A model generated the notes under the pieces. It searched no databases. It was not told the origin of the DNA and worked only from the letters and a program-made list of their open reading frames with translations. A DNA stretch of 64,000 bases, from contig CAZHOH010000002.1 in assembly GCA_964534185.1 (NCBI GenBank), positions 10,558-74,557 on the forward strand. Direction: 5' to 3'. This document shows, one piece after another, positions 1 through 64,000 of this stretch (the stretch's first letter is position 1; every line of letters begins with the position of its first letter). Position numbers and translations under genes: made by a program. This stretch comes from Candidatus Woesearchaeota archaeon. GTDB taxonomy: Archaea; Nanobdellota; Nanobdellia; Pacearchaeales; GW2011-AR1.

Positions 1-916
1 TGTAGAGCTTGTCCTGCTGCCTCGGGAGCAGGGACGGAGTGTCTCCGTATATGATACCGAGGGGCCATATCCTGCTGACCTTCCCCGGGGGAGGCTCCCA
101 CTCGCCGCACTCGATGGCGAGTCGCAGCACGTCCAGCCTCAGGGGCGGGTCGTTGCACCACCCGTGCTCCCTCTCAAGGAGGTCGACGAAGCGCTTCTTG
201 AGGCCGCGCTCGCGCATGGCCCGGATGATCCAGGACACGGGCCTGCCGTCCCTGGCGCCGAACCTCCGGCTCCCCCAGAGGCGCTCGAGCAGGTAGCGCG
301 CGGGCGCGCAGTCGTCCATCAGGTCTCCGACGCATGACCTCAGCGGCCTCCCCCGGGGGAAGACGTATCGCAGCCCGAGGTCCTTTCTCGTGCCGACGAA
401 GTACGCGCGCCGGCGCTGCTGGGGTATCCCGAAGTCCTTCGTGTCGAGCACCTCGCACGCCACGTCGTAGCCGCAGTCCTCTAGGTTTGCCATCAGGGTG
501 TCGAAGAAAGAGGACCCGTCCGCGTTCAGGATCGACCTTATCTCCTTGACGTTCTCGAGCACGAAGAAGCGCGGCTGCTTGGCGCGCAGCACGCCCATGA
601 GGGTTAGGGCGAGGTTCTTGCGGTCGTCGTCCCCAAGCGTCCTTGAGTTCTTGTTGTAGTAGCGGCCGTTCCTGGAGAATGGCTGGCACGGGAACCCTCC
701 CATGAGGAGGTCATGGTCGGGGATCCCCCGGGGGTCAATCCGGGTCATGTCGACGGCGGGTTCCTCGCCGTGGTTGGCCTCGTAGGTCGCGCGCGCCTGG
801 TCGTCCAGCTCCACGGACAGGACACATTCCAGGCGCTCCCCGGCCTCCTTGGCAGCGGCCTCCGCGGCCATCCTGAACCCGCCTATGCCGGCGAATGTAT
901 CGACGAATCGAATCAT
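1..916 (-). CDS. DNA (cytosine-5)-methyltransferase, 3' end cut by window edge
   Basis: Absent from the ORF track because it runs off the window. My translation from ATG at 916 gives MIRFVDTFAGIGGFRMAA (motif I), GGFPCQPFS (motif IV, ~675-700) and FFVLENVKE (motif VI, ~545-575). No in-frame stop down to nt 2. Confidence 0.9.
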   Translation of the reverse strand, partial: MIRFVDTFAGIGGFRMAAEAAAKEAGERLECVLSVELDDQARATYEANHGEEPAVDMTRIDPRGIPDHDLLMGGFPCQPFSRNGRYYNKNSRTLGDDDRKNLALTLMGVLRAKQPRFFVLENVKEIRSILNADGSSFFDTLMANLEDCGYDVACEVLDTKDFGIPQQRRRAYFVGTRKDLGLRYVFPRGRPLRSCVGDLMDDCAPARYLLERLWGSRRFGARDGRPVSWIIRAMRERGLKKRFVDLLEREHGWCNDPPLRLDVLRLAIECGEWEPPPGKVSRIWPLGIIYGDTPSLLPRQQDKLY

Positions 917-1016
917 TGTTTCTCCTTCCGGTTAATGATACCGGGAGGAAGGATCTGTCTGGTCAGGCGCGCTAGACCTTCGGGGCGCAGGCGAAGTCGC
1001 CGCGCCCCGGTTCTCC

Positions 1017-3113
1017 TTAAAGAAAATCGGAAACGATTCTGCTGATGTCGGTCGCGCGGATGTCGCAGTCGTCGTCTAGCCCGATCTTCACGTCGGCGTG
1101 GAGCTTGTCGGAGGCGGAGCCCCGGGCGCGGCGATGGATCTTGAACAGGTCGAACAAGTTGGGCTTCGACAAGGACGACATGCCCTTGAGCACCTTCTCC
1201 AAGTCCCCCTTGGAGCGCATGATGTTGTTGATGACCTGCGAAGGCATGCCGATGTCCGCCCAGACGAACTCCCTGGGGCTGAGCCCGTCCGCTGCTCCCA
1301 GGTCGAATATAACGGGGACGCAGCTCCTGGACTGCGAGGCAAGGTCGAACCTACCCTGCAGCGTCCTAGGCTCGAATGCCTCCCCCGTCTGCATGCCGCT
1401 CCGCGTCATCCACCCCGCGAAGCACTCGGGCAGATCGCAGTAGGGATGCTCGGAAAACGAGTGGACGGTCATTACCGCGTACCTCACCCCCGACGCCAGG
1501 GCCTCGGAGACGTCGACGTCGAGGAACTCGCAGGCCCCCTGCGGGGCGTTGACTATGTCCCCGCTGTGAACGGCGTAGGAGTTGCGCAGTCTCAAGTACG
1601 ACACCTGGCCCAAGAACTCATGGTTCGCGGAAAAGAAGCCGCAGGACATGTCAATATCCGTGTTCTGGCGAGGCACGTTCTTCCACCAGAGGAACATCCG
1701 CACGAACTGACCGACGAACGGGAGGCGGCTGCCCCTGGCCAGAGAACGGAGGGACTTGGACGCGCTGCGTTGGCTGAAGGGTATAACGCACTTCTCGAGG
1801 GCGGGGTCAATCCAGACCTTGCCCAACCAGGGGCGTCTGCTGAAGATGTTCACGAGCCCGTTGTACGCCTGGTTCGTCACGCTGGCGACGACCTGGGCGG
1901 GAAGGGGCTCGTGGCGGGGCAGAACCTCCAGCTTGGCCACGTTGCCCTTCGGAATGACCACCCTGTCGCAGTGGTTGCGGCCGCGGAAGTGAGCCATCAC
2001 CTGCAGCAGGACAGGTGCGGATATCCGCTCGCTTACGGACAGTTCGGCGAACTTGCTGATGACCTTGTCTCGCGTCGACGCGTCGTCGCAAAGGCGAAGC
2101 ATGTGATCCATCCGCCGCGCATAGAGGCTGGGGCGAAGCTCCAGCAAGGAAATGGCGCTCGTCACGTCCCTCCTGGCCAGGAAGGCCTCCACCATTCCAT
2201 CGAAGGTCTGTATGGTCTCTTCATGGTTGCGCAGCGTCCCGAAGGCGTCAGCGACCGGCCGCAGGCGACTCTTGCGCGCGAACTCCCCGGGATGGACTCG
2301 CTCTCCCAGGCGCAGCCACTTGCCTCTGTGCCTCGCGAAGTCCTCCATCTTCATGTTCGTGCCGGCGAGCATCTCCATCAAGGCGCGGCGCTCCGGGCGG
2401 GAGAAGCTGCGGAACCGCGTGTCGCTGGCCAGCGACACGTCTCCCCCGGAGAGGGCGACGGCGACCCGCAGCACGTCGGTCACGTTCTTGACAGCCCCAT
2501 TGATGAGGGACAGGGGCAAGACTTCGTCGCTCAGGATCCCGGCGACTGTGGCTATTATCTCCTTGTGCCTCATCTCTGGCACGCGCGCCTTCTCCCGGTA
2601 GGTCTTGAAGTACCACCTCAGGTCCTCGACGTCCGCTGGCGAGATCGAGGTCCCGGAGGAAAGCAACCCCTCGAATATGCCGAGGAAGTCCCCGTCGCTG
2701 CCCATGCGTATCAGCTTGAGGTTCGTATCCTCGCCTAGGGGTTCCCGTGGCGCCTTCTCGTAGGCCGGGAGTATCCGCAGCCCGAAGGCGGAACCTATGT
2801 AATGCATCATGGCATTGATGTACAACTCAGCGTCGCTTGCCTCCATGACCTGCTCGGGGAAGTTGGGATACATCGGCTCCCACTTCTTGTCAGCCCCGGT
2901 CATCTCGCGCAAGGCCCTCATGAGGCCATGGCCCCACTTGTTGAACTTCCTAGATCCGAGGCAATGCATGATGAGATCGGAGTCGAGCGTGAAGCCGAGC
3001 GACTCGATGTTCTTCAGGAGGGTTGCCACCTCTTTGGTGTTGTCCTGGTCCGCGACCCCCCTCGGGGGAAGGACCCTCATTCGGTGACGAAGATAAATGT
3101 TGTTGCGCCCCAT
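1017..3113 (-). CDS. large protein (698 aa) with C-terminal TerD-like beta-sandwich domain
   Basis: Long ORF with RBS AAGGAG 8 nt upstream of the ATG. The C-terminal ~180 aa (TDIDMSCGFF...HSGDIVNAPQGACEFLDVDV...VMTVHSF) follows the TerD pattern DxDxS...SGDN..G...E.i.vdL. The N-terminal 2/3 is unrecognised. Confidence 0.65.
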   Translation of the reverse strand: MGRNNIYLRHRMRVLPPRGVADQDNTKEVATLLKNIESLGFTLDSDLIMHCLGSRKFNKWGHGLMRALREMTGADKKWEPMYPNFPEQVMEASDAELYINAMMHYIGSAFGLRILPAYEKAPREPLGEDTNLKLIRMGSDGDFLGIFEGLLSSGTSISPADVEDLRWYFKTYREKARVPEMRHKEIIATVAGILSDEVLPLSLINGAVKNVTDVLRVAVALSGGDVSLASDTRFRSFSRPERRALMEMLAGTNMKMEDFARHRGKWLRLGERVHPGEFARKSRLRPVADAFGTLRNHEETIQTFDGMVEAFLARRDVTSAISLLELRPSLYARRMDHMLRLCDDASTRDKVISKFAELSVSERISAPVLLQVMAHFRGRNHCDRVVIPKGNVAKLEVLPRHEPLPAQVVASVTNQAYNGLVNIFSRRPWLGKVWIDPALEKCVIPFSQRSASKSLRSLARGSRLPFVGQFVRMFLWWKNVPRQNTDIDMSCGFFSANHEFLGQVSYLRLRNSYAVHSGDIVNAPQGACEFLDVDVSEALASGVRYAVMTVHSFSEHPYCDLPECFAGWMTRSGMQTGEAFEPRTLQGRFDLASQSRSCVPVIFDLGAADGLSPREFVWADIGMPSQVINNIMRSKGDLEKVLKGMSSLSKPNLFDLFKIHRRARGSASDKLHADVKIGLDDDCDIRATDISRIVSDFL

Positions 3114-3135
3114 GCCTCTGCTCCTTCATGAGTGC

Positions 3136-3163
3136 GGGCGCTAGGGGTAACCCCCTGGCGCCC
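3136..3163 (-). promoter_or_regulatory. GC-rich hairpin in the 5' leader of the TerD-like gene
   Basis: gggcgctagggg-taa-ccccctggcgccc forms ~12 bp with one bulge, 23-50 nt upstream of the ATG at 3113. No U-tract follows on the minus strand. Confidence 0.3.
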
Positions 3164-3334
3164 GACTTAGTAATTGGCGGTAATTGGACGCCCGGTATCA
3201 CGTAAAGTATAGAAGGATGGACGTCCGTAGCCGCCATTTTTAAAGGCAATTGGGAAACCGCTTATTTAGAAGGATGGCTTCCCGCATCCTCTTCGCCTTA
3301 AACATTATAGCAATAGAAGGCGCACGCGCAAGTT

Positions 3335-3736
3335 TCATCCCACACGAAGAACCATCAAGTCATCCGTCCTCCCGAGGCGAGCGATCTCCTCAAACCTCTT
3401 CCTCCAGTCCTCGGGGCAGAGCTCAACGCAATCAAAGACCACGGTGCGAATGCCCCTGTGGCCCCGGGCCGCGTCACGATTATTGTCCGAGAGCCATATC
3501 CCGTTATTGGAATATTTCGGGAAACGGCCCCTGTTCCTGTAGGCCATATCGTACGTCTTGGCAAAGTAAATGAACTTGCCGCGAGAGTTGGCCAGTCTAA
3601 GCGCGGCCGCAGTCGAACCCATTCTCCTGGGCAGGCCGAGCGTAAGCGTGGCGAAGTCCCGAATATAGTCCACGGGATTCAGGCGCGCGAGCTGATGTCT
3701 CCTAGCCTGGCGGCCTCCCTCCCATAGGCTGTTCAT
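3335..3736 (-). CDS. hypothetical protein (134 aa)
   Basis: ORF 3335..3844. I prefer the internal ATG at 3736 (MNSLWEGG), which has GACGGAG upstream and clears the stop of the upstream gene at 3763. Confidence 0.55.
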   Translation of the reverse strand: MNSLWEGGRQARRHQLARLNPVDYIRDFATLTLGLPRRMGSTAAALRLANSRGKFIYFAKTYDMAYRNRGRFPKYSNNGIWLSDNNRDAARGHRGIRTVVFDCVELCPEDWRKRFEEIARLGRTDDLMVLRVG

Positions 3737-3762
3737 CTCCGTCAGCACAGTGTCTGCATGAC

Positions 3763-4443
3763 TCAATTCTTTCTCCTTGTTGCCATCGGGTCGCAGGGGT
3801 TGTCCATTTCCTCGAGCCGCGGGTATCCGAAGCGGTCGAGCCAATCCCGACCGACGTCATCTATCACCTGCATCAGTTCCATGGGGAGCGCCCATGGCTT
3901 ACGCTCGGGAGGACGACCAAGCTCGTCTAGCATGGACTCAGTATCGCACTCCAGCCCGAGGTGGCGCGCCAACTTCAGAACCTGCGCGGCCGGGTCCTCG
4001 CGGAATTCCTCGTAGACGAACTCCACGGAGGATTCCCCCTCCCATTGCTCGTGCAGGCTGATCGCCTCGAGCGTCGCGGCTCTGGCGTCGGCCTTGCTAG
4101 ATACTATACCGCGGAGGTTCACGTGGTAGGAGCTTACCACCTCCCGGAGGTCTCTCCGGGGGAGGATCAGGTGGGTCGTCCAGTCCTCGACGTCCTGCCT
4201 CCAGGGGTGGAACTTGAGGACGCAGTGCTCCTTGCACTCGAACGAGTGATGCAAGCCTATGCCGAGGTGACTCTCGTGCTTGATCCCGTTCTGAGTCAAC
4301 ACGCGCTGCGCGGCCTTCCAGAGAAAACTGGATCCAGCGCGTCCTTGCCCGCACACCGATATGTGGTACTTCCGCGACTGGATGAGAGTCAAGTCAGGTT
4401 CCCGTTCTCGTCGTAGTCTCGATTCCCGGACATGGTGTCCCAC
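3763..4443 (-). CDS. sulfotransferase-like protein
   Basis: N-terminal YHISVCGQGRAGSSFLW resembles the PAPS 5'-phosphosulfate-binding loop. The start is uncertain; a TTG at 4392 overlaps the upstream stop as TTGA. Confidence 0.55.
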   Translation of the reverse strand: MGHHVRESRLRREREPDLTLIQSRKYHISVCGQGRAGSSFLWKAAQRVLTQNGIKHESHLGIGLHHSFECKEHCVLKFHPWRQDVEDWTTHLILPRRDLREVVSSYHVNLRGIVSSKADARAATLEAISLHEQWEGESSVEFVYEEFREDPAAQVLKLARHLGLECDTESMLDELGRPPERKPWALPMELMQVIDDVGRDWLDRFGYPRLEEMDNPCDPMATRRKN

Positions 4444-5153
4444 GAGGAGTACCCTGTGTCGTCACTGACCATCCTGTATTTGCCGTCGGGCCGCAGCTCC
4501 TCTACCCCGAGCATGAAGCCGATCGCGCGCTCCTCCGACATTCCCGAGAGCTCCTCCTCCCACTTGCCGCTCCAACGCTCAATGGAGTATGTGTGGTTGA
4601 ACTCGTCGTACCCCAGCGCGTCGAAGAGCATCTTGACCAGAGCGGCGTCCCGCACGTCTGATTTCCCGTTGATCCTCTCTCGGATCAGCGCCGCCGCCTG
4701 GGCGCAGGCCAGCCTGACGTCCTTGGATCGCTTCCCGATCGGGGCAACCTCTATGTGCACCACATCGGGGTCGTCGAAGCCCCAGAATTGATCGTCCTTC
4801 TTGCGGAGGTGGGATACCAATGCCTCCGTCGCCTTCTCGTATACTTCCTTCTCCCGCGCCTCGCTTTCCGCCTCGAAAGGCTGCGGCACCCCGTATTCTA
4901 TCAAGTCCTCGCTCATGGCCCTGATAATCCAGGCGCCGCAGAAGTATATGGTGTTGTCGTTCCAGTAGCGGGCGTAGCTCTGCACGAAGTTCAAGGACAC
5001 GTCAATGAGTTGACCGTCCTCGAGTTCGAGTATGACCCCGTAGTGCCTGCTGTGGTAGCCGGACGGGGTGCCCGATATGGAATCGTCGTTGTCCGTGATG
5101 TGCCGCACGGTAAGACTGGGCCTGGTCAAGATGCCTCCTCGTTGAGGTACCAC
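4389..5153 (-). CDS. hypothetical protein (~246-254 aa)
   Basis: ORF track entry. The likely real start is TTG at 5129, preceded by GAGGAGG+4 nt and overlapping the upstream TGA as TTGA. Confidence 0.65.
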   Translation of the reverse strand: MVPQRGGILTRPSLTVRHITDNDDSISGTPSGYHSRHYGVILELEDGQLIDVSLNFVQSYARYWNDNTIYFCGAWIIRAMSEDLIEYGVPQPFEAESEAREKEVYEKATEALVSHLRKKDDQFWGFDDPDVVHIEVAPIGKRSKDVRLACAQAAALIRERINGKSDVRDAALVKMLFDALGYDEFNHTYSIERWSGKWEEELSGMSEERAIGFMLGVEELRPDGKYRMVSDDTGYSSWDTMSGNRDYDENGNLT

Positions 5154-5485
5154 TGGCCATCTTCCCCCTCCTTGATGACCGGGGGCCTAGATGGGACGCC
5201 AGCGGAGGGCGCGGCGGAGTTAAATGAACCCGCGGGGCGAACCCCCGGGGGCTGCGGTTCCGAGTGCTCACGGGCGTACACAAGGGCAGTGGCCGCCACT
5301 GCCAGCAGGGAGACGGGCCAGATCAGGGACAGGACGCAGGCAAGGAGGCCGTCCGCCAAGACGTGCTCTAATCCTCTTGCCTGTCCATAGGACAGCCCGT
5401 GCCATATTCCAATTATATTCGCGCAGGCCGCCACGCCCAAGACATAGACGAAGAATGCTATCCAGACGATGATCATGTTTGTCAC
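5126..5485 (-). CDS. small integral membrane protein
   Basis: Two or three hydrophobic helices (IIVWIAFFVYVLGVAACANIIGIW; LLACVLSLIWPVSLLAVAATALV). Confidence 0.6.
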   Translation of the reverse strand: MTNMIIVWIAFFVYVLGVAACANIIGIWHGLSYGQARGLEHVLADGLLACVLSLIWPVSLLAVAATALVYAREHSEPQPPGVRPAGSFNSAAPSAGVPSRPPVIKEGEDGQWYLNEEAS

Positions 5486-5491
5486 CTTGTC

Positions 5492-5884
5492 TCAGCGAAT
5501 CGGGGTCAATTCCTGGGTCTCGTCGTCATCCTTCAAAGGTAATCCGTTGGCGTCGATGAACCTTTTGCGGACGTCGCTGATGAGATTGGCCTCTGACTCG
5601 GCTCCCATGCTGGTCTCAGGGGCCTCCTGGGGCTCGGACTTTCCCGGGGAAGCCGGGATGGGGGTGTTCTCTATGTAAAGGACCGGACGCATGCGGCGCT
5701 TAACTCTGACCTTTCCATGCGCGGGAAACACAACGAAGTCGACGTCCTTCGCGCCAAGCCCCGCGATCAGCTTGTTCCTTTCCTCAGTGGTCTCCAGCGC
5801 ATGGTACTGCATGCCTTGGGGTTCAAACACCAGCACGCCCCAGTGTCCCTTGTCAGGAAAATCACTTGATCGTCTGACGAACAT
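5492..5884 (-). CDS. hypothetical protein (130 aa)
   Basis: ORF tightly packed in the co-directional block. No recognisable motif. Confidence 0.55.
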   Translation of the reverse strand: MFVRRSSDFPDKGHWGVLVFEPQGMQYHALETTEERNKLIAGLGAKDVDFVVFPAHGKVRVKRRMRPVLYIENTPIPASPGKSEPQEAPETSMGAESEANLISDVRKRFIDANGLPLKDDDETQELTPIR

Positions 5885-5999
5885 GTATGGTACTCCACTA
5901 TCGGGTTTGCTAGTGGTTTCCAGACATAGACCTGCATTTCCTTTTGTCTCCGTTGTTATTCCCTCTAAGTCCTTGCGGCGCCTCCTCTTACATCATGTT

Positions 6000-7148
6000 T
6001 CACTCGCGGCCGAAGGTCCATTTCGCCACCCGAATCGCCTCTGGATCCCCCGTCTCCTTGCCTGGCTCATCACTCAATTTTACCACCGGAATGCCGTTCA
6101 CCGAGCGCAGCTTCATCACGATGCTGAGCGGGATGCAGTCGTCGAAGTCGTTGGTCAGGTGGGTTCCGATGCCGAACGACACCTTGAATGTGTCCTTGTA
6201 AGCCTCCTGCAGGGCGATGGCCTTGTCGATGGTCAGGCCGTCGCTGAAGATGATGGTCTTCCCCCGGGGGTCGACCCGCTGTTTCTCGTAGTGCTCGATC
6301 GCGGCCTGCGCGAACTCGAAGGGGTCTCCCGAGTCATGCCTTACCCCGTCGTACGCCCTGCTCAGTTCCATGTCGAAGTCCTCCCAGAACGCCTTGGTTC
6401 CGAATGTGTCGGTCAGGGCAATTCCGAGGCTCGCCTGGTAAACGCGCATCCACTGCCGGAGCGCGTAGCGATTGGCGTGACGCAGGGACTCAAGCGCGCT
6501 GACCCCCATTACCCACTCGTGCGCCATGGTTCCGATGGGCTTGAGCCCCATCGACCTGGCGAAGGAGACGTTGCTGGTCCCTGCCAGCGTCCCGAACGAC
6601 TTCAATTCTCCCAGCACGGCCGAATGCGCCATGTGGCACCGGCGCCGACGGGTCCCGAAATCGGCGTAGCTGGCTCCCGCGAGCTCCATCCGCTGCCCCT
6701 TGGCGCGAGCCTTCCTCACCGCCTCCTTGACGAGGTCCTCGTCCCGGCCGTCCCATGCCAGGTTATGACAGGCCTCGCACACGAGGGCAAGCAGGGGAAC
6801 CTCCCAGAGGATAGCGCGGCACCATGGCCCCCGGACGACGATCTGCAGGTCGCCGTCGTGGACCACCTCCACCTCCCGGGGGTCGAAGCGGTAGTTGCGC
6901 AGGTACTCGACGTACTGCGGCTTGAAGAACGGGATCGACCGGAGGTAGTCGGCCTCGGCGTCCGTCATCTTGAACTTCCCGACCGTGCCCGTGACCATGC
7001 GCTCAACCTCGCCTGCCACCCCCGGGGGGAGGGGAGCGGTGCCGCGGTTGTGGAACCGGTATTCCACCTGCGCGTCCGGGTAGAGTTCCAGGACGGCCTG
7101 CTGCATGGTGAACTTGTACAGGTCGTTGTCCAGAATGCCAGTGCTCAT
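6000..7148 (-). CDS. pncB: nicotinate phosphoribosyltransferase
   Basis: Colinear with E. coli PncB as I recall it (DNDLYKFTMQQAV, WEVPLLA, FGTRRR, GTSN, GTMAHEW, GIALTDT, RHDSGDP, SFGIGT, KLSDEPGK). Start reset to ATG 7148 (MSTGIL), which has a GAGGGGG RBS. Confidence 0.93.
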   Translation of the reverse strand: MSTGILDNDLYKFTMQQAVLELYPDAQVEYRFHNRGTAPLPPGVAGEVERMVTGTVGKFKMTDAEADYLRSIPFFKPQYVEYLRNYRFDPREVEVVHDGDLQIVVRGPWCRAILWEVPLLALVCEACHNLAWDGRDEDLVKEAVRKARAKGQRMELAGASYADFGTRRRRCHMAHSAVLGELKSFGTLAGTSNVSFARSMGLKPIGTMAHEWVMGVSALESLRHANRYALRQWMRVYQASLGIALTDTFGTKAFWEDFDMELSRAYDGVRHDSGDPFEFAQAAIEHYEKQRVDPRGKTIIFSDGLTIDKAIALQEAYKDTFKVSFGIGTHLTNDFDDCIPLSIVMKLRSVNGIPVVKLSDEPGKETGDPEAIRVAKWTFGRE

Positions 7149-7310
7149 GCCTGCCCCCTCGTTCCTTGTTTGTTTCCTGCTACGGGCATCCCTGAGGTCG
7201 CCGCCTGATAAACCTGTTTCCTCTCCAGACCGCGCGGACCCGGTCAACGCAGGATGACGCGGATCTCGTGATTTCCTGGGCTTCACGATTTCCGCAACTG
7301 TTTACCTGTT

Positions 7311-8363
7311 CTACGAGTCTCCTCCCGCCACTTCGAAGATGCGGTCGATTACTCTCTGCTTGAGTCCTTCCCACAAAGGCCCTTCCCCAACGGGGGCCGC
7401 AATGCCGAGTGGAGCGCTGGCGCCTCCCTGTCCCATCTTGCCCCCGGAGTGCTTCTTGCCGAAGATGCGCTTTGCGAAGTCGTCGACGTCGATCGACTTG
7501 TTCTGGCTACGGATGCTGGCCTGCAGATTTTCCCCGACGACGGAGAATATGATTGAGGTCTCGACTCCTTCCAGCCTTATCATCTTGTCCGCGATGACAG
7601 GCAGGCAGTCTCGCTTGGCCGCGGCGATGATCCCGACGGTGCCCACGAACGTGGAGTCGCGCTGCTCCCAGTTCCCGTCCTTGTTTATCTCCTTCTCAAG
7701 CTCGAAGAAGTATCGCGGGTAGGGGTACCTCTCTATCTGACTGAGTTTGGCCCGGTCAATGAAGGCGCTCAGTTCCCTGGACGCCTCCCAGTCCCTGTCA
7801 GTGCAGGTGTCAGAGGTAAGGTCCTGCGTGTCGCTGCGGATGCCAAAGAAAAGGGCGGTGGCGACCCTGGGGTCCAAGCTACTGGCGCTGGCGCTGGCGC
7901 CATCAGGCGTCTCATCCCCTTCTTCCTCGCGCCGGATATGCCCGACTACCCCCTTGATCATCTCCCAGACGAGGGTGCTGGCCGAGCCAACCTGATCTAT
8001 GATCGATATGCAATCCTTCTCCGACTCCTCAGACCTGTGATGGTCAATGACGAGTATGGGGTGGCCCTTCGGCTTGGAGTTAGCCGTCGTCGCGTCGACT
8101 ATGACACATCCCTGATAGTTGTCGTTGTCATCCGAGTCCTTTATCATCCCGACGTCGAGCGTGTTCAGCATGGTCTTGTTCTGCGGATGGGATATCTCGC
8201 CCGTATACAAGATCCTCGCCTTCCTGTCGAACGAGAAGGAAAGCAGCCACTGCATCCCCATGGCCGCGCCGATGGCGTCGGGGTCCGGGGTTCCATGGGT
8301 GACGATAGCAACCGGAGAGTCATCAAGCGACCTCAATCTGTCCTTGATCGCTTTTACGTCCAT
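7311..8363 (-). CDS. DHH/DHHA1 phosphoesterase (NrnA-like oligoribonuclease / pAp phosphatase family)
   Basis: DPDAIGAAMG (motif I), LVIDHHRS (DHH) and C-terminal GGKMGQGGA (DHHA1-like Gly motif). Confidence 0.8.
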   Translation of the reverse strand: MDVKAIKDRLRSLDDSPVAIVTHGTPDPDAIGAAMGMQWLLSFSFDRKARILYTGEISHPQNKTMLNTLDVGMIKDSDDNDNYQGCVIVDATTANSKPKGHPILVIDHHRSEESEKDCISIIDQVGSASTLVWEMIKGVVGHIRREEEGDETPDGASASASSLDPRVATALFFGIRSDTQDLTSDTCTDRDWEASRELSAFIDRAKLSQIERYPYPRYFFELEKEINKDGNWEQRDSTFVGTVGIIAAAKRDCLPVIADKMIRLEGVETSIIFSVVGENLQASIRSQNKSIDVDDFAKRIFGKKHSGGKMGQGGASAPLGIAAPVGEGPLWEGLKQRVIDRIFEVAGGDS

Positions 8364-8420
8364 GCCTGCCTCGCTTCCCTTTAACTGCTGACACCCTGGG
8401 GCAATTCGTCAGGCTACGAC

Positions 8421-9995
8421 CTAGGTCTCGAACTCGACAAGGTAACGCAAAACGTTCTGGTCTTCTTGATAAACGATCCACTCGTTGTTCATCACATGGC
8501 TGTAATTCGCCTTGCCAAACACGCTGTGGCAACCCCCCGGGGGGGAGGTATACCCGCGCGGGCCTGGAGCCAGGAAGGGTTTCCCGAGGACGACGTCGCC
8601 GAGGAACATGAAGGCCTTGCGGCCTCGCACTGCGCCGCGCCCTCCGGACCAGAACGAGTTCTGTAGGCTACAGTATCCCGCGGCCTTCTTCCAGTCGTCG
8701 GCCCAGTACGTTCCAGGTCCGAACATGGCTCCTGTGATGGCTACGCCCACCAGCTTCTTCGGCATCATCAGGCTCTTGGACAAGATTCCGCTGACATTGA
8801 CGGAGCGGGTGCCGTGGAACAGCAGGGCGGTTCTGGAGTCCCTATGGGCCGAGAGCGTCCCGTTCAGGTCGGGTCGCGAGCGAGGCGAGAACATAGGCTT
8901 CTCCCGGGAACTGGGCTTCTGCGCGGCAATCTGCGCCTGCTTGGCGTCGAACCGATGGCGGCAGGTCGGCTTGTTCGCCTCCCAGATGTTATGGACCTTC
9001 ATTTGCCCAAGTCCCCTGTGGAGGTTTCGCGTCGCCCGGGGCAGGAAGTCCATGATCCACTTGCCTTCCCCCCGGGGGTCAAGCCAGCGCATCTCGAGGT
9101 CTATCCCATCCAGGGGATTGCGGGTCATGTCGTCGATGTCCTCGAGGCTGGTGGACAAGGCTTGCTCGAACGCGTCAAGGTCCTGTTGCCATGTCAGGAT
9201 GTTCTTTTGCGACAGAACCCACGTGGACTCGTCCGCGCCGACGGGCTTGACCTTCGGGATGCGCGAGTAGAGCAGCCGACTGAATTCTCTCAGCCGCTTG
9301 TCCTTGACCTGACGGTCAGGGTCGTCGCCTACTTTCGACAGCCGCTTCAGGGCCTCCGTGAGGATGTGCCTACCTTCGTTGATGGCATCCTGGGTAGGGA
9401 TGCTGTCGTCCGCCATCGAGTTGCGCGTGTAGTTGGCGGTCGCTACGTTTAGGTCGTGCATCAACTGCATGACCTTCGGATCCGGCAGGGAGTCCGCGCG
9501 CCTCGCCTTGCTCGACTTCTTGGTTTTCTTGGCGGGAGCGTCTCCCGTCTGAATCTTCTTCGCCCCGGGCAATCCGGTCGACCTGGTTGCCTGCGGGCGG
9601 ACGAGGTAGCAGTCCTTGCCCTTTTTTGCCCGCAGGGCCTGTATCCCGGAGATCTTCGTCCATTCTCCGCGCTTGTCATTCTTGCTGTGCAGTTGCTTCT
9701 CGTATGCCTTCCGCGCCTCGTCCTCGCACATGGCCATGACGAACTGGAAGTCCGGACGGGAAGCGCCGGTGCGGCCCCACTCGAAATAGGCGTACCATTC
9801 CCCCGTCTGCTTGGATCTGACGACGGCCCCGTGGTAGAACTTGTTGGTGTCCCGTCCGTCCTGGGTGAAACATCCCAGGTCAGCGACCCCAGTGTCCTCG
9901 AACTCCCCATCCTTGACCGCAGGAGGGCCAAAGCACTCGAAGTCATCGGGGCCATGGCAAGCAGGAAACTGACGTTTTGGTAGTTTGGTAGCCAT
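8421..9995 (-). CDS. poly(ADP-ribose) polymerase-like protein (WGR + helical + PARP catalytic domains)
   Basis: WGR: KFYHGAVV...WYAYFEWGRTGASRP. Catalytic H-Y-E: LLFHGTRS, GPGTYWADD, NNEWIVYQEDQ. Confidence 0.85.
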   Translation of the reverse strand: MATKLPKRQFPACHGPDDFECFGPPAVKDGEFEDTGVADLGCFTQDGRDTNKFYHGAVVRSKQTGEWYAYFEWGRTGASRPDFQFVMAMCEDEARKAYEKQLHSKNDKRGEWTKISGIQALRAKKGKDCYLVRPQATRSTGLPGAKKIQTGDAPAKKTKKSSKARRADSLPDPKVMQLMHDLNVATANYTRNSMADDSIPTQDAINEGRHILTEALKRLSKVGDDPDRQVKDKRLREFSRLLYSRIPKVKPVGADESTWVLSQKNILTWQQDLDAFEQALSTSLEDIDDMTRNPLDGIDLEMRWLDPRGEGKWIMDFLPRATRNLHRGLGQMKVHNIWEANKPTCRHRFDAKQAQIAAQKPSSREKPMFSPRSRPDLNGTLSAHRDSRTALLFHGTRSVNVSGILSKSLMMPKKLVGVAITGAMFGPGTYWADDWKKAAGYCSLQNSFWSGGRGAVRGRKAFMFLGDVVLGKPFLAPGPRGYTSPPGGCHSVFGKANYSHVMNNEWIVYQEDQNVLRYLVEFET

Positions 9996-10019
9996 TTCTT
10001 TCGTCTTCTTTTCCCAGGG

Positions 10020-10907
10020 TTACAATAGCCTGCTTCCTGTGAACTGCCAGTCCGTGAACAACTTCCCGTCCGGGAAGAAGATCAATTGCCGGATGACGTT
10101 CGTATCCGGCTCCAGCGTCAGGCAGTTCGACACACAGACGTTTTGTCCCCGGAAGTCATAGACAGCGGCGCCGTGGGGCAGTGTGTAGAGCTTGGTCCCC
10201 TCCGTCTGAACATGCTCTTGAATAGCCAGACACGCGAGATCGCTGAGGCGATTCAAGTCGATCCACTTGTTGACCAACGGACTAGTGGTTGTCGCGTCCC
10301 ACGCGGGTGTCACGGGCCTCCATGTCAGTTGCTCGACTTTGTTCTCCAAGCAGAAGTCCACGAGGCGCTCGAAGGCCTTCGGGCCATCAACGCCCCCCTT
10401 GATGCCGATCGTGGTATACCTTACGATCAGGCCCGCGTCATGGGCGCGCTTGATGGCGTCCTTCATGTCAAGGAGCTTCTTCCTCTTTGGCCAGTAGATC
10501 CTGTGGTTGAGGTCGGGATCCGATCCGACGTTGGATATCATGATGGTAGTCATGCCCGCGCTGTACCAGTCGACAAGCATGTGCCCAACCCGATATCCTC
10601 TCCAAGTGGATTCCCCGAGGAACGCGCCGTTCGTTTGTAGTTCGACGAACGGGAATCGACCCTCGAGTTCCGCCAAGTAGGTGTATATCTGATTCGGATA
10701 GAGGGTAGGCTCCCCTTTCCCCGTTATGAGGACATTGGTGATGCCGCATCTCTCGGCTATCTGCACCGCCTTGCGCAGGTTCCGTATGTTCAATTCGATC
10801 AGAACATCGCAGCCTTTGTTCGTCTCCGTCATGCGCGACACGCAAAACGGGCACTGCGCGTTGCAGGCCTTGGTCCCCGCGACAAGCGACATCGTCTGAA
10901 ATTTCAT
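10020..10907 (-). CDS. radical SAM enzyme, unknown substrate
   Basis: CNAQCPFC (CxxxCxxC) at residues ~15-22 and ITGKGEPTLYP (SAM-binding GGE-like). AAGGAG RBS. Confidence 0.8.
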   Translation of the reverse strand: MKFQTMSLVAGTKACNAQCPFCVSRMTETNKGCDVLIELNIRNLRKAVQIAERCGITNVLITGKGEPTLYPNQIYTYLAELEGRFPFVELQTNGAFLGESTWRGYRVGHMLVDWYSAGMTTIMISNVGSDPDLNHRIYWPKRKKLLDMKDAIKRAHDAGLIVRYTTIGIKGGVDGPKAFERLVDFCLENKVEQLTWRPVTPAWDATTTSPLVNKWIDLNRLSDLACLAIQEHVQTEGTKLYTLPHGAAVYDFRGQNVCVSNCLTLEPDTNVIRQLIFFPDGKLFTDWQFTGSRLL

Positions 10908-11000
10908 CTGACATTCTCCTTATGTTCAATCGTCGGATGGCGCGGACCCTGTACCCCCCCTACTCCGATCGACGGATACGTCTTCTTGTCCCCTCACGTT

Positions 11001-11195
11001 TTACGGGTCTGCCGCGTGGAGTTCGACGGGGGAAAGCGATTCGAGAGACACTGCCCCAGCCTTCCCGCGGAGCCACGCCACCTCGCCCCCCGACAACAGG
11101 TGGCCTATGTATCGAACCTCGTAGACATTATCGTCGTGCGGACCGCCGATGATCGGGTGGTAACGTACCTTCTGACCTACACGGCATTCTGACAT
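11001..11195 (-). CDS. small hypothetical protein (64 aa)
   Basis: ORF 11001..11207. ATG at 11195 (MSECRVGQKVRYHP). Overlaps the 3' end of the upstream gene by ~68 nt. Confidence 0.4.
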   Translation of the reverse strand: MSECRVGQKVRYHPIIGGPHDDNVYEVRYIGHLLSGGEVAWLRGKAGAVSLESLSPVELHAADP

Positions 11196-11883
11196 TTTCA
11201 CCCCCATGGTCTTTGGCCAAGTCGGAAACCTCTTTGGTGCGAGCGTCTTCTTTTCCTAGTTCCTGCTCGCAATAACGCGCGACCTTGACGATCCGTCTGG
11301 CAACGAAGTTCTTAAGCCAACTCCTCGTTGCAGGCAGCGCGTCTAGGTGGCCCATGACTTTGTTCGCATATTCCTGGCCTCCGATCAATACGATTGCGAC
11401 GGCGGCGTTAGCAACAATGGCACTGAAATACGGGATGTCAAGCAGCAGGTCGTTGGCATGAGATGCAAACACCTGAAAAAGAGTTTCCTCCAGGTTCGCA
11501 TGAATATTGTCGGGGATAACGGTTGCCTTTCTCGCGACCATCTTGGTCGCCTCGCATACCAGAGCCTGGTTTTTCATGCTCATGAAACGAGCGATCACGT
11601 CACAGTCCAATGAACTACGGGAAGCCATCGCAATGAAGAGCCTGACGCCTGCGGAGGTAAAAACATTCATGTATTCGTTGTCGCGATGCTTTTCCACGAA
11701 ACTCACGACAGCATCCCTGAGCGGCTTCTCGCCGCGAGTCCACAAAGGAGCAAATGAATACATGTTGGCTAGGAACACCCCCTCGGCAGATAGAACCGCC
11801 CTGCCCTCCAAAGAGGGGTCAGTCATCTTGCCGTCAACAAACTGCTCGATTTCCCGCATCATCCGCTCGATTTTATCCGACAT
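11128..11883 (-). CDS. hypothetical helical protein (251 aa)
   Basis: ORF track entry in the co-directional block. No motif recognised. Confidence 0.6.
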   Translation of the reverse strand: MSDKIERMMREIEQFVDGKMTDPSLEGRAVLSAEGVFLANMYSFAPLWTRGEKPLRDAVVSFVEKHRDNEYMNVFTSAGVRLFIAMASRSSLDCDVIARFMSMKNQALVCEATKMVARKATVIPDNIHANLEETLFQVFASHANDLLLDIPYFSAIVANAAVAIVLIGGQEYANKVMGHLDALPATRSWLKNFVARRIVKVARYCEQELGKEDARTKEVSDLAKDHGGENVRMPCRSEGTLPPDHRRSARR

Positions 11884-11921
11884 CGTTATCTAGCCCCCGC
11901 CGATGAGCCAGAGGTACTCCG

Positions 11922-11953
11922 CTGGCCCCGGAGAGTCGTCGAACCGGGGCCAG
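11922..11953 (-). promoter_or_regulatory. perfect 10-bp-stem hairpin CTGGCCCCGG-N12-CCGGGGCCAG just downstream of the ParB-like gene
   Basis: Read directly: ctggccccgg agagtcgtcgaa ccggggccag. No U-tract, so it is not a canonical intrinsic terminator. Confidence 0.4.
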
Positions 11954-11963
11954 CGGGACGTTG

Positions 11964-12851
11964 CTACTTGGCGGAAGCCAAATCTGCGGCCGGCTTGCGG
12001 ACACGAAACATGCTTTCGTCGAACACCCGCGGGAAAGCCTCGCTCGTGGCGTAGCGGATCTGCTTCATGGGCTGCTCATTGGCCCAGGCGTTCATGGCCT
12101 TGACAAACAGCGCCAGCACGTAGTCTCGGAAGCCGCTGCCGTTGTGCCCCAGGCCCCTGTTGAGCCGAAGGATGGAACGGCGCAGTGCCAGCGACGGGCT
12201 GTCGGTCTCGAGGTTCACCCCCGTGGCCACCTCCTCGATGAAGGCGTCAGCTAGTTCCTCATCGTCCAGCGCGCGCATCAGGACGTACTTGCAGAACGCA
12301 GCCTGCGCGAGGCACCCCCCGATCTCGCGAAGGTATTTGCCGGCGGGCAGGCGGACTGCGTCCCGGGCCTTCGGATGGCGCTCGAGCACGCTCATGATGT
12401 CGACGTTGCCCGCGCGGTTGCGGGCGATGTTCTGCGACGATCGGTTCTCGTAGCGCCAGATGTACTTCAGCAGCGCGGCCAGCGCGGTGGAGTTCGCCTC
12501 GCCCCGTATCTGCATGATGTGGGCCGCGGTCCTGCCCATGCCGCAGTCGATGGTGGCCTGCGCGTTGTCGTCCGTCACGCCGCGAACGACGATGGTCTCG
12601 ATGCTCTGGCCTGACTCGATGATCGCTTGCAGACGGTGCTGGCCGTCGATCAGATGCCCCTCCTCGTCAAAGGTGATAGTCTGGCCGTTGAAAGACCACT
12701 GGTTCATACGCATCTGATCCGCGTAGAACTCGATGCGCCTCCGGGAAAGCTTGCGGTTCGCCTCCTGCGTTTCCAGCCACCGCTTGGCCTTGCGAGGTCC
12801 GACCTTCTCCCGGTTCGACTTGATGTACGTCCTTTTCTTGCTTTTGCCCAT
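11964..12851 (-). CDS. ParB/Srx-fold N-terminal domain protein (DGQHR motif)
   Basis: EEGHLIDGQHRLQAI is the ParB-like nuclease/Srx core motif. Start reset to ATG 12851 (MGKSKKRTY) with an AGGAGA RBS. Confidence 0.75.
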   Translation of the reverse strand: MGKSKKRTYIKSNREKVGPRKAKRWLETQEANRKLSRRRIEFYADQMRMNQWSFNGQTITFDEEGHLIDGQHRLQAIIESGQSIETIVVRGVTDDNAQATIDCGMGRTAAHIMQIRGEANSTALAALLKYIWRYENRSSQNIARNRAGNVDIMSVLERHPKARDAVRLPAGKYLREIGGCLAQAAFCKYVLMRALDDEELADAFIEEVATGVNLETDSPSLALRRSILRLNRGLGHNGSGFRDYVLALFVKAMNAWANEQPMKQIRYATSEAFPRVFDESMFRVRKPAADLASAK

Positions 12852-12914
12852 CTTCAGTCTCCTGTTTTCAAAAAGAAAAATACTATGCCCCAAGCGGGTT
12901 CCTCGAATGCGTCT

Positions 12915-12943
12915 ATAATACACAAAATGCGGCGCACGCACAA
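12915..12943 (-). promoter_or_regulatory. candidate sigma-70-type promoter of the ParB-like gene
   Basis: Minus strand: TTGTGC (12943-12938), 17 nt spacer, TATTAT (12920-12915), ~65 nt upstream of the ATG. Confidence 0.3.
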
Positions 12944-12954
12944 GCGTCGGCAAA

Positions 12955-12988
12955 GAGGCCCCGGAGCAACCGGGGCCTCTTTGCCTTA
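12955..12988. terminator. hairpin AAGAGGCCCCGG-AGCAA-CCGGGGCCTCTT, terminator-like on both strands
   Basis: Perfect inverted repeat read directly. It is followed on the plus strand by tgccttattttt, and it lies between two minus-strand genes. Confidence 0.4.
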
Positions 12989-13026
12989 TTTTTCAAACTC
13001 CTCAACGATAGCACCACCGCTATCGC

Positions 13027-13230
13027 TCAATGCTCGTTCTTCCGTTTCTCAAAGTAGCCCATCTCATCCGCCAGCGCCCCAATATAGCGCCCGTCCGCGT
13101 CAAAGCAGAAATGCGTCTGCGCCACGGAAATGCCATGGTCTCCACGGTACACGCCATATTCGTTTCGCCATTCCTCAAGCCCTACTCCCATGCAGGTGAA
13201 GAAGGCAACGAATTCCTCGTAGTCCGTCAT
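13027..13230 (-). CDS. small hypothetical protein (67 aa)
   Basis: ORF 13027..13308. ATG at 13230 (MTDYEEF) avoids overlap with the vWA gene. Confidence 0.45.
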   Translation of the reverse strand: MTDYEEFVAFFTCMGVGLEEWRNEYGVYRGDHGISVAQTHFCFDADGRYIGALADEMGYFEKRKNEH

Positions 13231-13304
13231 CGCTATGCTCCCGATGCAACTCACAGTGGCCACCGTAGTGGAAAGCGGGTCACGCTGCCTCCACAGGGAG
13301 TGCC

Positions 13305-14096
13305 TCAACTACCGAACCCCCCCATGGCCGTCTGGCTGAAACTGGCGCCGCCCTGGGACGCGCGTACCGCGCTCTGGCTGAAGACCTGGAAGGCCTTCCT
13401 GACTTCGGTCTCGCTGTTGCCAGGGGTCAGGATCCACTCGTCCTGGACGCCCATCTGCTGGAAGATGCGCTTGAAGTCGGCCCCCGCGTCGTCCTTGATC
13501 CCCATGGCGGCAATGATGTGGCACTCCTGCCGCAACATGTCCTCGACCAAGGGCTTGACGTCCAAGGCGCTGGATGAGGAGTGCTGGTCCGCTCCGTCGG
13601 TAACGATCAGGGTGATCGTCCGGGCCGGCACTCCAGAGTCCGCGAACTCGCGGTGCTTGGCCATGACCGTGCCCAGCAGGGCGATGGTCTGGTCGTACAG
13701 CGGCGTCCCCTTACGCGGGTCGTAGTTCTGCGGCGTCATGACCTCGGCGTCCTCCAGCTTCCGGTAGGGGAACAGCACGTCCCCGTTGAGATAGCGGGTG
13801 TGCGCCAGAACGGCGTCCGTCTGCTTCGATTTCTTCAGCGCATCCAGAACCAGGTTGTGCCCATCGATGACCGCCTGCTTGTTGCCTGCGAACTGGATCG
13901 ACCCGCTGTCGTCCGGCATCATCGTCACCAGAACGACCTCGCTGGCCTCCACGTCGTCGGCGGAGATGCCCAGACCGGCCTGAATCTGTGCCCCCAGGTC
14001 AATGGAGTTCAGGGCCTGCATCGACTGCAGGCTCAGATCCCCCTCGTCATGGGCTTGCTTGAATACCTCGCCCAAGTCTGCCACGTTGCTGCTCAT
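13305..14096 (-). CDS. von Willebrand factor A (TerY-like) protein
   Basis: MIDAS residues: MPDDSGSIQF (DxSxS) and LIVTDGADQHS. Start reset to ATG 14096 (MSSNVADLG) with a GAGGAG RBS. Confidence 0.85.
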   Translation of the reverse strand: MSSNVADLGEVFKQAHDEGDLSLQSMQALNSIDLGAQIQAGLGISADDVEASEVVLVTMMPDDSGSIQFAGNKQAVIDGHNLVLDALKKSKQTDAVLAHTRYLNGDVLFPYRKLEDAEVMTPQNYDPRKGTPLYDQTIALLGTVMAKHREFADSGVPARTITLIVTDGADQHSSSSALDVKPLVEDMLRQECHIIAAMGIKDDAGADFKRIFQQMGVQDEWILTPGNSETEVRKAFQVFSQSAVRASQGGASFSQTAMGGFGS

Positions 14097-14224
14097 GATC
14101 GTCTCCTCGTTCGATGAACCCCTCCCCCAACAAACTCCGCTGGAACGGCTCGACACAAAAACAGTAAGCGTTGGCACGTTCGATTGGAGTCCGGGGGAGG
14201 GGCTCGTATGTCGGTCAGCCTTAG

Positions 14225-15292
14225 CTACAGGCTGATGCCATCCCATTCCTCGATGGGCTTGGTGGATCTGACGACATGCATGCCAGCGTCCTTGAATTTC
14301 TGGATCGCCGCTACGGCGTCGTCGGTAAAGTCCGCCACGAACCCTCCCTGGCCGTCAGGGATCGCGACCGAGCTCATGCAGTCCTCCATGATGTAGCACT
14401 TGCGCGCCAGGGACTCGTCCTGCGCGCGGATCTCGCTCAGCAGGTCGTCGATCGTGAACTTGACGCAGTGGCTCGCGGCCTGCCCCGCGATGATGACGGC
14501 GTCGCTGTCCAGCAGCGTGTTCAGAAACCGGGTGTTCTTCTGGCCCACCGGCTTGTGGTCCTGGGTTGCCAGAACCTCCGGGCGCAGGACGGAATAGTTC
14601 TCCGTCAGCAGGGCGCCCCCCTTGACCTCCAGATCCCCCTTGGAGGACCGGGCGAAGGAATGGAAAGCCCGCGCCTCGGCGACTGTTCCCGCGAGCGCGT
14701 GTCCCTCAGAGCCGAGCAGGCAGTGGAAGGGCCAGAGGTAGAGCTGGTACTTGCCAGCCTTCTCCAGCTCCTGGCAGTAGTGCTTGACGTAGCTGACCAG
14801 CCACGTGTAGTTGCCGTTGCACAGCCACTTCGCCATGGCGGGGTTGGGATTCAGCTTGCCTTCCGAGATGTCCTGGGTGGAGACGGTCGTGTGCGCGGCC
14901 GGGGCCTTGCCGTCCTCGCCGACCCAGAAGCTCGGGAAGAATACCTGGAACGGGAAGTGAGTGTCCATCGTGCAGGTCACGTCGGTGATGGCGGGGAGGT
15001 TCTTGTAGATGAACTCCGCTGTCCGCGCGGAGTCCTCGATCGCGCCGCGTCCGCCGCGGCCACCTACGTAGAGCGTCCCCTCGGGGAAGCAGAAGTCCTT
15101 CTGGGCGTCGATCAGCAGCAGGTGGACGCGGAATTTGTCGGCGCCGGACGGAGCCACGCCATGCTTCTTAACCCACTCCTGCGCCTTCTCGAACAACATG
15201 GCCTCGTTCGGGCGGTAGCCCCACTTCTCGGCGGACTTCGGGTCGTAGAAGTCAGGCAGGGGCAGTTGCTTGACTGGCGTCGCGGTGCTCAT
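14225..15292 (-). CDS. isochorismatase-family cysteine hydrolase, nicotinamidase-like
   Basis: LLLIDAQKDFCFPEG (catalytic Asp region), MDTH (possible metal site) and IIAGQAASHCVKFT (nucleophile Cys). Start reset to ATG 15292 with an AAGGAGAA RBS. Confidence 0.75.
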   Translation of the reverse strand: MSTATPVKQLPLPDFYDPKSAEKWGYRPNEAMLFEKAQEWVKKHGVAPSGADKFRVHLLLIDAQKDFCFPEGTLYVGGRGGRGAIEDSARTAEFIYKNLPAITDVTCTMDTHFPFQVFFPSFWVGEDGKAPAAHTTVSTQDISEGKLNPNPAMAKWLCNGNYTWLVSYVKHYCQELEKAGKYQLYLWPFHCLLGSEGHALAGTVAEARAFHSFARSSKGDLEVKGGALLTENYSVLRPEVLATQDHKPVGQKNTRFLNTLLDSDAVIIAGQAASHCVKFTIDDLLSEIRAQDESLARKCYIMEDCMSSVAIPDGQGGFVADFTDDAVAAIQKFKDAGMHVVRSTKPIEEWDGISL

Positions 15293-15303
15293 CTTCTTCT
15301 CCT

Positions 15304-17148
15304 TCACTTCAAACTCAGGACGCCAACCTCCTGGCGCCCGGTGACGTACACGCCATTCTTCCCAGCGAAGAGATGGCAACCTTCATTCACGAACGGCTCC
15401 GTGTCGGGGAACTCCTTTTCCACCTCCAGTAAGCCGCCGTTGTTCCTGATCCGCCTCAAGCCCTCGTCAGAGGCGCTTAGCAGCATCTTGTCAAACGCCC
15501 ACTTTCCCCTGATTCCGGATAGCCAGGGATGGTCGGCCTGGTCGGTCTGCTCCGTCGCCAGAACCTCGCCGTGGCGACTGACCACGTGGCATTCGTTGAC
15601 CTTCCTCTTGCCCTGCTGCGTGCTCACGAAGAACCAGCAGCAATGATCCCCGAAAAAGCAGGTCGAGTCTATCAGTTGGCCGCGAACCTTGACGTTGACG
15701 GAGTCGTTGATCTTTCCGTTGACGTCGAATACGAAGGCCACGCTCAACTGGCCGGCGCGATAGAAGCCCAGGCCGAACTCCGGGCCCACCCAGAAGAGGG
15801 TCTGGTTCCTCAGCACGTCGCCTATCCTCTTGTATCCCAGTATATCATCACGATAGAGTACACCGTCCTGCAACCAGAACTTATCGCGCCCGTTGGCGTC
15901 GAATATGGGCAGGTTGCCGTAGAAGTCGACCGGCAACTGCTCCAACTTGCCATCCTTGTCCACGACCAGCGCCGGCTTCCCGGACATGCCAATGAGAGTC
16001 TGATTCCCGCAGATGCGAAAGCGCATCTGGTGATGCGCGGACCCCTTGAGGACCTTTACTCCCCCTTCTCTCCAAAAATGTCCGTCTTCCCAATAGAGCC
16101 ACCTCATCTGGCCATCCTGCATGGCGGCGAACAGGATGGTTCCCTTCGTGGAGAATATCTTCTTGTATTCCACGTTGCCCTTGACGACCTCCTTAACGAG
16201 CGGAACGACCTTCTGGCACTCCGGGCAGGACTTTCTCGCGTGCTCGAAGCCGCAGCCCGGGCAGACGCGCCACTGCGTGTTCAGCAACTGCAGCGGGAAC
16301 GGACCCCGCGTGTCCTTCTCGAACACCTGGCGTAAGTAGTCCGCCAGGTCGTCCGGCAGGGACTTGAGGGGCCGCGCGGGCTTCGGGTACTTGACCTCCG
16401 AGTCAAATACCGTGATCCGGTGCAGGGGCCGCGCCGGGTGGGGCACCTTGCGCTTCTTGTCCTTGGGACGAAAAACCCCCCCGTATGGGTCAACGAACAT
16501 CAGGGTCTGCATGACCATGACCGCGAAGGCGTACCAGTCGGAGTCCTCGTTGTGGGGCCTGACCAGGACGGGCCTGTTCTGGCGCGCGTCGCACAGCAGG
16601 GGATCCACGAATCGCTCCGTGTAGACACGGCAGGGAAACGTCCTGAACTGCCAACTGTCAGCGTCGATGACGTAGGGCGTATCGCCTTTGACGAGGACGT
16701 TGAGGTCGTTGAAGTCACCAACCACCGCGTCCTTCTCGTGGATCGCCTCGACCACCTGGGCCAGTTTCTTCAGAATCCTGTTGACGACATTGTTGTTGAC
16801 GCCATGCCGGAAGGACTTCTCTCCATAGCGGAGCAGAGGCTCTGCCCCCTCGACCATGTCCATCACGTAGCCAACGATCTTTCCTTTCCTGTCGGTCGCA
16901 ACGTCCAGCGGGACGATGACGTTCGACGGCACCCCCCGGGGGAACTGGGTCAACTTCTGCTGGTGCTCCTCTATGCGAATCCTCGCGGCCTGGCGCTGGT
17001 CGACGGTCAGGTGGTCGGGATGGTTCTCTCCCTTGAAGACTTTGAGCGCGTGACCACCGGGGATCCGGTAGACGTCAGCTTCGCCGCCTTTGCCTATGCT
17101 ATCGGTAGGAGCAACGCTTATGCGCTTGCTTCTGACGTAGACTTGCAT
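15304..17148 (-). CDS. Ser/Thr protein kinase with zinc ribbon and C-terminal repeat domain
   Basis: GKGGEADVY...ALKVFK (Gly loop plus Lys), VVGDFNDLNVLV (catalytic loop), VIDADSW (DFG-like) and CPGCGFEHARKSCPECQK. About 270 aa of beta-rich C-terminus. Confidence 0.85.
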   Translation of the reverse strand: MQVYVRSKRISVAPTDSIGKGGEADVYRIPGGHALKVFKGENHPDHLTVDQRQAARIRIEEHQQKLTQFPRGVPSNVIVPLDVATDRKGKIVGYVMDMVEGAEPLLRYGEKSFRHGVNNNVVNRILKKLAQVVEAIHEKDAVVGDFNDLNVLVKGDTPYVIDADSWQFRTFPCRVYTERFVDPLLCDARQNRPVLVRPHNEDSDWYAFAVMVMQTLMFVDPYGGVFRPKDKKRKVPHPARPLHRITVFDSEVKYPKPARPLKSLPDDLADYLRQVFEKDTRGPFPLQLLNTQWRVCPGCGFEHARKSCPECQKVVPLVKEVVKGNVEYKKIFSTKGTILFAAMQDGQMRWLYWEDGHFWREGGVKVLKGSAHHQMRFRICGNQTLIGMSGKPALVVDKDGKLEQLPVDFYGNLPIFDANGRDKFWLQDGVLYRDDILGYKRIGDVLRNQTLFWVGPEFGLGFYRAGQLSVAFVFDVNGKINDSVNVKVRGQLIDSTCFFGDHCCWFFVSTQQGKRKVNECHVVSRHGEVLATEQTDQADHPWLSGIRGKWAFDKMLLSASDEGLRRIRNNGGLLEVEKEFPDTEPFVNEGCHLFAGKNGVYVTGRQEVGVLSLK

Positions 17149-17942
17149 CTTCTCACCACCACTAGCGTCGTGTCGTCCGGCAGCAGGCCCTTCTGCTCTT
17201 CCAGAAGACGGTTCTCGTAATCCACCTTGCGCGAGTTCCTGTTGATCAGGCGCAGCCGTCGAGAGACGGCGAAGGAGTTCCTGAAGTAGCGGTCATCAGC
17301 CCAGAACTGGGAGAGAGCGCCAACCTCCTCGCTCTTCCCCGGGAGTCTCCGGCGCCTGAGTTCCGGGATGTTATCAACCCCGTCGGTCCCGACAAGAATG
17401 GACTCGATGTCCGCCGTCTTCCACTCCCAACGATCGAAGGCGCTCCTGTCCCGCTGGTCCGGGTTCGTAACCGCGTATCCGATATAGGACGGCGCGTTGT
17501 TCTGGTCGATGGAATGAACGACGAGTCCCTCCGACAAGGTGCAGCGGTTAATCAGGCCGTCCCCGCACGACAGCACGGTTGTCTTCTCGTCGTCCATGAC
17601 CAGGACGATGGAGGTAAAGAGGAAGAAATCTGAGACGGCACTCGAGAGGCTGTCACTGACCCATTCCGAGACCACGGACAACTTCGAGGCCACCTCCATG
17701 CGCAGCCTCTCCTGGTCGACGCGGCCCAGCCTCCTTTTCTGCGCCCATGCCGACATCACGAGCATGCGGGCCCCGAGCAGCGCGCCTGCCTCGCTATACC
17801 TCCCGCTGCCGCAGCCGTCGCACACGGCCGCGACAATTAGGTTGTCGTCGGTCTTCCAGAAGTAGGAGTCTTGGTTGTTCCGGCCGGCCATCTCGTGATC
17901 GCGGCCCCTGACGCTCCCACCGGCAATTTGGAATCCGTTCAC
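17118..17942 (-). CDS. PP2C-family protein phosphatase
   Basis: RGRDHEMAGRNNQDSY, AAVCDGCGSG, VGTDGV. GTG start. 31-nt overlap with the kinase start. Confidence 0.85.
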   Translation of the reverse strand: MNGFQIAGGSVRGRDHEMAGRNNQDSYFWKTDDNLIVAAVCDGCGSGRYSEAGALLGARMLVMSAWAQKRRLGRVDQERLRMEVASKLSVVSEWVSDSLSSAVSDFFLFTSIVLVMDDEKTTVLSCGDGLINRCTLSEGLVVHSIDQNNAPSYIGYAVTNPDQRDRSAFDRWEWKTADIESILVGTDGVDNIPELRRRRLPGKSEEVGALSQFWADDRYFRNSFAVSRRLRLINRNSRKVDYENRLLEEQKGLLPDDTTLVVVRRCKSTSEASA

Positions 17943-18038
17943 GGGTCAACTGCTTTCCTAAATGCGGCAACTCGTAGAAGTCACCAAGGATTGGGTTCTT
18001 GCCCGCAAGCGCACATGTACGTACGCTTTGACAAGAAC

Positions 18039-19040
18039 CTAAATGAACTCTACCCCCCGGGGGGACAGGCGAACGCGCCTTATCTTGATCGTCTCGCTCT
18101 CGTCAAGTTGCTCTTGCCAAGCATCCCGGGATAGGTCGATGGTTCTTTTGTCCTCGAAGAGGGCAGGCCCCGAAACCAACTCCAGAGGCACGTCTCCGAT
18201 GAAGGCCCCCCAGGCCTCCAGCGGCTCGCTCTCCTCCATTAGTTGGAGCGCGCGGCGGAAGGCTGGCATCAGGCGGGCAATGTAAAACGCCCGGTGAACA
18301 CCATGTTCGCTGTCGTCCGCAATCATATCCTGCCAACACACGTCCAGCGTATGTTTGTGTATGCGCAAGAGACAGTCATCCAGCTCTCCCTTGGGCAGGA
18401 CAGCCGGGGTTGCAACGTTCTCCTGTTCCCGGAGAACCTTCCACTCCTTGATGATGCGGACGATGGGGTCGCTCGGGGGCTGCTTCTCAAGGTCTTCCTC
18501 CATCCACCCTTCATGCGTTGTGGCAAGGTGGTAGAACTCCTCCATGCTGCAGACGTCACATTCGGACGACTGACGGAGCGCGTCGAACAAGATGTCTCGC
18601 ATGCGGCTGACGTTGGCGCAGCAGGCGGGCAGGATCTTGCTCTCGCATCCGCAAATATCGACCCATGTTATGGCGGCAAGTTGGATGCTGACGGCCCTGA
18701 GTTGGCCCTCAAAGTCATGGTCATATATCGGTTTCAATACGGATTCGTGACGGCTCTCATCTACCTTCAATGCGACGCGCGCATCCATGTTGCGCATGGC
18801 CTCGTCGGTTTTGCGCTGCGCGGCCTGGACAGCCTGGTCTCCCATCTCCTCTACGGTGCGCCGCCCCTTGAAGGTCGCCCGGATCTCGTAGGTCACCCGA
18901 ACCGCCTCGGCATAGCCGTGGTCCATCAGCCACTTCAGATCCTCCCACTCGGGATGGCTGCGCTCGGCATTTAACTGCTGCTCGTGAACCAGCCTCCGCA
19001 GGGTCGACAGACGTTGCTTCTTCTTCTCAACCATGGACAT
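18039..19040 (-). CDS. hypothetical protein (333 aa), Cys-rich centre
   Basis: ORF with an AGGAGA RBS. No family recognised. Confidence 0.65.
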   Translation of the reverse strand: MSMVEKKKQRLSTLRRLVHEQQLNAERSHPEWEDLKWLMDHGYAEAVRVTYEIRATFKGRRTVEEMGDQAVQAAQRKTDEAMRNMDARVALKVDESRHESVLKPIYDHDFEGQLRAVSIQLAAITWVDICGCESKILPACCANVSRMRDILFDALRQSSECDVCSMEEFYHLATTHEGWMEEDLEKQPPSDPIVRIIKEWKVLREQENVATPAVLPKGELDDCLLRIHKHTLDVCWQDMIADDSEHGVHRAFYIARLMPAFRRALQLMEESEPLEAWGAFIGDVPLELVSGPALFEDKRTIDLSRDAWQEQLDESETIKIRRVRLSPRGVEFI

Positions 19041-19093
19041 TGCGGTTCTCCTAGGCCAACTGGGGCTGTCATGCCTCGCGCTTGACTGTGTTC

Positions 19094-19122
19094 AATATAG
19101 ACCCCACGGAGATCAAAGGCAA
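19094..19122 (-). promoter_or_regulatory. candidate sigma-70-type promoter for the 333aa-PP2C-kinase-hydrolase-vWA block
   Basis: Minus strand: TTGCCT (19122-19117), 17 nt spacer, TATATT (19099-19094). It lies in the 158-nt gap upstream of the ATG at 19040. Confidence 0.35.
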
Positions 19123-19198
19123 GTTGGTCTGTACAACGAGTCCATGAGGCGCCCTATGACAGCCCGCATTGTCCGCAATCCCAGCTTCAACGTACGAT

Positions 19199-19945
19199 TC
19201 ACTCAAGGTTTTGATCATCCTGTTGCGGCAGCGGCAGTGGGCCAGGCGTATATTCAGCCTCGTCATGTTCTCGTCCGCAACAGGCGCACCAGTATGATCC
19301 ATCGGCAGGGTCAAGATCGATCTGCCCACACTCAGGACAGCAAGTCGGGACACCACACCAGTCCGTCAGTTCCTCCAGTTCATATTCTCGGCCTATTTCG
19401 TCGTAGGCCCTGAATTTCTCGGGCACATGGCAGGTCCGCTTGACCCGTACAATCCCGTAGTGCCCTCGCCACAACGCGTGGCGCGCAGCATACAGCCCCT
19501 CGCATCGTGGCTGATGCTTCATGGGCTCCCATATTTCGTCTGCTATCAAATTGCCTGCTTTCTCAAACTCGCCGTCTCGGTTTGCTTCAGCGTCTTGGTT
19601 GATTTCCTTGTCGAAAATCATTATGGCATCGACTTTCCCAGAGACGCATTGCGCCGAGCAGTTCAGGCCTATCCCCTGCGACAAGGCCACTCCCAGCATC
19701 GCGGTGTGTTGGCGTTCAGAGGTCTTGATGTGCTTCGCGGGGGCGTAAACGTATATACATACCTCACACTCAAGATCCTCGAAATTTACAAAGATCTTCT
19801 GTGGCCACAAGTTGTTAATGGCCCACTTGCGACAGACATCTCGCAAGACATTTAGTCTCCTCATCCACTTCCGATCAGCATCCTCATGCCTATGTCTCTT
19901 CTGGTACTCTTCCAGCAACTGCAAGATTTCGTTAGCGTCAGTCAT
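19199..19945 (-). CDS. hypothetical protein with C-terminal zinc ribbon
   Basis: CCPECGQIDLDPADGSYWCACCG. The start overlaps the upstream stop as ATGA. Confidence 0.6.
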   Translation of the reverse strand: MTDANEILQLLEEYQKRHRHEDADRKWMRRLNVLRDVCRKWAINNLWPQKIFVNFEDLECEVCIYVYAPAKHIKTSERQHTAMLGVALSQGIGLNCSAQCVSGKVDAIMIFDKEINQDAEANRDGEFEKAGNLIADEIWEPMKHQPRCEGLYAARHALWRGHYGIVRVKRTCHVPEKFRAYDEIGREYELEELTDWCGVPTCCPECGQIDLDPADGSYWCACCGREHDEAEYTPGPLPLPQQDDQNLE

Positions 19946-20361
19946 TTATTGTCCTTGTAGAGCGGTATGCCATCGGAGCACGCCCCGTCATATTTCTCGG
20001 CACAAGACGAACAAACGTCTGCCTCGTAAACCGTGCCCCAGCAGTTCCAATCTATCCTGCGCTCGGCCACCGCTCCGCAGCAATGACACTTCAAGTCGAG
20101 ATCCCACTTTCTCTTCGGTACGTAGGAGTGCCACATGAGTCCGTACCTGATGTCAAGGTAGGCCTTGTTCTCCTCTTCTTTCAGGTGCTCCTTGGTGGAA
20201 CTGGCCGCCGAGAAGAAGTCTGTCGCCTCGACCTTCCCACGGGCACGACCCAACTTCCAAGCCGCCTCCAGGGCTCTCGCTATAGCCACGGACGAGTCGT
20301 CAAGGCCAAACCTCTTTAGCACCATCGGTATTTCGCGGAATTCCAAGCAATCTAGTTGCAT
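19942..20361 (-). CDS. hypothetical Cys-rich protein (139 aa)
   Basis: KCHCCGAV...NCWG...CSSCAEKYDGAC. AGGAGG RBS. First gene after the divergent intergenic region. Confidence 0.6.
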   Translation of the reverse strand: MQLDCLEFREIPMVLKRFGLDDSSVAIARALEAAWKLGRARGKVEATDFFSAASSTKEHLKEEENKAYLDIRYGLMWHSYVPKRKWDLDLKCHCCGAVAERRIDWNCWGTVYEADVCSSCAEKYDGACSDGIPLYKDNK

Positions 20362-20382
20362 AATTCATGCCTCCTTACCTAT

Positions 20383-20432
20383 ATTATAGCGCGCCTTTTG
20401 AAAACAAGAAAGGGCCTCGAACGTTGTATAAT
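20383..20432. promoter_or_regulatory. divergent promoter region (strand switch)
   Basis: TATAAT on the minus strand (rc of atatta at ~20383-20388) lies just upstream of the AGGAGG RBS. TTGTATAAT on the plus strand is at 20424-20432. Confidence 0.3.
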
Positions 20433-20461
20433 TAAGACGGAGAGTATTAAGGAGTACAACA

Positions 20462-20722
20462 GTGAGTGACACGACGGACAAGAGTTTTCACGACGCGGGG
20501 CCGCTCATGCGGCCTCAGGTAAAGACCGACGGCGGCCCCTGGGCCACCCACAACATGCCCTGCTGCATTCATGCCGATTCGCACGCTGTATACGATCTTG
20601 GCACGGGCATATTCCACCCCTCCTGGAAGGCCCAGAAAGAGGGATGGGCCTTGGTGAAACTGCCCGGCTGGGCATGCTGGCTTCTCAAGAAGTACCGCAT
20701 GCGGAACGGACCGCCTCGATAG
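20462..20722 (+). CDS. hypothetical protein (86 aa), GTG start
   Basis: TAAGGAG lies 7 nt upstream of the GTG. No motif recognised. Confidence 0.4.
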   Translation: MSDTTDKSFHDAGPLMRPQVKTDGGPWATHNMPCCIHADSHAVYDLGTGIFHPSWKAQKEGWALVKLPGWACWLLKKYRMRNGPPR

Positions 20723-20822
20723 GGTCCGCGCGCCTTGGAAAGTTACTTGGGTCCGCGCCGGAGCACGGCGGCGTGACACTAAGTAAAAAAGACAGACTTT
20801 TGTCTTGACCAAGGAGCGCGCT

Positions 20823-21467
20823 ATGAGTAACCTGACTTTCCGCTACCCCGACGACCCCGCACGGATGCCGGCGGACCAACTCCCCAGACTGGAGAGAATG
20901 AGTCCGGGTCTATGGTGGGGGTTTACAAAGGGTGACGGATGGCGACGGCCTGCCTACTGCGAAGGGAGTGGAGTCTGGACGTTCCACTCGAAGCGCGGTG
21001 ACGGAATCGAGGCCCGCAAGTCCCCTCCCAAGGGGCTAGTCGAACTTTTCTCCGCGATGGATTGGCCTGAAGGTATCGCCATCGACATGGAGTGGATGGG
21101 GCCCCGGCTACGGGAACATTTCCCAACCGAAGACGACCACGAGTTCTGGATCTTCGACATGACCTACTGCGCGTGGAAATGGCAGGGAAAGACACCCTTT
21201 GCAAAAAGGTGGGTGCACCTGTCAGAAATCTTCCACGACGCGGCCCGCGGCAAACCCGAGAACTTCCCCCGGGTGAGGCTGCTGGCGCCCTACAAGGAGA
21301 ACCTGGCGCAGGCGTTCGAGCAGGAACAAGCAAACCCCCTGTCCGAGGGCCTGGTTCTGCGGCACGTCCGAGGGCACCTCGTTGGCGACCTCAACGGACC
21401 CAGGAAGAATCCGGGCGCCATGAAGAAAGTAAAGTACCGGAACGCGAAAGAGAAGACTGCATTCTAA
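20823..21467 (+). CDS. minimal ATP-dependent polynucleotide ligase (nucleotidyltransferase domain only)
   Basis: FTKGDGWR (motif I KxDGxR), WIFDM (III), EGLVLRH (IV), MKKVKY (V). Start reset to ATG 20823 with an AAGGAG RBS. At 214 aa there is no room for an OB domain. Confidence 0.65.
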   Translation: MSNLTFRYPDDPARMPADQLPRLERMSPGLWWGFTKGDGWRRPAYCEGSGVWTFHSKRGDGIEARKSPPKGLVELFSAMDWPEGIAIDMEWMGPRLREHFPTEDDHEFWIFDMTYCAWKWQGKTPFAKRWVHLSEIFHDAARGKPENFPRVRLLAPYKENLAQAFEQEQANPLSEGLVLRHVRGHLVGDLNGPRKNPGAMKKVKYRNAKEKTAF

Positions 21468-21483
21468 TTATGATTCCGAGTTG

Positions 21484-21504
21484 CTCCCGGGTTTTGCCCG
21501 GGAG
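21484..21504 (+). promoter_or_regulatory. 8-bp GC hairpin CTCCCGGG-ttttg-CCCGGGAG between the ligase and sigma genes
   Basis: Read directly. It sits 17 nt after the ligase stop and 27 nt before the sigma ATG. No U-tract. Confidence 0.35.
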
Positions 21505-21531
21505 ATGATTGAAAGAAAAAGGAGGATGACC

Positions 21532-22407
21532 ATGGGCAGAGGCAACGAGAAGGACGATATTCGCTTGTATCTCGAGCAAGCAGGGGAGTATGAATTGCTT
21601 ACGCGCGATGAGGAGATGCGTCTCGCGAGGGCCTGGCGTGAGAACCATGACGAGACAGCACGAGAGAAACTTGGCTTGCATAACCTGCGTCTTGTCGTGA
21701 GCATCGCCGTCAAGTACACGTGCTCCTTCATGTCTCTCATGGACTTCATCCAGGAGGGCAACATCGGGCTGATGAAGGCGATCGACAAGTTCGACCCAGA
21801 CAGGGGAAACAGGCTCTCCACCGTCGCTACTTGGTGGATATGGCAGTCGATCGGTCGCGCGGTAAGCGAGAAAGGCGGCAACGTAATCCGGCTCCCCGTC
21901 AATACGAGGAACATCCTGCACAAGTTCAGCAAGACCAAGTCGGAACTCGCCCACAGTCTCATGCGCGACCCGGAAGACGAGGATGTCATCGAGGCGATGG
22001 ACCTGTCGGAGCCCCAGGAGGCGTGCCTGAGGAACGCTTTGGCTTCCAGGGTCGTCTCCGTGGAGGACGAAGAGAGTAGCTGCGGGATCGAGAACCTCTT
22101 CGGAGAGCTCGAGGAGAACATCTCTGAGTTCGATGACTACCGGGTAAGGGACGCCATCAGCATTGCGCTTAACAGCAAGGAGCGCATGATCATCAGCCTC
22201 CGCTACGGGCTAGACGACGGCAAGCAACGCACGCTCGATACGGTGGGCCAAGAGCTCGAGCTGACGAGGGAGCGCGTCCGCCAGATCGAAAGCCAGGCCC
22301 TGGACAAATTGTCGCTCTTCCTGTCAGGGTCGCTTATTTATTTAAATCCACGCCACTCGGGCAAATCCGGCTTGCAGCAGGACTGCAAATCAGGAGTTGA
22401 CTGCTGA
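21532..22407 (+). CDS. sigma-70 family RNA polymerase sigma factor
   Basis: DFIQEGNIGLMKAIDKFDPDRGNRLSTVATWWIWQSI (regions 2.2-2.4) and LDTVGQELELTRERVRQIESQALDKL (region 4.2). ATG 21532 lies 6 nt after GGAGG. Confidence 0.9.
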   Translation: MGRGNEKDDIRLYLEQAGEYELLTRDEEMRLARAWRENHDETAREKLGLHNLRLVVSIAVKYTCSFMSLMDFIQEGNIGLMKAIDKFDPDRGNRLSTVATWWIWQSIGRAVSEKGGNVIRLPVNTRNILHKFSKTKSELAHSLMRDPEDEDVIEAMDLSEPQEACLRNALASRVVSVEDEESSCGIENLFGELEENISEFDDYRVRDAISIALNSKERMIISLRYGLDDGKQRTLDTVGQELELTRERVRQIESQALDKLSLFLSGSLIYLNPRHSGKSGLQQDCKSGVDC

Positions 22408-22408
22408 C

Positions 22409-22678
22409 CTAGCGGCCGCCCGCTAGCGACTGTAACCAATTCTCCGTACCTATATTCACGCGACCACTCCAAAGGACCTCATCAAGGTCCTGATCAGCCA
22501 CCTCTATATCCCAAGCTACCCGATCAGTCGATTGATGGCCGGTGAGGACAATATTATCATCAGTCACCTGCCACATCTGCGGAATACCACTGCGATCCAC
22601 TTCAAATGCAGTTGCCTTCCAAGGTCCACCAGAAGCCAACATCTGCACAACCGTAGGGCCGGTTGGATCCTCAGGCAA
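22409..22678 (-). CDS. hypothetical protein (89 aa or shorter)
   Basis: ORF convergent with the sigma gene, in a lower-GC islet. The start (TTG 22678 or ATG 22642) is uncertain. Confidence 0.4.
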   Translation of the reverse strand: MPEDPTGPTVVQMLASGGPWKATAFEVDRSGIPQMWQVTDDNIVLTGHQSTDRVAWDIEVADQDLDEVLWSGRVNIGTENWLQSLAGGR

Positions 22679-22703
22679 ATTATCAGCAATCCTATCGATT
22701 TCA

Positions 22704-23216
22704 TTAATCCGTCTTCGCCCCTTTAGGTACCCATTCTACGAAGTCAGCGCAAATTTGATAAAATTCCTGACCCTCCTCATCAGGATGGTGGAACGACAAT
22801 ATCTGTATCCCCCGATACAGCCGTGTAGATTCTACTGTGAGAAGCCTCCCCTTCAACTCCTCACCCCTTTTCCTGGCCCATTCCTTTTCTTCCTTCGTAG
22901 CCCTATCATCCCCTTTGGGCCAAGTCACTATCCTGAAGAAATCGCCCTTCTTGAATCTGTGAGACATCCTCAATCCTGCAGAGCCAATCTTGCCTCCTCC
23001 ATGCCCCTTTTTTCCGGACTGCTTATCAAGATACAACATCTTAGGAACAACCACCGAAGTATACTCACGTACAGTGTCCTCATCTGGCGAGAACTCACGA
23101 TCATCTGGATCACAATAAACACGACAATAAGCCAAAAACCGCGCCTGCAGCTCATCATCAGTCTGCACATAATAAAAAGCGTCCTCACCACTATTCATCA
23201 TAACCTGGATCAACAT
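22704..23216 (-). CDS. hypothetical protein (170 aa)
   Basis: ORF 22704..23255. ATG 23216 (MLIQVMMNSG) is preceded by GGAAGGAGAG. Lower-GC islet. Confidence 0.5.
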   Translation of the reverse strand: MLIQVMMNSGEDAFYYVQTDDELQARFLAYCRVYCDPDDREFSPDEDTVREYTSVVVPKMLYLDKQSGKKGHGGGKIGSAGLRMSHRFKKGDFFRIVTWPKGDDRATKEEKEWARKRGEELKGRLLTVESTRLYRGIQILSFHHPDEEGQEFYQICADFVEWVPKGAKTD

Positions 23217-23355
23217 AATTCTCTCCTTCCTTGCCCCTGGTCTTGCCTCCTCCACGCCCCTTTTTTCCGGGCTGGTGGGCGCAGTCCGGACTTAATAAAG
23301 ACCTCCAAAGACCTCCTCCAAGACCTACCACCGGTTGCATATTAAAATGCATACT

Positions 23356-25599
23356 TCAGTTGTCAATTTCTTGATCCACGTCCACCCACTGGTTGGCCAA
23401 GGGGTAGATGACCTTCATGATCGCCTTGTCAATTCTATGGCTTTTCCCGTTGATCATGTGCCATATTACCCCCCTCAAAACGGCCGGGGCATCTTTCTGG
23501 GCGATTCCTAGCTTCTTCTTGGCCTGCGAGTCGCCCTTGTCGTAGTGCTTGGCCAGAAAGTCGTTGGCCATGGCCAAGATCCTAGACTTTGCCTCGTCGT
23601 ACTGGGACTCGATCTTGTCCTTGTATTGCTCGGCCAGTTCGCGCATTTCCTCCGGAATCTCGGCCATTCGAGACTCCGAGACCTTGCCGTCCGACATCGC
23701 CTCCCACATCAAGATGGGCGAGAGGCCCATCATGACCTTCGACATGTCCTTGTACCAGTCGGTCTTGACCTTTACCCTGCGGCCGTCCTGAAACCTTATG
23801 ACGTACCCCTCGAAGTGCTTGGCTTTACTCGCCACCTCCAGGCAGTCTTCCAGGCTCAGCGAGTCGTAGCGCCGAACGACATGCAAATCGGCCAGTCTGG
23901 CCCACTCCTCGACCAGGTCGCGCGGGTACTCCTCCCCGGTATGGCGGTTGAAGGCCGCCAGCACGTAGAGCCCCGTCTCGTCGTAGTCCAGGATGATCTT
24001 CTGGTCATGATTGATGATCTCGAAGACCAGCGTCGCCTCGTCCGGCAAGGCCGACAGGTTCTTGCGCGAGATGTACTGTGTGGCCCACTGCGACCCAGGG
24101 GAATGGAACGACCCCCGGCTGGCCACCTTGTACTCGCCCTGGTGGCGGTAGAGGACGCCAAGCCATCCATCCAGCTTCTCGTAGACCTCGTAGGGCTTGT
24201 CCCACGGGAGGTTCTCGCGAAGGGTCTCCTCGCGCTCCCCGAGGTTGAAGAACTTTGGAAACGCCCAGGCCACGCACTCCCCCGTCTCAAGATCATAGAT
24301 GTGGCCACGGCAGTTCAGCGTCACGTCGTCCCAGGCGCGATCGAATACACACTGGTCGGTATAGGTGTAGATCGCCAGCCTGTCGTCGTCCGTCCTGTCC
24401 CCGCGCAGCAGGCCCGCCTCCATGTACGCCTCCCTGCGGGCGACGTGCTCGTGGGGGTTCTCCTTACACCCGGGGAAGGAGTTCGTCGCGTAGGCGCGCT
24501 TGGCCTGGACGTAGTGGGGCCGCTGGGTAGCGGAGTCCCAGAACTTCAGGTACCCGCCGAACACGCAGCCGCCGTCAAGGTGGGCGATGTTGTTATAGCA
24601 TGGCCCCGCGGGGTCGGGGTTGTGCCCGAAGAAGACCCTCGGGGCGTCGGACGGCCATAGACGGTTCCACAAGATCCCCGTCTGCGCGTCGAAGTAGGAG
24701 TCCCCTCCGTAGTAGCGCATGTAGAGGCAGTCGGACCTGAACTGCTCGTCCGGGTCTCGCGTCGGGTCGAATCCCGCGTGGACAACGTAGCCATGGGGAA
24801 CCCGGAGGATCAGTGGGCAGCCCTTGAGGAAGGAGACGAACTCATCCTTTACCTGCTCGCCGTCCTCGTCCTGCTGGAACGAGTCGATCGTTGCCTGCAG
24901 GCCATGGGCTAGCTTGACCGGGTTGCCCTTGGCCCAGCGCAGGAACTTGTCCTCGTGGTTTCCAAGGACCATGTGGAGGTTGAGGGACATGAGGTGTCGC
25001 ACCACCCCCAAGGGGTCTGGCCCTCGGTCGATGACGTCCCCTACCGAGACGAGCACGTCCTGCTCGGGACGAAACCCAAGCTCGACGAGGCCCTGCTGAA
25101 ACTCGTCATAGCACCCGTGTATGTCGCCGACGATGATGTAGCGGCGGCCCCCGATCTCATCGCGGACGTCCTTAACGAGGACGCTGCACGGGGCTTCGCC
25201 CTCTACTGTCAACTCGTCGGCCTCCCTCCTCGATGGCGCCTGGAACTGCGAGAAGTACATGCCGAGGGCCTTTCCCGCGTTCTCCGGGCGCAGCGTGGGA
25301 TGTTTGCCACGCGAGGCGATCCTCTCGCGGCACACGTCGCAGTTCTCGTTCAGCCATACGATCTTAGTGTGATAACCGGCCTTCTTGGCGGGAGACAGGT
25401 ACCGGCGCCGCTGCTGGCGATTGTGGTTGATGCGGTCGACGACGACGTTGTCCCCGCGCGCCACTGCCTCCTCGAACAGGCGCAGGTGATCCTTGCCCTG
25501 ATCGTCCTGGGAAACCCGCACGTAGCCCTTGAGGTTCTTGTCGCAGTAAGTCGTCTTGCCCGACCCCTGCGGGCCAACCATCAGCACGAGATCGCTCAT
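23356..25599 (-). CDS. trifunctional polynucleotide kinase / metallophosphoesterase / RNA-ligase-type protein (Pnkp-like)
   Basis: N-terminus: GPQGSGKTT (P-loop kinase). Middle: VGDIHGC, GDVIDRGPD, GNHE (calcineurin-like phosphatase). C-terminus: YEKLDGWLGV (KxDG adenylyltransferase motif I). AAGGAGG RBS. Confidence 0.85.
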   Translation of the reverse strand: MSDLVLMVGPQGSGKTTYCDKNLKGYVRVSQDDQGKDHLRLFEEAVARGDNVVVDRINHNRQQRRRYLSPAKKAGYHTKIVWLNENCDVCRERIASRGKHPTLRPENAGKALGMYFSQFQAPSRREADELTVEGEAPCSVLVKDVRDEIGGRRYIIVGDIHGCYDEFQQGLVELGFRPEQDVLVSVGDVIDRGPDPLGVVRHLMSLNLHMVLGNHEDKFLRWAKGNPVKLAHGLQATIDSFQQDEDGEQVKDEFVSFLKGCPLILRVPHGYVVHAGFDPTRDPDEQFRSDCLYMRYYGGDSYFDAQTGILWNRLWPSDAPRVFFGHNPDPAGPCYNNIAHLDGGCVFGGYLKFWDSATQRPHYVQAKRAYATNSFPGCKENPHEHVARREAYMEAGLLRGDRTDDDRLAIYTYTDQCVFDRAWDDVTLNCRGHIYDLETGECVAWAFPKFFNLGEREETLRENLPWDKPYEVYEKLDGWLGVLYRHQGEYKVASRGSFHSPGSQWATQYISRKNLSALPDEATLVFEIINHDQKIILDYDETGLYVLAAFNRHTGEEYPRDLVEEWARLADLHVVRRYDSLSLEDCLEVASKAKHFEGYVIRFQDGRRVKVKTDWYKDMSKVMMGLSPILMWEAMSDGKVSESRMAEIPEEMRELAEQYKDKIESQYDEAKSRILAMANDFLAKHYDKGDSQAKKKLGIAQKDAPAVLRGVIWHMINGKSHRIDKAIMKVIYPLANQWVDVDQEIDN

Positions 25600-25656
25600 C
25601 TTGCCTCCTTGCCGGGTATTCTACCAACGCACGACAGGTTCGGCAACAGCCGGAAA

Positions 25657-26646
25657 TCAATCGTCGATGCGGCTCAATAGGTCTGATTTGAGCGCGTCGG
25701 GCAATGCCTTCAAAATAAGCAGCCATTCCTCTGTGTTTTTGACGGGATGAAGAGTGAATATCTCGTTGGCCCTTGAAATGGCTTGATTTGCGACCCCGGG
25801 GCCTACGCGACCCTCAGCCACGTCGTAATGGAGCCTTTTCTCGTCCTCGTAATAGCAGACTCTCTCGGATAAAGGTTTGGTTTTTCGAGCCTCAAATCTA
25901 GCCTTTCTCAGATATATACCGAAGAACAACTCGCTGCTAGTAATCGTATTGTCACGCATGACGAGAGGGAATGTGTTGCCTGGGATCTCATTCAGGACGA
26001 GAGATACAGCCCTGCGTGATAGCCACCAGAAATGGCCCTGAAGAGAATGCAGGCAACCTATGTTAGGAACGTCTCTATGGTTCCTCTGCCATTGCTCCGA
26101 TGCATTGTCGTACCTCTTTCTGATCAGTTTGGGCAGGTAGCGCACCAGTAAGCCTGACACGTCATACGGGGCAGCATCATGGCGCAAGATCAGGGTGTCC
26201 GGGTCTACGACGGCCAGAAAATCCGAGTCGCCCTGATTGATGAATTTACGAAAAATGTCCCTGTACGAGGAGAAGAGGTGATGCCTGTTGTCTCCGGCAA
26301 AGACGCTCAGCGGTAGTCCTACGTCGGGCAGTTTCCTTTCGCGACGCTGGCATATCCATACATTACCAACGTTTTGAAAGGCGGTAACGGCGAGCCTGAG
26401 GCATCTGTGGATGACCTCGTCCGGCTCGTCATAGACCAAAGCAGCCACGTCTATCTTCATTTTTCTTCTAGGGGCGCCTCCCGTCGCAAGCACCGAACCG
26501 ATCCCCTCGACCTCAACCTGCTTGGCCTTGGCCTTGGCCTTGGCCTTGGCTTTGGCCGGAGGATTGAGCGAGAAGCCCCAGCACCTCTCAGATCCGTAGG
26601 AGCAACCTCGTCCCCCGGGGGACGAGGTTTTTCTTTGTCGAGCCAT
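25657..26646 (-). CDS. GT-A-like glycosyltransferase carrying the shared 31-aa N-terminal module and an (AK)n linker
   Basis: MARQRKTSSPGGRGCSYGSERCWGFSLNPPA + AKAKAKAKAKAK + a body with FLAVVDPD (DxD-like). TAGGAGG RBS. Confidence 0.65.
   Translation of the reverse strand: MARQRKTSSPGGRGCSYGSERCWGFSLNPPAKAKAKAKAKAKQVEVEGIGSVLATGGAPRRKMKIDVAALVYDEPDEVIHRCLRLAVTAFQNVGNVWICQRRERKLPDVGLPLSVFAGDNRHHLFSSYRDIFRKFINQGDSDFLAVVDPDTLILRHDAAPYDVSGLLVRYLPKLIRKRYDNASEQWQRNHRDVPNIGCLHSLQGHFWWLSRRAVSLVLNEIPGNTFPLVMRDNTITSSELFFGIYLRKARFEARKTKPLSERVCYYEDEKRLHYDVAEGRVGPGVANQAISRANEIFTLHPVKNTEEWLLILKALPDALKSDLLSRIDD
26521..26556 (-). repeat. hexanucleotide microsatellite (GCCAAG)x6 in frame, encoding (AK)6
   Basis: Plus strand reads cttggc x5 then tttggc. 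Confidence 0.9.
26604..26629. repeat. 26-nt perfect palindrome AACCTCGTCCCCCGGGGGACGAGGTT (copy A)
   Basis: Read directly. Identical copies are at 28763-28788 and 49612-49637. It covers roughly codons 6-14 of the shared N-terminal module. Confidence 0.9.
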
Positions 26647-26701
26647 GTTGCCTCCTACCAGCCTGTTGGGATGCCGAGAGAAAAATCCCTTCCAGGAGAT
26701 G

Positions 26702-26731
26702 TTACATTCAACTTCAAGTGGCCCGTATAAT
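26702..26731 (+). promoter_or_regulatory. candidate promoter giving a leaderless methyltransferase mRNA
   Basis: TTACAT (26702-26707), 18 nt spacer, TATAAT (26726-26731). The ATG at 26738 is 7 nt after the -10 box, and no RBS lies between. Confidence 0.4.
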
Positions 26732-26737
26732 TACGGA

Positions 26738-27880
26738 ATGAACATCGTATCGCTGTTTACGGGAGCCATGGGGCTAGATCTGGGGCTAGAGGCCGCGGGC
26801 TTCCAGGCCGAGGTATGCGCCGACACCGACCGGTTCTGCCGCGAGACCATCGCCGCCAACAAGCCAGAGTCCAGGATCCTCGATGACGTCGCCAAGGTAA
26901 CGATAGACACGGCGCCGCGAAACCCCTGCATAGTGGCAGGGGGGCCTCCCTGCCAGTCATGGTCGACGGCCGGCAGGCGCAAGGGGTTCGACGACCCCCG
27001 GGGGGAACAAGTCCTAGAGTTTGGGCGGGTGGTTGCCGACTTGCGGCCCCGCTTTTTCGTGATGGAGAACGTGCGCGGACTCACCTCCATGCTGACCGGC
27101 GACAACCGCTTGGCCATAAACGTCATAGAGGAAGAGTTCGAGTCCATCGGCTACAAGGTGGTCCGCGGCGTGCTGAACGCGGTCGACTATGGAACCCCAC
27201 AGTTTCGGGACAGACTCATCATGATCGGATCCCGCGACGGCGAAGACATCTTCCTGCCATTGCCCACGCACTTCCAGAAACACCAGGAAGAAAGCATGAG
27301 GTGGGTGACTCTTGGCAAAGCCCTCCAGGGCATAGCCATAGATTCCCCGGGGGACTTCCAGGAATTCTCGCCCCGGCGCAAATCATGGCTGGAGAAGATC
27401 CCCCCGGGGGGGAATTGGAAGAGCCTGTCGGAGCAAGACCAGAGGAAGGCCATGGGAGAGGCCTACAACTCTGGGGGAGGCAAGACAGGCTTCTTCCGCC
27501 GGTTGTCCTACGACGAGCCCTCCCCGACGCTGGTGACCTCGCCGACGCAGAAATCCACGATTTTGTGCCACCCGGAGAAAACCCGCCCCCTAAGCACGCT
27601 GGAATACGCGCGGATACAGGACTTCCCCCGGGGGTGGAGCATACGGGGGAACACAACGGAAGTCTACAGGCAGATAGGGAACGCCGTCCCCGTCAGGCTT
27701 GGGCGCGCAATCGGGCAGGCGTTGCTCTCGACCATGAGCAAAAGCCACGTGGTAAAGGCCTCCCGCGTGCGCAAAGACGCCAGCGAGGAAGAAAGGACGC
27801 CAGTCCGCCCGCGCAAGAGAGCGGAGGAAGAAGAGCTCACCAAAGCAGGCATGGAGGCCTGGGGGATGCAAGATGTTTGA
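26738..27880 (+). CDS. DNA (cytosine-5)-methyltransferase
   Basis: SLFTGAMGLDLG (I), GGPPCQSWS (IV), FFVMENVRG (VI), QFRDRLIMIG (VIII), YRQIGNAVPV (X). Start reset to ATG 26738. Confidence 0.92.
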   Translation: MNIVSLFTGAMGLDLGLEAAGFQAEVCADTDRFCRETIAANKPESRILDDVAKVTIDTAPRNPCIVAGGPPCQSWSTAGRRKGFDDPRGEQVLEFGRVVADLRPRFFVMENVRGLTSMLTGDNRLAINVIEEEFESIGYKVVRGVLNAVDYGTPQFRDRLIMIGSRDGEDIFLPLPTHFQKHQEESMRWVTLGKALQGIAIDSPGDFQEFSPRRKSWLEKIPPGGNWKSLSEQDQRKAMGEAYNSGGGKTGFFRRLSYDEPSPTLVTSPTQKSTILCHPEKTRPLSTLEYARIQDFPRGWSIRGNTTEVYRQIGNAVPVRLGRAIGQALLSTMSKSHVVKASRVRKDASEEERTPVRPRKRAEEEELTKAGMEAWGMQDV

Positions 27881-28658
27881 CGATTTGAACGTAACCACCG
27901 AAGTAAAAAAGGCGTGGGTTAACCGATTCAAAGCATTTGAACACGGAACTGCCTACCTTCTTCCATACAAGGTCAAACAGATCCGCAAAGTAGTTGTTCG
28001 CGCCGTGGAACCAGAATACGAACTTGAAATGTCATCCGGTAACAAGGTTATAGCCGACCTAAAAAACCAACTGACGCCTTTCTTCTCGGTCAACAGCCAG
28101 CTAGACGCAATGCTCAGGCTTCCTGAGGAAACGTTGCGCGCAATCAAGGAGGCCGGACTGATCGGCAAGGGCATGGCCCGAAGGGACATGGTGCACCCTG
28201 GATTCTCGCGGCTGGAGGACGCCGTCTCCATCAACGTCAAGACCATAGTCAAGTATCCCCGGGATACTGCCCTGATAATCGTGGTGTCCTGGAACAAGCC
28301 TTGGAAAGGCAGAATGGCCAATGATCCCGTCAACTCAATCTACGCAACTACGGTCGGCAAGGTCAGGGACCTTGTTGCGGACCGGCCTCTTGTTCACTGT
28401 TACAAGAGACGTTTGCCCGTAAAGGACGGGGTCGAAGTATACCCGAGCACCGTGGAAGAGCTCTGTTACTCGCCGATCAATGACGAGAATGGAGAAAGAA
28501 ACTCAGCGGCATCGGCCATTCTGGACATCAATGACTTCAAAAGGATCGCGACCTTCGACCCCGATTGGCTTGAAGAAACAAAACGTGTTGGCGAACGCTT
28601 GCACGAACAAGCCCTTCAGGACAAGAAAAAAGAACTAACCGACTTCCTGGGCTTCTGA
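27873..28658 (+). CDS. hypothetical protein translationally coupled to the methyltransferase (261 aa)
   Basis: The ATG at 27873 overlaps the MTase stop by 8 nt. No catalytic motif recognised. Confidence 0.6.
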   Translation: MFDDLNVTTEVKKAWVNRFKAFEHGTAYLLPYKVKQIRKVVVRAVEPEYELEMSSGNKVIADLKNQLTPFFSVNSQLDAMLRLPEETLRAIKEAGLIGKGMARRDMVHPGFSRLEDAVSINVKTIVKYPRDTALIIVVSWNKPWKGRMANDPVNSIYATTVGKVRDLVADRPLVHCYKRRLPVKDGVEVYPSTVEELCYSPINDENGERNSAASAILDINDFKRIATFDPDWLEETKRVGERLHEQALQDKKKELTDFLGF

Positions 28659-28745
28659 TGTTAAAACGAGCCCCCTCCACGTCCCCCCGGGGCGCCAGGG
28701 AAGGAATTTTTCTCTCGGCATCCCAACAGGCTGGTAGGAGGCAAC

Positions 28746-31127
28746 ATGGCTCGACAAAGAAAAACCTCGTCCCCCGGGGGACGAGGTTGTTCCTACGGAT
28801 CCAAGAGGTGCTGGGGCTTCTCGCTCAATCCTCCGGCCGCGGCCCCACGTCAGGCCAAGGTCGAGGCCAAGGTCAAGGCCAAGGTCAAGGCCAAGAACAA
28901 GGAGGAAGAGACGGTCATCGAACTAGCCTCATTGAACCCGGACGTCGTCTACTCGACCCAAGGCGGCGGGTTCGGCGACCACTGGCTCCTCTGCGGCGCT
29001 CTCCTACAGGCAAGTGAACTGCATGGCAAGCCATTCAGGCTGCGCCGGGGCAAGACGAGGGGTGAACCAAGGCCTTTCGCCGTGGACTACCAGGAGTACT
29101 TCGACACGCAAGGAGAGATCGTCGAGTCGGACAGCGAAGCCAAAGTCGTATTCTTCTCCAGGGATGGCGGCAAGAACGACCTCGAAAGGCTCATGAAAGA
29201 CGGGTATGACAATCCTGTCCCGGAGCGCATCATCCCCTGGAACTACCTTTTCGAGGTTCCCCTTGCCAAGACAAGAAAAACACACCTTGGATTGCGCTCC
29301 AGGGTCATCGCCTATCAGTTCAGGGCCAGATCCAGAAAGGACATCAAGGAATGCGCCCCCGGGGAGGAGGATCGCTTCCTGGAGGAGGCGGCGCTCGCCG
29401 GCTATAGAACGATCGAGGTAGGGAAGCATGTCCCCTTGGATAGATGTTTGGAAGTTCTGTCATGGTGCGAGTTCTACGTCGGCATAGACACAGGACCTAC
29501 CCACCTCGCGCTCAACGTCGGCGCGCCGACGTGGGTCGTCCGCAACGGCGCCGACCTTGACTTTACATACAAGCATAGGAACATCACCGCGCTTCCGCGC
29601 CTCGGGGACGCAGGCTCTCTCCTGACGGCCTGCCAGCCACAAAAGAAAGCCTCCTTCCTCGTCCCCTGCAAGAACCGCTTGGAGTTTGCCAAGCAGACTC
29701 TCCCTCTGCTGGATTTCTTCGTGGGACAGGGGCACGAGGTCATATTCGTGGACTACGATTGCCCGCAACGATCAGGGGAGTGGGTCAAGAGCAACCATCC
29801 CGGCGTGACGGTCATCGAGGTAAAGGACAAGAAAAAGTATAACGCTGGAGAGGCTCGCAACCTAGCGGCCGCGGCGGCTAGGAACGACTGGCTTTGCTGG
29901 ATGGACTGCGACATAAAAGTCCATCCGAACTTCCTGGCCGAGCTGTGCCGCCTGGAAAAAGGCCAGTTCCTGTTCTTCGCCAAGAACGACCTCGTCCCCC
30001 GCAGGGGGATGGGTGGCTTGATGGCATGCTCCCGAGACGCGTATTACGAAGCAGGAGGCTACAGCAGTTACTACGACGAGTACGGCGGCAAAGACATAGA
30101 GTTCAAGTACAGGCTCTTCCAGAACGGAGAGGAGCCGCTGCAAGTCAACCCGCTCTGCGTCGAGCACGTCCCGCACCCTGATCATCTAAGGGTTCAGTTC
30201 TACGACAAGAAGAACCGACGGCTCGCGATCAAGGACAGCAACGCGGCGCTCAAGCAACGCATGCGGCACTTCGCAAAGAGAAACGAGCCACCCCCGTGGC
30301 AATTGAACTATGACAAGGCCGAGTACTCTCAGTTCTTCAACAAGGTCATCGTCAAACAACTTAGCCTTCATGTCACCGACCATTGCAACTTCAACTGCAT
30401 CGGGTGCAACCACGCTTCCCCATACTACGAGCCGAACAATCTCGACCCGGTATGCTTCTCGGAGCCGCTCCAGAAACTGGGGGAATTCTGCTACGCCAAG
30501 GAAATACACCTAGTTGGAGGAGAACCCTTCCTGCACCCTGACCTGTACGGATTCATCCGCTCCATCAAGGAGAGCAACAAGGTAAGCGACTTCATTCGCC
30601 TCTATACAAACGGCTTCTGGCTGTCAGAGCGCGGCCTGCTGCGTCACGCGCCAGTCCTCGACCAAATAGATGCGCTTCATGTCAGCATGCACCCCGAGTC
30701 CCCCGGGGGCGAGGTTGTTGAACAGATGCTGAGAACGATCAAGAAGAAACATCACATAGTGGCCCAGAAACACCGTAACGACAGGTTTTACAAGGTCGGG
30801 TTTCGAGAATCCCCCGCTGGGAGAGGATCCTGTCCCGTCAAGAAGTGCATGCACCTGTTGCCTGACGGAAGACTGGTCAAATGTGCCGTCGCGGGCTACT
30901 ACGCCCCGAAAAGCGAGGATGTTACGAAAGGCTTCATGGACCATTCCGGATCCGCTTTCTACGATGTGTCCCAGGGAAATTGCGAAAGCTTTGCCAAGTG
31001 GTATAATGGCATGGCTCAGTGCTGCAGGTTCTGTGGCTACGCGGAAGACTCCATACCATACGTGGGCAGAGTTGCAGGAGTTGGTCATGTCAAGAATCAG
31101 CGGAACAAAAGAGTGGGCGACGGATAG
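28746..31127 (+). CDS. multidomain protein: shared N-terminal module + GT9-like + GT2 + radical SAM (SPASM/twitch-like Cys tail)
   Basis: MARQRKTSSPGGRGCSYGSKRCWGFSLNPPA. GGGFGDHW...VGIDTGPTHLALNVGAP (GT9/heptosyltransferase-like). FLVPCKN...WMDCD (GT2 DxD). HCNFNCIGC (CxxxCxxC). C-terminal CPVKKC...C...CCRFCGY. Confidence 0.8.
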   Translation: MARQRKTSSPGGRGCSYGSKRCWGFSLNPPAAAPRQAKVEAKVKAKVKAKNKEEETVIELASLNPDVVYSTQGGGFGDHWLLCGALLQASELHGKPFRLRRGKTRGEPRPFAVDYQEYFDTQGEIVESDSEAKVVFFSRDGGKNDLERLMKDGYDNPVPERIIPWNYLFEVPLAKTRKTHLGLRSRVIAYQFRARSRKDIKECAPGEEDRFLEEAALAGYRTIEVGKHVPLDRCLEVLSWCEFYVGIDTGPTHLALNVGAPTWVVRNGADLDFTYKHRNITALPRLGDAGSLLTACQPQKKASFLVPCKNRLEFAKQTLPLLDFFVGQGHEVIFVDYDCPQRSGEWVKSNHPGVTVIEVKDKKKYNAGEARNLAAAAARNDWLCWMDCDIKVHPNFLAELCRLEKGQFLFFAKNDLVPRRGMGGLMACSRDAYYEAGGYSSYYDEYGGKDIEFKYRLFQNGEEPLQVNPLCVEHVPHPDHLRVQFYDKKNRRLAIKDSNAALKQRMRHFAKRNEPPPWQLNYDKAEYSQFFNKVIVKQLSLHVTDHCNFNCIGCNHASPYYEPNNLDPVCFSEPLQKLGEFCYAKEIHLVGGEPFLHPDLYGFIRSIKESNKVSDFIRLYTNGFWLSERGLLRHAPVLDQIDALHVSMHPESPGGEVVEQMLRTIKKKHHIVAQKHRNDRFYKVGFRESPAGRGSCPVKKCMHLLPDGRLVKCAVAGYYAPKSEDVTKGFMDHSGSAFYDVSQGNCESFAKWYNGMAQCCRFCGYAEDSIPYVGRVAGVGHVKNQRNKRVGDG
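28854..28901 (+). repeat. 12-nt in-frame tandem repeat (GCCAAGGTCRAG)x4 encoding AKVE/AKVK
   Basis: gccaaggtcgag gccaaggtcaag gccaaggtcaag gccaagaacaag. Confidence 0.85.
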
Positions 31128-31881
31128 CGTCAACTGCTGCCTTGGCTGCAGCCACAACTGCAGGTACTGCTACGCCCGGGCCAACGCGATGCGCTTCGGC
31201 AAAATATCATCCCCCGGGGAATGGTCCGATGAACAGGTCAATGACAAGGCCCTCGAGAAGAAGTTCGGGAAGAAGGCCGCGGGGCGACGGTTCATGTTCC
31301 CGACCACCCACGACATTACTCCCACGAACGTCGACGCCTGTCTGAAACTGCTGAAGAACGTCCTCTCCCCCGGGAACGAGGTTCTGATCGTCAGCAAGCC
31401 CCACCTCGAGTGCATCTCGCGCCTGACCGACGAGCTGGTCCAGTTTAAGGGACAGTGCATGTTCCGGTTCACAATCGGGGCCTCTGACGACGACATCCTG
31501 TCGTTTTGGGAGCCAGGCGCCCCTGGATTCAAAGAGAGGTTGGATTCTCTGCGTCTCGCTCGCGACCGCGGGTGGCAGACCTCAGTCAGCGCAGAACCCA
31601 TGCTTGACGCGGACAATGCCTACGATCTCTTCCATGCCCTGGAGCCATGGGTCACCGACAGCATCTGGATTGGCAAGATGAACCGCATCACCCTTCGTGT
31701 CATCGACAATGATGACCCCCTGGTCTCGAGGCACGTCGCGAAGATAGAGGCGGGCCAGACTGACGAGCGGGTGAGGCAGATTTACGAGATGCTGAGGAAC
31801 GAGCCGAAGGTCAGGTGGAAGGAGTCGTACAAGAAGGTCACTGGGATCGAACTATCCCAAGAGGCCGGACTTGACATTTGA
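31087..31881 (+). CDS. radical SAM protein, SplB / DNA-photolyase-like (COG1533-type)
   Basis: CCLGCSHNCRYCYARAN cluster near the N-terminus. Start reset to ATG 31087 (AGGAG RBS), overlapping the upstream gene by 41 nt. Confidence 0.75.
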   Translation: MSRISGTKEWATDSVNCCLGCSHNCRYCYARANAMRFGKISSPGEWSDEQVNDKALEKKFGKKAAGRRFMFPTTHDITPTNVDACLKLLKNVLSPGNEVLIVSKPHLECISRLTDELVQFKGQCMFRFTIGASDDDILSFWEPGAPGFKERLDSLRLARDRGWQTSVSAEPMLDADNAYDLFHALEPWVTDSIWIGKMNRITLRVIDNDDPLVSRHVAKIEAGQTDERVRQIYEMLRNEPKVRWKESYKKVTGIELSQEAGLDI

Positions 31882-32133
31882 GCCAATCCTGTTGCATTTT
31901 GCAACCTCTCGCAAGGATTGTGCGTGAACTAGGTTGTGCGCCGCTCCCGTCGCTGGAGGCAAAACCTGTTCCATCGTTGTGACACAAACCGAGTAAACCA
32001 TAGCCGGTTCCACGGGTGTAGGCACTACGTAGGGCGCAGGTTTCGTTGTCACGAAGTTAAGGATCTCGCGATTCCAGTTTTCAGTGAAGTTGGATAGATT
32101 CACACAGATATCAGGTGGCACGGTCTCTGGATG

Positions 32134-32475
32134 TTACGCAGCGCCCAAGTTCAGTTCTGACATGACGCTTGAAAGCTCATTTACTGAACCTGGCTTCTTG
32201 AGGGTATGGCCTGACCGACGGATGTCCGACCATAGAACAACGGTCGCGGAAATGCCATCAAGCTGTTGCTTGATCTCGTCTTCCTCCATGGAGACCGAGA
32301 GGTCGGCGAGAACCAATTGGTAGTCCTTCAGTTGTAGGCGCCTTCGTACCTCGTAGACATTTGACGCAGTGTCGATTACTGCGTTCAGGAGGTTCTCGGA
32401 AAGAATGCTTTGAATTTCCTTGGCATAAACCTTATTTGTATCAACTACCAGAATCATGGTCGGTCTGCCCATCAC
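32134..32475 (-). CDS. stand-alone response-regulator receiver (CheY-like) domain protein
   Basis: MILVVDTN...YQLVLADLSV...VVLWSD fits the REC beta1/beta3/beta4 pattern. Confidence 0.65.
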   Translation of the reverse strand: MMGRPTMILVVDTNKVYAKEIQSILSENLLNAVIDTASNVYEVRRRLQLKDYQLVLADLSVSMEEDEIKQQLDGISATVVLWSDIRRSGHTLKKPGSVNELSSVMSELNLGAA

Positions 32476-33061
32476 GGAAACTCCCTTCCCTCGACAGGAT
32501 TCGCGTCTCTAAGGTATGCGCATTCGTCTCTGATCTTTCTCTTCGGTCTTCCCTGTATTCTTTCCTTGTGAGGAAGTCCTTGCCAAATCCGACTAGGGTT
32601 TCTCGCGCATCGGCAAGATCCTCGCGCATCTTCTCCACTGTCTTGCCTATCGCGCACAGATCCCACTCTAGTCGCTCGATTACCTTGACGCTGACGGCCC
32701 CCTGCTCCTTGACCTTGGACAACTCGTCCTTCAGGCTGTTTATGGCATCGCTCAGGGAAGCACTGGTATGGTCTAGAACCTCCATTCTCTTCATGTAGAC
32801 TTCGATTTCGATGACCTTATCGAAAACTCGCCCGAACTTCTGGGCCTTCTCCTCGATGATCGATACCTTCCCCTGTAGGCGCGGCAGTTCGCCGAGTTGC
32901 TTCTCCATGTTGCCCCAGCGTTTCTCGTCGCTGTTGCGAATGATCTTGATCAGCAACATGAACATGCCGCTGATGACGCCAACGGCGGCCAGAACCGTGG
33001 TCAGGTCCAGCGGGATTGTTACGTTCGCGTTTGCAAGCATTGGGTTCTCCCGGAGGTTCAC
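32441..33061 (-). CDS. membrane-anchored coiled-coil protein
   Basis: One N-terminal TM helix (LTTVLAAVGVISGMFMLLIKII) followed by heptad-like sequence. Confidence 0.55.
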   Translation of the reverse strand: MNLRENPMLANANVTIPLDLTTVLAAVGVISGMFMLLIKIIRNSDEKRWGNMEKQLGELPRLQGKVSIIEEKAQKFGRVFDKVIEIEVYMKRMEVLDHTSASLSDAINSLKDELSKVKEQGAVSVKVIERLEWDLCAIGKTVEKMREDLADARETLVGFGKDFLTRKEYREDRRERSETNAHTLETRILSREGSFRDGQTDHDSGS

Positions 33062-33693
33062 CCGTATCTTCTATTCAAAGCAATGGTGTTCCTGTTGCCC
33101 TTACAATTCATCAATACCCATGAGCGAGCCGTCTCTACAATTCCAGCAATGTCCCTAATTCTTTTTAAGGCGTCGTCAAGTTCATCGTCGTCATCAATCC
33201 CGTTGAATGGGGAGACCTTGATCACCCTCTCCGCCGATACCCCGCTGGCCTCCATCTTGCGCTCTGTATTTGGGTGACCAACAGGAAGGTCGTCCACCAA
33301 GACGCCCTTCTCGAAGCGCGGAACAACGTCGTACCTGTCCCGGCCAATGACGTCCTTGAACCAGCCATGGATTCCCATGGCTTCCATCGGATCTTTTTGG
33401 CCACTAGACGTTCCCATGGTCAGGCAATAGACGTCAGGGGTCATCGTCTTCACCGCCTCGACGAAAGCGGCGGCACCGGGGCGCATTGACACGAGGTGTC
33501 GGAATCCACCTCGCTCAAATATGGAAAAAGGAACGTTGCAGTCCCTCTCCACCTCTCTTCTTAGTTCCTCTTCGTTCATGTTGAGGACATGCAGGCCCCC
33601 TAGGCCCGTCCTCCGGAACAACGGGTGAGACTTGCAGTATGACTGCAGTATCAGAGTATGGTCAAGATCTATGAACACACCTAAGTCAGACAT
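33058..33693 (-). CDS. HAD-superfamily phosphatase, FCP1/NIF-like
   Basis: VFIDLDHTLI (DxDxT) then MRPGAAAFV. Start reset to ATG 33693. Confidence 0.65.
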   Translation of the reverse strand: MSDLGVFIDLDHTLILQSYCKSHPLFRRTGLGGLHVLNMNEEELRREVERDCNVPFSIFERGGFRHLVSMRPGAAAFVEAVKTMTPDVYCLTMGTSSGQKDPMEAMGIHGWFKDVIGRDRYDVVPRFEKGVLVDDLPVGHPNTERKMEASGVSAERVIKVSPFNGIDDDDELDDALKRIRDIAGIVETARSWVLMNCKGNRNTIALNRRYG

Positions 33694-33824
33694 GGGATCG
33701 TTCCTGCTTTGATTCCTTCCGTAGCTTCTTTCCTTTTCTTTTGTTCCATAGCGCGCAGAAACAGTCCTTGAGGCCTCGAAAGGAACTGCCGACAAGTCAA
33801 CGAACAGATATTTGAGGAGATGAT

Positions 33825-34532
33825 ATGCGATCCATAGGCTGGATAGACAGAAACTGCCGCTTCGCGCAGATACTGGCCCCGGAGCAGGCCAAGCAAGTAG
33901 AAGAACAATTGCTCGCCCCCGGGGAGTCCCCTGCGATGATCGGGACTCCAGAGGTAAACATCATCGGTGACCATCCGGTCGACTTGAACGTCGGCGGCCA
34001 CCAGATACACATCGACCTCACGATATCCAAGGTCTTCGAGGCTATAAAGTCGTACCTGCAGCAGATGCAATCCGCGCCCCTGACCGAACCGGATTTGGCC
34101 AGTCTGGCAGGAAAGATTGCCGACAAACTAGGCAGCATAACGACCGTGGTTGTAGGTGACTTCGGAGAAGGCGAGTTCGGACACGCTTCTTCCGCCACGC
34201 CTCATACAGTCTACATAAACTGGGATGGCATGATACGCCTCATACAAAACGCCTTGGACATGCAAGTGGGGCAACTGGCGGCCCAGATGAACGTCCCCCC
34301 CGAGGAGATCATCAAGGCTGACGGGGTCGAGGACAAAGTGCGCATCAAGGTCGCTGAGCAACTTTTCGAGTGGGCCAAGAAAACGATCCCCCACGAGATG
34401 CAGCATGCCTCGGACTTCCAGGAAATTCTGCGGCAGATGATACTCTCCGGGGAGGGGGATCTGTCCCAGGCCTCAGAGGCGCGGGCCGAGCAACAAGAAG
34501 GAACCGCCGGAATAGCGACTGTCCCCATATAA
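33825..34532 (+). CDS. putative zinc metallopeptidase (HExxH)
   Basis: TIPHEMQHASDF. GAGGAG RBS. Confidence 0.5.
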   Translation: MRSIGWIDRNCRFAQILAPEQAKQVEEQLLAPGESPAMIGTPEVNIIGDHPVDLNVGGHQIHIDLTISKVFEAIKSYLQQMQSAPLTEPDLASLAGKIADKLGSITTVVVGDFGEGEFGHASSATPHTVYINWDGMIRLIQNALDMQVGQLAAQMNVPPEEIIKADGVEDKVRIKVAEQLFEWAKKTIPHEMQHASDFQEILRQMILSGEGDLSQASEARAEQQEGTAGIATVPI

Positions 34533-34585
34533 TCATTGCATCGCGATTAGCCCACTTTTTCGCATCATTGACAGTGGAGAGAGAA

Positions 34586-34957
34586 ATGGAGACCAAGGAC
34601 TGGATCAAGTCTAAGGTGGGAGACCGTGACGTGGTCGTCATGGAGCACCTGAGCAAGTTCATCGTGTGGCTCGGCGAGCACGAGCATTACTTCGCGGCGG
34701 GCCCAGAGGACAACCAGCCCGTGCCGATAGCATCCTCGCCCAAGAGCACTTCCGCCGAGGACATCAAGAAGTCCTTCCTGGGCCTGTGTCGAGAGAAACT
34801 GCTCGCGGAGATGCTCGTCTGGAACAAACTAGCGGAGAAAATGGCCGACGAGGCCGCGATCTCGGGGGACTGCCGGGTCACATACCAGGACATCCTGGAT
34901 TTCCTTGGGAATCAGTATCAAGTAAGCCCGTACGAAGACAAGGAGGGTGACAAGTAG
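34586..34957 (+). CDS. hypothetical protein (123 aa)
   Basis: ORF 34370..34957. ATG 34586 (METKDWIK) is preceded by GGAGAGAG. Confidence 0.5.
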   Translation: METKDWIKSKVGDRDVVVMEHLSKFIVWLGEHEHYFAAGPEDNQPVPIASSPKSTSAEDIKKSFLGLCREKLLAEMLVWNKLAEKMADEAAISGDCRVTYQDILDFLGNQYQVSPYEDKEGDK

Positions 34958-35325
34958 TGGCTACTGCAACACTGTTTGTTAGGTTCAAGAGCGAGGAATT
35001 CGCCAATTCGCAATCTTTCGATCCAGACATCGTCTACCCCGTCTACGAGATTGACATCGAGGAAGACGAGCAAGGAGGGGCCTCAACGGTCTTCTTGCTC
35101 GCCAACAGATCCGGTGACTTCAAGTGGATAAAGATGGATGACGTGCGAAGGGCATCTCCTCCCAGGCAAGGCGGCGGCAACAGTGGCTTCTTCAAGAAGG
35201 GCCAGCGCGACCGTCGACGGGATAATCAGGAAGAGAAGTCAGGCAACGTGAAGAATGACGCGAACCCATACGTGCGCCGCCACGGCAGCATCCTCGGGGG
35301 GCGAGACCCCGGTAGCCTGAGCTGA
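34957..35325 (+). CDS. hypothetical protein (122 aa), GTG start, basic/Gly-rich tail
   Basis: ORF track entry. The GTG follows the upstream stop immediately. Confidence 0.45.
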   Translation: MATATLFVRFKSEEFANSQSFDPDIVYPVYEIDIEEDEQGGASTVFLLANRSGDFKWIKMDDVRRASPPRQGGGNSGFFKKGQRDRRRDNQEEKSGNVKNDANPYVRRHGSILGGRDPGSLS

Positions 35326-35377
35326 GAGGATGTTGTGCGTCGCTCCCCGAAGTAAAACGTAGCAAGGAGAGCGAGTC

Positions 35378-35755
35378 ATGAAACTTCCTAAGCCTGTGAC
35401 AGTTCGTTACGCGCAAACAATCCCTGGGGTTCAGGGCATACCCGCGGCCCCTGCCGCGGAGCCGATGGTCGAGCTTGACCCAACCTTTATCGCCGAGGGC
35501 ATCCAGAGCATGCCCGACGTGGCAAAGGACGTAATCACTAACAACCCGGAACCCATGGTCGAGGTCATTAGCCGGCACCCCGAGGTGATTGCCAAAAACC
35601 CCGCCGTTATGGATTCGCTTATGCGTGACGCGAACTTTCCTGTATACCTCTCGCACCAGCCCGCCTTCGTGAACATGATCGTGCAGAACCCGGCCTTCGC
35701 GCAGTGGCTGTCCACGCGCGCGGCCCAAGCAGCCCAAGCGGCAGGATATGCGTAA
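35378..35755 (+). CDS. hypothetical protein (125 aa)
   Basis: AAGGAGAG RBS. Internal repeat NPEPMVEVISRHPEVIAKNPAVM. Confidence 0.55.
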   Translation: MKLPKPVTVRYAQTIPGVQGIPAAPAAEPMVELDPTFIAEGIQSMPDVAKDVITNNPEPMVEVISRHPEVIAKNPAVMDSLMRDANFPVYLSHQPAFVNMIVQNPAFAQWLSTRAAQAAQAAGYA

Positions 35756-35759
35756 CCAC

Positions 35760-37172
35760 TCAGATAGTCCCGAACTTCTCCCCGGCGAGCGCCAAGACGT
35801 CAGGGTATAGAACCCCGAAGTTCGCCAGCCTCGCGTGGCTAAGGCCCCTCTCGAAGTGAATTATCGGGGGCTCGTTGCCCAGCGGATCAGAGATGATCCT
35901 GCTTGAGAAGTCGACCGTCGCGGGAACCGACGTCCAGAACCTGTTCATGGAGAAGTCGTCTTCGCCAACCTCGAACGACATCAGCAGGCTGACCTCGTCC
36001 ATCGTCCTGTCAAGACTGATGTCCCCGGCTTCTAGGTGTCGCGACATTGCCTCGTACTTGTCAAGGATGCGCCCTGCCGGCCCGCCGTGAAGTCCTCCGT
36101 GCGGCATCCCTCCCACGGGGGCCGGGGACCCCGTCCGAGGGTCGGGCTCCGAGTATGCCGCCAGGACGCGGACGTACTTGTCCTGGAGGCCAGGCATCTT
36201 CTTCACGAATAGTTCCTGCCCGTGCCAGGACCCAAAAGCGCACCTCTCCCGGATGACAGGGAAAATGTCCGCCATGCTTGATTGCACCCAGGCGTCCGTG
36301 TCCATGAACAGCACGGGGGACTCCGGGGGGCATTGTCGAAGCAGGGGCCTGATGTCCAGGAACCTCTGAACCATCATCTTCCCCGGGGGAGGCCCCTTGG
36401 GACAGACCTCTACGCCAAGCCTGTCAAGGGCATCCGTTTGCCGCTGACCCAGGTCGCCATAGACGAGGTGCGCGATCCTGCCATGGTATCCTCCAAGCAT
36501 CCTAAGGCTGACCGCTTGATCGATCGCCCATGGCCAGAAGTCGGGGGTATAGCAGCCAACCTGAAGGACATCCTCCCCGCCGTCCATGGGGCGCAGGTTG
36601 CCCCGGGACGGCCACTCGAGGCCGAGGGCGGAGAGCAACGCGCTACGGTGCCCCGGGCCAAGTCCGCCCTCCATCGACCCCAGCAACGCGGGGTCGACCA
36701 CCCTCCCGGGGAAGTCACGCATCAGCTCGGCATGTCCATAGCCCGGGTCTCCATGTCCCATGTATGACTCGACGGGCAACAGGTATAGGTTGGGGAACTC
36801 GCGAAGGAGGTAGGATACGTACCTGGCGTATTTCTCTCCTAGGCCTCCCTCGTATTTGTTGTGAACCCTGCTCCTCTCGCTGACGTTCCTGTGGCCCGGC
36901 ACGAAGTCACGGTCGCTCTCCACGGAGTCGCGATACAGGGTGGCGCCTACGCCGCAAGGCGGGAGCAAGTATACCACGAAGCGACAGTTGCGCGCGTTGC
37001 CGCGGAGCCACCTCAGGGCGATGTCGGCACATACCGTGTAGGACTCGCCATGGGGACGGCCCGTCTTGCGCTCGCACCAGACCCAGTCTTGCCTGCCTGA
37101 TCCAGACCGGGTCACCGCGCCAGCCAGCAGCGGATCGATGTGCTCGCGAAGCCCAATGATGCCGTATCGCAT
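35760..37172 (-). CDS. hypothetical protein with possible GT-A (DxD) C-terminal half
   Basis: 470-aa ORF. VLFMDTDAW is the only motif I can point to. Confidence 0.55.
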   Translation of the reverse strand: MRYGIIGLREHIDPLLAGAVTRSGSGRQDWVWCERKTGRPHGESYTVCADIALRWLRGNARNCRFVVYLLPPCGVGATLYRDSVESDRDFVPGHRNVSERSRVHNKYEGGLGEKYARYVSYLLREFPNLYLLPVESYMGHGDPGYGHAELMRDFPGRVVDPALLGSMEGGLGPGHRSALLSALGLEWPSRGNLRPMDGGEDVLQVGCYTPDFWPWAIDQAVSLRMLGGYHGRIAHLVYGDLGQRQTDALDRLGVEVCPKGPPPGKMMVQRFLDIRPLLRQCPPESPVLFMDTDAWVQSSMADIFPVIRERCAFGSWHGQELFVKKMPGLQDKYVRVLAAYSEPDPRTGSPAPVGGMPHGGLHGGPAGRILDKYEAMSRHLEAGDISLDRTMDEVSLLMSFEVGEDDFSMNRFWTSVPATVDFSSRIISDPLGNEPPIIHFERGLSHARLANFGVLYPDVLALAGEKFGTI

Positions 37173-37177
37173 GGGGG

Positions 37178-38134
37178 CTATTCCTGGGTCTCCCCCTTGT
37201 AGAGAGACGTGCCGAAGGAGTGCAGGTAGTCGGTGAATACAGACGTCGGGTCAGGATCGCTCCTGATGAGACGGGAGGTATACTCGCTCCTCGAGTCAAT
37301 CATGTCTATGTAGTGCAGGGTCATCGCCTCGGTCGTCGCGGGGGCCACGGGCGACCCCCACTCGAGCTTGCCGTGGTGGCTCAGGATCATGTGCAGGACT
37401 AGCATCCTCAACTCCTGCGGGAACCCGTCGATGCCAGAGATGGCCTTGTCCACGTAGTTCGCCCCTAGGAATATGTGCCCGAGCATCACCACCGGGGGGG
37501 TTATCTCACGATCCAGGTAGTCCTTGTAGTTCCATACCTTGCCAATGTCATGCAGCATCGCCCCCGCGACCAGGATGTCCTTGTCCAGCCTCGGGTTGGA
37601 CTCGCAGAACGACGCCGCGGCGCGGGCCATCATGCAGGAGTGTTCCAGCAGACCCCCGCGGAAGCAGTGGTGGTTGTTGCGGGCGGCCGGGAGCTGGCTG
37701 AACTTCTGCCACAGTGGCAGCGACTCGAACACCTTCTTCAGGAGGGCCTTGAGGTGCTCGTTGCTAACCTCGTCGATGTAGTCGAGGAACTCGGTTCCAA
37801 GAGCGTCCAGGTCGAAGGAAGACGACATCACGATGTCATTCATGTCGTACTCGGACTCCTCCGCGGGCCGCGCGTCCTTGATGGTCAAGCTGTTGATGTT
37901 CTTGTAGACGTCGACGTGCCCAGTCATCCGCACGACGGTTCCGACGGGGAAGTTGCTTTTCAGGGTCTCCTGCGCCGCGTCCCACATCCGGCCCTCGATC
38001 TGGCCCGTCTTGTCGACGAGCGTGGCCTGGATGTATTTCGACTGGTTCTTGGCCTTTCGCACGCGCGCCTGTGAGACGTAGAAGCAAGAATCGAATGCCT
38101 CCCCGCCGACGAGATCCTTGATCAATGTCTTCAT
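37178..38134 (-). CDS. yhaM: 3'-5' exoribonuclease YhaM-like (OB fold + HD domain)
   Basis: N-terminal OB pattern (ATLVDKTGQIEGRMWD). HD domain: HHCFRGGLLEHS, MLHDIGK, LSHHGKLEWGSP. Start at ATG 38134 after GAGGGAG. Confidence 0.8.
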   Translation of the reverse strand: MKTLIKDLVGGEAFDSCFYVSQARVRKAKNQSKYIQATLVDKTGQIEGRMWDAAQETLKSNFPVGTVVRMTGHVDVYKNINSLTIKDARPAEESEYDMNDIVMSSSFDLDALGTEFLDYIDEVSNEHLKALLKKVFESLPLWQKFSQLPAARNNHHCFRGGLLEHSCMMARAAASFCESNPRLDKDILVAGAMLHDIGKVWNYKDYLDREITPPVVMLGHIFLGANYVDKAISGIDGFPQELRMLVLHMILSHHGKLEWGSPVAPATTEAMTLHYIDMIDSRSEYTSRLIRSDPDPTSVFTDYLHSFGTSLYKGETQE

Positions 38135-38247
38135 AAGCTCCCTCAATTCCAGCGGAAAAGTCCGTTACCGATTCAGATTCTACTACAGGCCCACGCAAGA
38201 AGCAAGCCTTGCACGCGCCTTCGCGAATCCGCCAACTTAAGGGGATG

Positions 38248-38523
38248 TCAAACTCCAGAAATGTACTGGCTTACTTTTGCCATGGAACTGAGGCGGTAGA
38301 GCATGCCGGAGCCGACGTGCTGCACGATTATGTCCTCGTCCTCCCTGACGGGACGAGGATCCCCGTGGAAGAAGTCGGGAAGTTCCCGGACCCGCTCGAG
38401 GCCAGGGGCGCGCGCCAGCGCGGCGTCAACCCTCTTTAGTTCCGCTCCTTCAACGCGGAATACCTCGAGTTGTCCAAGTTTGCCGGCCTCGATCTTTTCG
38501 TCGCTGAGAATGCCTGAGATCAT
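38248..38523 (-). CDS. hypothetical protein (91 aa)
   Basis: Terminal part of ORF 38248..38670. ATG 38523 is preceded by AGGAGGAGG. Preferred over the antisense ORF 38209..38439. Confidence 0.45.
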   Translation of the reverse strand: MISGILSDEKIEAGKLGQLEVFRVEGAELKRVDAALARAPGLERVRELPDFFHGDPRPVREDEDIIVQHVGSGMLYRLSSMAKVSQYISGV

Positions 38524-38581
38524 GCTGAGTCCTCCTCCTGAAACACCCAACATTATATTCGAAGCACGTCTCACGCAACAC

Positions 38582-39748
38582 TCACTCGGGGAACGGCTCC
38601 CCGCCTTTCTTCTTCTTCTTGGGATGGCCATAGGGATGTATATACTTCTCGCCCTTCTGTGAAGGGGCATATCCCTCGGAGATGTCCGTTTCGAAGTCTG
38701 GGCCGCAGACCCGGCACTTCTTGCCGCGGTGCGTTGATCCCGGGGCGGGACTCATGCTGACCTGGCCCTGCTCCTCTTCTTTCTCCTTGGCGAACCGGCA
38801 ACTGGCGAGCAGCCAGGCCTTCTCTAGCTCTTCTTTGGAGGAATATCCACCGAACTTGTCCCTGAAGAACGCGCCGCGCCGCGGGTAAGACTTGGCCAGT
38901 TCCTCGATCTCCTCTATCCGTTTGTTCTCCAGTTGCTCGAAGGACTTCGCTATGGCCACGTTCTCCTCGAGTTGGGCCACGGAGTCCACCCCGGCAATCA
39001 CCGTGCTGACAGGCTGAGACAACGCATACGAGAGCGCTTCCCAGGGGGTGGTGACCCCGCCTTCGCGGAATATAAATCCTTGCGCAAAGACTTTCATCCC
39101 CACGACCCCCATGCGTCGCCGTCGCGCGGCCGGGATCAACTCGTCGGAGAAGCTCGGCTTCACGTGGACGTCCGCCGGGTTTACCGGACACAGGACGACG
39201 TCGAAGGAATGGCGCCTCATGGCCTCTATCAGCACCCCTGGGTTCTCGTGTCCGGTTATGCCCAAGAACCGCACCATGCCCTCCTCCTGGGCCTTGAGGA
39301 GCGCCTTCATGGCTCCGTCGTCGCCAAATATCTGATCCAGTTCTTCGGGGGTGGCCAGGTGGTGCAACTGCCACAAGTCGATATGGTCGGTTCTCAGTCG
39401 CTTGAGCGATGATTCCAAGAGTCCCATGGACGCCGAGTAGGATCTGTTGTGCGTCTTGGACGCCAGGAAGACCTTGTCGCGGAACCCATCAAGGGCCTCC
39501 CCGTACGCCAGTTCCGAGGCATGGTGCTTGCCATATATCGGTGACGTGTCAAAATAATTGACGCCAAGTTCATACGCGCGACGTATAATGTCTATGTTGC
39601 ATTTCGCCCCTGGGTTGGATTCTAGCGAGCCCTGGCCGCCAAGGGAGAAGATTCCGACCTGGTGCCCTGTCCTCCCCAAGGGGCGCTTGGGCATCCTTTT
39701 GGCCGCGGCGAAGCGGCAATTTTGCAGTACCCAGTTTGACGTGATCAT
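38582..39748 (-). CDS. aldo/keto reductase with C-terminal extension
   Basis: NYFDTSPIYG, KVFLASK, DHIDLWQLHH, GITGH. Start reset to ATG 39748 after AAGGAGAGGAG. Confidence 0.85.
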   Translation of the reverse strand: MITSNWVLQNCRFAAAKRMPKRPLGRTGHQVGIFSLGGQGSLESNPGAKCNIDIIRRAYELGVNYFDTSPIYGKHHASELAYGEALDGFRDKVFLASKTHNRSYSASMGLLESSLKRLRTDHIDLWQLHHLATPEELDQIFGDDGAMKALLKAQEEGMVRFLGITGHENPGVLIEAMRRHSFDVVLCPVNPADVHVKPSFSDELIPAARRRRMGVVGMKVFAQGFIFREGGVTTPWEALSYALSQPVSTVIAGVDSVAQLEENVAIAKSFEQLENKRIEEIEELAKSYPRRGAFFRDKFGGYSSKEELEKAWLLASCRFAKEKEEEQGQVSMSPAPGSTHRGKKCRVCGPDFETDISEGYAPSQKGEKYIHPYGHPKKKKKGGEPFPE

Positions 39749-39884
39749 GAATTCTCCTCTCCTTGAAGTTCGCAAGGAGCCGAAAGCAATCCTTGAGCCG
39801 CTAAAACTTGAGTGTGCATCGCATGATGTCATCATGTACTAATGCCCCCTGGCAAAGAGGGCTGCTATGTGGTGATGCAATAGA

Positions 39885-40247
39885 ATGAAGGGTCAGCCAT
39901 GCGAGAACCAGACAACGAAAGGAAATATCGTGGGGGACACAGAAGATACACAGGCGATCAATGAGGCGATCAATGAGGCCATCGAACTGAATATAATGGG
40001 ACAGGTTGGAGATCGCGTTCCAGACTATTGTTCGTCGCTGGACGCCGTAGCGGAGGCAGAAGCCAAGGCAAGAGAGATGGGCCTATGGCACGAGTATGGA
40101 AGGGCGCTGAAGGATCTGCTCCTAGGCAACGCCGACCTGCTTGTAATGAGCACCGAGCAGTTCATGACAGGAGCTGCGGCCACGGCCGAACAGAGATCCC
40201 GGGCCATCCTGTCCGCTGTTAAACAAGCAAGGAAAGGAAAGAAGTAA
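39885..40247 (+). CDS. hypothetical protein (120 aa), C-terminal tail shared with the next gene
   Basis: Ends ILSAVKQARKGKK; the next gene ends FLSAIKQAREGKK. Confidence 0.45.
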   Translation: MKGQPCENQTTKGNIVGDTEDTQAINEAINEAIELNIMGQVGDRVPDYCSSLDAVAEAEAKAREMGLWHEYGRALKDLLLGNADLLVMSTEQFMTGAAATAEQRSRAILSAVKQARKGKK

Positions 40248-40283
40248 TGGCCAGGAGATTCTTCTACGACACAGAGTTCATAG
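40209..40283 (+). repeat. 75-bp direct repeat, copy 1
   Basis: ctgtccgctgttaaacaagcaaggaaaggaaagaagtaatggccaggagattcttctacgacacagagttcata. Four mismatches to copy 2. Confidence 0.9.
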
Positions 40284-40786
40284 AATATCCACCCCTGTTG
40301 AAGGACGGTCGATCCCGGAAGGGAACGATCGACCTAATAAGCATTGGCATCGTGTCAGAGGAAGGGGAGACGTTCTACGCCATCAACAGCCACTTCGATC
40401 CGACCATGGCCAACCAGTGGGTGACCGACAACGTCCTCTCGAAGCTCCCCTCGAGGGAGTCGCCGGAATGGATGTCCCTGCCGGCCATGAAGAAGAGGGT
40501 GCTAGGCTTCCTGCGGCCATCGAATGATGACCCGGTCGAGTTATGGGCATACTACGGGGACTATGACCACGTGGCCCTCTGCTGGTTATTCGGATCCATG
40601 GTCGAATTGCCAGAGGGAATGCCAATGCTAACCATGGATCTGAAGCAACTTGCCAAGCACCTCGGGGATCCTGACCTACCCGAGCAAGGGGAAGGAGAGC
40701 ACGATGCCCTCGAGGACGCTAAATGGAACCTCGAGGTCTTCGAGTTTCTGTCCGCTATTAAACAAGCAAGGGAAGGAAAGAAGTAA
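40247..40786 (+). CDS. DEDDh 3'-5' exonuclease (DnaQ-like fold)
   Basis: FFYDTEF (ExoI DxE), YYGDYD (ExoII), EHDALEDA (ExoIII Hx4D). TAATG start/stop overlap. Confidence 0.8.
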   Translation: MARRFFYDTEFIEYPPLLKDGRSRKGTIDLISIGIVSEEGETFYAINSHFDPTMANQWVTDNVLSKLPSRESPEWMSLPAMKKRVLGFLRPSNDDPVELWAYYGDYDHVALCWLFGSMVELPEGMPMLTMDLKQLAKHLGDPDLPEQGEGEHDALEDAKWNLEVFEFLSAIKQAREGKK

Positions 40787-40822
40787 TGGCCAGGAGATTC
40801 TTATACGACACAGAGTTCATAA
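40748..40822 (+). repeat. 75-bp direct repeat, copy 2
   Basis: 539 bp downstream of copy 1. Spans the exonuclease stop plus a second start. Confidence 0.9.
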
Positions 40823-40852
40823 TAAGTTTGCCAATGAGACCGTCGCCTTAAG
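40787..40852 (+). pseudogene. 21-codon remnant of a second exonuclease copy
   Basis: MARRFLYDTEFIISLPMRPSP*. The first 12 codons repeat the exonuclease N-terminus, then the sequence diverges to a stop. Confidence 0.6.
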
Positions 40853-40909
40853 TCGACGGAGGAATCGGCACCTCCCTTGGTTTCTTGAATAAACACCTCG
40901 CGTTGTGCC

Positions 40910-41107
40910 CTACACGCTTAAAATTCCGCGCTCGACCAAGCTGTTACAGACATCCAATGCTTGGAAATGCCCTATTTGCAAGTAATTGGATATGTCTTCG
41001 GCGTCTTTTCCGGGATTTGCCGTTAGGAAGCACAGAACGTCTTTTTCTGTACTGGTTAGCACATGTGATCGGTCGTAGTTTGTTCCGATGTTGCTTGTAT
41101 AATTCAT
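40910..41107 (-). CDS. small winged-helix-like DNA-binding protein (65 aa)
   Basis: LTSTEKDVLCFLTANPGKDAEDISNYLQIGHFQALDVCNSLVERGIL has a MarR/wHTH-like pattern. GAGGAG RBS. Confidence 0.45.
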   Translation of the reverse strand: MNYTSNIGTNYDRSHVLTSTEKDVLCFLTANPGKDAEDISNYLQIGHFQALDVCNSLVERGILSV

Positions 41108-41130
41108 CACTCGTCTCCTCATCGTTAAGC

Positions 41131-43065
41131 CTAAAGCATCGCCTCGAACTCGTTCATTCCTATGATCTGTACGCCCAACTCGCGGGCCTTCTGAGCCTTG
41201 CTTTTCGTGCTGGACGTATCCTTGAGGACGAGGTAACTGAGTCCCTTGCTCACGCTCTTCTTTTCCTTGCCTCCCGCCGCTTCCAGACGTTGCCTCTGAT
41301 CAGGATCCATTCGTACCCCAGAGAAGCAGAAGGTCTTCCCGTACAACTTGCCGTCGGACACCTCCTTCTTGAGCGGGGTCACCTTGATTATCCTGACCAG
41401 CCTCTCTATTAGATCCTTGCGGGACTGGATCGACTCTGTAACCTCCTTGGCCGGCTCCTCGCCGAACGTTCCCTTCTCGCTGAATGGCTTTCCGACGAGA
41501 TCCTTGGGTGCGAGGCCAAGATATTCCTCGACGGTATCGATGCCGATAAGGCGAGCGCGAGACCTGCCGAGCATCTTGATGGACAGCGATCCCATGAACA
41601 TGTCGATCGGGAGTTCTCGCGTCTTGTCAATCTCTGACACGATCTTCTTGGCGTTGCTGCCGATGACCCCGTTGCCCACCGGGCACTTCGACACGCTGGC
41701 CTCGTCGAGCGAGTAAAGGTCATCTATGTCCTTGACCAGACTCGCCTCGACCAGGGACCTGAGCGCCGTGGAGCCAAGTTGCTTGATGTCTAGCTTGTCA
41801 ACCCAGTTCCTGATCCTCTGGAAGTAGAGGTCTGGGCAGGTGGGGTCGGTCACCAGCAGGCGCTTGCCCTCCCAGGACAGGTCGTATTCCTTGCCATCGG
41901 AGGCCTTCCATGCCCCCGGGGGAGGAAAGGGGCCGGCCGTGTTCTTCTTGGCCACCCTCGTTATGTGCGGGATGATGTCCCCTCCCTTCTCCACCTCGAC
42001 GACGTCTCCGACGTTGATGTTCTTCTCGCTGACGTACTTGAAGTTGTTCAGCAAGCAGTGCGTAACGGTCGTCCCCGCTAGCCTCACAGGCTCGAACACG
42101 GCGGTGGGTATGATCGCCCCCGTTTGGCCGATGGTAAGCTCTATCGAGAGGATCTTGGACTCGGCCTTCTCCGTCTCGAACTTCCAAGCCACCTGCCCCC
42201 GGGGGCGGCTCCCCCCGTCGCTGTACCCCATGGATTCCTGCTTCTCGAGGTCCTCGACCGCGACGACCATGCCGTCGATCTCGAACTCGAGTTCGACGCG
42301 GGAGTCCTCGTATCGCTTGCGGCACTTGACGAGGTCGTCCCAGGTCCGGCAACGGAACCACCGGATCGTCTCGAAGCCCATGGACTCGAGCGCCTTGAAC
42401 TTGTGGCTCTGCTTCTTGAACGCAACCTCGGGGTGAACCAGGTCGAACGCCCGGAACGTGATGTGCTTGTTCGCGCTGGGGTCGCTCTTCGCCACGATGA
42501 CGCCGTTGCCGCCGTTGCGGGGGTTTTCCTTGTCTGGGAGATGCTCCCTCCACGCGCTGACGGACAACTGGGCCTCACCCCGGACGATGACCTGAGCCTT
42601 GACGTCGATCTTCTCCGGCAACCCCTCCCACATGCGGGCGTTGCGGGTGATGTCCATGCCGATCTTGCCGTCGCCGCGGGTGGCAACGCGCCAGAGGCTG
42701 CCCCCGCGATAGACCGCCTCGGCGCTGGAGCCGTCAGCCTTGTCCGACACGATGACCTCGGGCTTGCCGGCCTTCTCGAACCATGCCAGGATGCCGGCCT
42801 CGTCCTTGGCCTTGTTCTGGCTTCCCATGTGCATCAGAAGCCTGACCTCGTCCCGATGCCCGGAGACAGGGGCGCCGACCTCGCTGAAGAACGAGTGCCC
42901 CGGGGCCGCGCGCCGGAGCTCGTCGCGAAGCGCGTCGAACTCCGCGTCGGTCATCAGGGTCATGCCCGTATTGTAATAGGCCTCGCTGGCCGCCCTCAAG
43001 TCGGCAGCGATCTCGTCAGGGGACCTCCTGTCGCCTGGCCCAAAGTTGATTGCTGGATCTTTCAT
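41131..43065 (-). CDS. ligA: NAD-dependent DNA ligase
   Basis: EAYYNTG...TDAEFDAL (Ia), SDKADGSS (KxDG), OB, Zn/HhH region, and C-terminal BRCT (GKTFCFSGV...LSYLVLKD). Start reset to ATG 43065. Confidence 0.92.
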   Translation of the reverse strand: MKDPAINFGPGDRRSPDEIAADLRAASEAYYNTGMTLMTDAEFDALRDELRRAAPGHSFFSEVGAPVSGHRDEVRLLMHMGSQNKAKDEAGILAWFEKAGKPEVIVSDKADGSSAEAVYRGGSLWRVATRGDGKIGMDITRNARMWEGLPEKIDVKAQVIVRGEAQLSVSAWREHLPDKENPRNGGNGVIVAKSDPSANKHITFRAFDLVHPEVAFKKQSHKFKALESMGFETIRWFRCRTWDDLVKCRKRYEDSRVELEFEIDGMVVAVEDLEKQESMGYSDGGSRPRGQVAWKFETEKAESKILSIELTIGQTGAIIPTAVFEPVRLAGTTVTHCLLNNFKYVSEKNINVGDVVEVEKGGDIIPHITRVAKKNTAGPFPPPGAWKASDGKEYDLSWEGKRLLVTDPTCPDLYFQRIRNWVDKLDIKQLGSTALRSLVEASLVKDIDDLYSLDEASVSKCPVGNGVIGSNAKKIVSEIDKTRELPIDMFMGSLSIKMLGRSRARLIGIDTVEEYLGLAPKDLVGKPFSEKGTFGEEPAKEVTESIQSRKDLIERLVRIIKVTPLKKEVSDGKLYGKTFCFSGVRMDPDQRQRLEAAGGKEKKSVSKGLSYLVLKDTSSTKSKAQKARELGVQIIGMNEFEAML

Positions 43066-43214
43066 GAAAAACTCTCCGAGGAGACCATCGCCTTCGGCGG
43101 CCAAACTCGTCGAGGACAAGGCCTCGACGATCGGTCCCCGGCGAAGCGCGAGCCGCCCCGGGGCCTAGCCCCGGGAATCCGCACCCTTCAGGGGGCGGAG
43201 GATGTCAAGTCTTG

Positions 43215-44204
43215 TTAGCTGCCGAAGCCTACGATCGCGTTCTCGTCGCGATCGTCGATGGCGTCCTTCATACCCTTCAGGCGCTCCAAGGAGGCAGAAT
43301 AGTCAGTCTGCCCCTGGATTACCACTGATATGAATAGTTCCTTCAAGTGGGCAACGGACAGGCCGTCCGTATCCTCTGCCCACTGAACCAAGTCGTAGTC
43401 GTCGATGTTATCCACGTTACGAAACAGGTATTCCAGGTAAGACAGGCGATCATCCTCGCGAGGAAGCCCCACCTTGAGCCGACGGTCGAAGCGCGACGGC
43501 CTGTTGACGATGCGCGCGCCTAATTCACCCGGGTAATTGGTCGTGGCCAGGAAGACTATTTTGTGAACTTTGCCGACCCCGTCCAACAGGTTCAGGACCT
43601 CGCTCTCTTCGTGCTTATTCAGAATGGCCTCGAGGTCCTCCATCAGCACGACGACGGGGGTGTCCAGTTGAACGTCACGTATGACGCCCAGCACTTCCTT
43701 AACGATGCAAGGAGAAGCATCGAAGACCACGACGATGCCTCCCATGCTTATGACCTGCTCGCATATGGCGCAGCACGCGGACGTCTTGCCGGATCCCGCG
43801 GGTCCCCACATGAGGATACCCCGCTTGTATGAAAGCCCATGCCGCCTGAAAACATCCTCCCTTTGCCAGAACGTCTGGATGTCTTCTATGATCTCGTCGG
43901 TCGGGGAGTCCTTGAACCGGATGACCTCCTCCTCCTTCATGGGCAGCCTCTCTAGGTAGACGCTATCAGGCAAACGTCTTGGCCCATAGACGCCCGGGGG
44001 CAACTTCGGGATCGTGTTACTTACGGGCAACAGGTTACGGCCGTTCTGCGTCCATTGCACGTAGGCGTTCGTATCTGCATCTGCATGCCTCGGTGTCTCG
44101 TATGCCTCGCATACCTCCTCTGTCTTTTGCCACTGTTTTGGATTTGGCGGGCAACTCACCGACAGGAGTTCTGTTAGCTCCGCTTCTTCTTGCTTTATGG
44201 ACAT
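43215..44204 (-). CDS. AAA+ ATPase (classical AAA clade)
   Basis: MWGPAGSGKTS (Walker A), VVLMEDLE (Walker B), FLATTNYP (sensor 1), NRPSRFDRRLKVGLP (Arg fingers). Confidence 0.85.
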   Translation of the reverse strand: MSIKQEEAELTELLSVSCPPNPKQWQKTEEVCEAYETPRHADADTNAYVQWTQNGRNLLPVSNTIPKLPPGVYGPRRLPDSVYLERLPMKEEEVIRFKDSPTDEIIEDIQTFWQREDVFRRHGLSYKRGILMWGPAGSGKTSACCAICEQVISMGGIVVVFDASPCIVKEVLGVIRDVQLDTPVVVLMEDLEAILNKHEESEVLNLLDGVGKVHKIVFLATTNYPGELGARIVNRPSRFDRRLKVGLPREDDRLSYLEYLFRNVDNIDDYDLVQWAEDTDGLSVAHLKELFISVVIQGQTDYSASLERLKGMKDAIDDRDENAIVGFGS

Positions 44205-44213
44205 TTCTCCTCC

Positions 44214-44402
44214 CTACAACTGAATGCCCCGCTGCGCTTCCCAATCAGCTAGTTCCACGCGTTCTCGCTCAGCTCGTTCAAGGATATGGCGAGCAATTTG
44301 AAGGGCTTCTGCCCGGGAGATCGGGCGTCCAATCAAATGTTCAAACTGCTGACCGTCAATATGCACCTTGCCAGTTCCGTCTTGGTCAGTTGCTCCCATC
44401 AT
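44214..44402 (-). CDS. small hypothetical protein (62 aa)
   Basis: C-terminal part of ORF 44214..44900. ATGATG at 44402 follows GGAGAAG. 17-nt overlap with the Thg1-like gene. Confidence 0.4.
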   Translation of the reverse strand: MMGATDQDGTGKVHIDGQQFEHLIGRPISRAEALQIARHILERAERERVELADWEAQRGIQL

Positions 44403-45276
44403 CGTCAACTTCTCCCAGCAGCAGATCCGCGCGCTCCTCCCACGGAGAATCCGTCTCAGGCTCCGCGCCATAAAAAAGAACCTCCACCCTGTTCCTAACC
44501 TGTCGCAGCGGAGGAAGCACTGCCTCGTGATAGGCCCTCCTCTGGCAGACGACGGATGACGGCTCATCCCCAAGGGCGATCGCTCGCGTCTTGGTAACGG
44601 AAACTTCCCTGCGGATGAAGTACGTCCCCCGCTTGAAGAATCCAGGATAATCGTCCCAGTGGGCCCCTTCCTGCGAGAGCATGTCCCGTAACTGGTCGGA
44701 GTTCTTGTTGACGCACTGCTTGTGTGAGAAAACGGCGCGGGCGGCGCTCTGCACGCTGTTACGAGTCGCGTCCAACTCGCGCCATAGGATGCAGTTTGCT
44801 GCCTCTTCCAGCGACGGAACGTTCCATACGCGACAGTCGAAGGAGGCGGTCTTGCCACAGAGCTCGGGAATGCCACCCTCCGCAGGCACGAAGCATCCAT
44901 TCCTCTTGGTGTTTACCGCTTGGTTAAACTTGACCGATGCCATGGCGGCGATGACGCTAACCATCTTCTGTATCTTGCCCCCGAAGAACAACTGTGACGC
45001 CGGGTGGTCCGCATGGAGTACGAGGCTGATCTCGTCGGACTGCGTATACGCGCACCTGGCCCCTGTTTCCTTGGCCAAGTATTTGGCCACCTTGGCCATG
45101 GCCACGGACATGCGCCTGTCGTATGGGCGCCCCAGCCCCCGGGTCATCCTGCTGAAACTGCGGCCATCGACTCGAATGCAAGCGGGCAGGCGAGGCATCA
45201 GCCTGCGGCCCGATTCCATCCGCTCGTATTCCTTCATCCTGTCGCCAATGTCAGTTTTGTCCATTTCCTGCTTCAA
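44386..45276 (-). CDS. tRNA-His guanylyltransferase (Thg1)-like 3'-5' polymerase
   Basis: CIRVDGRSFSRMT...PYD...AYTQSDEISLVL...KMVSVIAAMASVKFN matches the Thg1/TLP palm-domain signature. Confidence 0.85.
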   Translation of the reverse strand: MKQEMDKTDIGDRMKEYERMESGRRLMPRLPACIRVDGRSFSRMTRGLGRPYDRRMSVAMAKVAKYLAKETGARCAYTQSDEISLVLHADHPASQLFFGGKIQKMVSVIAAMASVKFNQAVNTKRNGCFVPAEGGIPELCGKTASFDCRVWNVPSLEEAANCILWRELDATRNSVQSAARAVFSHKQCVNKNSDQLRDMLSQEGAHWDDYPGFFKRGTYFIRREVSVTKTRAIALGDEPSSVVCQRRAYHEAVLPPLRQVRNRVEVLFYGAEPETDSPWEERADLLLGEVDDDGSN

Positions 45277-45337
45277 TCCACCCCGGGGGAAACCTTACTT
45301 CGGAAGCCATTTTACCATCCCCCGGGGGCACGGCAAA

Positions 45338-45844
45338 TCAATAGACGTAGAAGAAGCTGGTTCTGTCGCCATAGTAACTGCGGATGGCAGTCTCGGCGTC
45401 GGGGAACGATCCCTTGCAGTTCTGGTTGGACATCATCCACCACTTGTCTTCGTTGTCTCGCATGACGACGATGACGTGGCCCTTTCTTATGGAAACGTTG
45501 GTCTGTGCGCGTCTTACCTCGGGGTACTTGCCCTTGAGGACTTGCTCCGCCAACGCTGCCATGTCATCGCAGTCACCCGACTTGCGGGCGAAGGAGACCC
45601 ATGGCCGGGAGGCATAGTCCAGGGCGCCGCCGAGGGGATCCCCCTTCCAGGCGAACCCTACCTCCTCGTACCAGTCCTCTAGGTCCCCAGCCGTGCGGCA
45701 GGACTCGCGAAGCCCCTCGAGCCCCTCTATCATCTTGGCCCGATCGTAGTACATCCTCAGGAACAGGGACTCAATCGCTGCAACGACGGAACTGAATATC
45801 GGCTTTGATATGTAGAACACGAGGAAACGGAGTAATTTATTCAT
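45338..45844 (-). CDS. putative papain/transglutaminase-fold cysteine peptidase with N-terminal TM helix
   Basis: KSGDCDDMAALAEQ ... KGHVIVVM ... (C/H pattern). The start could be 45844 or 45877. Confidence 0.4.
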   Translation of the reverse strand: MNKLLRFLVFYISKPIFSSVVAAIESLFLRMYYDRAKMIEGLEGLRESCRTAGDLEDWYEEVGFAWKGDPLGGALDYASRPWVSFARKSGDCDDMAALAEQVLKGKYPEVRRAQTNVSIRKGHVIVVMRDNEDKWWMMSNQNCKGSFPDAETAIRSYYGDRTSFFYVY

Positions 45845-45873
45845 TTTTTCCCCAGTAGGGTGGATGGGAATGC

Positions 45874-46473
45874 TCAACTCTTGCGGCGCTTTTTCTTTGG
45901 CCTTGGCCTTGGCATGCGCCTCGCTGGCCTCAAGTCCTCGCCTCTTAGCAATTTCAGGTGTTTCTCGATCATTCCTTTCTTGACGGGGCCGATTTTATCG
46001 ACGAACAACACCCCGTCCAGATGGTCGATCTCATGTTGTATCGCTTGAGACAATAGCCCCGTGGCGTTCATTCCCTGCTTGACGCCGGTCACGTCTTGGT
46101 ATTCCACGGACACCTTCGAAGCCCGCCGAACGTGTCCCGTCACCTTCTGCAGGGGGAGGCTCAGGCAGGCCTCTTGCATGCTCTGCTCGCCAGACGACTC
46201 CACCACGACGGGGTTCACCATCGCGAAAACGCTCATCTTCTCGCCATCGGGGACGCGAAGGACTATGATTCTCTTCGTCTCGCCAACCTGTGGCCCCGCG
46301 AGGCCAATGCCCCTCTCCAGCGACAGGGTATGAAGCATGTCGTGCGCGAGGAAGGCGACGGACTCGTCGAAGGACGTAACCTCCTTGGCCTCCCCCCGGA
46401 GGACGGGATCCGGATACGTGAGAATCTTCAGGGCGCTTGGCTGGCGCGAAGGCGCGGAAGAGGTATCGGCCAT
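45874..46473 (-). CDS. def: peptide deformylase with Lys/Arg-rich C-terminal tail
   Basis: GIGLAGPQVG, EACLSLP, QHEIDHLDG. Tail RPRPKKKRRKS. Confidence 0.92.
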   Translation of the reverse strand: MADTSSAPSRQPSALKILTYPDPVLRGEAKEVTSFDESVAFLAHDMLHTLSLERGIGLAGPQVGETKRIIVLRVPDGEKMSVFAMVNPVVVESSGEQSMQEACLSLPLQKVTGHVRRASKVSVEYQDVTGVKQGMNATGLLSQAIQHEIDHLDGVLFVDKIGPVKKGMIEKHLKLLRGEDLRPARRMPRPRPKKKRRKS

Positions 46474-46510
46474 GACTTCTCCGTTCTAGTCGAACATGTT
46501 AGGCGGCTCG

Positions 46511-48604
46511 TCACCACGTGGCGGCCAATCGAAAGGATAACACTCCGAAAGCGCACGCAGCAGCAACTGGGACGACGCCATTTCCCAGCAGGCGTAGCTG
46601 GTCTGTTCGACGCTCGTGGTCGAGTCTGTCCATCCCGGAGGCCACCCCATCAGCCATTCTACAAAGAGCGGGTTCAAGAAGCGGCTCGGCTTCAAGGACT
46701 TGCTCCCATTCCCTGAAGTCCCCTGGCCCCGGGGGCGCGAGGGGGAGGATTGTTCCAGATGGGCCTCGAAAACCTGCGACCACACCTTTGCCAGCGTCTC
46801 GACATGAACCTGATGGCTGCCGCTCTCCGACTGCCCCTTCCGAAGAACCTGCTCGACGCTCATAGCCCTGCCCCCGTTGGGCACGTTCGGCGTTGGCCAG
46901 AGACAGTTCCACACGTCGCTCCACATTTTCGCTACGACCTGGAGGCTCGTCGGAGTCTTCCGGGGGCCTCCCTTCATGCGCCGCTTCATCGCCATGTGGG
47001 CCCCAGGGGTCTTGTTGTCGTCGTTCGCCACCGCCGTTGGCCACAGCGGCCCATTCTGCCGCCCGGAGGATGGCCTCTTCTCCCGGTCTCGCGCCGGCGA
47101 TGAAGAGACGCTTTCGGACATGGCACAGTCCGACTTCCGCCGCCGAGAATAGTCCTGCTTCAACGTCGTAGCCCAGGCCTTGTAGGTCTCTGGCGACCTC
47201 GTCGAAGCCGACGTTAACGTGGTTGGGTACGTTCTCGAAAAAGAGGACGCGGGGTTCTGCCTCCTGGACGATCCTCCTGACGCTGGGCCAGAGGTGGCGG
47301 GGATCCTCCTTGCCCTTGATTCTCCCGGCACAGGAGAACGGCTGGCAGTTGTGGACGACAGTTCCGTCTGCCACGTAAGACTCATCGTCTCGGACTGCGA
47401 TGTTATAGACTGTGTCCTTGCCAACAGGGGCGTTTGAGCTGACGCGCTTCCATCCAAGACCTTGGTCGACGAAGGATGCACGATTGCGATCAGGGATGGA
47501 CACGATCCATGACGGCCTTTGTCTGACGAGTCTGCCTTCGATGACCTTATCTTTTGCGCTTTGGCAGCATCGAACGGCAGCAATGACCCCAAATGCTCGC
47601 TGAGAGAGCAGAGCGACACTGAGAGCAAGGGCCTTGCTCGCGGACTGAACTCGACGAAATCCCCCCTTTCCAACAGGGTTCTTATGTGCTCCTCCGTCTC
47701 CAGACAAGCATCCCTCAAGCAAGGCCCTGGCCTTTCCCTCTCCGAGGGAAAGGTACTTTCCGGGGATACGCTTGCCGCGGGCATGTCGTCCGAATTGCTG
47801 CAAGAACTTGAAGAAACATGTTCTTGTAATGGCGAATCTGGTTGTTGTTCGCTCCTCGCTCCTGTAGGCGCTAAGCCCTGCTTCTTGTATTCGCCTTTCA
47901 AGTTCGTCTGCCTCTGGTCTGTTGCAACAGATGTTGACACGACCATTTCTGTGGGAAGGAGATTTTTGGAGCCAACCGTCAGCCAAGTACCTCCCGACGA
48001 GCCACCAGAATTCTTTTGATCGTTTGTCTGGGCGCACTGGAGGGAGAGCCTGAGCCACCCAATGCGCTCCGGTGAGTTCCTTTGCCTGCACCCAATCAGG
48101 GGAACCAAAAGATCGCTGTCTTCCCTTTTGTTTGCACCTAGCGAAGAAGGGGTGCTCTTCTGTGCATCTGATTCCCGGGGTTCCTTGCGCCTTGATTTCC
48201 CTGATTGGGGCACCGTCCTTGCGCATGACCGCTGTGACTGGCTTCCATCTGGCTCGGTGGGTAAGGACCAGATCTCCAACTCGAACGTCTTCGATGGGGA
48301 CATATCCTCGCTTGCATAAGACGAGGGTTCCTGAGACGAAGCACGGGTACCCTCCAGTGACGCAATCCACGACGCCACGCCATCTTCTGCCGTCGAAGGT
48401 CTTGGCATCCGTCCAAATAGGCGCGTCGTCCAGCCGCCCTTCTTCCATGCGTGATGCCAGTACTTCGATGGCATATCCTTCCCTCTCCACGTAGCAGACG
48501 ACGCGAGAGCCTCCGACCGCCATTCGGAGTCCGAGCTCGAGTCCGCCGCCGCCGGAGCAGAGAGACAGAACGTTGAAGGTACGTATGCCCACATCTTTGT
48601 TCAT
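46511..48604 (-). CDS. DNA (cytosine-5)-methyltransferase interrupted by an intein
   Basis: LSLCSGGGGLELG (I), GGYP|C...HN|CQPFS (IV split), LFFENVPN (VI), RKRLFIAG (VIII), LLGNGVVP (X). See findings for the second open frame. Confidence 0.85.
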   Translation of the reverse strand: MNKDVGIRTFNVLSLCSGGGGLELGLRMAVGGSRVVCYVEREGYAIEVLASRMEEGRLDDAPIWTDAKTFDGRRWRGVVDCVTGGYPCFVSGTLVLCKRGYVPIEDVRVGDLVLTHRARWKPVTAVMRKDGAPIREIKAQGTPGIRCTEEHPFFARCKQKGRQRSFGSPDWVQAKELTGAHWVAQALPPVRPDKRSKEFWWLVGRYLADGWLQKSPSHRNGRVNICCNRPEADELERRIQEAGLSAYRSEERTTTRFAITRTCFFKFLQQFGRHARGKRIPGKYLSLGEGKARALLEGCLSGDGGAHKNPVGKGGFRRVQSASKALALSVALLSQRAFGVIAAVRCCQSAKDKVIEGRLVRQRPSWIVSIPDRNRASFVDQGLGWKRVSSNAPVGKDTVYNIAVRDDESYVADGTVVHNCQPFSCAGRIKGKEDPRHLWPSVRRIVQEAEPRVLFFENVPNHVNVGFDEVARDLQGLGYDVEAGLFSAAEVGLCHVRKRLFIAGARPGEEAILRAAEWAAVANGGGERRQQDPWGPHGDEAAHEGRPPEDSDEPPGRSENVERRVELSLANAERAQRGQGYERRAGSSEGAVGERQPSGSCRDAGKGVVAGFRGPSGTILPLAPPGPGDFREWEQVLEAEPLLEPALCRMADGVASGMDRLDHERRTDQLRLLGNGVVPVAAACAFGVLSFRLAATW
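47348..48343 (-). mobile_element. 332-aa class-1 intein with LAGLIDADG homing-endonuclease domain
   Basis: Starts CFVSGTLV (block A). Contains CTEEHPFF (block B TxxH), LVGRYLADGW and LLEGCLSGDGG (two LAGLIDADG motifs). Ends VADGTVVHN, followed by the +1 Cys of CQPFS. Confidence 0.85.
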
Positions 48605-48631
48605 TCCTGGCCCCTGTTGCCTGTAAATATT

Positions 48632-49654
48632 CTACGGGGCCAGCCTCCTTTTGATTTCCTCGCGGACAAACACGCGCGTCGCGTCCAGTTTTTCCTGGAG
48701 AGTCATCTTATCCCGCTCCTTTCCCCAGTAGAGAACGCTCACGTCGGGCCTGTCATGGAGCGGAAGCCATCCTGGCACGTATAGTCCCCAGAACTCGTCT
48801 ACCGAGATCGCCGGCATACCAAAGGAAGGGGCAAGAAAGCCCCCGCCTCCCATGCTTAATGTAAACTCCGCCCCGCTCATTACCTCTAGCTGTCTCTGCA
48901 GGTACTCGGTTCGAACCGGCTTCTTCAGTGTCTCCAGAAACATAGTCTCGTTGCCAATCCTGTTACGGTCTACCCGATCCAGCCGATCTAGGCCCGTGTG
49001 TGGGGCCCAACCAACCCCGATGACTTCGTAGCCGTAGTGGTTGACCAACTCCTTTAATTCCAGCCATTCTAGGAAAGGCAGGCTCCTGCCTCCCGCCGTG
49101 CCACCAAACTCGTCTCCTTTCAGCCACCTTTCGGACAAGCAGGGTATGAAGCACACGTACTTGCGAGGATCCTTCTTGACCCAGGACCAGTCCATCTTCG
49201 CATTGACCAGTTCCCTCGGGAAGTCCCTCCGCATCTTGGAAAATAACTTCAGAACGGCGCTCTTTCCCGTCCCCTCCTTGGCCGGGAAATGATATGAATC
49301 GCTGAACTGGCTCCAAACCTCTTCCTTCAGGTCGTCAAGCCACTCGGAATGTATATTGACCTCGTCTCCGAGCCACCGCTTCAACAGGAAAGCTGGCCAT
49401 ATGCGGGTGACGCATACCTCGCCGAACTCACCGCCGTGAATGATGTTCCTAAGATCCAGATCTATCTTCTCCCTGGGACGGCGCAGAGGGGAGGCCTCAA
49501 CCTCCTCCTCAACCTTGGCCTCAACCTCCTCCTCCTCAACCTTGGCCTGACGTGGGGCCGCGGCCGGAGGATTGAGCGAGAAGCCCCAGCACCTCTTGGA
49601 TCCGTAGGAACAACCTCGTCCCCCGGGGGACGAGGTTTTTCTTTGTCGAGCCAT
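48632..49654 (-). CDS. GT9-like glycosyltransferase carrying the shared 31-aa N-terminal module and a VE/AK linker
   Basis: MARQRKTSSPGGRGCSYGSKRCWGFSLNPPA + AAAPRQAKVEEEEVEAKVEEEVEA + a GT-B-like body. Start reset to ATG 49654 with a TAGGAGG RBS. Confidence 0.65.
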   Translation of the reverse strand: MARQRKTSSPGGRGCSYGSKRCWGFSLNPPAAAPRQAKVEEEEVEAKVEEEVEASPLRRPREKIDLDLRNIIHGGEFGEVCVTRIWPAFLLKRWLGDEVNIHSEWLDDLKEEVWSQFSDSYHFPAKEGTGKSAVLKLFSKMRRDFPRELVNAKMDWSWVKKDPRKYVCFIPCLSERWLKGDEFGGTAGGRSLPFLEWLELKELVNHYGYEVIGVGWAPHTGLDRLDRVDRNRIGNETMFLETLKKPVRTEYLQRQLEVMSGAEFTLSMGGGGFLAPSFGMPAISVDEFWGLYVPGWLPLHDRPDVSVLYWGKERDKMTLQEKLDATRVFVREEIKRRLAP

Positions 49655-49906
49655 GTTGCCTCCTACCAGCCTGTTGGGATGCCGAGAGAAAAATTCCTTC
49701 CCCCGGGGGGCGCGGGAGGGCGTCCATGGCATCGCCGAGGAGGCCAAGCCCTATGCGCTCCTGTTGGCAGTGACGCGAGACTCGGGTGCGTCGGCATTCG
49801 TCAACCTAGTTCAGGATCGGTATGACCTTCACGTACCCGCGACGAGAGGGCCACAGCATGCACCATCCAAACATGATAGCCTCTGGCCTGTCGTACGAGA
49901 TCTCGG

Positions 49907-50641
49907 TCACTCCGTATGCGGTGATTCTTGGGTGCATGACACTATCCTGTTGGCTGTGACATAGGACTCGGGGGTGCCAGCGTCGGTCCACTCCCCATCC
50001 AGGCAGGCGATCCGCAGCTTGCCCTCCCGAACGAACTCCATGTTCAGATCAGTGACCTCTAACTCGCCGCGGTTGCTAGGCTGCAGCCTAGGCAACAAAG
50101 AGAAGGCATGCGGCGGGTAAAAATAGATGCCCGTCTGTGCCAGATTCGACCTTGGCTCCCGGGGCTTCTCCTCGATCGCGACGACGCGATCCTCGCTTAC
50201 CTCGACCACCCCGTACCTGCGGGGATCCTCGACTTCCTTGACGAGAATCATGGCGTGGTCGTCGGGCAGCGCGTCGTAGGACTGAACGAAAGGAAGCAGC
50301 GGATCCGAGAATATATTGTCGCCAAGGAGCACGCAGAACCGATCCCTGCCGACGAAGTCGTCGCACAACATAAGCGCTTGCGCTATTCCGCCCGCCTCGT
50401 CCTGGATGCGGTAGGTCAGCTCGCACCCCAGTTTCCTTCCGGAGCCGAGGAGCGCCATGAAGTCCCCGGAATGCTCGGGTCCGCAAATGACCATGATCTT
50501 TCGGATGCCGCCCTCGATGAGTTTGGCCAAGGGCCACATGATCATCGGCTTCATGCCGACGGGCAACAAGTGCTTGTTTGTCACCTGCGTCAGGGGGTGC
50601 AGCCTAGTGCCCGTGCCGCCGGCAAGGATGATTCCTTTCAT
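49907..50641 (-). CDS. sugar-1-phosphate nucleotidylyltransferase (RmlA/GalU-like)
   Basis: MKGIILAGGTGTRLHPLT and LLGDNIF. Start reset to ATG 50641. Confidence 0.85.
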   Translation of the reverse strand: MKGIILAGGTGTRLHPLTQVTNKHLLPVGMKPMIMWPLAKLIEGGIRKIMVICGPEHSGDFMALLGSGRKLGCELTYRIQDEAGGIAQALMLCDDFVGRDRFCVLLGDNIFSDPLLPFVQSYDALPDDHAMILVKEVEDPRRYGVVEVSEDRVVAIEEKPREPRSNLAQTGIYFYPPHAFSLLPRLQPSNRGELEVTDLNMEFVREGKLRIACLDGEWTDAGTPESYVTANRIVSCTQESPHTE

Positions 50642-50876
50642 GATGTCATTATACGTTGAAGGTTGGGAAATAGGCGCTGCGGTTGGACGAGCGCGCGGCG
50701 GAAGGCATGAGGCCACGGCAGTCGAGCGTGTGCCGGCATCCGCCTGCTACGCTGAACTGTTTGGCGCCGGGACTGATTTTTGTTCCCTAGGTTGGGCCGT
50801 TCTTTTCACTGCCGGCACGACGTATTTTCTTTTCAACAGTACTCCGCAGGGGGCGTTATTGGTCTAGCGGCCTTCG

Positions 50877-51596
50877 CTACCTTTGCCGGGTCGAGCATCC
50901 CAGGGCCTGATGGACGTATTCCTCCAGTGACTTCTGCGGCAACCTAGAGAGATCTAATCTCTTGGTGCATGTCGCTTTCAGCCCAATGGCCTCGAACTGC
51001 CGGAGGAGCCCCTCCCATGGAAGATAAAATATTACGTTGCCCCCGTGGGAGACAATCAGGTTCCTAAGGTCGAGGAAGTCCGGGTTAATCCTCGTACAGA
51101 ACACTTCTACGTGTGCGTAGCGAGCCAAGGGCCTGACGACGTCAATAAGACTGCGGTTAGACAGGCCCCTGATGTCAAACATTAGAGAGTACGGGACGTC
51201 GTCCGTGGGCACGTTCTTCGGGAGGCAAAAGGAATCCACGAAGGCCACGTCGTCGCGGAAGACGACCAAGTGAGTCGCCCAGCGTCCATGAGGCAGCTTT
51301 CCCCCGAGGCATTCCTTTATAAGGGAAGAATCCTCTATTGCCAGGATGCGGATGGGCCGCCCGCCGGGGATATTCCGCTCAAGAAGGAAAAGGTAAGCGA
51401 TTGGCCAGCCCAGCAGGACCGCGAGAAAGACGAGGAAAGGCTCCCAGTGCACCCCCGCGGGCCTCTTTCCATCGATGAACACTTGCTGAGCCCTGTACAA
51501 CAGGACATCCCGGCACCGGCATGACGCGATCCACGTCCCTAGCGCCAAGTAGGGCAACGACAGGGCGATCAGGACATACCACCCGTAATGCATCAA
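50877..51596 (-). CDS. membrane protein with cytoplasmic alpha/beta domain
   Basis: Two TM helices, then IRILAIEDSS. Function unknown. Confidence 0.55.
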   Translation of the reverse strand: MMHYGWYVLIALSLPYLALGTWIASCRCRDVLLYRAQQVFIDGKRPAGVHWEPFLVFLAVLLGWPIAYLFLLERNIPGGRPIRILAIEDSSLIKECLGGKLPHGRWATHLVVFRDDVAFVDSFCLPKNVPTDDVPYSLMFDIRGLSNRSLIDVVRPLARYAHVEVFCTRINPDFLDLRNLIVSHGGNVIFYLPWEGLLRQFEAIGLKATCTKRLDLSRLPQKSLEEYVHQALGCSTRQR

Positions 51597-52027
51597 TCTA
51601 TCCTCAGGGCTTCAATCGCGAGGTCACGGAACACGCTCTTGAACAAGTCGACCGAGACCTCCTTCTGTAGCTCCTTGGGAAGGTCGCACTCCTTGAACTC
51701 GGAAAGGATGACGTCGATCGCGTCCAGCGCCTCGGCGACCCTGGCCCTGAGGGCCTCCTTCAAGTCGTCGCTCATCCCGGCATCCCGCCGCGGCCTCCCC
51801 CGGGGAGGAGCTGACTTGGCGTCCTCTTCCGAGGCCTCCTCCAGGTCAGAGATGACGGGGTCCTCGTGGTTCAGGACCGTCTTGAATTCCTCCCCGTCCT
51901 TGGCGATGGCGTTGAGGTAGAGTCCTTCCTCCCGCAGTTGCTGGGTGGCCGCCTCCACGTCGCTCGCCTCTATCGACCCGGCCTTGGTTGCGCCGTCCTT
52001 GGTGAATCCCTCGTAGTTGAACTTCAT
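51593..52027 (-). CDS. hypothetical acidic protein (144 aa)
   Basis: ORF in an operon with ATGA-type overlaps. Confidence 0.55.
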   Translation of the reverse strand: MKFNYEGFTKDGATKAGSIEASDVEAATQQLREEGLYLNAIAKDGEEFKTVLNHEDPVISDLEEASEEDAKSAPPRGRPRRDAGMSDDLKEALRARVAEALDAIDVILSEFKECDLPKELQKEVSVDLFKSVFRDLAIEALRID

Positions 52028-52091
52028 TTCTCAATCATCTCCCGGTCAAAACCATGGCCAACGATGCCATCGCCACTTGGCGGCAGCCAAT

Positions 52092-52499
52092 TCAGTTCCC
52101 TTCAGTTTTCCACTGGAGGCCCCACTGTATGTTGCGCGCATCGGCGTAGATGCCGAGCCTTTCCAGTTCCCCGAGCAGCGTGCCGTCCAGCATCAAGACC
52201 TCCCTCGGGTTCATCGGATCTGCCATCGTGATGCCGGCATGGGGCTCGTGCGCATGCTTGACCTCGAACCTTACCGCCTCGACGCCGACCGTGACGAAAG
52301 GACTCGTCATTGCCGTGGGCTTCGAGGGCCAGATGAACCTGACCTTCGGGTTAAGAAGCCCGAACTTCTCCTGGATGCACTCCTTTATTTCCGCCCCCGT
52401 GGCGTCCCGACCTAGTTTGTCGGACTTCTTGTTCGCGGCCGCGAGGAAGTACTCTATGTTTACCTTGATCATCCGCATCAGAACCACGTCCGCCTTCAT
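52092..52499 (-). CDS. hypothetical protein (135 aa)
   Basis: ORF whose start overlaps the upstream stop (ATGA). Confidence 0.55.
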   Translation of the reverse strand: MKADVVLMRMIKVNIEYFLAAANKKSDKLGRDATGAEIKECIQEKFGLLNPKVRFIWPSKPTAMTSPFVTVGVEAVRFEVKHAHEPHAGITMADPMNPREVLMLDGTLLGELERLGIYADARNIQWGLQWKTEGN

Positions 52500-53563
52500 T
52501 CTTGCTCCCCTATGGATACGCCGTACCTCTCCTCGGCCAGTCGCCGGTAGATGGCGGCTATTGCCTTGTAGTCCGGCTTCTTCCTCAGTCTGGTGGTCTT
52601 GGCCGCCTCCTCGATCCTCTCGTTGAGAGAATCGACGTGGACCATCAGGTCATCATACGTCCAGCCACCGTCGCGAATGTGAAGCAACTCGGCCGCGTCC
52701 GGCCTGTACACGTTGACCTGGCAAGACTCGAGGATCTCTAGCGCCATCCTGAGTAGCCTGACCAAGTGCATCGCATGCTTCGAGTCGTAGCCCGCCTTGG
52801 CCTCCAGCTCGCGCCTCTTCGGGTTGCGCTCACGGGCCCACCTCGCGTAGGCCTTCCAGTCACCCGCGGCCTCCTGGTACGCCTTCTCCCTGCGGACGGA
52901 GTCCCTGTACTCGGGCTGCACATACTCGTCTGGTACCGAGAGGATGGCGCCCCGGTACTGCTGCGGCACGGTGGTCTCCTCGGGGAGGCCAAAGGCTTTC
53001 CGAGAGGGCTTTTCCTTCGGAGGGTTGAGCAGATACCGACGGTGGTTCTGGATGCGCCTCAACTGCGCGGTGGCGTAGCCCGCGAATGTAGAGCGCGCCT
53101 TCTGCGACAGGAACAGCCCCCTCGCGTCACGGATGAGCCCCCATTCCTCGGTCTCGTGAAGGATGTTGCGGTCGACGTAGAGGAACTCAATGATGTTGGG
53201 GTTGCACTGCGCCGCCAGTTTTATGAACTTGCGCAGCTCCTGCATCTCCTCGTCCGCACCTGGCCTCCGAACCGTTCCCGCGGACCAGTTCATGTCTCCC
53301 TGGTCGACCTGCAGCGCGTGGCCTAGATGCCCCATCGCGGAGTCCGGCAACCCCGCCTCCACGGCCTCCAGCGCCCCAACGATGTGATCATGCAGGGATC
53401 CCTGCCCGACGAACGACGTGTGGAATAGGTCGAATGCGAGGCTAAGGGGAGCCATGAAGACGCCCCTGATGTCCTCGTCGGACTCGGGGGTGCTGGTTCC
53501 GTAGGCGCGGCTCCCGGATATGAAGCGGAATATGCAGTTGCGCGCGGCTTGCTCGTAGTTCAT
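52496..53563 (-). CDS. Pol-beta superfamily nucleotidyltransferase (RlaP-like, RNA-repair-associated family)
   Basis: ISGSRAYGTSTPESDEDIRGVF (GS...DxD NTase motif) plus a ~250-aa helical extension. The family assignment is from memory of the PF10127-type pattern. Confidence 0.65.
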   Translation of the reverse strand: MNYEQAARNCIFRFISGSRAYGTSTPESDEDIRGVFMAPLSLAFDLFHTSFVGQGSLHDHIVGALEAVEAGLPDSAMGHLGHALQVDQGDMNWSAGTVRRPGADEEMQELRKFIKLAAQCNPNIIEFLYVDRNILHETEEWGLIRDARGLFLSQKARSTFAGYATAQLRRIQNHRRYLLNPPKEKPSRKAFGLPEETTVPQQYRGAILSVPDEYVQPEYRDSVRREKAYQEAAGDWKAYARWARERNPKRRELEAKAGYDSKHAMHLVRLLRMALEILESCQVNVYRPDAAELLHIRDGGWTYDDLMVHVDSLNERIEEAAKTTRLRKKPDYKAIAAIYRRLAEERYGVSIGEQE

Positions 53564-53621
53564 CACGGATCCTCGCTAGATCGCCTAAAGGAAGGATATC
53601 CGCACGCGGCGTCCGTTGCAA

Positions 53622-53963
53622 CTACTTGCTCTTCCTGCCAAAGCCCCTGACCTGGGGAAGGCCCCCCACCCCCGGGAGACCGGGGATGCCGGGCTGCGGG
53701 GCAACCCTGCCCCGCAGCACCTTAGGGTCCGAGGACGGCTGCTCCTCACGGGGAGTCCTTGACGCTGCGGCGAGCTTGTCGATTTTCTCGCAGACCTTGC
53801 CCTTCATCGACTCGACGTCGACGCCCGTGTCCACGTCGCAGATCGCGGCGGGGACGAGGGTGACGGTGCGGTTCCGGGTCTCGAGCCGCACCGGCTGCTT
53901 GCCTTCCTGAAGCAGGCTCTCCTCCGGCACGGCGGCCATGAAAACGACGATCTTATAGGACAT
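53622..53963 (-). CDS. hypothetical protein (113 aa), Pro/Gly-rich tail
   Basis: Only the last 113 codons of ORF 53622..54599 are used. ATG 53963 follows GGAAGGAAG. Confidence 0.45.
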   Translation of the reverse strand: MSYKIVVFMAAVPEESLLQEGKQPVRLETRNRTVTLVPAAICDVDTGVDVESMKGKVCEKIDKLAAASRTPREEQPSSDPKVLRGRVAPQPGIPGLPGVGGLPQVRGFGRKSK

Positions 53964-53992
53964 GCCTGTCTTCCTTCCTGCGAGCAGTCTAC

Positions 53993-55354
53993 CTACTCGC
54001 GCTTGAAATCGAGGTTGATCTTGTAGTTCCACGTCTTGCCGTGCTCCGGGTGCACCCCGAAAACGGACTGGGTTGGCCGCGACGCCTTGCGGAGCTGGTG
54101 CATCGAGTAGATGTCTCCCCCCACGAAACTGCCGTTGACCATGATCTCGCCGCGCGTCGTCTGCAGGTCGCTGAAGGAGTGAAAGTGCCCGAGGCAAAGG
54201 TAGTCGAAGGGCTTTCGCGTCGCTCCCGACACCAGGTTCTGCAGGCTCAGCTCCTCCTTGTAGATGGAGTTGATGTTCTGGGAGATGTAGTCGCCGTGAA
54301 CAAGCAGGAACTCCCAGTCGTTGATGGTCTTCGTTTGCCACCATGCCTGTGAATAGTTGACGTTGATGTTCGGCCTGTTCTGCAGGAGGGCCTGCAGTAA
54401 CTTGTACGATATGAGGTCCCAGTTGGCCGACACCTTGTCGGAGCTCTTCGAGACCCCCGCGCGCCCATGGTTGCCAAGAACTCCGTCGAACTCGACCCGC
54501 TCGAAGTAGGCGCTCCAGGCGTCCAGCATCTCGGAGACCACCTGCGCGGCCATGATGGCCTGCTGAGTGATGTCTAGCGTCGTGTAGGCCGGCCCCCACT
54601 CCCCCGCGAGGTTGGCCCCCTGGACAAAGTCGCCCAGGCCCATAACGTGCAGCACGGGCACCTGCCTGACCTCGCTGTGCAGGGACAGTATCTCGAGCAC
54701 GGCGCTGCGAAGGTTGCTGGCCCTCTCCTTGAACACCTCGACGTCGTAGCCGCCGAGGCCACCCGTGTCCTGCGGGGAGAACTCCTGTCCCACGTGCAGG
54801 TCGGACAGCATGAGCACCATGTGCTCGTCGGAATGCTTCTTATTTTTCGCCCTGTTGAGCGTCAGCTTTGGCAGGGCCTGGCGGGGCAGCGGGGTGGCGC
54901 TCCGCTCGATCGCCTCCTGGAGTTCGCGCAGGAAGGCCTTGTTGCTGACTTCCTTTCTCCGCACCTTGACGACATTCTTCGCGGCCTCCCTGTCCCGGAC
55001 CGACTCGGCCTCCAGGTGCAGGACGTCGTCGTAGGTCATGTCGCACAACTCGGCCAGCACCTCGGCGAACCTATCCCAGTCGACGCTATTGACCTTCCTC
55101 GTGATCGTGGAGCGCTCGTAGCCGAGGGCGTCGGCCATCGCGGCATGGGACAGCTTGGAATTACTGGACACCAGCTCGTATAGGGCGACCATCTTTGGGG
55201 CGTCCCACGCGGCTGTCACGCCGGGCAGGCACGAGAACCGCAGCGGATCCTCCCCGTGCTTCTCCATGAACGCACTGACGGCGTCCACCCTCCGAGTTGA
55301 CTTTCTCTTCGCCAGCCTCTTCCGAATGGCGTCGGCACGATCCTTCCTGTTCAT
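53993..55354 (-). CDS. calcineurin-like metallophosphoesterase with N-terminal HTH-like region
   Basis: LSDLHVG, GLGDFVQG, GNHG, VHGD, GHFH. Start reset to ATG 55354 (TAATG overlap). Confidence 0.8.
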   Translation of the reverse strand: MNRKDRADAIRKRLAKRKSTRRVDAVSAFMEKHGEDPLRFSCLPGVTAAWDAPKMVALYELVSSNSKLSHAAMADALGYERSTITRKVNSVDWDRFAEVLAELCDMTYDDVLHLEAESVRDREAAKNVVKVRRKEVSNKAFLRELQEAIERSATPLPRQALPKLTLNRAKNKKHSDEHMVLMLSDLHVGQEFSPQDTGGLGGYDVEVFKERASNLRSAVLEILSLHSEVRQVPVLHVMGLGDFVQGANLAGEWGPAYTTLDITQQAIMAAQVVSEMLDAWSAYFERVEFDGVLGNHGRAGVSKSSDKVSANWDLISYKLLQALLQNRPNINVNYSQAWWQTKTINDWEFLLVHGDYISQNINSIYKEELSLQNLVSGATRKPFDYLCLGHFHSFSDLQTTRGEIMVNGSFVGGDIYSMHQLRKASRPTQSVFGVHPEHGKTWNYKINLDFKRE

Positions 55355-56526
55355 TAAGATCTCCCTGGCAGGACTGATACGGGTAAAACGTCGCTCGCCC
55401 GGAACCATAAGTCTCGCCGAGCCTCGTCAAGGGGCAGGCTCTCGTCCAAGCCTCCCACTTTTTCCAGCACTGTTCTCCTCGCGACGAAACTATCGGGCGC
55501 GCCAGCGGCGAATATGTGGCCGGGGCCCTCCAGTGCCTTTAGTTGGGCCGCCAGCCGACGCGGTTCCTGCCTGTCGGCCAGCCAGACGTACTTGGTACGG
55601 GTCATCAAGAGGCCCAGGTTGAAGGCTCCCGTGTTGGATGCCCCCGGGGGTGGGACTACGGCCCTGACTCCCTCTGGCGCCGGCCCGTCGGATACGAGTG
55701 TGACCTCGAAGTCATGAAGGCCGCTTCCGCTCAGTTCCCTTGTGACCTTGGACAAGTCGTTCATACTGCCTATTATTACGATTCCCAATGTTGGGACCCG
55801 AAATTTGTCCACGTATTGGGAGGACAAGGAAAATTCCCCGGCCTCCCCCATCTTCCTGAGGCGCGCCTCCACGACGTCCCTTAGCATGCAGGCCATGGAG
55901 TACGAGAACGGGCTGCCGCTTCCGCGCGAGGGCCCGCCTCCCCTATGGATGACGTTTGTCACGGCGTCGGCTTTGCCCGGCGCTCCGCACGCGATGTACA
56001 TGCGCCCCCAGAAGTCCCAGTCCTCCATTTTTTGCAGGCTTTCGTCCCATCCCCCTACGAGCTCGAACGCCTTTCTCGTGTGGATGAACGATGAGACGGG
56101 CGCGATGTTCTGCGACAGGAGCGCGTCGGGGTCGTAATAGCGCTTCGGCCCGGGGTTGTTTGGCTCGGGGTCGGTGGTCTCGAAGCCGTCGGCATAGCGG
56201 AACAACGCCCGGGAGAAGGAGAACTCGTGGCTCCCTATGGCGCGGAGTTGTTCTCCCACGTAGTTCGGCAGCAGCTCGTCGTCGTCGTCGAGATAGCAGA
56301 TGTAGTCCGCGGAAGACATCTTGACGCCGAAGTTGCGGGCGTAGGCAGGGCCCCTTCCCCCGGGGGTGGACAGGAGCCTGGTTCCAGGAACAGGATTCGG
56401 GGCACGGGGACCGTCGTTGACGACAATAATATCCATCACCTTGACTGTTTGGTTCAATGCGGATTTGACAGCACGCCCAAGCAAATCCGGCCTGCTGTAT
56501 GTCGGGATTATAATGGCTATATTCAT
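55354..56526 (-). CDS. family-2 glycosyltransferase (tandem GT-A halves)
   Basis: IIIPTYSRPDLLGRAVKSALNQT and YLDDDDELLP. Start reset to ATG 56526. Confidence 0.85.
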   Translation of the reverse strand: MNIAIIIPTYSRPDLLGRAVKSALNQTVKVMDIIVVNDGPRAPNPVPGTRLLSTPGGRGPAYARNFGVKMSSADYICYLDDDDELLPNYVGEQLRAIGSHEFSFSRALFRYADGFETTDPEPNNPGPKRYYDPDALLSQNIAPVSSFIHTRKAFELVGGWDESLQKMEDWDFWGRMYIACGAPGKADAVTNVIHRGGGPSRGSGSPFSYSMACMLRDVVEARLRKMGEAGEFSLSSQYVDKFRVPTLGIVIIGSMNDLSKVTRELSGSGLHDFEVTLVSDGPAPEGVRAVVPPPGASNTGAFNLGLLMTRTKYVWLADRQEPRRLAAQLKALEGPGHIFAAGAPDSFVARRTVLEKVGGLDESLPLDEARRDLWFRASDVLPVSVLPGRS

Positions 56527-57113
56527 TGTTTCCGAAAAGCCCGAAGAGCTTCTGTCCCTTCGAGACTTTCTTGAAGAACATTTATTCTGTCTGAGACTTC
56601 TGGCGATACCCACCAGTCCTCAAACGGGTACCCATCGTTTCGGATGTCAGGCGCCGCCAAAACGTAACCACGCGCAAGAAAGATGCCGCGGGACGCGCCA
56701 CGAAGATCATCCCCGAGCCTGTAAGAATCGTGCTCGAATGTTACGACGGAGAATTTATAGTCATCGAGTACGTCCGCCTCGATCTTCTTCAACGTAGACA
56801 ACGAAGCGTCGTCTACATCAAGACTCAGGTAGTCTATCTGCGCGGGAAAGGATAGCCTACGAAAAAGCGACCCATAGTCTATGGATGTAGAGTCCCGCAT
56901 AACTGCCTCGGAGCGCGGACGTTTCTTCTCGTACGAGGCTCTTCTGCTCGCGTCCATGTCTACAAGGCATCCGCGCCAGCCATACCGGGTCTCCAGCGCG
57001 TATGTATTACTGATCTGAATGGGGTCTCCCGCTCCGATATCAACAAACGTTCCTTCCCTTTTGGCGTTGAGGCAAAAGACTACGAATTCGTCCTGTAACG
57101 CTTGACTTTGCAT
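56523..57113 (-). CDS. FkbM-family SAM-dependent methyltransferase
   Basis: GTFVDIGAGDP. Confidence 0.7.
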   Translation of the reverse strand: MQSQALQDEFVVFCLNAKREGTFVDIGAGDPIQISNTYALETRYGWRGCLVDMDASRRASYEKKRPRSEAVMRDSTSIDYGSLFRRLSFPAQIDYLSLDVDDASLSTLKKIEADVLDDYKFSVVTFEHDSYRLGDDLRGASRGIFLARGYVLAAPDIRNDGYPFEDWWVSPEVSDRINVLQESLEGTEALRAFRKQ

Positions 57114-58186
57114 TAGAAACCCAATACTTTGTTGGATACGACCTGGCTAACGTTATCGACCGCGTATTCCGGGGGTATCAACCACTTGGAATCATTGTCC
57201 CTTATAATACGAACGCAGCGCATGATGTCCTCTGGTAGGACACCGGATAAAATGTTACTGCCACACTCGATGGTTTCCGGGCGCTCTGTGGAATCGCGAA
57301 TCGTAATATTGGGGATGCCCATGATGCAGCACTCTTCCTGAACGGTACCGCTGTCAGTTAGAACGAAGCAAGCCTGCTGCTCGAGTTTTACGAAGTCAAA
57401 TAGCCCGAACGGCTGCAAGAAGTGTATTTTGTTGTCTACGAGGTCCTTGTCCATCTCCTCCAAGCGATTTCTAGTTCGGGGATGAACACTGCATACGACA
57501 GGGAGTTCGTAATCCCTTCGGATGCTTCCAAGGGAGTCCAGCAGATGTCTCAATCGAAGTTTGTCGTCGACATTCTCCTGACGGTGCATAGTAACCAAGC
57601 AATAGGATTCATAAAGTCCTAGGTCATCAAGAATGCGTGACTCTGAGATTTTGTTTGCGTAGTATCGAAGTACCTCGGCGATGGGATTTCCCGTTACGAA
57701 TATCCGATTACCTTCTATACCTTCGCGCAGGAGGTTACTTCTGCTTCTTTCTGTATAAGGCATCAGCACATCGCTCGAATGGTCTATGATACGTCTGTTT
57801 ACTTCTTCGGGCACGCGGTCATCGAAGCACCTATTGCCAGCTTCCATGTGGTAGACCGGGATGCCGAGCCTCTTGGCAACAATAGCCGACAATGCGCTGT
57901 TGGTATCCCCCAGCAAGAGGACGCGATCGGGGAGCTCCTCCTCCATTACCTCTTCGGACAAGGCAAGGATGCGGCCAATTTGTGCACCGAAAGTAGACTC
58001 TCGTATTCCAAGGAGACGATCCGGAGTACGAACCCCCAGCTCATCAAAAAATACGTCATTCAGTTTGGCGTCATAGTTCTGACCCGTATGAACTAGGACA
58101 TGATCACACAACGCGTCTAACTTGGGGATTATCCGGCTCAACCTGATTATCTCAGGCCTGGTTCCGAGTAGTGTTAGAACCTTCAT
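57113..58186 (-). CDS. wecB: UDP-N-acetylglucosamine 2-epimerase (non-hydrolysing)
   Basis: LLGTRPEIIRL, HTGQNYD, GDTNSAL, HMEAGNR, VTGNP, TDSGTVQEE. Confidence 0.9.
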   Translation of the reverse strand: MKVLTLLGTRPEIIRLSRIIPKLDALCDHVLVHTGQNYDAKLNDVFFDELGVRTPDRLLGIRESTFGAQIGRILALSEEVMEEELPDRVLLLGDTNSALSAIVAKRLGIPVYHMEAGNRCFDDRVPEEVNRRIIDHSSDVLMPYTERSRSNLLREGIEGNRIFVTGNPIAEVLRYYANKISESRILDDLGLYESYCLVTMHRQENVDDKLRLRHLLDSLGSIRRDYELPVVCSVHPRTRNRLEEMDKDLVDNKIHFLQPFGLFDFVKLEQQACFVLTDSGTVQEECCIMGIPNITIRDSTERPETIECGSNILSGVLPEDIMRCVRIIRDNDSKWLIPPEYAVDNVSQVVSNKVLGF

Positions 58187-59097
58187 CGGTTTCCTCCGTA
58201 AATCTTCCCCCTAGTTTTGATGCCAGGAAAATCTACCCATTCATCCCCAAAATGCGCATAATCTTTTTCCGTCGTAATTCGAATCTCATGAACACACCCT
58301 GATTTCTTCAACTTTATGAATGATAACTTCTTATAACTCTTGCGATCCAAAACCCAGATGCCACCATCAGAATGATTCCTCGCAGCACGGCTCCCATCCC
58401 ATACTGACTGGCCCATGAGAATGAGATCTCGCGAAATAGCCAACCCACGAGTAAGGACTCTTTTCTCGGCTTGACAAAGAATTTCCCCTGACGAAGCCTC
58501 AATCAATTGTCCCCTGTTGGTAGCGCATACTAGGGTCTGGCCTTGCACGCGGCATACATTATGCGCCCACAAAGAAGCCTCCATCGAGATGTATTTCTCA
58601 ATGACTTTTGTAGTTAAATCTACTATGAATATCTTGGAAGGGCGCTCCCAATTATGCGCACATACGTACAGTTTACCCCCCTTGACATAGACAGAGTTGA
58701 AATGGTTTCCGGTACCTTTTGGGCCTAGTCGATCCCATTTCTTATCATTGATCCAGAAGTTCTCATATTCTAGAGTTTGCGTATCAAGGATACCTATGGC
58801 ATTCCGCCCCGTATTAGTACATATTACTTTGCCATTATTGCAAACAATCTGGTGGGGCTGAGAAAGAAACGCGGCGGACGTTCTTCGAGCTACGGATACT
58901 GTTCCCTTTATTGAGTTTCTATATGATTCTTCCGTTCCGAGAGAAGCATTGTCTATGTTGCTATGCGAGAAGCACAGCCCCTCTCTTGTCCAAGAAATGC
59001 CATAGTATTCAGTACGACCGCTCTCGACTACTTCGTAGCGTCCCGTCTCAATATCAACCCAGAGGATATTCTTCGGACATGCAACCAATACTTCCAC
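58183..59097 (-). CDS. hypothetical beta-propeller-like protein
   Basis: 304-aa beta-rich ORF inside the sugar cluster. Confidence 0.55.
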   Translation of the reverse strand: MEVLVACPKNILWVDIETGRYEVVESGRTEYYGISWTREGLCFSHSNIDNASLGTEESYRNSIKGTVSVARRTSAAFLSQPHQIVCNNGKVICTNTGRNAIGILDTQTLEYENFWINDKKWDRLGPKGTGNHFNSVYVKGGKLYVCAHNWERPSKIFIVDLTTKVIEKYISMEASLWAHNVCRVQGQTLVCATNRGQLIEASSGEILCQAEKRVLTRGLAISRDLILMGQSVWDGSRAARNHSDGGIWVLDRKSYKKLSFIKLKKSGCVHEIRITTEKDYAHFGDEWVDFPGIKTRGKIYGGNR

Positions 59098-59106
59098 TTT
59101 CTTCTC

Positions 59107-59796
59107 CTATGACAACGTCTTGATGTAGGCCTCAGCGAACCTTCTGCCCAGCATCCCCATCCCTTGGAAAGTATGGTGAAGTGCGTCATCCTTGAGAGGA
59201 ATGTCATCCGTATTCAAACAGATTACTCTGTCCAGAACAGACGCTGCCTTATCTTGAGCGTCCCTTACATTGGGCCGAAACGGGAATCTCCCAACAGGAG
59301 GATTAACGCGACCCAAGAACAATGGTACGTCTGAGATATCCTTCCTCAACCGGGATACCAAGAGACGAAAGTTGTCCAAGTAAGTCATGGCTGCTGGCTT
59401 ATACTTGCAGTCTCTTTCTCCTTGCATCCAGAAAATGGCTCGTACACCATCCCCCTTCCGGTAAATACGACCAAACTCGCTGACGAGTTTTTGGTACATC
59501 GGGCCATCGGAAACGTTTTGGGTAATCGCAGCTCTTTTCTCGGTCCACTCGGGTGCCCATGCCAAGAGAGAAGTACCGTTCGCGGCGCACTTGAGTATCT
59601 TGACAGGTTCCTTTACCCGTTTTCGTATGTGTGACGCAAATTCATACTCAGGGCCCGCAAAAGGAAGTTCACAAAAACCTTTTTTTTTGCCGTCCCAGTA
59701 AACTTCGACGCCATCTATTGAGTTGGACACCGTCCGGCTAGAAGAGCACGTACCTACCATGTTGGACTGTCCGGCAAGAATAAAAATATGAGCCAT
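59107..59796 (-). CDS. carbohydrate esterase, sialate O-acetylesterase-like (GQSNM motif)
   Basis: IFILAGQSNMVG at the N-terminus. Confidence 0.7.
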   Translation of the reverse strand: MAHIFILAGQSNMVGTCSSSRTVSNSIDGVEVYWDGKKKGFCELPFAGPEYEFASHIRKRVKEPVKILKCAANGTSLLAWAPEWTEKRAAITQNVSDGPMYQKLVSEFGRIYRKGDGVRAIFWMQGERDCKYKPAAMTYLDNFRLLVSRLRKDISDVPLFLGRVNPPVGRFPFRPNVRDAQDKAASVLDRVICLNTDDIPLKDDALHHTFQGMGMLGRRFAEAYIKTLS

Positions 59797-59799
59797 CGA

Positions 59800-60651
59800 C
59801 TATCTCCTGTTTGTCATGATATTGGAAGGAAGTTCATCTGTAGGCACAAAACCTAAATCAGCGAGTTCCTTGGTTTCTTTCGTCGCGACGGCAAACCAAA
59901 ATGGCTCTTTTAGCCATGGTCTAGGCTCGCCTTCTGCAATGCCAATCTCATAGCCCGCCTCCTGGAGCGCCCTCAGGCCTTTCATGCGATACTCGAACAT
60001 GCAATGGGACGATGACTTCATCGCCAAACAGAATATAGCCCCTTTGGCTATGACCATACTAGCACCCTGAATCGCATCCGTCTCCGCTCCATTGATCGTC
60101 AAGTTGACAAAATCAAATTCATATTTCTTGTACAAAGCATCAAGCGTTGTTGTCTCTACAGAAATTTTCGTACCGATTGCAAACTGGTCAACGAGGCTGC
60201 TACCGTTTCTAAGATTCTCGGTAACATTGAAGATTTTCTCTCCAATGTTGCTCCATACAGCCGCTTCTACGACTTCCATGTTTTCTATCGAGTAGTCACG
60301 AATGTACTTCCTGACTACAACTACGTTTACGGGGTCTGGCTCTACTACAACTACATGACCAGTATGGCCAACAACCGCAGAAAATGCCATCGGCTGCGAC
60401 ATGCCTGCCTTGATTAAGCCCATCCAGGCCCCGCAACATACGACAGTATTACCTGGCACTACAAACTGATAGGGATGGAGCCGGGACAACCAGGAAGTAG
60501 ATGATAGATAGTCCGCCCTATAGGATCCCGGCTCGCCACTCGACCTTAGTATTCTGGCCCTATTTTGAGGAGAAGGAGGAGGTCTCCCTCCCTCCCACAT
60601 CTTCAAGTACGATCGCTGTACCCTTGTTTTTCTCTGAACATGGAATCCCAT
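59800..60651 (-). CDS. FkbM-like methyltransferase
   Basis: GNTVVCCGAWMG ... NLTINGAE pattern. Start uncertain. Confidence 0.55.
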   Translation of the reverse strand: MGFHVQRKTRVQRSYLKMWEGGRPPPSPQNRARILRSSGEPGSYRADYLSSTSWLSRLHPYQFVVPGNTVVCCGAWMGLIKAGMSQPMAFSAVVGHTGHVVVVEPDPVNVVVVRKYIRDYSIENMEVVEAAVWSNIGEKIFNVTENLRNGSSLVDQFAIGTKISVETTTLDALYKKYEFDFVNLTINGAETDAIQGASMVIAKGAIFCLAMKSSSHCMFEYRMKGLRALQEAGYEIGIAEGEPRPWLKEPFWFAVATKETKELADLGFVPTDELPSNIMTNRR

Positions 60652-61401
60652 CTATAGAGTTCCTTTATAGCGACCAAGCCACTCGAACTGTTGAATATAC
60701 CCATTTATTGTTTCCAGCATCCCGGGTTCCCACTTATTGTCATACCGGGTACAATTAGGTTTATTGAATACTACGGCAGTACACTTTTTTACATAGTCAT
60801 CATGGGTTTCAAGCCCGAGGTACTGCAGTATGTTCTGGATCTCTCTCTCCGGGGCAACAATTAAGTCCTCCAAATAGACGTCCAAAACGTCGTACTCAGA
60901 CTTGATACTACTTACCGTTTGGCTCGCCATCCGAAAAAGGTCACGCGCTGATGCTGCGCCAATCAATTTGGACCATGTTGCCAACGTATCGTATGGATTT
61001 CTGATTACATGTATCAACCGCAGGTCAAAACCCGTTTTTCGGGAGAACCGCCCCAAGAAGCCAGGATGCGCGTTGATGAATTCTGTAGAACTGAATCCCC
61101 TCTTGTCCCCTAGGAGAACCGGATTAGGCGATACTATACCTTGATATAGGCCAGGTATCTGGTAACTGTAACCCAAAACGGGTTTACCCTCTGCTGATAT
61201 CTTTTGGCCCTTCTTTCCAGCCCTCGCATGTGTTACAGAGTTTTCCTTTATGGCCCGTACCATTTCATCCCTACCCACGGTCGAATAAAGAGAAATCGCA
61301 TTGAGTTCATGGGATACTACGGCATCCTTGTGGGCGTCTATAATTGCCCCAACAAGGCTATGGCCCGTACGGGGGTTACCTATAAAGATCAGGAACTTCA
61401 T
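60652..61401 (-). CDS. sulfotransferase-family protein
   Basis: FIGNPRTGHSLVG (PAPS-binding loop-like). Confidence 0.7.
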   Translation of the reverse strand: MKFLIFIGNPRTGHSLVGAIIDAHKDAVVSHELNAISLYSTVGRDEMVRAIKENSVTHARAGKKGQKISAEGKPVLGYSYQIPGLYQGIVSPNPVLLGDKRGFSSTEFINAHPGFLGRFSRKTGFDLRLIHVIRNPYDTLATWSKLIGAASARDLFRMASQTVSSIKSEYDVLDVYLEDLIVAPEREIQNILQYLGLETHDDYVKKCTAVVFNKPNCTRYDNKWEPGMLETINGYIQQFEWLGRYKGTL

Positions 61402-61402
61402 A

Positions 61403-62503
61403 TTATGCTCCTTTCAACGTCTTGACGTAGCTGCGTATCTTATCACATATGAACCAAATATCTTTCGTTGGCAATTCGGGGTAGCTGGGGAACATAACAA
61501 CCTCGCGAGATAGCAGGTGAGCAATCGATTCATCCGACGGTGCCAAATGCCTTAGGTACGGATGTTTGGATATGGGGACGAACATGGGCCTCGTATCAAT
61601 GGAAAACTGAGTGAAATAGTCTTTGGCTCTTTCGTAAGACGGGTTGCCGACGAATTTGGCAGCGAATATCCAGTTGGCATGAGAGGTTCCCGGTTCAACC
61701 TCTTGCACCTGAATACCCTCCTCTGAATCAAGCCCCTCCTTATAGGCGTCGAATACCCTCGCCTTCTCTTCCTTTATCTGGTTCATGCTTTCCAGTTGCC
61801 CTAATAGAATCGCCGCTTGAACGTTCGTCATCCTGTAATTGGATCCCAAAATCTCATGGTGGTATAACTTGCTACCTTGGCCCTGTCCTCGAACCTTGCG
61901 AGCAAAATCAGCGACATCCTTGTCATTGGTAATAAAAGCCCCACCCTCGCCACTTGTTATGCTCTTGTTAGCGAAAAAACTCATGGCAGAACAAAAAGAG
62001 GCGCTCCCGGCCGGATAACCTTCGTAGTTGCCAAAAAACGCTTCACAGGCGTCCTCAACAAAAACCAGTTTTGGAAAGTTCTTCTTTAGCCTTGGAACGT
62101 TCATGACATTCCCGACGTTATGCACGATTAGTATGGCATCGGCGTCTGCATCGGGCGGTAGATCGGCGTTCCATGTCCTCGGGTCTACGCCCATGACGCA
62201 CATGTCATAGTGTTCGCGAACAAAGGAATTCCATGCCGCAACAAAGACGCTATTCGGAACAAGAATTCTTTTGGCTCCCTTAAAATGGCGCAAGCAACGG
62301 GCTACAAGATTCATAGCCATCGTTCCACTGGAAGTCAAAAGGACATACTCTGCCCCCAAAATCTCAGACAGTTTCTTTTCGACGACAGGCGCATACTTGC
62401 CTCGCCACGAAATCCACCCCGATTGGATGGCCTCCGTAGCGTACTGGCGGCTCAGGGCCGGGACAAAGGGCCTATATACTGGAAACACGATGATTCCAAT
62501 CAA
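61403..62503 (-). CDS. DegT/DnrJ/EryC1/StrS-family sugar aminotransferase
   Basis: LLTSSGTMAMNL, HNVGNV, SFFANKSITSGEGGAF (PLP lysine). Confidence 0.88.
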   Translation of the reverse strand: MIGIIVFPVYRPFVPALSRQYATEAIQSGWISWRGKYAPVVEKKLSEILGAEYVLLTSSGTMAMNLVARCLRHFKGAKRILVPNSVFVAAWNSFVREHYDMCVMGVDPRTWNADLPPDADADAILIVHNVGNVMNVPRLKKNFPKLVFVEDACEAFFGNYEGYPAGSASFCSAMSFFANKSITSGEGGAFITNDKDVADFARKVRGQGQGSKLYHHEILGSNYRMTNVQAAILLGQLESMNQIKEEKARVFDAYKEGLDSEEGIQVQEVEPGTSHANWIFAAKFVGNPSYERAKDYFTQFSIDTRPMFVPISKHPYLRHLAPSDESIAHLLSREVVMFPSYPELPTKDIWFICDKIRSYVKTLKGA

Positions 62504-62808
62504 TAGGTCTTGTGTTTACGCTGTATATTTCTTCCATCATCAAGTTGCTCCCCCCGGGAACTGGCCTCAAGCAGTTGTACAAGATTTTCGTCTATCTCAT
62601 CCATTAGTTGGTTGCGCTGAACATTGAGATCGCATGCCTTCTTCAGACATGCCCAAAGCCTTTGTGCCCCATCTTCCGTATTCCAGTACTTGTCCTTGAA
62701 TTCCTTGAAAGACATCCGCCGGATCTCGTAGAGGAGTTCCTGGTTATCCCACATCTTGAGGTCAACGGTAATCAACTTATCTATCAATCCACCAAACGTA
62801 TCTGCCAT
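62500..62808 (-). CDS. small helical protein (102 aa), possibly DUF4254-like
   Basis: ORF coupled to the aminotransferase (ATGA-type overlap). Family call is tentative. Confidence 0.5.
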   Translation of the reverse strand: MADTFGGLIDKLITVDLKMWDNQELLYEIRRMSFKEFKDKYWNTEDGAQRLWACLKKACDLNVQRNQLMDEIDENLVQLLEASSRGEQLDDGRNIQRKHKTY

Positions 62809-62811
62809 ACC

Positions 62812-63951
62812 TTAGCTCCTTATATAGAAGCAGATATTGTCTTTCTGCTTCATTCTCTCAAAACCAAGACTTTCGTATAACCTACACGCTCTCATGTTGT
62901 CTGCGTCTACACTTAAATGTATAGTACGAATACCTTTGGCTCGCGCATGCCTCAAAAGAGCCAGCATCATGGCGCGACCATACCCCCTTCCCTGTGCGCT
63001 TGGAATAATACATATACCCAACCAGGTTTTTCCGTCCTCCGGGTCTAAGTGCCCATAGGCAACGGGAGCATCGCCCTCGCGACACAGAAGCGTTACTTCA
63101 TGACTGCGGATAATTGATGCTGGTCTCTTGTTAAAATATCTGAACGTTGACAGAGAATCCCCTGCAATGTCGAGGAATTTATGTACTTCGGGTTCTGTAG
63201 CTGACGTTATCTTGGTGGCAAATTTGACATCTTGCTTGAAGTCTTGCATGGTACAGGAATGTGCCAAACGATGGCCAAACATTCTAGGCAGCAACGAGTC
63301 AAAAACTGTATTCTTGAACCACGGTTCAGATACGATACACGTCATCCTGCCTACTGCTGCTCCCAGTATTAGTCCGCCCCCTACCCCTATGCTTATGGAA
63401 TATAGTGCGCGGCTCATGATGTATGTATCCTTCATGAGTTTTTCCAAATTCGGAGCCGTCACCCCAAGACGCGGAACGGTCAGGTCAACAACATTACTGA
63501 GTCCCTTCAAATAATCATATGCGGAACTAAAATATTCTCTGTACCTCAAATATTCTTGGTTTAGCTCAACGTCACGCTCTCCAAGCAAAACTACCTTGCA
63601 TCCTTGTTTATCCAACAAGGGTACAAGTTCTTTACATATTTGCCGGACGGTATCCTTGTGTATTTCCCGAACTTTCGTATTGATGCAGATATAGTCCCCT
63701 TCCGGTATCTTGGTCTTCTTAGTTAACCTGTCTACAAAATCTATTGGTACTACCCTCTTTCTTGGCCCGTATTGATGCCAGTTCATCGCAGGGCCATCTT
63801 GTGCCCTTACGCTACAGTCAAAACAATCCTCTCGATAGATAAGAGGCATAAACCCTTCCAAAAACTTGCTGTATTCCGAACCCCTGAAAGCCAAATATGC
63901 TACGTGGGGGAATACCAATATCTCTTCCTCGCTTGCCGCCATGGCGCGCAA
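62812..63951 (-). CDS. two-domain protein with C-terminal GNAT acetyltransferase
   Basis: C-terminal QGRGYGRAMMLALLRHA...LSVDADNMRACRLYESLGF (GNAT motif A). Confidence 0.75.
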   Translation of the reverse strand: MRAMAASEEEILVFPHVAYLAFRGSEYSKFLEGFMPLIYREDCFDCSVRAQDGPAMNWHQYGPRKRVVPIDFVDRLTKKTKIPEGDYICINTKVREIHKDTVRQICKELVPLLDKQGCKVVLLGERDVELNQEYLRYREYFSSAYDYLKGLSNVVDLTVPRLGVTAPNLEKLMKDTYIMSRALYSISIGVGGGLILGAAVGRMTCIVSEPWFKNTVFDSLLPRMFGHRLAHSCTMQDFKQDVKFATKITSATEPEVHKFLDIAGDSLSTFRYFNKRPASIIRSHEVTLLCREGDAPVAYGHLDPEDGKTWLGICIIPSAQGRGYGRAMMLALLRHARAKGIRTIHLSVDADNMRACRLYESLGFERMKQKDNICFYIRS

Positions 63952-64000
63952 AATGCTCCATTGACAAATCAGGTCACCGATCCCGACTCGTAGTCCGAAT

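Follow-up and report, generated by a model that had tools for sequence, protein, structure and literature searches.

Why does a single perfect palindrome occupy the first codons of three different genes? The question arises from the 64-kb window analysed here, in which the 26-base palindrome AACCTCGTCCCCCGGGGGACGAGGTT occurs exactly three times, at 26604-26629, 28763-28788 and 49612-49637, with an expectation of zero in 100 shuffles. These are the three identical copies that an earlier note had reported, and all are exact matches; variants with one to three mismatches were not found in the window. The palindrome is real and exceeds chance. Copy 2 (28763-28788, plus strand) lies in g2 (28746-31127, plus strand), which encodes a protein of 793 amino acids in which a leader and linker are followed by three domains, the first weakly GT9-like, the second GT2 and the third radical-SAM. 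Copy 1 (26604-26629) and copy 3 (49612-49637) lie in minus-strand genes, and on the plus strand each runs into TTTTTCTTT, at 26628-26636 and 49636-49644, respectively. The gene around copy 1, g1 (25657-26646), encodes 329 amino acids, in which an (AK)6 linker joins the leader to an orphan body, and the gene around copy 3, g3 (48632-49654), encodes 340 amino acids, with an acidic linker between the leader and an orphan body that bears a GT9-like C-terminal motif. The source genome is phage-like, and we read the owner of these genes as a large phage.

In all three ORFs the palindrome covers nucleotides +18 to +43. The element had been described as starting 18 nt after the ATG, which needs correction: it starts at ORF nucleotide +18, that is, 14 nt after the ATG (28746-28748 in g2). 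In copy 2 the first nucleotide of the palindrome is base 3 of codon 6 and the last is base 1 of codon 15; the encoded peptide is (K)TSSPGGRG(C). The tract AAAGAAAAA, said to precede the palindrome, is present at 28756-28764, yet its last two letters are the palindrome's own first two A's, and the nine nucleotides that strictly precede it read ACAAAGAAA. All three genes remain in frame across their differing linkers and g2 offers no alternative start ahead of its first domain; therefore, the leader region is translated.

The three copies are not independent of one another. Each sits in a module of about 170 nt that is 92-99% identical between copies, so that one module is present three times. 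With module copy 2 (28698-28866, plus strand) as the reference, the reverse complement of copy 3 (49534-49702, minus strand) is 99.4% identical and that of copy 1 (26521-26693, minus strand) is 92% identical. In its layout, a U-rich 5'UTR and a GGAGG ribosome-binding site (RBS) precede the ATG, which opens a 31-aa leader that is followed by a charged linker. In copy 2 these correspond to the U-rich stretch TTTTTCTCT (28707-28715), the RBS AGGAGG (28736-28741) and the start codon at 28746; the palindrome is then followed on its 3' side by an anti-SD-like TTCCTAC (28790-28796), after which the 31-aa leader, MARQRKTSSPGGRGCSYGSKRCWGFSLNPPA, is completed and the charged linker begins. The RBS is strong, as at other genes in the same genome. 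From -40 to +44 there are zero differences among the three modules. The one between-copy change in the SD:anti-SD pairing, TGT>TGC at +45 of copy 1, converts a G.U pair to G-C and affects only this flanking helix, not the stem. Judged from their sequences, the copies (0-3% divergence) are too similar to reveal purifying selection on the stem.

Modules 1 and 2 face each other head to head as an inverted repeat. Between them lies a 2.0-kb segment (26694-28697) that holds a C5-cytosine methyltransferase (Dcm-type) gene and an orphan ORF. An imperfect upstream palindrome, P1 (28673-28704, plus strand), has CCCCGGGG at its centre and TTTTTCTCT after it. Only copies 2 and 3 carry it, at about 49695-49725 in the latter, and it scores poorly as a terminator (d about -47). 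The idea that the 48-nt upstream part holds a shared promoter motif was considered and rejected, as no k-mer from this part is repeated in other intergenic regions. The single Logan contig recovered stops within the repeat, which is typical of k-mer assemblies.

A 13-bp stem had been proposed for the palindrome. A hairpin of that length is impossible because the palindrome is gapless, its symmetry being perfect through the central CG; the predicted fold is instead an 11-bp stem (7 G-C pairs) closed by a CCGG loop, with an energy of -19.4 kcal/mol and z = -3.6. The hairpin is present in every predicted fold, and the A-rich stretch before it is mostly unpaired in the prediction (mean 0.61-0.71). 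Between +10 and +65 the local hairpin energy is -22 kcal/mol, compared with a median of -13 over 57 gene starts, and the leader hairpin is the strongest among genes with confident starts. Rfam returned no match at gathering thresholds, its sub-threshold matches being noise below E = 0.38, and no tRNAs were found. A -1 frameshift signal was also rejected: by reading of the sequence, AGA AAA ACC does not conform to the X XXY YYZ heptamer pattern, and only 0-1 nt separate it from the hairpin in place of 5-9 nt.

At the centre of the palindrome is the word CCCCCGGGGG. The suggestion that this core is a genome-wide motif is well founded: it is the top 10-mer of the window, with 22 copies against 0.20 expected. 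GGGGGCCCCC has 0 occurrences there. Coding sequence holds 21 of the 22 sites, distributed over frames 0, 1 and 2 (6, 5 and 10 sites) and yielding the peptides PPG, (S/T)PGG and PRG. Since all three frames are used, the pressure on the word acts at the level of the DNA and not the peptide. The cyanobacterial highly iterated palindromes, HIP1 GCGATCGC and its variants, are linked to DNA methyltransferases (PMC4390886, PMC5861425). CCCCCGGGGG shows the gross over-representation and the independence of frame and gene strand that characterise such sites; like them it is palindromic, about 100-fold over-represented and mostly coding, and it occurs in a genome with several cytosine methyltransferases. 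It differs from them in being a 10-mer in a phage-like genome and in that no copy but that of the leader is extended; for HIP sites, extension into 26-nt hairpins at the starts of genes has not been reported (PMC4390886, PMC5861425). The palindromic extension of 8+8 nt is confined to the leader copy, the flanks of the other 19 core sites being complementary at 27% of positions versus a background of 25.7%. The probability of pairing at 8/8 flank positions is about 2e-5 for a single site and about 4e-4 when some 20 independent sites are considered. The extension of the core thus exceeds chance.

The 3' arm of the palindrome is made of the rare codons GGA CGA GGT TGT (21%, 6%, 5% and 18% usage), and therefore the constraint on the extension lies at the nucleotide level, with base pairing rather than the peptide setting the sequence. 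Leader codons 2-6 are likewise all rare and all A/T-ending.

The account to which we incline, tentatively and well short of conviction, is that the palindrome acts in the sense mRNA as a hairpin that slows elongation early on, as one component of a portable translation-start cassette. A large phage would have placed one such cassette before three different glycosyltransferase-like genes, in the order U-rich leader, strong GGAGG RBS, AUG, 17 nt and an 11-bp G+C-rich hairpin. An initiating ribosome covers the mRNA to about +15, and the helicase entry lies near +11 to +13. The 17 nt after the AUG would be held unstructured through A-ending rare codons, and the hairpin would begin at the exact point where the mRNA exits the initiating ribosome. 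Loading of the 30S subunit would be permitted, and the ribosome would then have to melt about -19 kcal/mol within the first dozen codons, so that clearance of the start site would be delayed and the output of the three genes capped and equalised. The hairpin itself may have originated by extension of one copy of the abundant CCCCCGGGGG word. We infer this effect on translation from features that are themselves observed, namely the existence and non-random nature of the element, where it lies, how it folds and which codons it uses. Some features count against it. The z-scores for folding of the whole region reach just -1.4 to -1.5, and a loopless perfect palindrome is typical of DNA-level processes more than of RNA hairpins.

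Modelled accessibility of the RBS is not significantly altered by the hairpin, which weighs against this account. The earlier note had offered a translational throttle, which as RBS occlusion finds no backing here, since the native accessibility is within 1 sd of 200 synonymous recodings. Opening the region from -18 to +15 costs 11.7 kcal/mol versus 13.2 +/- 1.8 for the recodings, and opening the SD alone costs 6.6 versus 5.7 +/- 1.7; neither occlusion of the RBS by the hairpin nor its insulation is significant. SD accessibility is 0.21-0.25 versus a median of 0.445, and that of the whole RBS is 0.47-0.51 versus 0.47. A slowing of early elongation is a possible effect of the modelled structure. 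Translational operator hairpins and SD-sequestering leaders are exemplified by the phage MS2 coat-protein operator and by RNA thermometers. The module resembles them in having a stable hairpin in the translation-initiation region and a 7-nt anti-SD directly 3' of it (UUCCUAC in copies 2 and 3, CUCCUAC in copy 1). All predicted folds pair this anti-SD with GUAGGAG, the GGAGG having an unpaired probability of 0.0-0.6. Unlike theirs, its hairpin excludes the SD and the AUG, and its predicted accessibility is near that of recoded controls.

A repeated sequence over the starts of a few phage genes has a parallel in the SAS/ESAS elements of cluster K mycobacteriophages, in which certain genes carry a repeat across their RBS and start (PMC3203893). 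The SAS itself, a motif of 13 bp, lies ahead of the start, and some copies are accompanied by inverted repeats, which in the ESAS are imperfect and spaced; a role in translation is suspected but unproven (PMC3203893). The present module shares the placement over RBS and start; it differs in its 170-nt length, its inclusion of 31 codons and the position of its palindrome downstream of the ATG. It does not belong to the SAS family, as GGGATAGGAGCCC gave 30 matches versus 25.3 expected with up to 3 mismatches, and none at the leader genes. If the hairpin does tune translation, the module would be a natural standardised expression cassette, combining one RBS, a start, an N-terminal tag and a structural element and re-used on unrelated enzymes. 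It would bear on how large phages dose their enzymes and would be relevant to the design of insulators in synthetic biology.

The A-rich tract between the start codon and the hairpin is where a second explanation enters, that of an antisense or bidirectional intrinsic terminator. We consider it doubtful, though with some real chance of being correct. RNA polymerases running counter to the genes would be released at the hairpin and UUUUUCUUU before they reach the RBS/promoter region, and in copy 1 before they read into the Dcm gene, while in the sense direction the hairpin and UUGUUCCU would give weak attenuation. The antisense hairpin and U-tract seen earlier are indeed there, and with UUUUUCUUU the hairpin passes a terminator scan. 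On the d'Aubenton-Carafa discriminant the antisense strand scores d = +22 to +42 (T-score 3.7-4.7), versus a borderline -23 to +5.5 for the sense strand with UUGUUCCU, and the three copies are the best hairpin-plus-T-tract sites in the window bar that at 12949-12985. The latter provides a precedent: it is a -35 kcal/mol hairpin whose T-tract lies opposite the strand of the flanking genes (+38 and +7). The G+C-rich stem of 11 bp is within the 5-14 bp of intrinsic terminators, the 4-nt loop is within their 3-8 nt, and a U-tract lies directly 3' on one strand; as in bidirectional terminators, a weaker U-rich run occurs on the second strand and an A-tract faces the U-tract.

The tract that would serve as the antisense U-tract, AAAGAAAAA, is written in the rare codons CGA CAA AGA AAA (6%, 27%, 8% and 19% usage). 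Tracts with at least 8 of 9 A/T are very rare in the genome, numbering only 10 in 56.6 kb of high-GC sequence, and 3 of the 10 are the leader copies; the adjacency of hairpin and tract is therefore not accidental. The A-tract could be explained without termination because A is generally enriched at the gene starts of this genome (0.33 at codons 2-6 versus 0.23 in gene bodies). The leader reaches 0.53, and its run of 8 of 9 A's is beyond any other gene start examined; such an extreme run suits a designed U-tract better and counts against the sense hairpin. With elongation slowing, the terminator shape would be a by-product of setting a G+C hairpin right after an A-rich gene start, with a possible secondary benefit.

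The genomic context gives less comfort to termination. A block on antisense read-through had been envisaged, for which the surroundings are unsupportive: the antisense strand of the three genes carries no ORF and no sigma-70-like promoter, and the nearest convergent genes end 3.1-3.9 kb away. That every leader gene lies at this distance from a convergent junction without a terminator of its own speaks for the idea, but an antisense RNA would then have to run more than 3 kb untranslated. Long untranslated transcripts are the usual prey of Rho. Within the module, a promoter for an antisense small RNA was sought by inspection and rejected, there being no acceptable -35/-10 pair. Unlike intrinsic terminators, the palindrome is inside codons 6-15 of three ORFs, is strong in the antisense direction and ends no recognisable transcription unit; on the antisense strand of the three genes it is at no same-strand 3' end of such a unit. 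What lies beyond it is inconsistent, a sense gene at copy 1 versus more antisense sequence at copies 2 and 3, and its placement within a conserved start cassette is left unexplained. Furthermore, the gene-end hairpins of this genome are without U-tracts, and U-tract termination is therefore not evidently the way in which this system ends its transcripts. Should the palindrome prove to be an antisense terminator, it would clearly exemplify a terminator encoded in first codons, shielding gene starts from converging transcription. Under either account, the hyper-abundant CCCCCGGGGG word can be recruited into a larger structured element in a methylase-rich, phage-like genome.

A dyad site acting at the level of the DNA is, in our estimation, quite unlikely. 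It would be either an operator that co-regulates the three genes, bound by a dimeric protein that possibly reads the CCCCCGGGGG word or its cytosine methylation, or a crossover site of the inverted modules. The DNA-level pressure on CCCCCGGGGG is in keeping with this, as is the perfect symmetry through the centre, which is typical of DNA sites; the window holds three C5-cytosine methyltransferase genes, two of which adjoin leader genes. No repressor-like or recombinase gene was detected among the ORFs scanned in the window, which covers all but 44 kb of the 107.7-kb contig, and with the other 19 core sites unextended a reader of the 26-mer would have three sites only. Sites of the hix, gix and loxP type are recombination sites that flank invertible segments. 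The present arrangement resembles them in that inverted repeats, each with a dyad of about 26 bp, bracket the 2.0-kb segment between two alternative genes. Unlike theirs, the core is symmetric instead of an asymmetric crossover and so would give a site-specific recombinase no directionality; the palindrome is internal to the 170-bp repeat and not at its edge, and the scanned ORFs contain no recombinase domain.

A neutral by-product is also a rather improbable explanation. A quasi-palindrome at CCCCCGGGGG would have been perfected by replication template switching and passively duplicated with the module, in a peptide segment tolerant of change. The copies have a single origin and are too young for visible selection, reverse-complement copying of the 5' arm would yield just those rare codons that the 3' arm contains, the affected peptide SSPGGRG is of low complexity, and no measurable effect on RBS accessibility is predicted. 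Against these points stand the extension of just 1 of about 20 independent core sites and the loaded position of that site, which abuts one of the genome's rarest A-tracts; a hairpin of -19 kcal/mol at codons 6-15 is also unlikely to be neutral for expression.

It is very improbable that the three start cassettes form a switch controlling the phage's glycan-building enzymes, whether as a putative methylation-sensitive operator acting through CCCCCGGGGG, which would explain the adjacent Dcm genes, or by a recombination between cassettes that flips the Dcm-bearing, promoter-carrying segment 26694-28697 to drive g1 or g2, which would amount to phase-variable glycosylation in the phage population.

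No relatives of the element or its genes, which would have revealed any covariation in the pairs, were found in any collection searched. The exact 26-mer had no match in viral or genome contigs, a blastn search of phage GenBank gave none, and the 20-nt core retrieved from metagenome contigs just three unrelated high-GC intergenic hairpins. The leader peptide matched nothing in viral contigs, nor in metagenome or genome contigs, where low-complexity patterns of the linker probably swamped the searches; the 40-aa leader, run exhaustively with HMMER, hit spurious repeat proteins only. The three full proteins had no match in viral contigs, and word-indexed protein searches recovered nothing but g3, from this same genome, in an incomplete index that missed the query's own entry. 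For g1 and g3, searches of PDB, Pfam, PHROG and NCBIfam gave no match, and AlphaFold models built without alignments (pLDDT 33) were not usable. The 31-aa leader and linker common to the three glycosyltransferase-like proteins constitute an unexplained feature that resembles a targeting or docking tag.

The palindrome AACCTCGTCCCCCGGGGGACGAGGTT is a perfect 26-mer inverted repeat with exactly three copies in the window, at 26604, 28763 and 49612, and the earlier note was correct in describing these as identical. No near-match with three or fewer mismatches was found in the window, and 100 shuffles gave none. Each copy starts at nucleotide +18 of an open reading frame: g1 (25657-26646, minus strand), g2 (28746-31127, plus strand) and g3 (48632-49654, minus strand). 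It is thus a real element and not a chance occurrence. Single-stranded, it folds into 11 bp with a CCGG loop (-19.4 kcal/mol, z = -3.6) instead of the 13-bp stem proposed in the earlier note, and the A-tract quoted there, AAAGAAAAA, overlaps its first two bases. The centre coincides with a codon boundary, so that TSSPGGRG is read from both strands.

The three copies belong to one module of ~170 nt, in which 28698-28866 is 99.4% identical to the reverse complement of 49534-49702 and 92% identical to that of 26521-26693. The module begins with ~48 nt of 5'UTR containing a TTTTTCTCT run, followed by an AGGAGG RBS and ATG, encodes the 31-aa leader MARQRKTSSPGGRGCSYGS(K/E)RCWGFSLNPPA, and ends with the beginning of a charged low-complexity linker, which is (AK)6 in one copy, AKVEAKVKAKVKAK in another and acidic in the third. 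The leader is in frame with the body in all three ORFs, and since g2 has no other plausible start, the leader region is translated. The palindrome is part of a triplicated translation-start and leader cassette. Beyond the linker the bodies share no homology: g1 is an orphan, g2 contains a weakly GT9-like, then a GT2, then a radical-SAM domain, and g3 has a GT9-like motif at its C-terminus. Neither 1.8 billion representative proteins (for the leader peptide), the viral, genome and metagenome contigs and protein libraries searched (for leader, module and all three proteins) nor Rfam yielded a relative. An identical 31-aa N-terminal peptide, carried by three unrelated glycosyltransferase-like proteins and followed by a charged low-complexity linker, is built like a targeting or docking tag. 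Additionally, within the radical-SAM part of g2 (30698-30719), GTCCCCCGGGGG-CGAGGTTGTT repeats the 3' half of the palindrome plus flank (22/23 identical, one gap) and encodes ESPGGEVV.

The codons of the 3' arm are rare (usage of GGA 21%, CGA 6%, GGT 5% and TGT 18%), as are codons 2-6, which all end in A or T (GCT 9%, CGA 6%, CAA 27%, AGA 8%, AAA 19%); the palindrome sequence is therefore constrained, or created, at the nucleotide level and not by the peptide. No 10-mer of the window is more frequent than its core, CCCCCGGGGG, with 22 sites against 0.2 expected, in line with the genome-wide motif of the earlier note; GGGGGCCCCC does not occur in the window. All core sites lie within 1-56400 and none in the low-GC last 7.6 kb. 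Since 21 of the 22 are coding and all three reading frames are represented, the core is a DNA-level word. In this it resembles the highly iterated palindromes (HIP) of cyanobacteria, which are linked to methyltransferases (PMC4390886), and the window codes for three C5-cytosine methylases. The other 19 core sites lack palindromic extension (complementary flanks 27%, background 25.7%), which sets the leader copy with its 8+8 extension apart (p ~4e-4 over all sites). Another perfect palindrome, the 22-nt CGTGTCGCTGGCCAGCGACACG, lies at 2418-2439 inside ORF 1017-3113, a phrog_33734 homologue.

In approximate order of confidence, we place a hairpin in the sense mRNA first and a terminator second, followed by a DNA dyad site and a neutral by-product on a par. 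We tentatively favour the first, in which the hairpin would limit early translation, while regarding it as possible rather than established. The cassette runs from a U-rich leader through a strong RBS, AUG and 17 unstructured nucleotides to the hairpin, a layout that sets the hairpin just beyond the footprint of the initiating ribosome. Its early-coding structure (-22 kcal/mol, median -13) is the strongest of the confidently started genes. In every fold the SD (GUAGGAG) pairs with UUCCUAC immediately 3' of the hairpin, and the sole substitution in this segment, TGT to TGC in copy 1, converts G.U to G-C and keeps the pair. RBS occlusion or insulation by the hairpin is nevertheless unsupported, because the opening energy of the RBS differs by less than 1 sd from that of 200 synonymous recodings and fold z-scores are ~-1.4. 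The translational throttle suggested in the earlier note would then be kinetic, acting on the first translocations.

An antisense terminator, as the earlier note reads the shape, or a bidirectional one is less likely. The shape is textbook: a terminator-scanning tool reports each of the three copies opposite its gene, and the d'Aubenton-Carafa discriminant, in our own implementation, ranges from +22 to +42 on the antisense strand and from -23 to +5.5 on the sense strand. Only 10 tracts with at least 8/9 A or T exist in 56.6 kb, and three of them are at the palindrome copies. A-rich gene starts are, however, an alternative explanation of the A-tract, as A at +4 to +18 of gene starts in this genome is enriched to 0.33 from 0.23, with the leader highest at 0.53. 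In a separate scan of our own over the whole window, the copies rank just below the strongest hairpin, GGCAAAGAGGCCCCGG...CCGGGGCCTCTTTGCC at 12949-12985 (-35 kcal/mol), which lies between two minus-strand genes with its T-tract, TTATTTTTC, on the plus strand and is probably a bidirectional terminator. This T-tract, too, is opposite the flanking genes, which favours the terminator reading, since the genome may habitually use terminators that are antisense-facing or bidirectional. A dedicated terminator role is at odds with the context: the antisense strand of g1, g2 and g3 is without an ORF or promoter-like site, the nearest convergent gene ends 3.1-3.9 kb distant, and what follows the hairpin is inconsistent (a sense gene for copy 1, further antisense sequence for copies 2 and 3). 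Furthermore, hairpins after genes here are G+C-rich and lack a U-tract. Such intergenic hairpins (e.g. ~965-1005, 3130-3165, 11905-11950 and 43150-43190) have CCCCGG/CCGGGG arms and a U-tract on neither strand, suggesting that 3' ends here consist of a hairpin alone.

A DNA dyad site, serving as an operator or methylation-sensitive site, is improbable: in its favour are the perfect symmetry, a core that is a DNA-level word and adjoining Dcm (C5-cytosine methylase) genes, but no recombinase or repressor was detected in the window ORFs scanned. Modules 1 and 2 are inverted repeats arranged head-to-head on either side of a 2.0-kb segment (26694-28697) holding the second Dcm gene and an orphan 261-aa ORF. 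This arrangement would permit promoter-swapping inversion, but a symmetric core and a palindrome internal to the repeat count against it. Recombination between these modules would exchange the leader gene downstream of the segment, which has a TATAAT-like box at ~26725 by its Dcm gene. Equally doubtful is a neutral by-product, in which template switching perfected a quasi-palindrome that was afterwards carried along passively as its young module was duplicated, consistent with copies only 0-3% different. Among known elements it comes closest to terminators of the intrinsic and bidirectional types, to HIP-type words as regards the core, and to the start-associated repeats of cluster K mycobacteriophages; membership of the last family was tested, and the palindrome is not a member.

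In its gene content the window resembles a portion of a large phage genome. It encodes an NAD-dependent DNA ligase, an SbcD-like exonuclease, a sigma-70-family factor, RmlA, a GT2 glycosyltransferase and several PHROG-only proteins, and its proteins, which come from a 107,729-bp NCBI contig, are singletons. One of the three methylases (46511-48604, minus strand) is split by an intein, with Hint and intein splicing domains between the methylase motifs. At 56700-64000, G+C falls from ~60% to 47% across a sugar-modification cluster (UDP-GlcNAc 2-epimerase, SASA esterase, FkbM methyltransferase, sulfotransferase, DegT aminotransferase, GNAT); this region has no core site and was therefore probably acquired recently. 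A protein with PARP catalytic and WGR domains (8421-9995, minus strand) is adjoined by DHH-family and radical-SAM genes. Immediately downstream of g1 lies a polynucleotide kinase-phosphatase-RNA ligase fusion (23356-25599, minus strand), a Pnkp-like RNA repair enzyme whose closest viral relatives (35% identity) are on IMG/VR contigs of 91-467 kb with far lower G+C.

Follow-up and report, generated by a model that had tools for sequence, protein, structure and literature searches.

Two co-extensive reading frames of one strand as the probable genes of a two-chain C5-methyltransferase

How can two open reading frames of about 700 codons each share almost all their bases on a single strand, when one of them carries the motifs of a DNA cytosine methyltransferase (MTase)? 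The question is raised by a phage locus in a 64,000-nucleotide stretch of a Candidatus Woesearchaeota archaeon assembly (GCA_964534185.1), below called the window. The initial annotation reported the two frames and offered four readings (two compensating indels due to sequencing error or pseudogenisation, a programmed +1/-1 frameshift pair, genuine dual coding, or coincidence), choosing none. Both frames are present exactly as described, on the same strand, which had been left unstated and is the minus strand (Table 1). We denote the frame-0 product alpha and the +1-frame product beta. Of the four readings the evidence favours dual coding: probably, these are two fully overlapping genes with twin start codons that jointly encode one two-chain C5-methyltransferase.

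Table 1. Features of the alpha/beta locus (positions in the window)
Feature	Position	Strand	Description
Alpha ORF	46511..48604	minus	frame 0, 697 aa; 365 aa once the intein is spliced out
Beta ORF	46486..48594	minus	+1 frame relative to alpha, 702 aa; co-extensive with alpha
Twin start region	48577..48604	minus	alpha ATG 48604-48602; beta ATG 48594-48592; alternative alpha GTG 48592-48590 ('ATGTGG')
Alpha N-extein, aa 1-87	48344..48604	minus	motif I LSLCSGGGGLELG through GGYP of motif IV
Beta-conserved island PSTAEDGVASWIASL	48355..48399	minus	inside the alpha catalytic domain, upstream of the intein
Class-1 intein with putative LAGLIDADG homing-endonuclease domain, 332 aa	47348..48343	minus	immediately before the motif IV catalytic Cys (GGYP|C...VVHN|CQPFS)
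Alpha C-extein, catalytic part	47084..47347	minus	CQPFS (motif IV Cys), ENV (motif VI), HVRKRLFIAG (motif VIII)
Beta WPT/WPTP-repeat region LWPTAVANDDNK..., LWPTPNVPNGGR...	46678..47046	minus	proposed target-recognition part
Alpha-specific conserved segment PPGPGDFREWEQVLEAEPLLEPA	46667..46735	minus	frame 0; family consensus FPPGPxDxxxWxxxLxxxPxLEPA
Proposed beta motif IX LNPLFVEWLMGWPPGWTD	46624..46677	minus	frame 0 over the same bases reads LEPALCRMADGVASGMDRL
Alpha motif X and C-terminal helix RTDQLRLLGNGVVPVAAACAFGVL	46514..46609	minus	frame-0 selection, modelled helices, Shauna1 gp67 alignment

The openness of the two frames is real and far beyond chance. When the synonymous codons of alpha were shuffled (2000 shuffles), the +1 frame contained 10.1 stops on average; one is observed, and no shuffle reached one or fewer. 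This sole stop is a TGA overlapping the alpha ATG, upstream of the beta ATG, and beta itself has no internal stops against about ten expected from the shuffles. The other 46 long ORFs of the window have 702 stops in their +1 frames, compared with 722 expected, and each has at least five. The alpha/beta locus is the unique outlier in +1 openness among the 47 window genes, and both the shuffles and this window-wide control rule out coincidence.

In C5-methyltransferases the large domain is formed by motifs I-VIII together with X, the small domain by the variable region and motif IX (PMC3404938). Alpha is the large domain of such an enzyme: motifs I-VIII are followed by a low-complexity linker, the FPPGPxD..W segment and motif X. 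Motifs I, IV, VI, VIII and X, already read in this frame by the initial annotation, were all found, with a PF00145 match at E 7e-25; the hallmarks are LSLCSGGGGLELG, GGYP, the intein, CQPFS, FFENV and HVRKRLF. With the intein removed, alpha scores 108 bits over HMM positions 1-166 of 324, and phmmer matches it to HaeIII/HhaI at E of about 3e-12 to 5e-12. Motif X (RTDQLRLLGNGVVP) is in the same chain as motifs I-VIII and in the frame-0 selection phase. A target-recognition region and motif IX were not found between VIII and X in the alpha chain (the Pfam alignment ends at 166/324); the motif IX-like segment sits in the +1 frame.

Frame 0 had been described as low-complexity over the disputed bases. 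This is true of the linker (GERRQQ..., LANAE...), which occupies the same bases as the beta WPTP region, and not of the 3' part PPGPGDFREWEQVLEAEPLLEPA: the C-terminal half of alpha is matched in a single frame in 112/120 homologues, and in the family consensus of that segment P, P and W are invariant. In the AF2 model of the alpha homologue P0003 the FPPGPxD segment is a helix (pLDDT ~73), the large domain and the motif X helices are confident, and the linker is disordered; about 175 of its 325 residues superpose on HaeIII/HhaI, matching roughly half of HhaI/HaeIII.

The second frame reads LWPTAV...LWPTPNVPNGG...LNPLFVEWLMGWPPGWTD at 46624..47046, as had been stated, and the suggestion that it resembles the part of phage Dcm enzymes that comprises target recognition and motif IX is borne out by three lines of evidence. 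The beta WPTP region matches +1 frames of phage MTase genes (tblastn, E 3e-9). PF00145 aligns end-to-end (to position 313 of 324) only on a composite of the N-terminal part of alpha, the target-recognition region (TRD) and motif IX of beta, and motif X of alpha. Finally, this composite is colinear with the single-chain gp67 of Mycobacterium phage Shauna1 (E 1e-14), which has motifs I-VIII, L/WPTP repeats, FPEWMMGWPAGW (motif IX) and GNGV.P (motif X) in the same order, although all blocks of gp67 are in one frame and its +1 frame has many stops. The Shauna1-type single-chain arrangement is the canonical one, and the alpha/beta pair appears to split it between frames. When the composite was compared with PDB sequences, only the N-terminal domain aligned.

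We considered whether the phage tblastn matches could be ordinary single-frame WPTP/LNP proteins. This was rejected: out of three phage "homologues" checked, only Shauna1 gp67 is in frame, the other two (phi1026b and Yong-M2-251) being unannotated +1 frames of annotated MTase genes. According to the initial annotation, if the second frame were spurious, homologues would run end-to-end in the 697-aa frame and the alternative frame would go unmatched; the former is indeed observed, the latter is not, as strong matches to the alternative frame exist.

On its own, beta matches no Pfam family, and its matches to PDB sequences are at the chance level, the best being the MS2 coat protein (E 0.02). 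The AF2 model of its C-terminal part has confident local helices and no confident global fold (pLDDT 64.7, pTM 0.29). The proposed assignment of beta motif IX rests on the pattern, the colinearity and an 8-bit gain in the Pfam score, and the WPTP region would be the target-recognition part. Beta-type proteins are common: at E<=1e-3 beta matches 44,923 cluster representatives, and there are 603 matches to full-length beta-type proteins, with no Pfam domain and called "hypothetical protein" where named at all. Long beta homologues yielded no Pfam fusion domains.

The two-frame layout is found at about 150 independent loci, complete genomes included. Of 77 viral loci, 75 are free of +1 stops from motif VIII to motif X, where the +2 frame has 4-16, and among relatives from bacterial genomes 73 of 75 have no stop in the +1 frame throughout the tested span. 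The +1 stop rate is 0.04-0.06 per 100 codons versus 1.97 in neighbouring genes, that is, such stops are about 30-50 times rarer. In a replication on GTDB genomes, +1 stops were seen in 0/11,476 and 2/15,771 codons. The AT-rich relative L185 has the open layout as well, with a beta of 525 codons.

Judged by the variability of codon positions, selection alternates between the frames segment by segment. Within the N-terminal domain, FPPGP and motif X, variation peaks at the third position of frame 0; within the WPTP region and motif IX it peaks at that of the +1 frame. In motif IX the pairwise identity is 72.5% for beta and 50.6% for alpha (null 24.5%, z = 41), and the frame-0 entropy is 0.41 at the third position versus 0.85 at the first. 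In the WPTP region, where WPTP blocks are seen in the family +1-frame alignment, the +1 identity is 0.232, compared with 0.131 in the null obtained by shuffling (z = 25). The signal persists in distant pairs (<60% identity), with the +2 frame as a control.

At the 5' end the beta N-terminus, W-[LI]-Y-[LVI]-P, is conserved at the protein level. Here it reads MWAYVP. In each of the 19 non-redundant relatives the pattern M/V-(x)-W-[LI]-Y-[LVI]-P lies no more than a few nucleotides from the alpha start, as 'ATGNATG' or 'RTGTGG'. In 49 unique sequences the W, Y and P of beta are invariant, proline being encoded by all four codons, and a start codon precedes the W by 1-2 codons in every one of the 49. 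In the Diva and L084 subfamilies the beta start is internal, and therefore a 5' beta start is not universal.

Another conserved part of beta is the island PSTAEDGVASWIASL, where S67, A69 and G72 are invariant and W76, S79 and L80 nearly so. Over this island alpha reads TFDG with fixed synonymous codons (GGC in 12/13 versus a usage of 0.37; TTC in 12/13). Other such islands of alpha also coincide with conserved beta residues, e.g. GCG in 20/20, although this codon table covers only 20 unique loci selected by a strict anchor pattern and is indicative only. The beta stretch outside WPTP and motif IX, about 170 residues in the family and about 500 here with the intein shadow, is barely conserved beyond the demands of alpha: in the ~170-residue stretch the excess identity is 0.08-0.12, compared with 0.05-0.07 in the +2 control. 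Such a leader is an odd burden and a point against the two-chain reading, as are the internal beta starts, the single-frame fusions of a few database relatives described below, the beta model without a confident global fold, the lack of Pfam and PDB matches to beta and the slender basis of its motif IX.

The gene has about 700 codons, rather than about 365, because of an intein. As predicted from sequence, its anatomy is canonical and of class 1: Cys1 (CFVSGT...), block B CTEEHPFF, terminal VVHN and the +1 Cys. Hint_2 scores 34.7 bits (cut-off 28.4), whereas Intein_splicing (26.1, cut-off 35.8) and LAGLIDADG_3 (19.5, cut-off 22.5) remain below their thresholds; the candidate LAGLIDADG motifs WWLVGRYLADGW and LLEGCLSGDGG are visible. 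The initial annotation did not mention the intein. Beta reads straight through it: there are no +1 stops versus 5.6 expected (P = 0.001, shuffles). A natural control is provided by L084 and L085, which carry homologous inteins at this very site. These MTases have no co-extensive beta, and their inteins contain normal numbers of +1 stops, 24 and 8 versus 23.7 and 9.4 expected. The metagenome scan yielded no intein-bearing close relative.

The two-chain reading that we consider probable would operate as follows. Alpha, translated in frame 0, would provide the large catalytic domain with its disordered linker, having first spliced out the intein ahead of the catalytic Cys. Translation of beta would start 10 nt after the alpha ATG, at a codon overlapping the in-frame alpha GTG, which is the twin-start arrangement of the family. 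The bases of the alpha catalytic domain would be read by beta as a largely unconstrained leader, and ribosomes would have to cross the intein in its +1 frame, cleared of stops, before reaching the 3' part that would encode the small domain, that is, the WPTP target-recognition region and motif IX. The two chains may then associate and rebuild the complete enzyme, by analogy with M.EcoHK31I, where this was shown experimentally. Translation of beta, its association with alpha, the need for both chains and the part played by the WPTP region in target recognition are what we infer; purifying selection on both frames is the indirect evidence that both chains are made and required.

A beta-containing product might be made differently. 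Alpha could be the main protein, with a rare isoform that fuses the N-terminal part of alpha to the C-terminal part of beta, lacks motif X and arises either when ribosomes slip into +1 close to motif VIII or through phase-variable indels. Single-frame fusions do occur in 5 of 120 database relatives (P0009, P0053, P0093, P0097, P0104) and in L077; an (AC)n tract, read as THTHTHTH, is present in L077 and P0097, and P0053 changes frame within motif VIII, where it seems to differ by 1 nt. However, there is no repeat tract at the window junction or in the 19 non-redundant members, (AC)n being confined to the L077/P0097 lineage, and the rare fusions could be assembly errors, as such an indel is seen in L177 when compared with its sister L178. 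Given also that the fusion misses motif X, and that neither the absence of +1 stops upstream of motif VIII nor the conserved beta start is explained, we consider this isoform unlikely.

Quite unlikely is a single composite chain produced by two programmed frameshifts, the first (+1) following motif VIII and the second (-1) following motif IX, which would restore the canonical order I-VIII/TRD/IX/X. The composite is what Pfam aligns end-to-end, its colinearity with Shauna1 gp67 extends across the beta-to-alpha junction, and the IX-X spacing of the window composite is canonical (15 residues). On the other hand, in none of the 19 non-redundant members do the junctions have an in-phase slippery heptamer X_XXY_YYZ, a homopolymer or a repeat, and frame 0 offers no stop at which ribosomes would pause. 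In most members GWT of beta is only about 5-6 codons ahead of GNGVVP of alpha, a gap too short for a spliced chain. Moreover, a frameshift pair would explain neither why the +1 frame is open across the N-terminal domain and the intein, nor the conserved beta start, nor the frame-0 selection on FPPGPxD within the would-be +1 segment.

The +1 frame may also be an untranslated relic of an ancestral frameshifted single-chain gene, with alpha alone being the enzyme. Alpha-type proteins are the usual choice of annotation pipelines, alpha has all the catalytic motifs and motif X, and Shauna1 gp67 demonstrates that frames shifted during the evolution of the superfamily. In a relic, however, stops should accumulate and the protein signal should fade. 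Instead, stops are depleted to the extent given above, variation is synonymous for the +1 frame, and beta exceeds alpha in motif IX conservation, even at <60% identity; besides, alpha lacks the small domain and its linker is predicted to be disordered. We consider the relic very unlikely.

Finally, compensating indels, left by sequencing error or by a recent pseudogenisation, or coincidence in GC-rich DNA might be suggested by an uncultured assembly whose exact alpha protein is on no other record (exact-protein look-up) and which has no close phage relative (megablast of 20 kb against phages), but the probability is negligible, as homologues follow the 697-aa frame from end to end, the layout recurs in viral and genomic relatives including finished isolate genomes, the shuffles yield P < 1/2000, no other window gene has the effect, and AT-rich relatives share it. 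In particular, a composite running in frame 1, frame 2 and again frame 1 was rejected as a real gene: most homologues keep frame 1 to the end, and therefore the simple compensating-indel idea is out.

Returning to the two-chain reading, the only described precedent found in the literature is M.EcoHK31I of E. coli HK31 (Lee, Kam & Shaw 1995), in which a different frame within the alpha gene encodes beta, both chains being needed for methylation (PMC2836561, PMC3404938). According to its published description, from which the likeness is drawn, the split is the same: alpha has motifs I-VIII and X without IX, and beta has motif IX. Its beta, however, lies inside alpha and is reported to carry motif IX only, the predicted TRD being assigned to alpha, whereas beta here is co-extensive with alpha, has a twin start and carries the WPTP region as well as motif IX, and the variable region of alpha is a disordered shadow. 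M.EcoHK31I is also described as a single enzyme of a restriction-modification system, whereas the present layout characterises a very large phage and prophage family; no endonuclease adjacent to the MTase gene was found in the window. M.AquI (Karreman & de Waard 1990) is an alpha/beta C5-methyltransferase split in the variable region, its beta carrying motifs IX and X (PMC3404938). Being a natural two-subunit enzyme, it shows that the fold tolerates separate chains, but no co-extensive dual coding is mentioned for it (PMC3404938), and here motif X is in alpha and the genes overlap fully. Literature searches found no family-wide description of two-frame MTases, and neither a recoding review nor a 2025 review of restriction-modification systems mentions the layout.

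A relative of the pair has been annotated independently in Paenibacillus larvae phage Diva (NC_028788), which favours dual coding. Here gp50, labelled "g49 internal gene", occupies the +1 frame of the MTase gp49 and has W(G/A/P)TP repeats and LNPDWVECLMGFPIGWTD; hence it is a beta homologue. Unlike beta in the window, gp50 starts internally, near codon 61 of alpha; +1 stops lie upstream of this start, and the end of gp50 is just ahead of motif X. Internal genes of the Diva type are labelled only as hypothetical protein or methyltransferase, and the Paenibacillus larvae phage genome papers that we examined do not discuss the internal gene.

In classic cases of overprinting, such as A/B/K/E of phiX174 and Rz/Rz1 of lambda, the overlaps span tens to about 150 codons, and one partner usually has originated de novo. 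In the present family the frames overlap over the entire gene (about 350-400 codons; 697 for the window gene), and their products resemble the two domains of a single ancestral enzyme. If this is right, we know of no conserved same-strand overlap of genes in prokaryotic viruses that is longer. What the family shares with the classic cases is that a single DNA stretch yields two proteins by way of different frames, with constraint alternating along the overlap; long same-strand overlapping genes of phages and other viruses are among the subjects of a review (PMC8227390).

The broader proposition is that a very large phage and prophage family (tens of thousands of clusters at 50% identity) may consist of obligate two-subunit enzymes with co-extensive frames and twin starts, and that an intein was forced into a stop-free alternative frame; for this our belief and our doubt are evenly balanced. 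If it is true, thousands of annotated phage "DNA cytosine methyltransferases" are half-enzymes, and the missing halves are equally many "hypothetical proteins", the label in the database being set by the frame that the gene caller picked. Standard gene callers, which forbid long same-strand overlaps, would systematically miss this class of genes, and annotation, REBASE-style prediction of specificity and heterologous expression would all need both frames. The twin start codons would suggest a simple way of fixing the subunit stoichiometry from one ribosome-binding site. The stop-free intein shadow would be the adaptation of a mobile element after landing in dual-coding DNA, and direct evidence that ribosomes pass in the "wrong" frame through about 1 kb of intein on their way to the functional part of beta. 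The family would then be a natural, deeply sampled model of sequence sharing, in which, along 350-700 codons, islands conserved in one frame fall where the other is relaxed.

The initial annotation reported two almost co-extensive open frames, alpha and beta, and both were recovered with the same limits, on the minus strand (see the table). A beta codon consists of positions 2 and 3 of an alpha codon and position 1 of the next one, and at 46624..47046 beta translates as LWPTAV...LWPTPNVPNGG...LNPLFVEWLMGWPPGWTD. Alpha contains a single +1-frame stop, compared to a mean of 10.1 in 2000 synonymous-codon shuffles. It is a TGA that overlaps the ATG of alpha and precedes the start of beta. Elsewhere in the window, the 46 remaining long ORFs carry 702 stops in their +1 frames, with 722 expected, and at least five each. 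Hence the double openness is not due to chance, and coincidence, one of the readings proposed at the outset, is ruled out.

Coordinates of the alpha/beta pair and of other features of the window
Feature	Position	Strand	Description
alpha	46511..48604	-	frame 0, 697 aa; PF00145 match
beta	46486..48594	-	+1 frame, 702 aa
intein	47348..48343	-	332 aa; within alpha, directly before the motif IV catalytic Cys: GGYP/CFVSGT...VVHN/CQPFS
peptide deformylase	45874..46473	-	PF01327, E 1e-43; directly downstream of beta
NAD-dependent DNA ligase	41131..43164	-	
exonuclease-like gene	53993..55426	-	
ORF	53622..54599	-	325 aa; overlaps the 3' part of the exonuclease-like gene on the same strand
low-GC region	58000..64000		GC content about 0.47

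The exonuclease-like gene has 7 stops in the +1 frame, compared to 14.5 expected from shuffles (P 0.003), and 4 in the +2 frame, compared to 9.7; this deficit could be a chance event among 47 genes. The ligase gene has 7 stops in the +2 frame, with 16.8 expected, and none of 300 synonymous shuffles had as few.

The first search for homologues used as a query the composite that passes from alpha's frame to beta's and back. Most homologues end with FPPGPxDxxxW...LEPA..R.ADG...R.D.LR.LGNGVVP, aligned to the window in alpha's frame. The C-terminal half of alpha is matched by 112 of 120 homologues, and only five have a beta-like tail; thus alpha is an intact member of its family, and an indel artefact is rejected, as most homologues follow alpha's frame to the C-terminal end. 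Homologues do align end to end with the 697-aa frame, and yet beta's frame matches phage methyltransferase loci at E 3e-9. The suggested resemblance to a phage methyltransferase segment is therefore real, but the matching segment of Burkholderia phage phi1026b and that of Synechococcus phage Yong-M2-251 are shifted by +1 relative to the annotated methyltransferase CDS. The only phage match with this segment in frame is gp67 of Mycobacterium phage Shauna1.

In phi1026b (L082, 667..2787), the beta frame of the methyltransferase gp68 has no stop at the gene end and stays open into the next gene downstream, the ParB-like gp69, with which it is in frame, forming a 706-aa ORF; some related records label the gp68/gp69 region as one "chromosome partitioning protein".

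The open +1 frame is a property of the family. Eighty viral loci were gathered with the alpha profile, 77 of them analysable between motifs VIII and X. In this region the +1 frame is stop-free in 75 of the 77 and carries one to five WPTP-like motifs, whereas the +2 frame has 4–16 stops; the +1 ORF is usually co-extensive with the methyltransferase gene. The density of +1 stops per 100 codons is 0.04 in the N-terminal part of the methyltransferase and 0.06 in the C-terminal part, compared to 1.97 in genes nearby on these contigs. This was replicated on 75 loci from independent bacterial genomes, some of them complete and most from Alphaproteobacteria: the +1 frame has no stop in 11,476 codons of the N-terminal part and two in 15,771 of the C-terminal part, with 116 and 635 stops, respectively, in the +2 frame over the same codons. 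The LNP motif is present in the +1 frame in 74 of the 75. AT-rich distant relatives retain the open frame as well, with a beta of 525 codons in one of them (L185). In databases, beta-type ORFs yielded 603 word-index matches, none with a Pfam domain, called "hypothetical protein" where named, and in a 50%-identity library beta matched 44,923, 31,063 and 7,137 cluster representatives at E ≤ 1e-3, 1e-10 and 1e-30.

The start of beta is conserved too. All non-redundant loci have a +1 frame that opens with M/V-(x)-W-[LI]-Y-[LVI]-P a few nucleotides from alpha's start, the starts being arranged as ATGNATG or RTGTGG (in the window, ATGTGG at 48594). Among 49 unique sequences the W, Y and P are invariant, and the W is always preceded, at a distance of one or two codons, by a start codon. 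All four Pro codons and both Tyr codons are in use, and the residues that these bases encode in frame 0 differ between sequences, which indicates protein-level selection on the N-terminus of beta. This conservation and the absence of stops over the N-terminal region point to translation of beta from its 5' end. The ATG of the peptide deformylase gene lies 13 nt after the beta stop codon.

Selection was analysed in 19 non-redundant members (<75% identity). Of the three codon positions of alpha, the third varies most over the N-terminal domain, over motif X and over the segment with FPPGPxD. In the region encoding the beta segments WPTP, the proposed target-recognition part, and LNPxFVEWLMGWPxGWT, motif IX, the third position of alpha varies least and its first, which is the third of beta, varies most (0.41 vs 0.85 bits at motif IX). 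Pairwise identity over motif IX is 72.5% in beta and 50.6% in alpha, while synonymous shuffles give an expectation of 24.5% for beta (z = 41); with only distant pairs and the +2 frame as a control, the excess is still 0.47. Over alpha's catalytic domain the excess identity of beta is small, 0.08–0.12 vs 0.05–0.07 in the +2 control. A limited codon survey of 20 unique loci found fixed synonymous codons in this domain, Ala GCG in AAEVG (20/20) and Gly GGC in TFDG (12/13), and these islands correspond to the conserved beta residues R.K and PSxA.

Alpha owes its length of about 700 codons to an intein, which has Cys1, a TEEH block B, the terminal HN, Cys+1 and two LAGLIDADG-like motifs; in Pfam, Hint_2 is above the threshold, and Intein_splicing and LAGLIDADG_3 are below theirs. 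Homologous inteins (45–49% identity) are inserted at the same position of two further viral C5-methyltransferases (L084, L085). Their +1 stops number 24 and 8, close to 23.7 and 9.4 given by shuffles, whereas the window intein has none, with 5.6 expected (P = 0.001). In L084 the beta-like frame lies downstream of the intein and has an internal start. Thus the alternative frame of the intein is cleared only where beta starts 5' of it. We found no report of an intein in a C5-methyltransferase in the literature searched.

Pfam aligns alpha alone to model positions 1–166 of 324, and the composite of the alpha N-terminal part, the beta WPTP and LNP segments and alpha motif X (GNGVVP) to 1–313, the score rising from 108.3 to 116.4 bits. 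Shauna1 gp67, a natural single-chain enzyme, is colinear with the composite across the beta-to-alpha junction (E 1e-14; FPEWMMGWPAGWVTEVPGISRNDALRICGNGVCP vs FVEWLMGWPPGWTDLDHERRTDQLRLLGNGVVP). For a compact homologue of alpha (P0003), the AlphaFold model is confident for the large domain and the motif X helices, and it can be superposed on M.HaeIII and M.HhaI for about 175 of some 325 residues. Its linker is disordered (pLDDT 31–46) exactly where the WPTP region of beta is encoded, and confidence is low over the motif IX shadow. The model of the beta C-terminal part is moderately confident (pLDDT 64.7, pTM 0.29), with FVEWLMGW among the confident helices. As C5-methyltransferases are described (PMC3404938), motifs I–VIII and X make up the large domain, and the variable region and motif IX the small one; by this division, alpha would correspond to the large domain and beta to the small domain of one C5-methyltransferase.

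In Shauna1 gp67 (L083, 670..2037), the first ~70 codons after motif VIII resemble an alpha-type shadow linker, with SSLPTPRA...LMPTPRATDGTKGG in the +1 frame. This suggests that the superfamily has undergone repeated frame shifts during its evolution.

Fusions of the alpha N-terminal domain, in one frame, to the beta C-terminal part are rare in databases and may be real variants or assembly errors. They are seen in a locus (L077, ~2501..3483) and a protein (P0097) whose lineage has an (AC)n tract (THTHTHTH), a possible site of slipped-strand frame switching that is absent from the window. Two sister contigs illustrate this: in one (L177), an apparent single-base indel swaps the frames mid-gene, producing three partial ORFs, while the other (L178) has the regular layout. 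L177 itself may be such an error or a real variant. A double programmed frameshift producing a single composite chain is unsupported by sites, as a conserved slippery site or repeat was found in 0 of 19 members; moreover, it would leave only 5–6 residues or so between motifs IX and X in most members, and does not account for the family-wide openness, the selection mosaic or the conserved start of beta. A relic +1 frame cannot be reconciled with the depletion of stops or with the synonymous-type variation in that frame.

The neighbours of alpha/beta form a phage DNA-metabolism module (peptide deformylase, NAD-dependent ligase, AAA ATPase, nucleotidyltransferases, exonuclease), with no restriction endonuclease adjacent to the pair. 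A close phage genome is not known. GC content is 0.53–0.64 elsewhere in the window, and its drop in the low-GC region suggests that a module of another origin or the edge of the element lies there.

In Paenibacillus larvae phage Diva (L186), a beta homologue, gp50 (1625..2329), is annotated in GenBank as "g49 internal gene" in the +1 frame of the methyltransferase gene gp49 (1441..2493); it has an internal start and ends just before motif X. The same type of pair occurs in dozens of P. larvae phage records; the genome papers that could be consulted do not discuss gp50. Within an incomplete coverage of the literature, no description turned up of the arrangement across the family, of its co-extensive form or of the twin starts. 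The closest known precedent is M.EcoHK31I, described as requiring alpha and beta chains, with beta encoded inside the alpha gene in a different reading frame (PMC2836561). Genuine dual coding, with two co-extensive genes for two domains of one C5-methyltransferase, is the probable explanation; beta would be translated, the alpha and beta subunits would associate, and both would be needed. On this best-supported reading, the alpha/beta pair would extend the principle of M.EcoHK31I, with the intein in alpha as a complication.

Follow-up and report, generated by a model that had tools for sequence, protein, structure and literature searches.

On the minus strand of the window, by which we mean the whole 64,000-nucleotide stretch of DNA analysed here, an ORF for a C5 DNA methyltransferase is broken at its active site by a long insert. 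The locus raises the question of what this insert is and what kind of gene has received it. A preliminary description had taken it for an intein lying exactly at the cysteine that serves a Dcm-type enzyme as catalytic nucleophile. The features of the interrupted frame, which we call alpha, are the following.

46511..48604, minus strand: alpha ORF encoding the precursor (697 aa), a C5 DNA methyltransferase (PF00145) carrying motifs I-VIII as well as X and split by the intein
48344..48604, minus strand: N-extein (87 aa), with motif I = LSLCSGGGGLELG, ending at GGYP of motif IV as placed by the M.HhaI/M.HaeIII alignment
47348..48343, minus strand: intein (332 aa), in which a LAGLIDADG homing-endonuclease domain is set into a HINT splicing domain
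48143..48166, minus strand: intein block B, CTEEHPFF (TxxH), with T61 and H64 invariant in 20 relatives
47972..48004, minus strand: first LAGLIDADG motif, WLVGRYLADGW, with D122 and G123 invariant
47690..47725, minus strand: second LAGLIDADG motif, ALLEGCLSGDGG, with D216 and G217 invariant
47345..47359, minus strand: intein block G (VVHN) and Cys+1, identical with the motif IV catalytic Cys (PCQ)
46511..47347, minus strand: alpha-frame C-extein, with CQPFS, ENV (motif VI), RKRLF (motif VIII), a low-complexity stretch shadowing the +1 frame, PPGPGD...W and motif X
46568..46600, minus strand: motif X, QLRLLGNGVVP, in the alpha-frame C-extein

The junctions of the insert, read from the ORF at 46511..48604, are VDCVTGGYP / CFVSGTLV...(332 aa)...VADGTVVHN / CQPFSCAG, and the boundaries first proposed (47348-48343) are exact to the base. 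Comparison with intein profiles gave a match to Hint_2 at 35 bits for the insert (cutoff 28.4) and to TIGR01443 (intein_Cterm) at 26.7 bits for the whole ORF and 22.8 bits for the insert alone (cutoff 15.6). The match of the insert to LAGLIDADG_3 was marginal, at 19.5 bits below a cutoff of 22.5. In an alignment with 20 homologous inserts, 36-90% identical to the window intein, the invariant positions include C1, T61, H64, D122-G123, K191, D216-G217, D320 and H331-N332, a list that is not exhaustive. T61 and H64 belong to CTEEHPFF, D122-G123 to LVGRYLADGW and D216-G217 to LSGDGG; all the hallmarks on which the preliminary description relied (C1, TxxH, two LAGLIDADG motifs and the terminal HN) are thus invariant. 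An insert of 280-400 aa lies between the same two junction residues in 107 of the 120 best database relatives, a pattern that therefore does not reflect chance.

A phmmer search of the PDB with the single intein sequence gave zero matches; a family profile was required, and it matched PI-PkoII (2e-15), PI-SceI, gp41-1 and RecA and DnaB inteins. The AlphaFold2 model of the intein has a pLDDT of 93.3. Its top Foldseek match is the TliVMA intein 7qsu (E 2e-18, TM-score 0.71), followed by PI-SceI, PI-PkoII and PI-PfuI, and matches to solved homing inteins span E 2e-18 to 1e-12. The endonuclease domain also matches I-DmoI and I-Tsp061I structurally (Foldseek, E ~1e-6). The element thus resembles PI-SceI/VMA1, TliVMA, PI-PkoII and PI-PfuI in its Cys1, TxxH, HN and Cys+1 and in a HINT domain carrying a two-motif LAGLIDADG insert. 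It differs from the solved homing inteins in sequence (only 12-17% identity in Foldseek), in its methyltransferase host and in a +1 frame that is free of stops. Cys1, TxxH, HN with Cys+1, the modelled HINT fold and a clean extein junction are all present, as are the two LAGLIDADG motifs RYLADG and LSGDG, both with an invariant Asp. We conclude that the insert is a bona fide class-1 intein with a LAGLIDADG homing-endonuclease domain, an assignment that is confirmed; splicing itself is predicted.

For the host ORF as a whole, the PF00145 (DNA_methylase) match stands at 7e-25; after removal of the insert it stands at 7e-31 and covers only profile positions 1-166 of 324. Motifs follow one another in spliced alpha in the order I (LCSGGGG), IV (GGYP-CQ), VI (FFENV) and VIII (RKRLF). 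The spliced extein aligns at PCQ, gap-free over the junction, to M.HhaI (GFPCQ) and M.HaeIII (GPPCQ); the Cys+1 is therefore the catalytic Cys, as originally proposed. Alignment to the intein-free alleles of the related loci L008, L006 and L010 gives the same clean extein junction. Judging from the conserved residues and the fold, Cys1, the Thr and His of block B, the terminal His-Asn and Cys+1 would carry out standard four-step protein splicing. This would restore GGYP-CQPFS, so that the catalytic loop would exist only in the spliced protein. Motif IV is intact only after splicing, from which we infer that the precursor would be inactive; the preliminary description had stated that it must be. 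The further idea that methylation is made conditional on splicing, as a regulatory switch, is unsupported. The active-site nucleophile is the usual insertion place for inteins, and the element sits at such a conserved residue like other class-1 homing inteins.

The insertion point had also been thought undescribed. In fact, more than 100 protein-database clusters share the identical junction, as do 217 viral contigs of IMG/VR and isolated phages. Carriers are the Dmt of P1 isolate OP279344, RCS47, Propionibacterium phage B22 (gp50), EBPR siphovirus 2 (gp44), Mannheimia phage 587AP2, Pseudomonas phage Lana and Escherichia and Erwinia jumbo phages. The phage inteins are 25-36% identical to that of the window. 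Junctions were read directly in P1 (GGTP/CF...HN/CQAFS), B22 (GGSP/CF...HN/CQDLS) and EBPR siphovirus 2 (SCP/CF...HN/CQPFS), while RCS47, Lana and the jumbo phages are included only because the intein matched over its full length within a gene annotated as cytosine methylase. Canonical P1 was considered as a carrier and rejected: its dmt (NC_005856, 754 aa) is absent among the intein matches, and it is OP279344 and P1-like phages that carry the intein. The insertion site is not novel but common in public data.

C-5 DNA methylase (IPR001525) is among the previously reported intein hosts (bioRxiv 10.1101/2025.01.02.630785), and the host list of this 2025 preprint was all that a literature search for inteins at PCQ or inteins in overlapping genes returned. 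Inteins of phage DNA methylases are also on record, namely mycobacteriophage DNMT-1/2 (Kelley et al. 2016, PMC5050341) and the Dorothy_75 family (PMC9957025). These are homologous to the window intein: that of Pacc40 gp60 is 38% identical over its full length, and a phage setting and patchiness are common to both. However, the Pacc40-type host differs, being an N4/N6 methylase interrupted at MHV/CLARG...VKN/CPLQ, and for this reason we rejected the view that the mycobacteriophage methylase intein and the present one are a single case. Neither the PCQ insertion point nor overlap with a second frame was found in those papers on phage methylase inteins that could be read.

An empty counterpart of the window locus is available. 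L008 has the same neighbours, an NTP_transferase gene upstream and a peptide deformylase gene downstream, and carries an uninterrupted GGYPCQPYS; its DNA closely matches the joined flanks of the window intein, the 60 bp of the empty site being CTCGTGGATTGCGTCAGTGGCGGCTACCCGTGCCAGCCATACTCCGTCTGCGGGACCCAG. Presence of the intein is patchy among close relatives, as seen from the empty L008 and from canonical P1 compared with P1 OP279344. Megablast of window positions 38000-60000 against known phages gave zero matches, and Rfam and tRNA scans of the window found nothing. A repeated 5' element was located by a repeat search; a guessed DNA pattern gave none.

The endonuclease would cut intein-free alleles at the conserved motif IV DNA, and repair would then copy the intein in, a step suggested by the intact catalytic Asp residues, purifying selection and the syntenic empty allele. 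Between the window intein and that of L004 (91% identical), frame 0 has 67 synonymous and 37 non-synonymous differences, and the intein is under purifying selection along its whole length. The sub-threshold LAGLIDADG_3 score would suit an intein that is decayed or domesticated, still splicing with a dead endonuclease and immobile, or a methyltransferase locus that is a pseudogene altogether. We regard decay of either kind as unlikely. The two catalytic Asp residues are invariant, as is the conserved Lys; the model of the endonuclease domain is of high confidence and resembles PI-SceI and I-DmoI; selection acts on the whole intein and on both chains of the host enzyme (see below); and close relatives differ in whether they carry the element.

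The nature of the host gene emerges from a second reading frame. In frame 0, motif X (GNGVVP) is present and motif IX is absent; motif IX (FVEWLMGWPPGWT) is found in the +1 frame, in an ORF that we call beta.

46486..48594, minus strand: +1-frame ORF, beta, which would have 702 codons with the ATG at 48594 as its start and has no stop over the alpha gene including the intein
46486..47043, minus strand: conserved beta module, with WPTAVANDDNK...KRRMKGG, WPTPNVPNGGR, motif IX and the tail PFDWP..EPPNMFD
46627..46677, minus strand: motif IX, LNPLFVEWLMGWPPGWT, in the beta module, +1 frame
48585..48625, minus strand: shared translation-start region, AGGGGCCAGGA ATG(alpha) AACAAAG ATG(beta)TGG

Over alpha codons 521-610, 1 synonymous and 22 non-synonymous differences were counted in frame 0, and 18 and 5, respectively, in the +1 frame. 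WPTP repeats are encoded in the +1 frame, together with LNPxFVEWLMGWPxGWT, in the window, L004, L005, L006, L008, L010 and L012-L016, and the two-frame arrangement is conserved in 11 loci. A gene of this type is also carried, free of the intein, by Synechococcus phage Yong-M2-251. A sequencing or assembly frameshift was rejected as the source of the two frames, since assemblies made independently, and the genome of an isolated phage, show the same arrangement. Moreover, 374 stand-alone homologues of beta were found that lack any catalytic domain, and the JGI and NCBI annotations of L008 and L010 call the +1 ORF as the gene. In an artificial alpha/beta chimera, the PF00145 match extends from positions 1-166 to 1-313 of 324. 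The AlphaFold2 model of beta alone (pLDDT 63.6, pTM 0.30) was too poor for a fold comparison with the small domains of methyltransferases and was left out of the fold search. The beta ORF ends 25 nt past the alpha stop. Its tail PFDWP..EPPxMF is conserved beyond that stop and motif X is conserved in frame 0; both frames therefore appear to be read at the 3' end. These patterns indicate a dual-coding host gene, in which frame 0 (alpha) provides motifs I-VIII as well as X and the +1 frame (beta) the WPTP repeats and motif IX, with selection acting on both chains. Because the last third of the annotated ORF, at its C-terminal end, mostly shadows the second coding frame, the methyltransferase is not a single-chain enzyme of the Dcm type, a point that the preliminary description had missed.

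A known enzyme is built in a similar way. In M.EcoHK31I, the alpha chain holds motifs I-VIII together with X, and a beta chain with motif IX comes from a different reading frame within the alpha gene (PMC2836561). By that description the window locus is alike in having motif IX on a second chain in an alternative frame, which here is under selection. However, beta of M.EcoHK31I lies wholly inside alpha and has an internal start, whereas the +1 ORF of the window is open from the alpha start, spans the intein and overruns the alpha stop by those 25 nt. The WPTP repeats are in the +1 frame in the window, whereas the target-recognition domain of M.EcoHK31I has been assigned to alpha. Among the phage carriers of the intein, P1 Dmt differs from the window enzyme in being a single chain whose frame 0 includes both motif IX and motif X, and B22 in having motif IX in frame 0.

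The selected frame along the window gene switches from 0 to +1 and back to 0, and in B22 gp50 motif VIII, a TPxA motif, FVEWMMGLPDGW and GNGVVP all follow in a single frame. Both observations would be expected if one polypeptide were made by programmed ribosomal frameshifting, from 0 to +1 after motif VIII and back to 0 before motif X. We consider this highly improbable. Two opposite shifts would be required, and no obvious slippery sequence was seen by eye at the frame switch (around codon 520). Frameshifting would also leave unexplained the overlapping starts and a +1 frame open from the gene start through the intein, and it is at odds with the reading of both frames at the 3' end. Finally, M.EcoHK31I, which has been studied experimentally, consists of two polypeptides.

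Could the open +1 frame instead be a by-product? An ordinary intein in a single-chain methyltransferase, with only frame 0 translated, would leave the +1 similarity and the missing stops to composition or shared ancestry. Frame 0 is indeed open and called as one 697-aa protein here and in relatives, and its motifs PPGPxD..W and GNGVVP are conserved. However, codons 521-610 bear the mark of selection in the +1 frame and not in frame 0, and spliced alpha matches only half of PF00145. Downstream of the beta ATG, the +1 frame runs through 693 codons of alpha with no stop, whereas the +2 frame has 21 and the other genes of the window average 0.042 +1 stops per codon. Shuffles of alpha that preserve the protein and its codon usage gave a mean of 9.1 +1 stops, with zero stops in 0 of 2000. 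For the intein alone, the same shuffles predict 3-10 stops, and the fraction with none was 0.0065 for the window, 0 for L004 and 0.0005 for L005. All 11 diverged inteins in dual-coding hosts lack +1 stops, whereas the 19 inteins in single-frame hosts have 2-35, in agreement with the shuffles; the phage inteins of P1 and B22 have 19 and 2. The stop-free property spans inteins that are 36-55% identical and 39-62% G+C, and is absent from the 19 that have no +1 ORF in the host. Translation of frame 0 alone is accordingly very hard to reconcile with the data, and we give it little credence.

How beta would be started bears on what the intein DNA has to tolerate. In the window, an in-frame alpha GTG overlaps the beta ATG (GATGTGG). 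The same ATGTGG/GTGTGG overlap occurs in L005, L006, L012 and L013 and is readable in the frame translations of L008. Several candidate internal beta starts are also present, including an ATG at 47121, none of which is conserved in all loci. EBPR siphovirus 2 has +1 stops over the N-terminal part and the intein and a downstream +1 ORF with GWPTP repeats; beta must therefore start internally in this phage. The N-terminal part of the +1 frame is under no amino-acid constraint (1/8, 25/79 and 7/13 synonymous/non-synonymous).

Taken together, the element is very probably a mobile class-1 homing intein placed directly before the catalytic Cys of alpha in a dual-coding, phage-type C5 methyltransferase. 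We propose that beta starts at the ATG overlapping or adjoining the alpha start, using the same ribosome-binding site, that its translation passes through the intein DNA in the wrong frame, and that the active enzyme is formed by spliced alpha together with beta. Reading of beta through the intein would account for an intein purged of +1 stops. On this point we lean, by a modest degree, towards the intein being a passenger in two overlapping genes, spliced out in frame 0 and serving in the +1 frame as an unconstrained spacer of about 330 aa within beta, from which selection has purged the stops. Translation of beta, its need for read-through and the resulting constraint on the codon choice of the intein would all be parts of this proposal. 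A translated N-terminal beta would amount to some 500 aa of unconstrained spacer, an unusual feature that counts against read-through. The internal starts, that of EBPR siphovirus 2 included, and the frame-0 motif IX of B22 likewise count against this proposal.

Taken by itself, the intein adds a further member to a widespread allele; its dual-frame setting matters more. Many phage ORFs entered in databases as 'DNA cytosine methylase' would be half shadow sequence, their true DNA-recognition and motif IX part being either left unannotated or entered as an unrelated hypothetical protein. Cloning the annotated ORF of such a methyltransferase by itself may then yield an inactive enzyme. The locus also provides a natural setting in which to test whether ORFs that are long and overlap completely are translated from overlapping starts, and a rare case in which the sequence of a selfish element would be visibly constrained by a second frame of its host. 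If the proposal is true, this is a mobile element whose synonymous sites have been shaped by an overprinted host gene, and phage C5 methyltransferases would include a large class, for the most part unannotated, of two-frame alpha/beta enzymes served by one ribosome-binding site.

The insert interrupts a C5 DNA methyltransferase precursor, here called alpha:

46511..48604, minus strand, alpha open reading frame (ORF), 697 aa

Translation of alpha gives MNKDV...VDCVTGGYP / CFVSGTLV...332 aa...VADGTVVHN / CQPFSCAGRIKG, and coordinate mapping places the insert at 47348..48343, exactly as in the preliminary description. In Pfam, PF00145 (DNA_methylase) matches alpha at 7e-25, in two pieces flanking the insert. 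Profile comparison favours an intein: the insert exceeds the gathering score of Hint_2, also matches Intein_splicing and exceeds the cutoff of NCBIfam intein_Cterm, the match to LAGLIDADG_3 being marginal. Twenty homologues of the insert, sharing 36-90% identity with the window intein, were aligned. Positions conserved without exception include C1; T61 and H64 of block B; D122-G123 and D216-G217, one pair in each LAGLIDADG motif; K191; D320; and H331-N332. This confirmed the hallmarks proposed earlier, namely C1, TxxH, two LAGLIDADG motifs and the terminal HN.

A PDB search with the single intein sequence gave no match; the intein family profile retrieved PI-PkoII (2e-15), PI-SceI, the gp41-1 intein and the RecA, DnaB and GyrA inteins. 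An AlphaFold2 model of the intein, computed with 18 relatives as input, has a mean pLDDT of 93.3. Its top Foldseek match is TliVMA (7qsu, E 2e-18, TM-score 0.71); the other best matches are PI-SceI, PI-PkoII and PI-PfuI, all inteins with a homing endonuclease, followed by free-standing LAGLIDADG enzymes such as I-DmoI. Between the window intein and that of the independent assembly L004 (91% identical) there are 67 synonymous and 37 non-synonymous differences, so the intein is under purifying selection along its full length, endonuclease domain included. Judged by sequence and predicted fold, the insert is an intein with homing-endonuclease anatomy.

Without the insert, alpha aligns gaplessly over the junction with M.HaeIII (GGPPCQSWS) and M.HhaI (AGFPCQAFS). 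The extein junction is therefore clean, and Cys+1 is the catalytic cysteine of motif IV, which bears out the earlier assignment. A metagenomic contig, L008, carries an intein-free allele reading GGYPCQPYS. Its neighbours match those of the window, with an NTP_transferase upstream (63% identity) and a peptide deformylase immediately downstream (46%); the first 180 aa of alpha are 64% identical. The motif IV DNA of L008 closely matches the joined flanks of the window intein, and this empty site is the homing target to be expected.

Identity and position of the insert thus stood, but its supposed rarity did not, since the allele is common. In a database of 5.8 billion proteins, 107 of the 120 best matches have 280-400 aa inserted between ..P/CF and HN/C[QT], and a pattern scan of IMG/VR confirmed the junction on 217 viral contigs. 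Viral contigs carrying methyltransferase relatives reach 442 kb in length. Among isolated phages, direct reading showed the identical junction in the laboratory isolate 'del res del mod' of Escherichia phage P1 (OP279344), whose 1013-aa Dmt carries a PCQ-site intein of 341 aa, and also in Propionibacterium phage B22 gp50 and EBPR siphovirus 2 gp44. Full-length intein matches lie under annotated cytosine-methylase genes in RCS47, vB_EcoM-Ro157c2YLVW, Mannheimia phage 587AP2, Pseudomonas phage Lana and several Escherichia and Erwinia jumbo phages; the match in Lactobacillus phage Nyseid, also under such a gene, is partial. Canonical P1 (NC_005856, Dmt of 754 aa) is without the intein, a patchy distribution such as a homing element should show. 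The two P1 dmt alleles differ beyond the intein, because their length gap is 259 aa rather than 341.

The mycobacteriophage methylase intein (Pacc40 gp60) is related, but its host is an N4/N6 methylase and its junction is different, and it was ruled out as the same case. In cluster F mycobacteriophages, the intein-bearing methylase (DNA methylase in GenBank) is named 'anaerobic ribonucleoside reductase large subunit' in RefSeq and 'DNA helicase' in some GenBank records; these misnomers were probably transferred via the intein. The methylase intein hosts in Kelley et al. 2016 are exclusively N6_N4 methylases (PMC5050341), and C-5 methylase (IPR001525) is among previously reported intein hosts (bioRxiv 10.1101/2025.01.02.630785). 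We found no explicit description of the PCQ site in the searchable literature on inteins in methylases, which makes the earlier impression of an undescribed case understandable.

The host gene carries coding sequence in two frames. Past motif VIII (RKRLF), frame 0 enters a G/R/E-rich low-complexity stretch, followed by PPGPGD..W..VL..P..PAL, RMADGVASGMDRL and QLRLLGNGVVP (motif X). Over the same DNA, the +1 frame encodes LWPTAVANDDNKTPGAHMAMKRRMKGG, LWPTPNVPNGGR and FLNPLFVEWLMGWPPGWT, the last shaped like motif IX of C5 methyltransferases; RMADG of frame 0 is EWLMG read one base shifted. The arrangement recurs in two independent assemblies, L004 and L005, in a phage isolate, Synechococcus phage Yong-M2-251 (L006), in L008 and L012-L016, and in a Phaeobacter genome (L010). 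Substitutions between the window and L004 were counted in both frames.

Synonymous/non-synonymous substitutions, window versus L004
Alpha codons 521-610: frame 0, 1/22; +1 frame, 18/5
Alpha codons 611-645: frame 0, 6/8; +1 frame, 2/12
Alpha codons 666-697: frame 0, 8/4; +1 frame, 5/7

Beyond the alpha stop, the tail of the +1 ORF (beta), PFDWP..EPPxMF, is still conserved. In L008 and L010 the JGI/NCBI pipelines annotated the +1 ORF instead of alpha. Its product has 374 database homologues; among the matches listed, 120 of 120 stand alone as 'hypothetical proteins', 124-370 aa long and with no Pfam domain. Spliced alpha covers PF00145 positions 1-166 only; joining alpha (I-VIII), the +1 segment and alpha (X) artificially extends the coverage to positions 1-313 of 324. 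In B22 gp50, a G/P/E-rich 'linker' (codons ~505-575) overlies a +1 stretch with two LLxTPxA motifs and then a stop, and frame 0 contains motif IX together with a third LLPTP motif; beta here looks to have been partly fused into alpha through an indel.

In the window, the +1 frame is stop-free from an ATG at 48594, 10 nt downstream of the alpha ATG, to 46486 (702 codons); the +2 frame of the alpha gene has 21 stops. The 46 other window ORFs of at least 200 codons average 0.042 +1 stops per codon, which predicts ~29 for alpha. An ordinary methyltransferase without intein serves as internal control, with 22 +1 stops in 411 codons:

26645..27880, plus strand, second C5 methyltransferase, single-chain (PF00145 5e-63, full profile)

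Synonymous-codon shuffles of alpha gave a mean of 9.1 +1 stops, and none of 2000 had zero. When only the intein was shuffled, means were 3.8-5.1 (window, L004, L005), with zero-stop fractions of 0.0065, 0 and 0.0005, respectively. The survey was extended to 85 intein-bearing loci, reduced to 30 intein representatives at ~85% identity.

Stops within the intein by host type
Hosts with +1 ORF (WPTP repeats and motif IX), 7 representatives: +1, 0; +2, 8-30; zero in <=0.5% of shuffles
Hosts with shorter +1 ORF ending ..SLSDILE..KYFLS.., 4 representatives: +1, 0; +2, 11-29; zero in <=1.5% of shuffles
Hosts without +1 ORF, 19 representatives: +1, 2-35; +2, 4-66; shuffles as expected

In about 50 IMG/VR gut-phage contigs (L023-L076, ~40% G+C) and in L018, the C5 methyltransferase is single-chain, frame 0 containing both motif IX and motif X. 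A +1 ORF nevertheless begins 33-77 codons ahead of the intein, crosses it stop-free (the +2 frame has 21-29 stops) and extends 117-138 codons farther to end in a conserved ..GMMQNG..SLSDILE..VPxKYFLS.. motif.

The beta ATG overlaps an alpha GTG as ATGTGG (L006, L008, L012, L013), GTGTGG (L005) or GATGTGG (window, L004), and the overlapping starts share one upstream Shine-Dalgarno-like sequence. Because of this overlap, read-through of the intein would be needed.

With a G+C content of 57.5%, the window further codes for an NAD-dependent DNA ligase, a peptide deformylase, nucleotide-sugar enzymes and the following:

8421-9995, minus strand, protein with PARP catalytic and WGR domains
23356-25599, minus strand, polynucleotide-kinase/phosphatase-RNA-ligase fusion (Pnkp-like)
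21481-22407, plus strand, sigma-70 factor

Together, these last three are reminiscent of the gene content of very large phages. The window probably derives from a large phage. Scans of the 64-kb window for tRNAs and Rfam families found nothing. A 140-169-nt element is present in three copies, 97-99% identical:

26554-26693, minus strand, copy 1
28698-28866, plus strand, copy 2
49534-49702, minus strand, copy 3

Each contains a ribosome-binding site, GGTAGGAGG, and an ATG with the opening ~33 codons, MARQRKTSSPGGRGCSYGS(K/E)RCWGFSLNPPA; the element contains a perfect palindrome, CCTCGTCCCCCGGGGGACGAGG, with 11-nt arms. Three otherwise different genes therefore have a common 5' end, which then runs into AKV/KAK-type repeats; one of them (48632..49747) adjoins the methyltransferase upstream. 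A 74-nt direct repeat (40209-40282 and 40748-40821, 96% identical, 539 nt spacing) spans a ribosome-binding site and first codons MARRFFYDTEFI. The first repeat copy lies where a called Rv2179c-like exoribonuclease ORF (40247..40786) begins and the second at its 3' end, where there is another ATG.

Sequence comparison establishes that the insert has intein anatomy, that its junction falls at the catalytic Cys, that both frames are under selection and that the +1 frame crosses the intein without a stop, a property tied to dual-coding hosts. We propose that the intein splices out, restoring alpha, and that its endonuclease would home to the empty motif IV site. Translation of beta would begin at the shared start and continue across the intein DNA, yielding an unconstrained spacer of ~500 aa and then a functional module, and the active enzyme would consist of spliced alpha plus beta. 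The earlier suggestion that splicing is a regulatory switch for methylation is supported by no evidence. We found no earlier description of a dual-coding alpha/beta host with an adapted intein. Unexpected are the dual-coding host gene and the apparent adaptation of the intein to it, both of which are directly testable.
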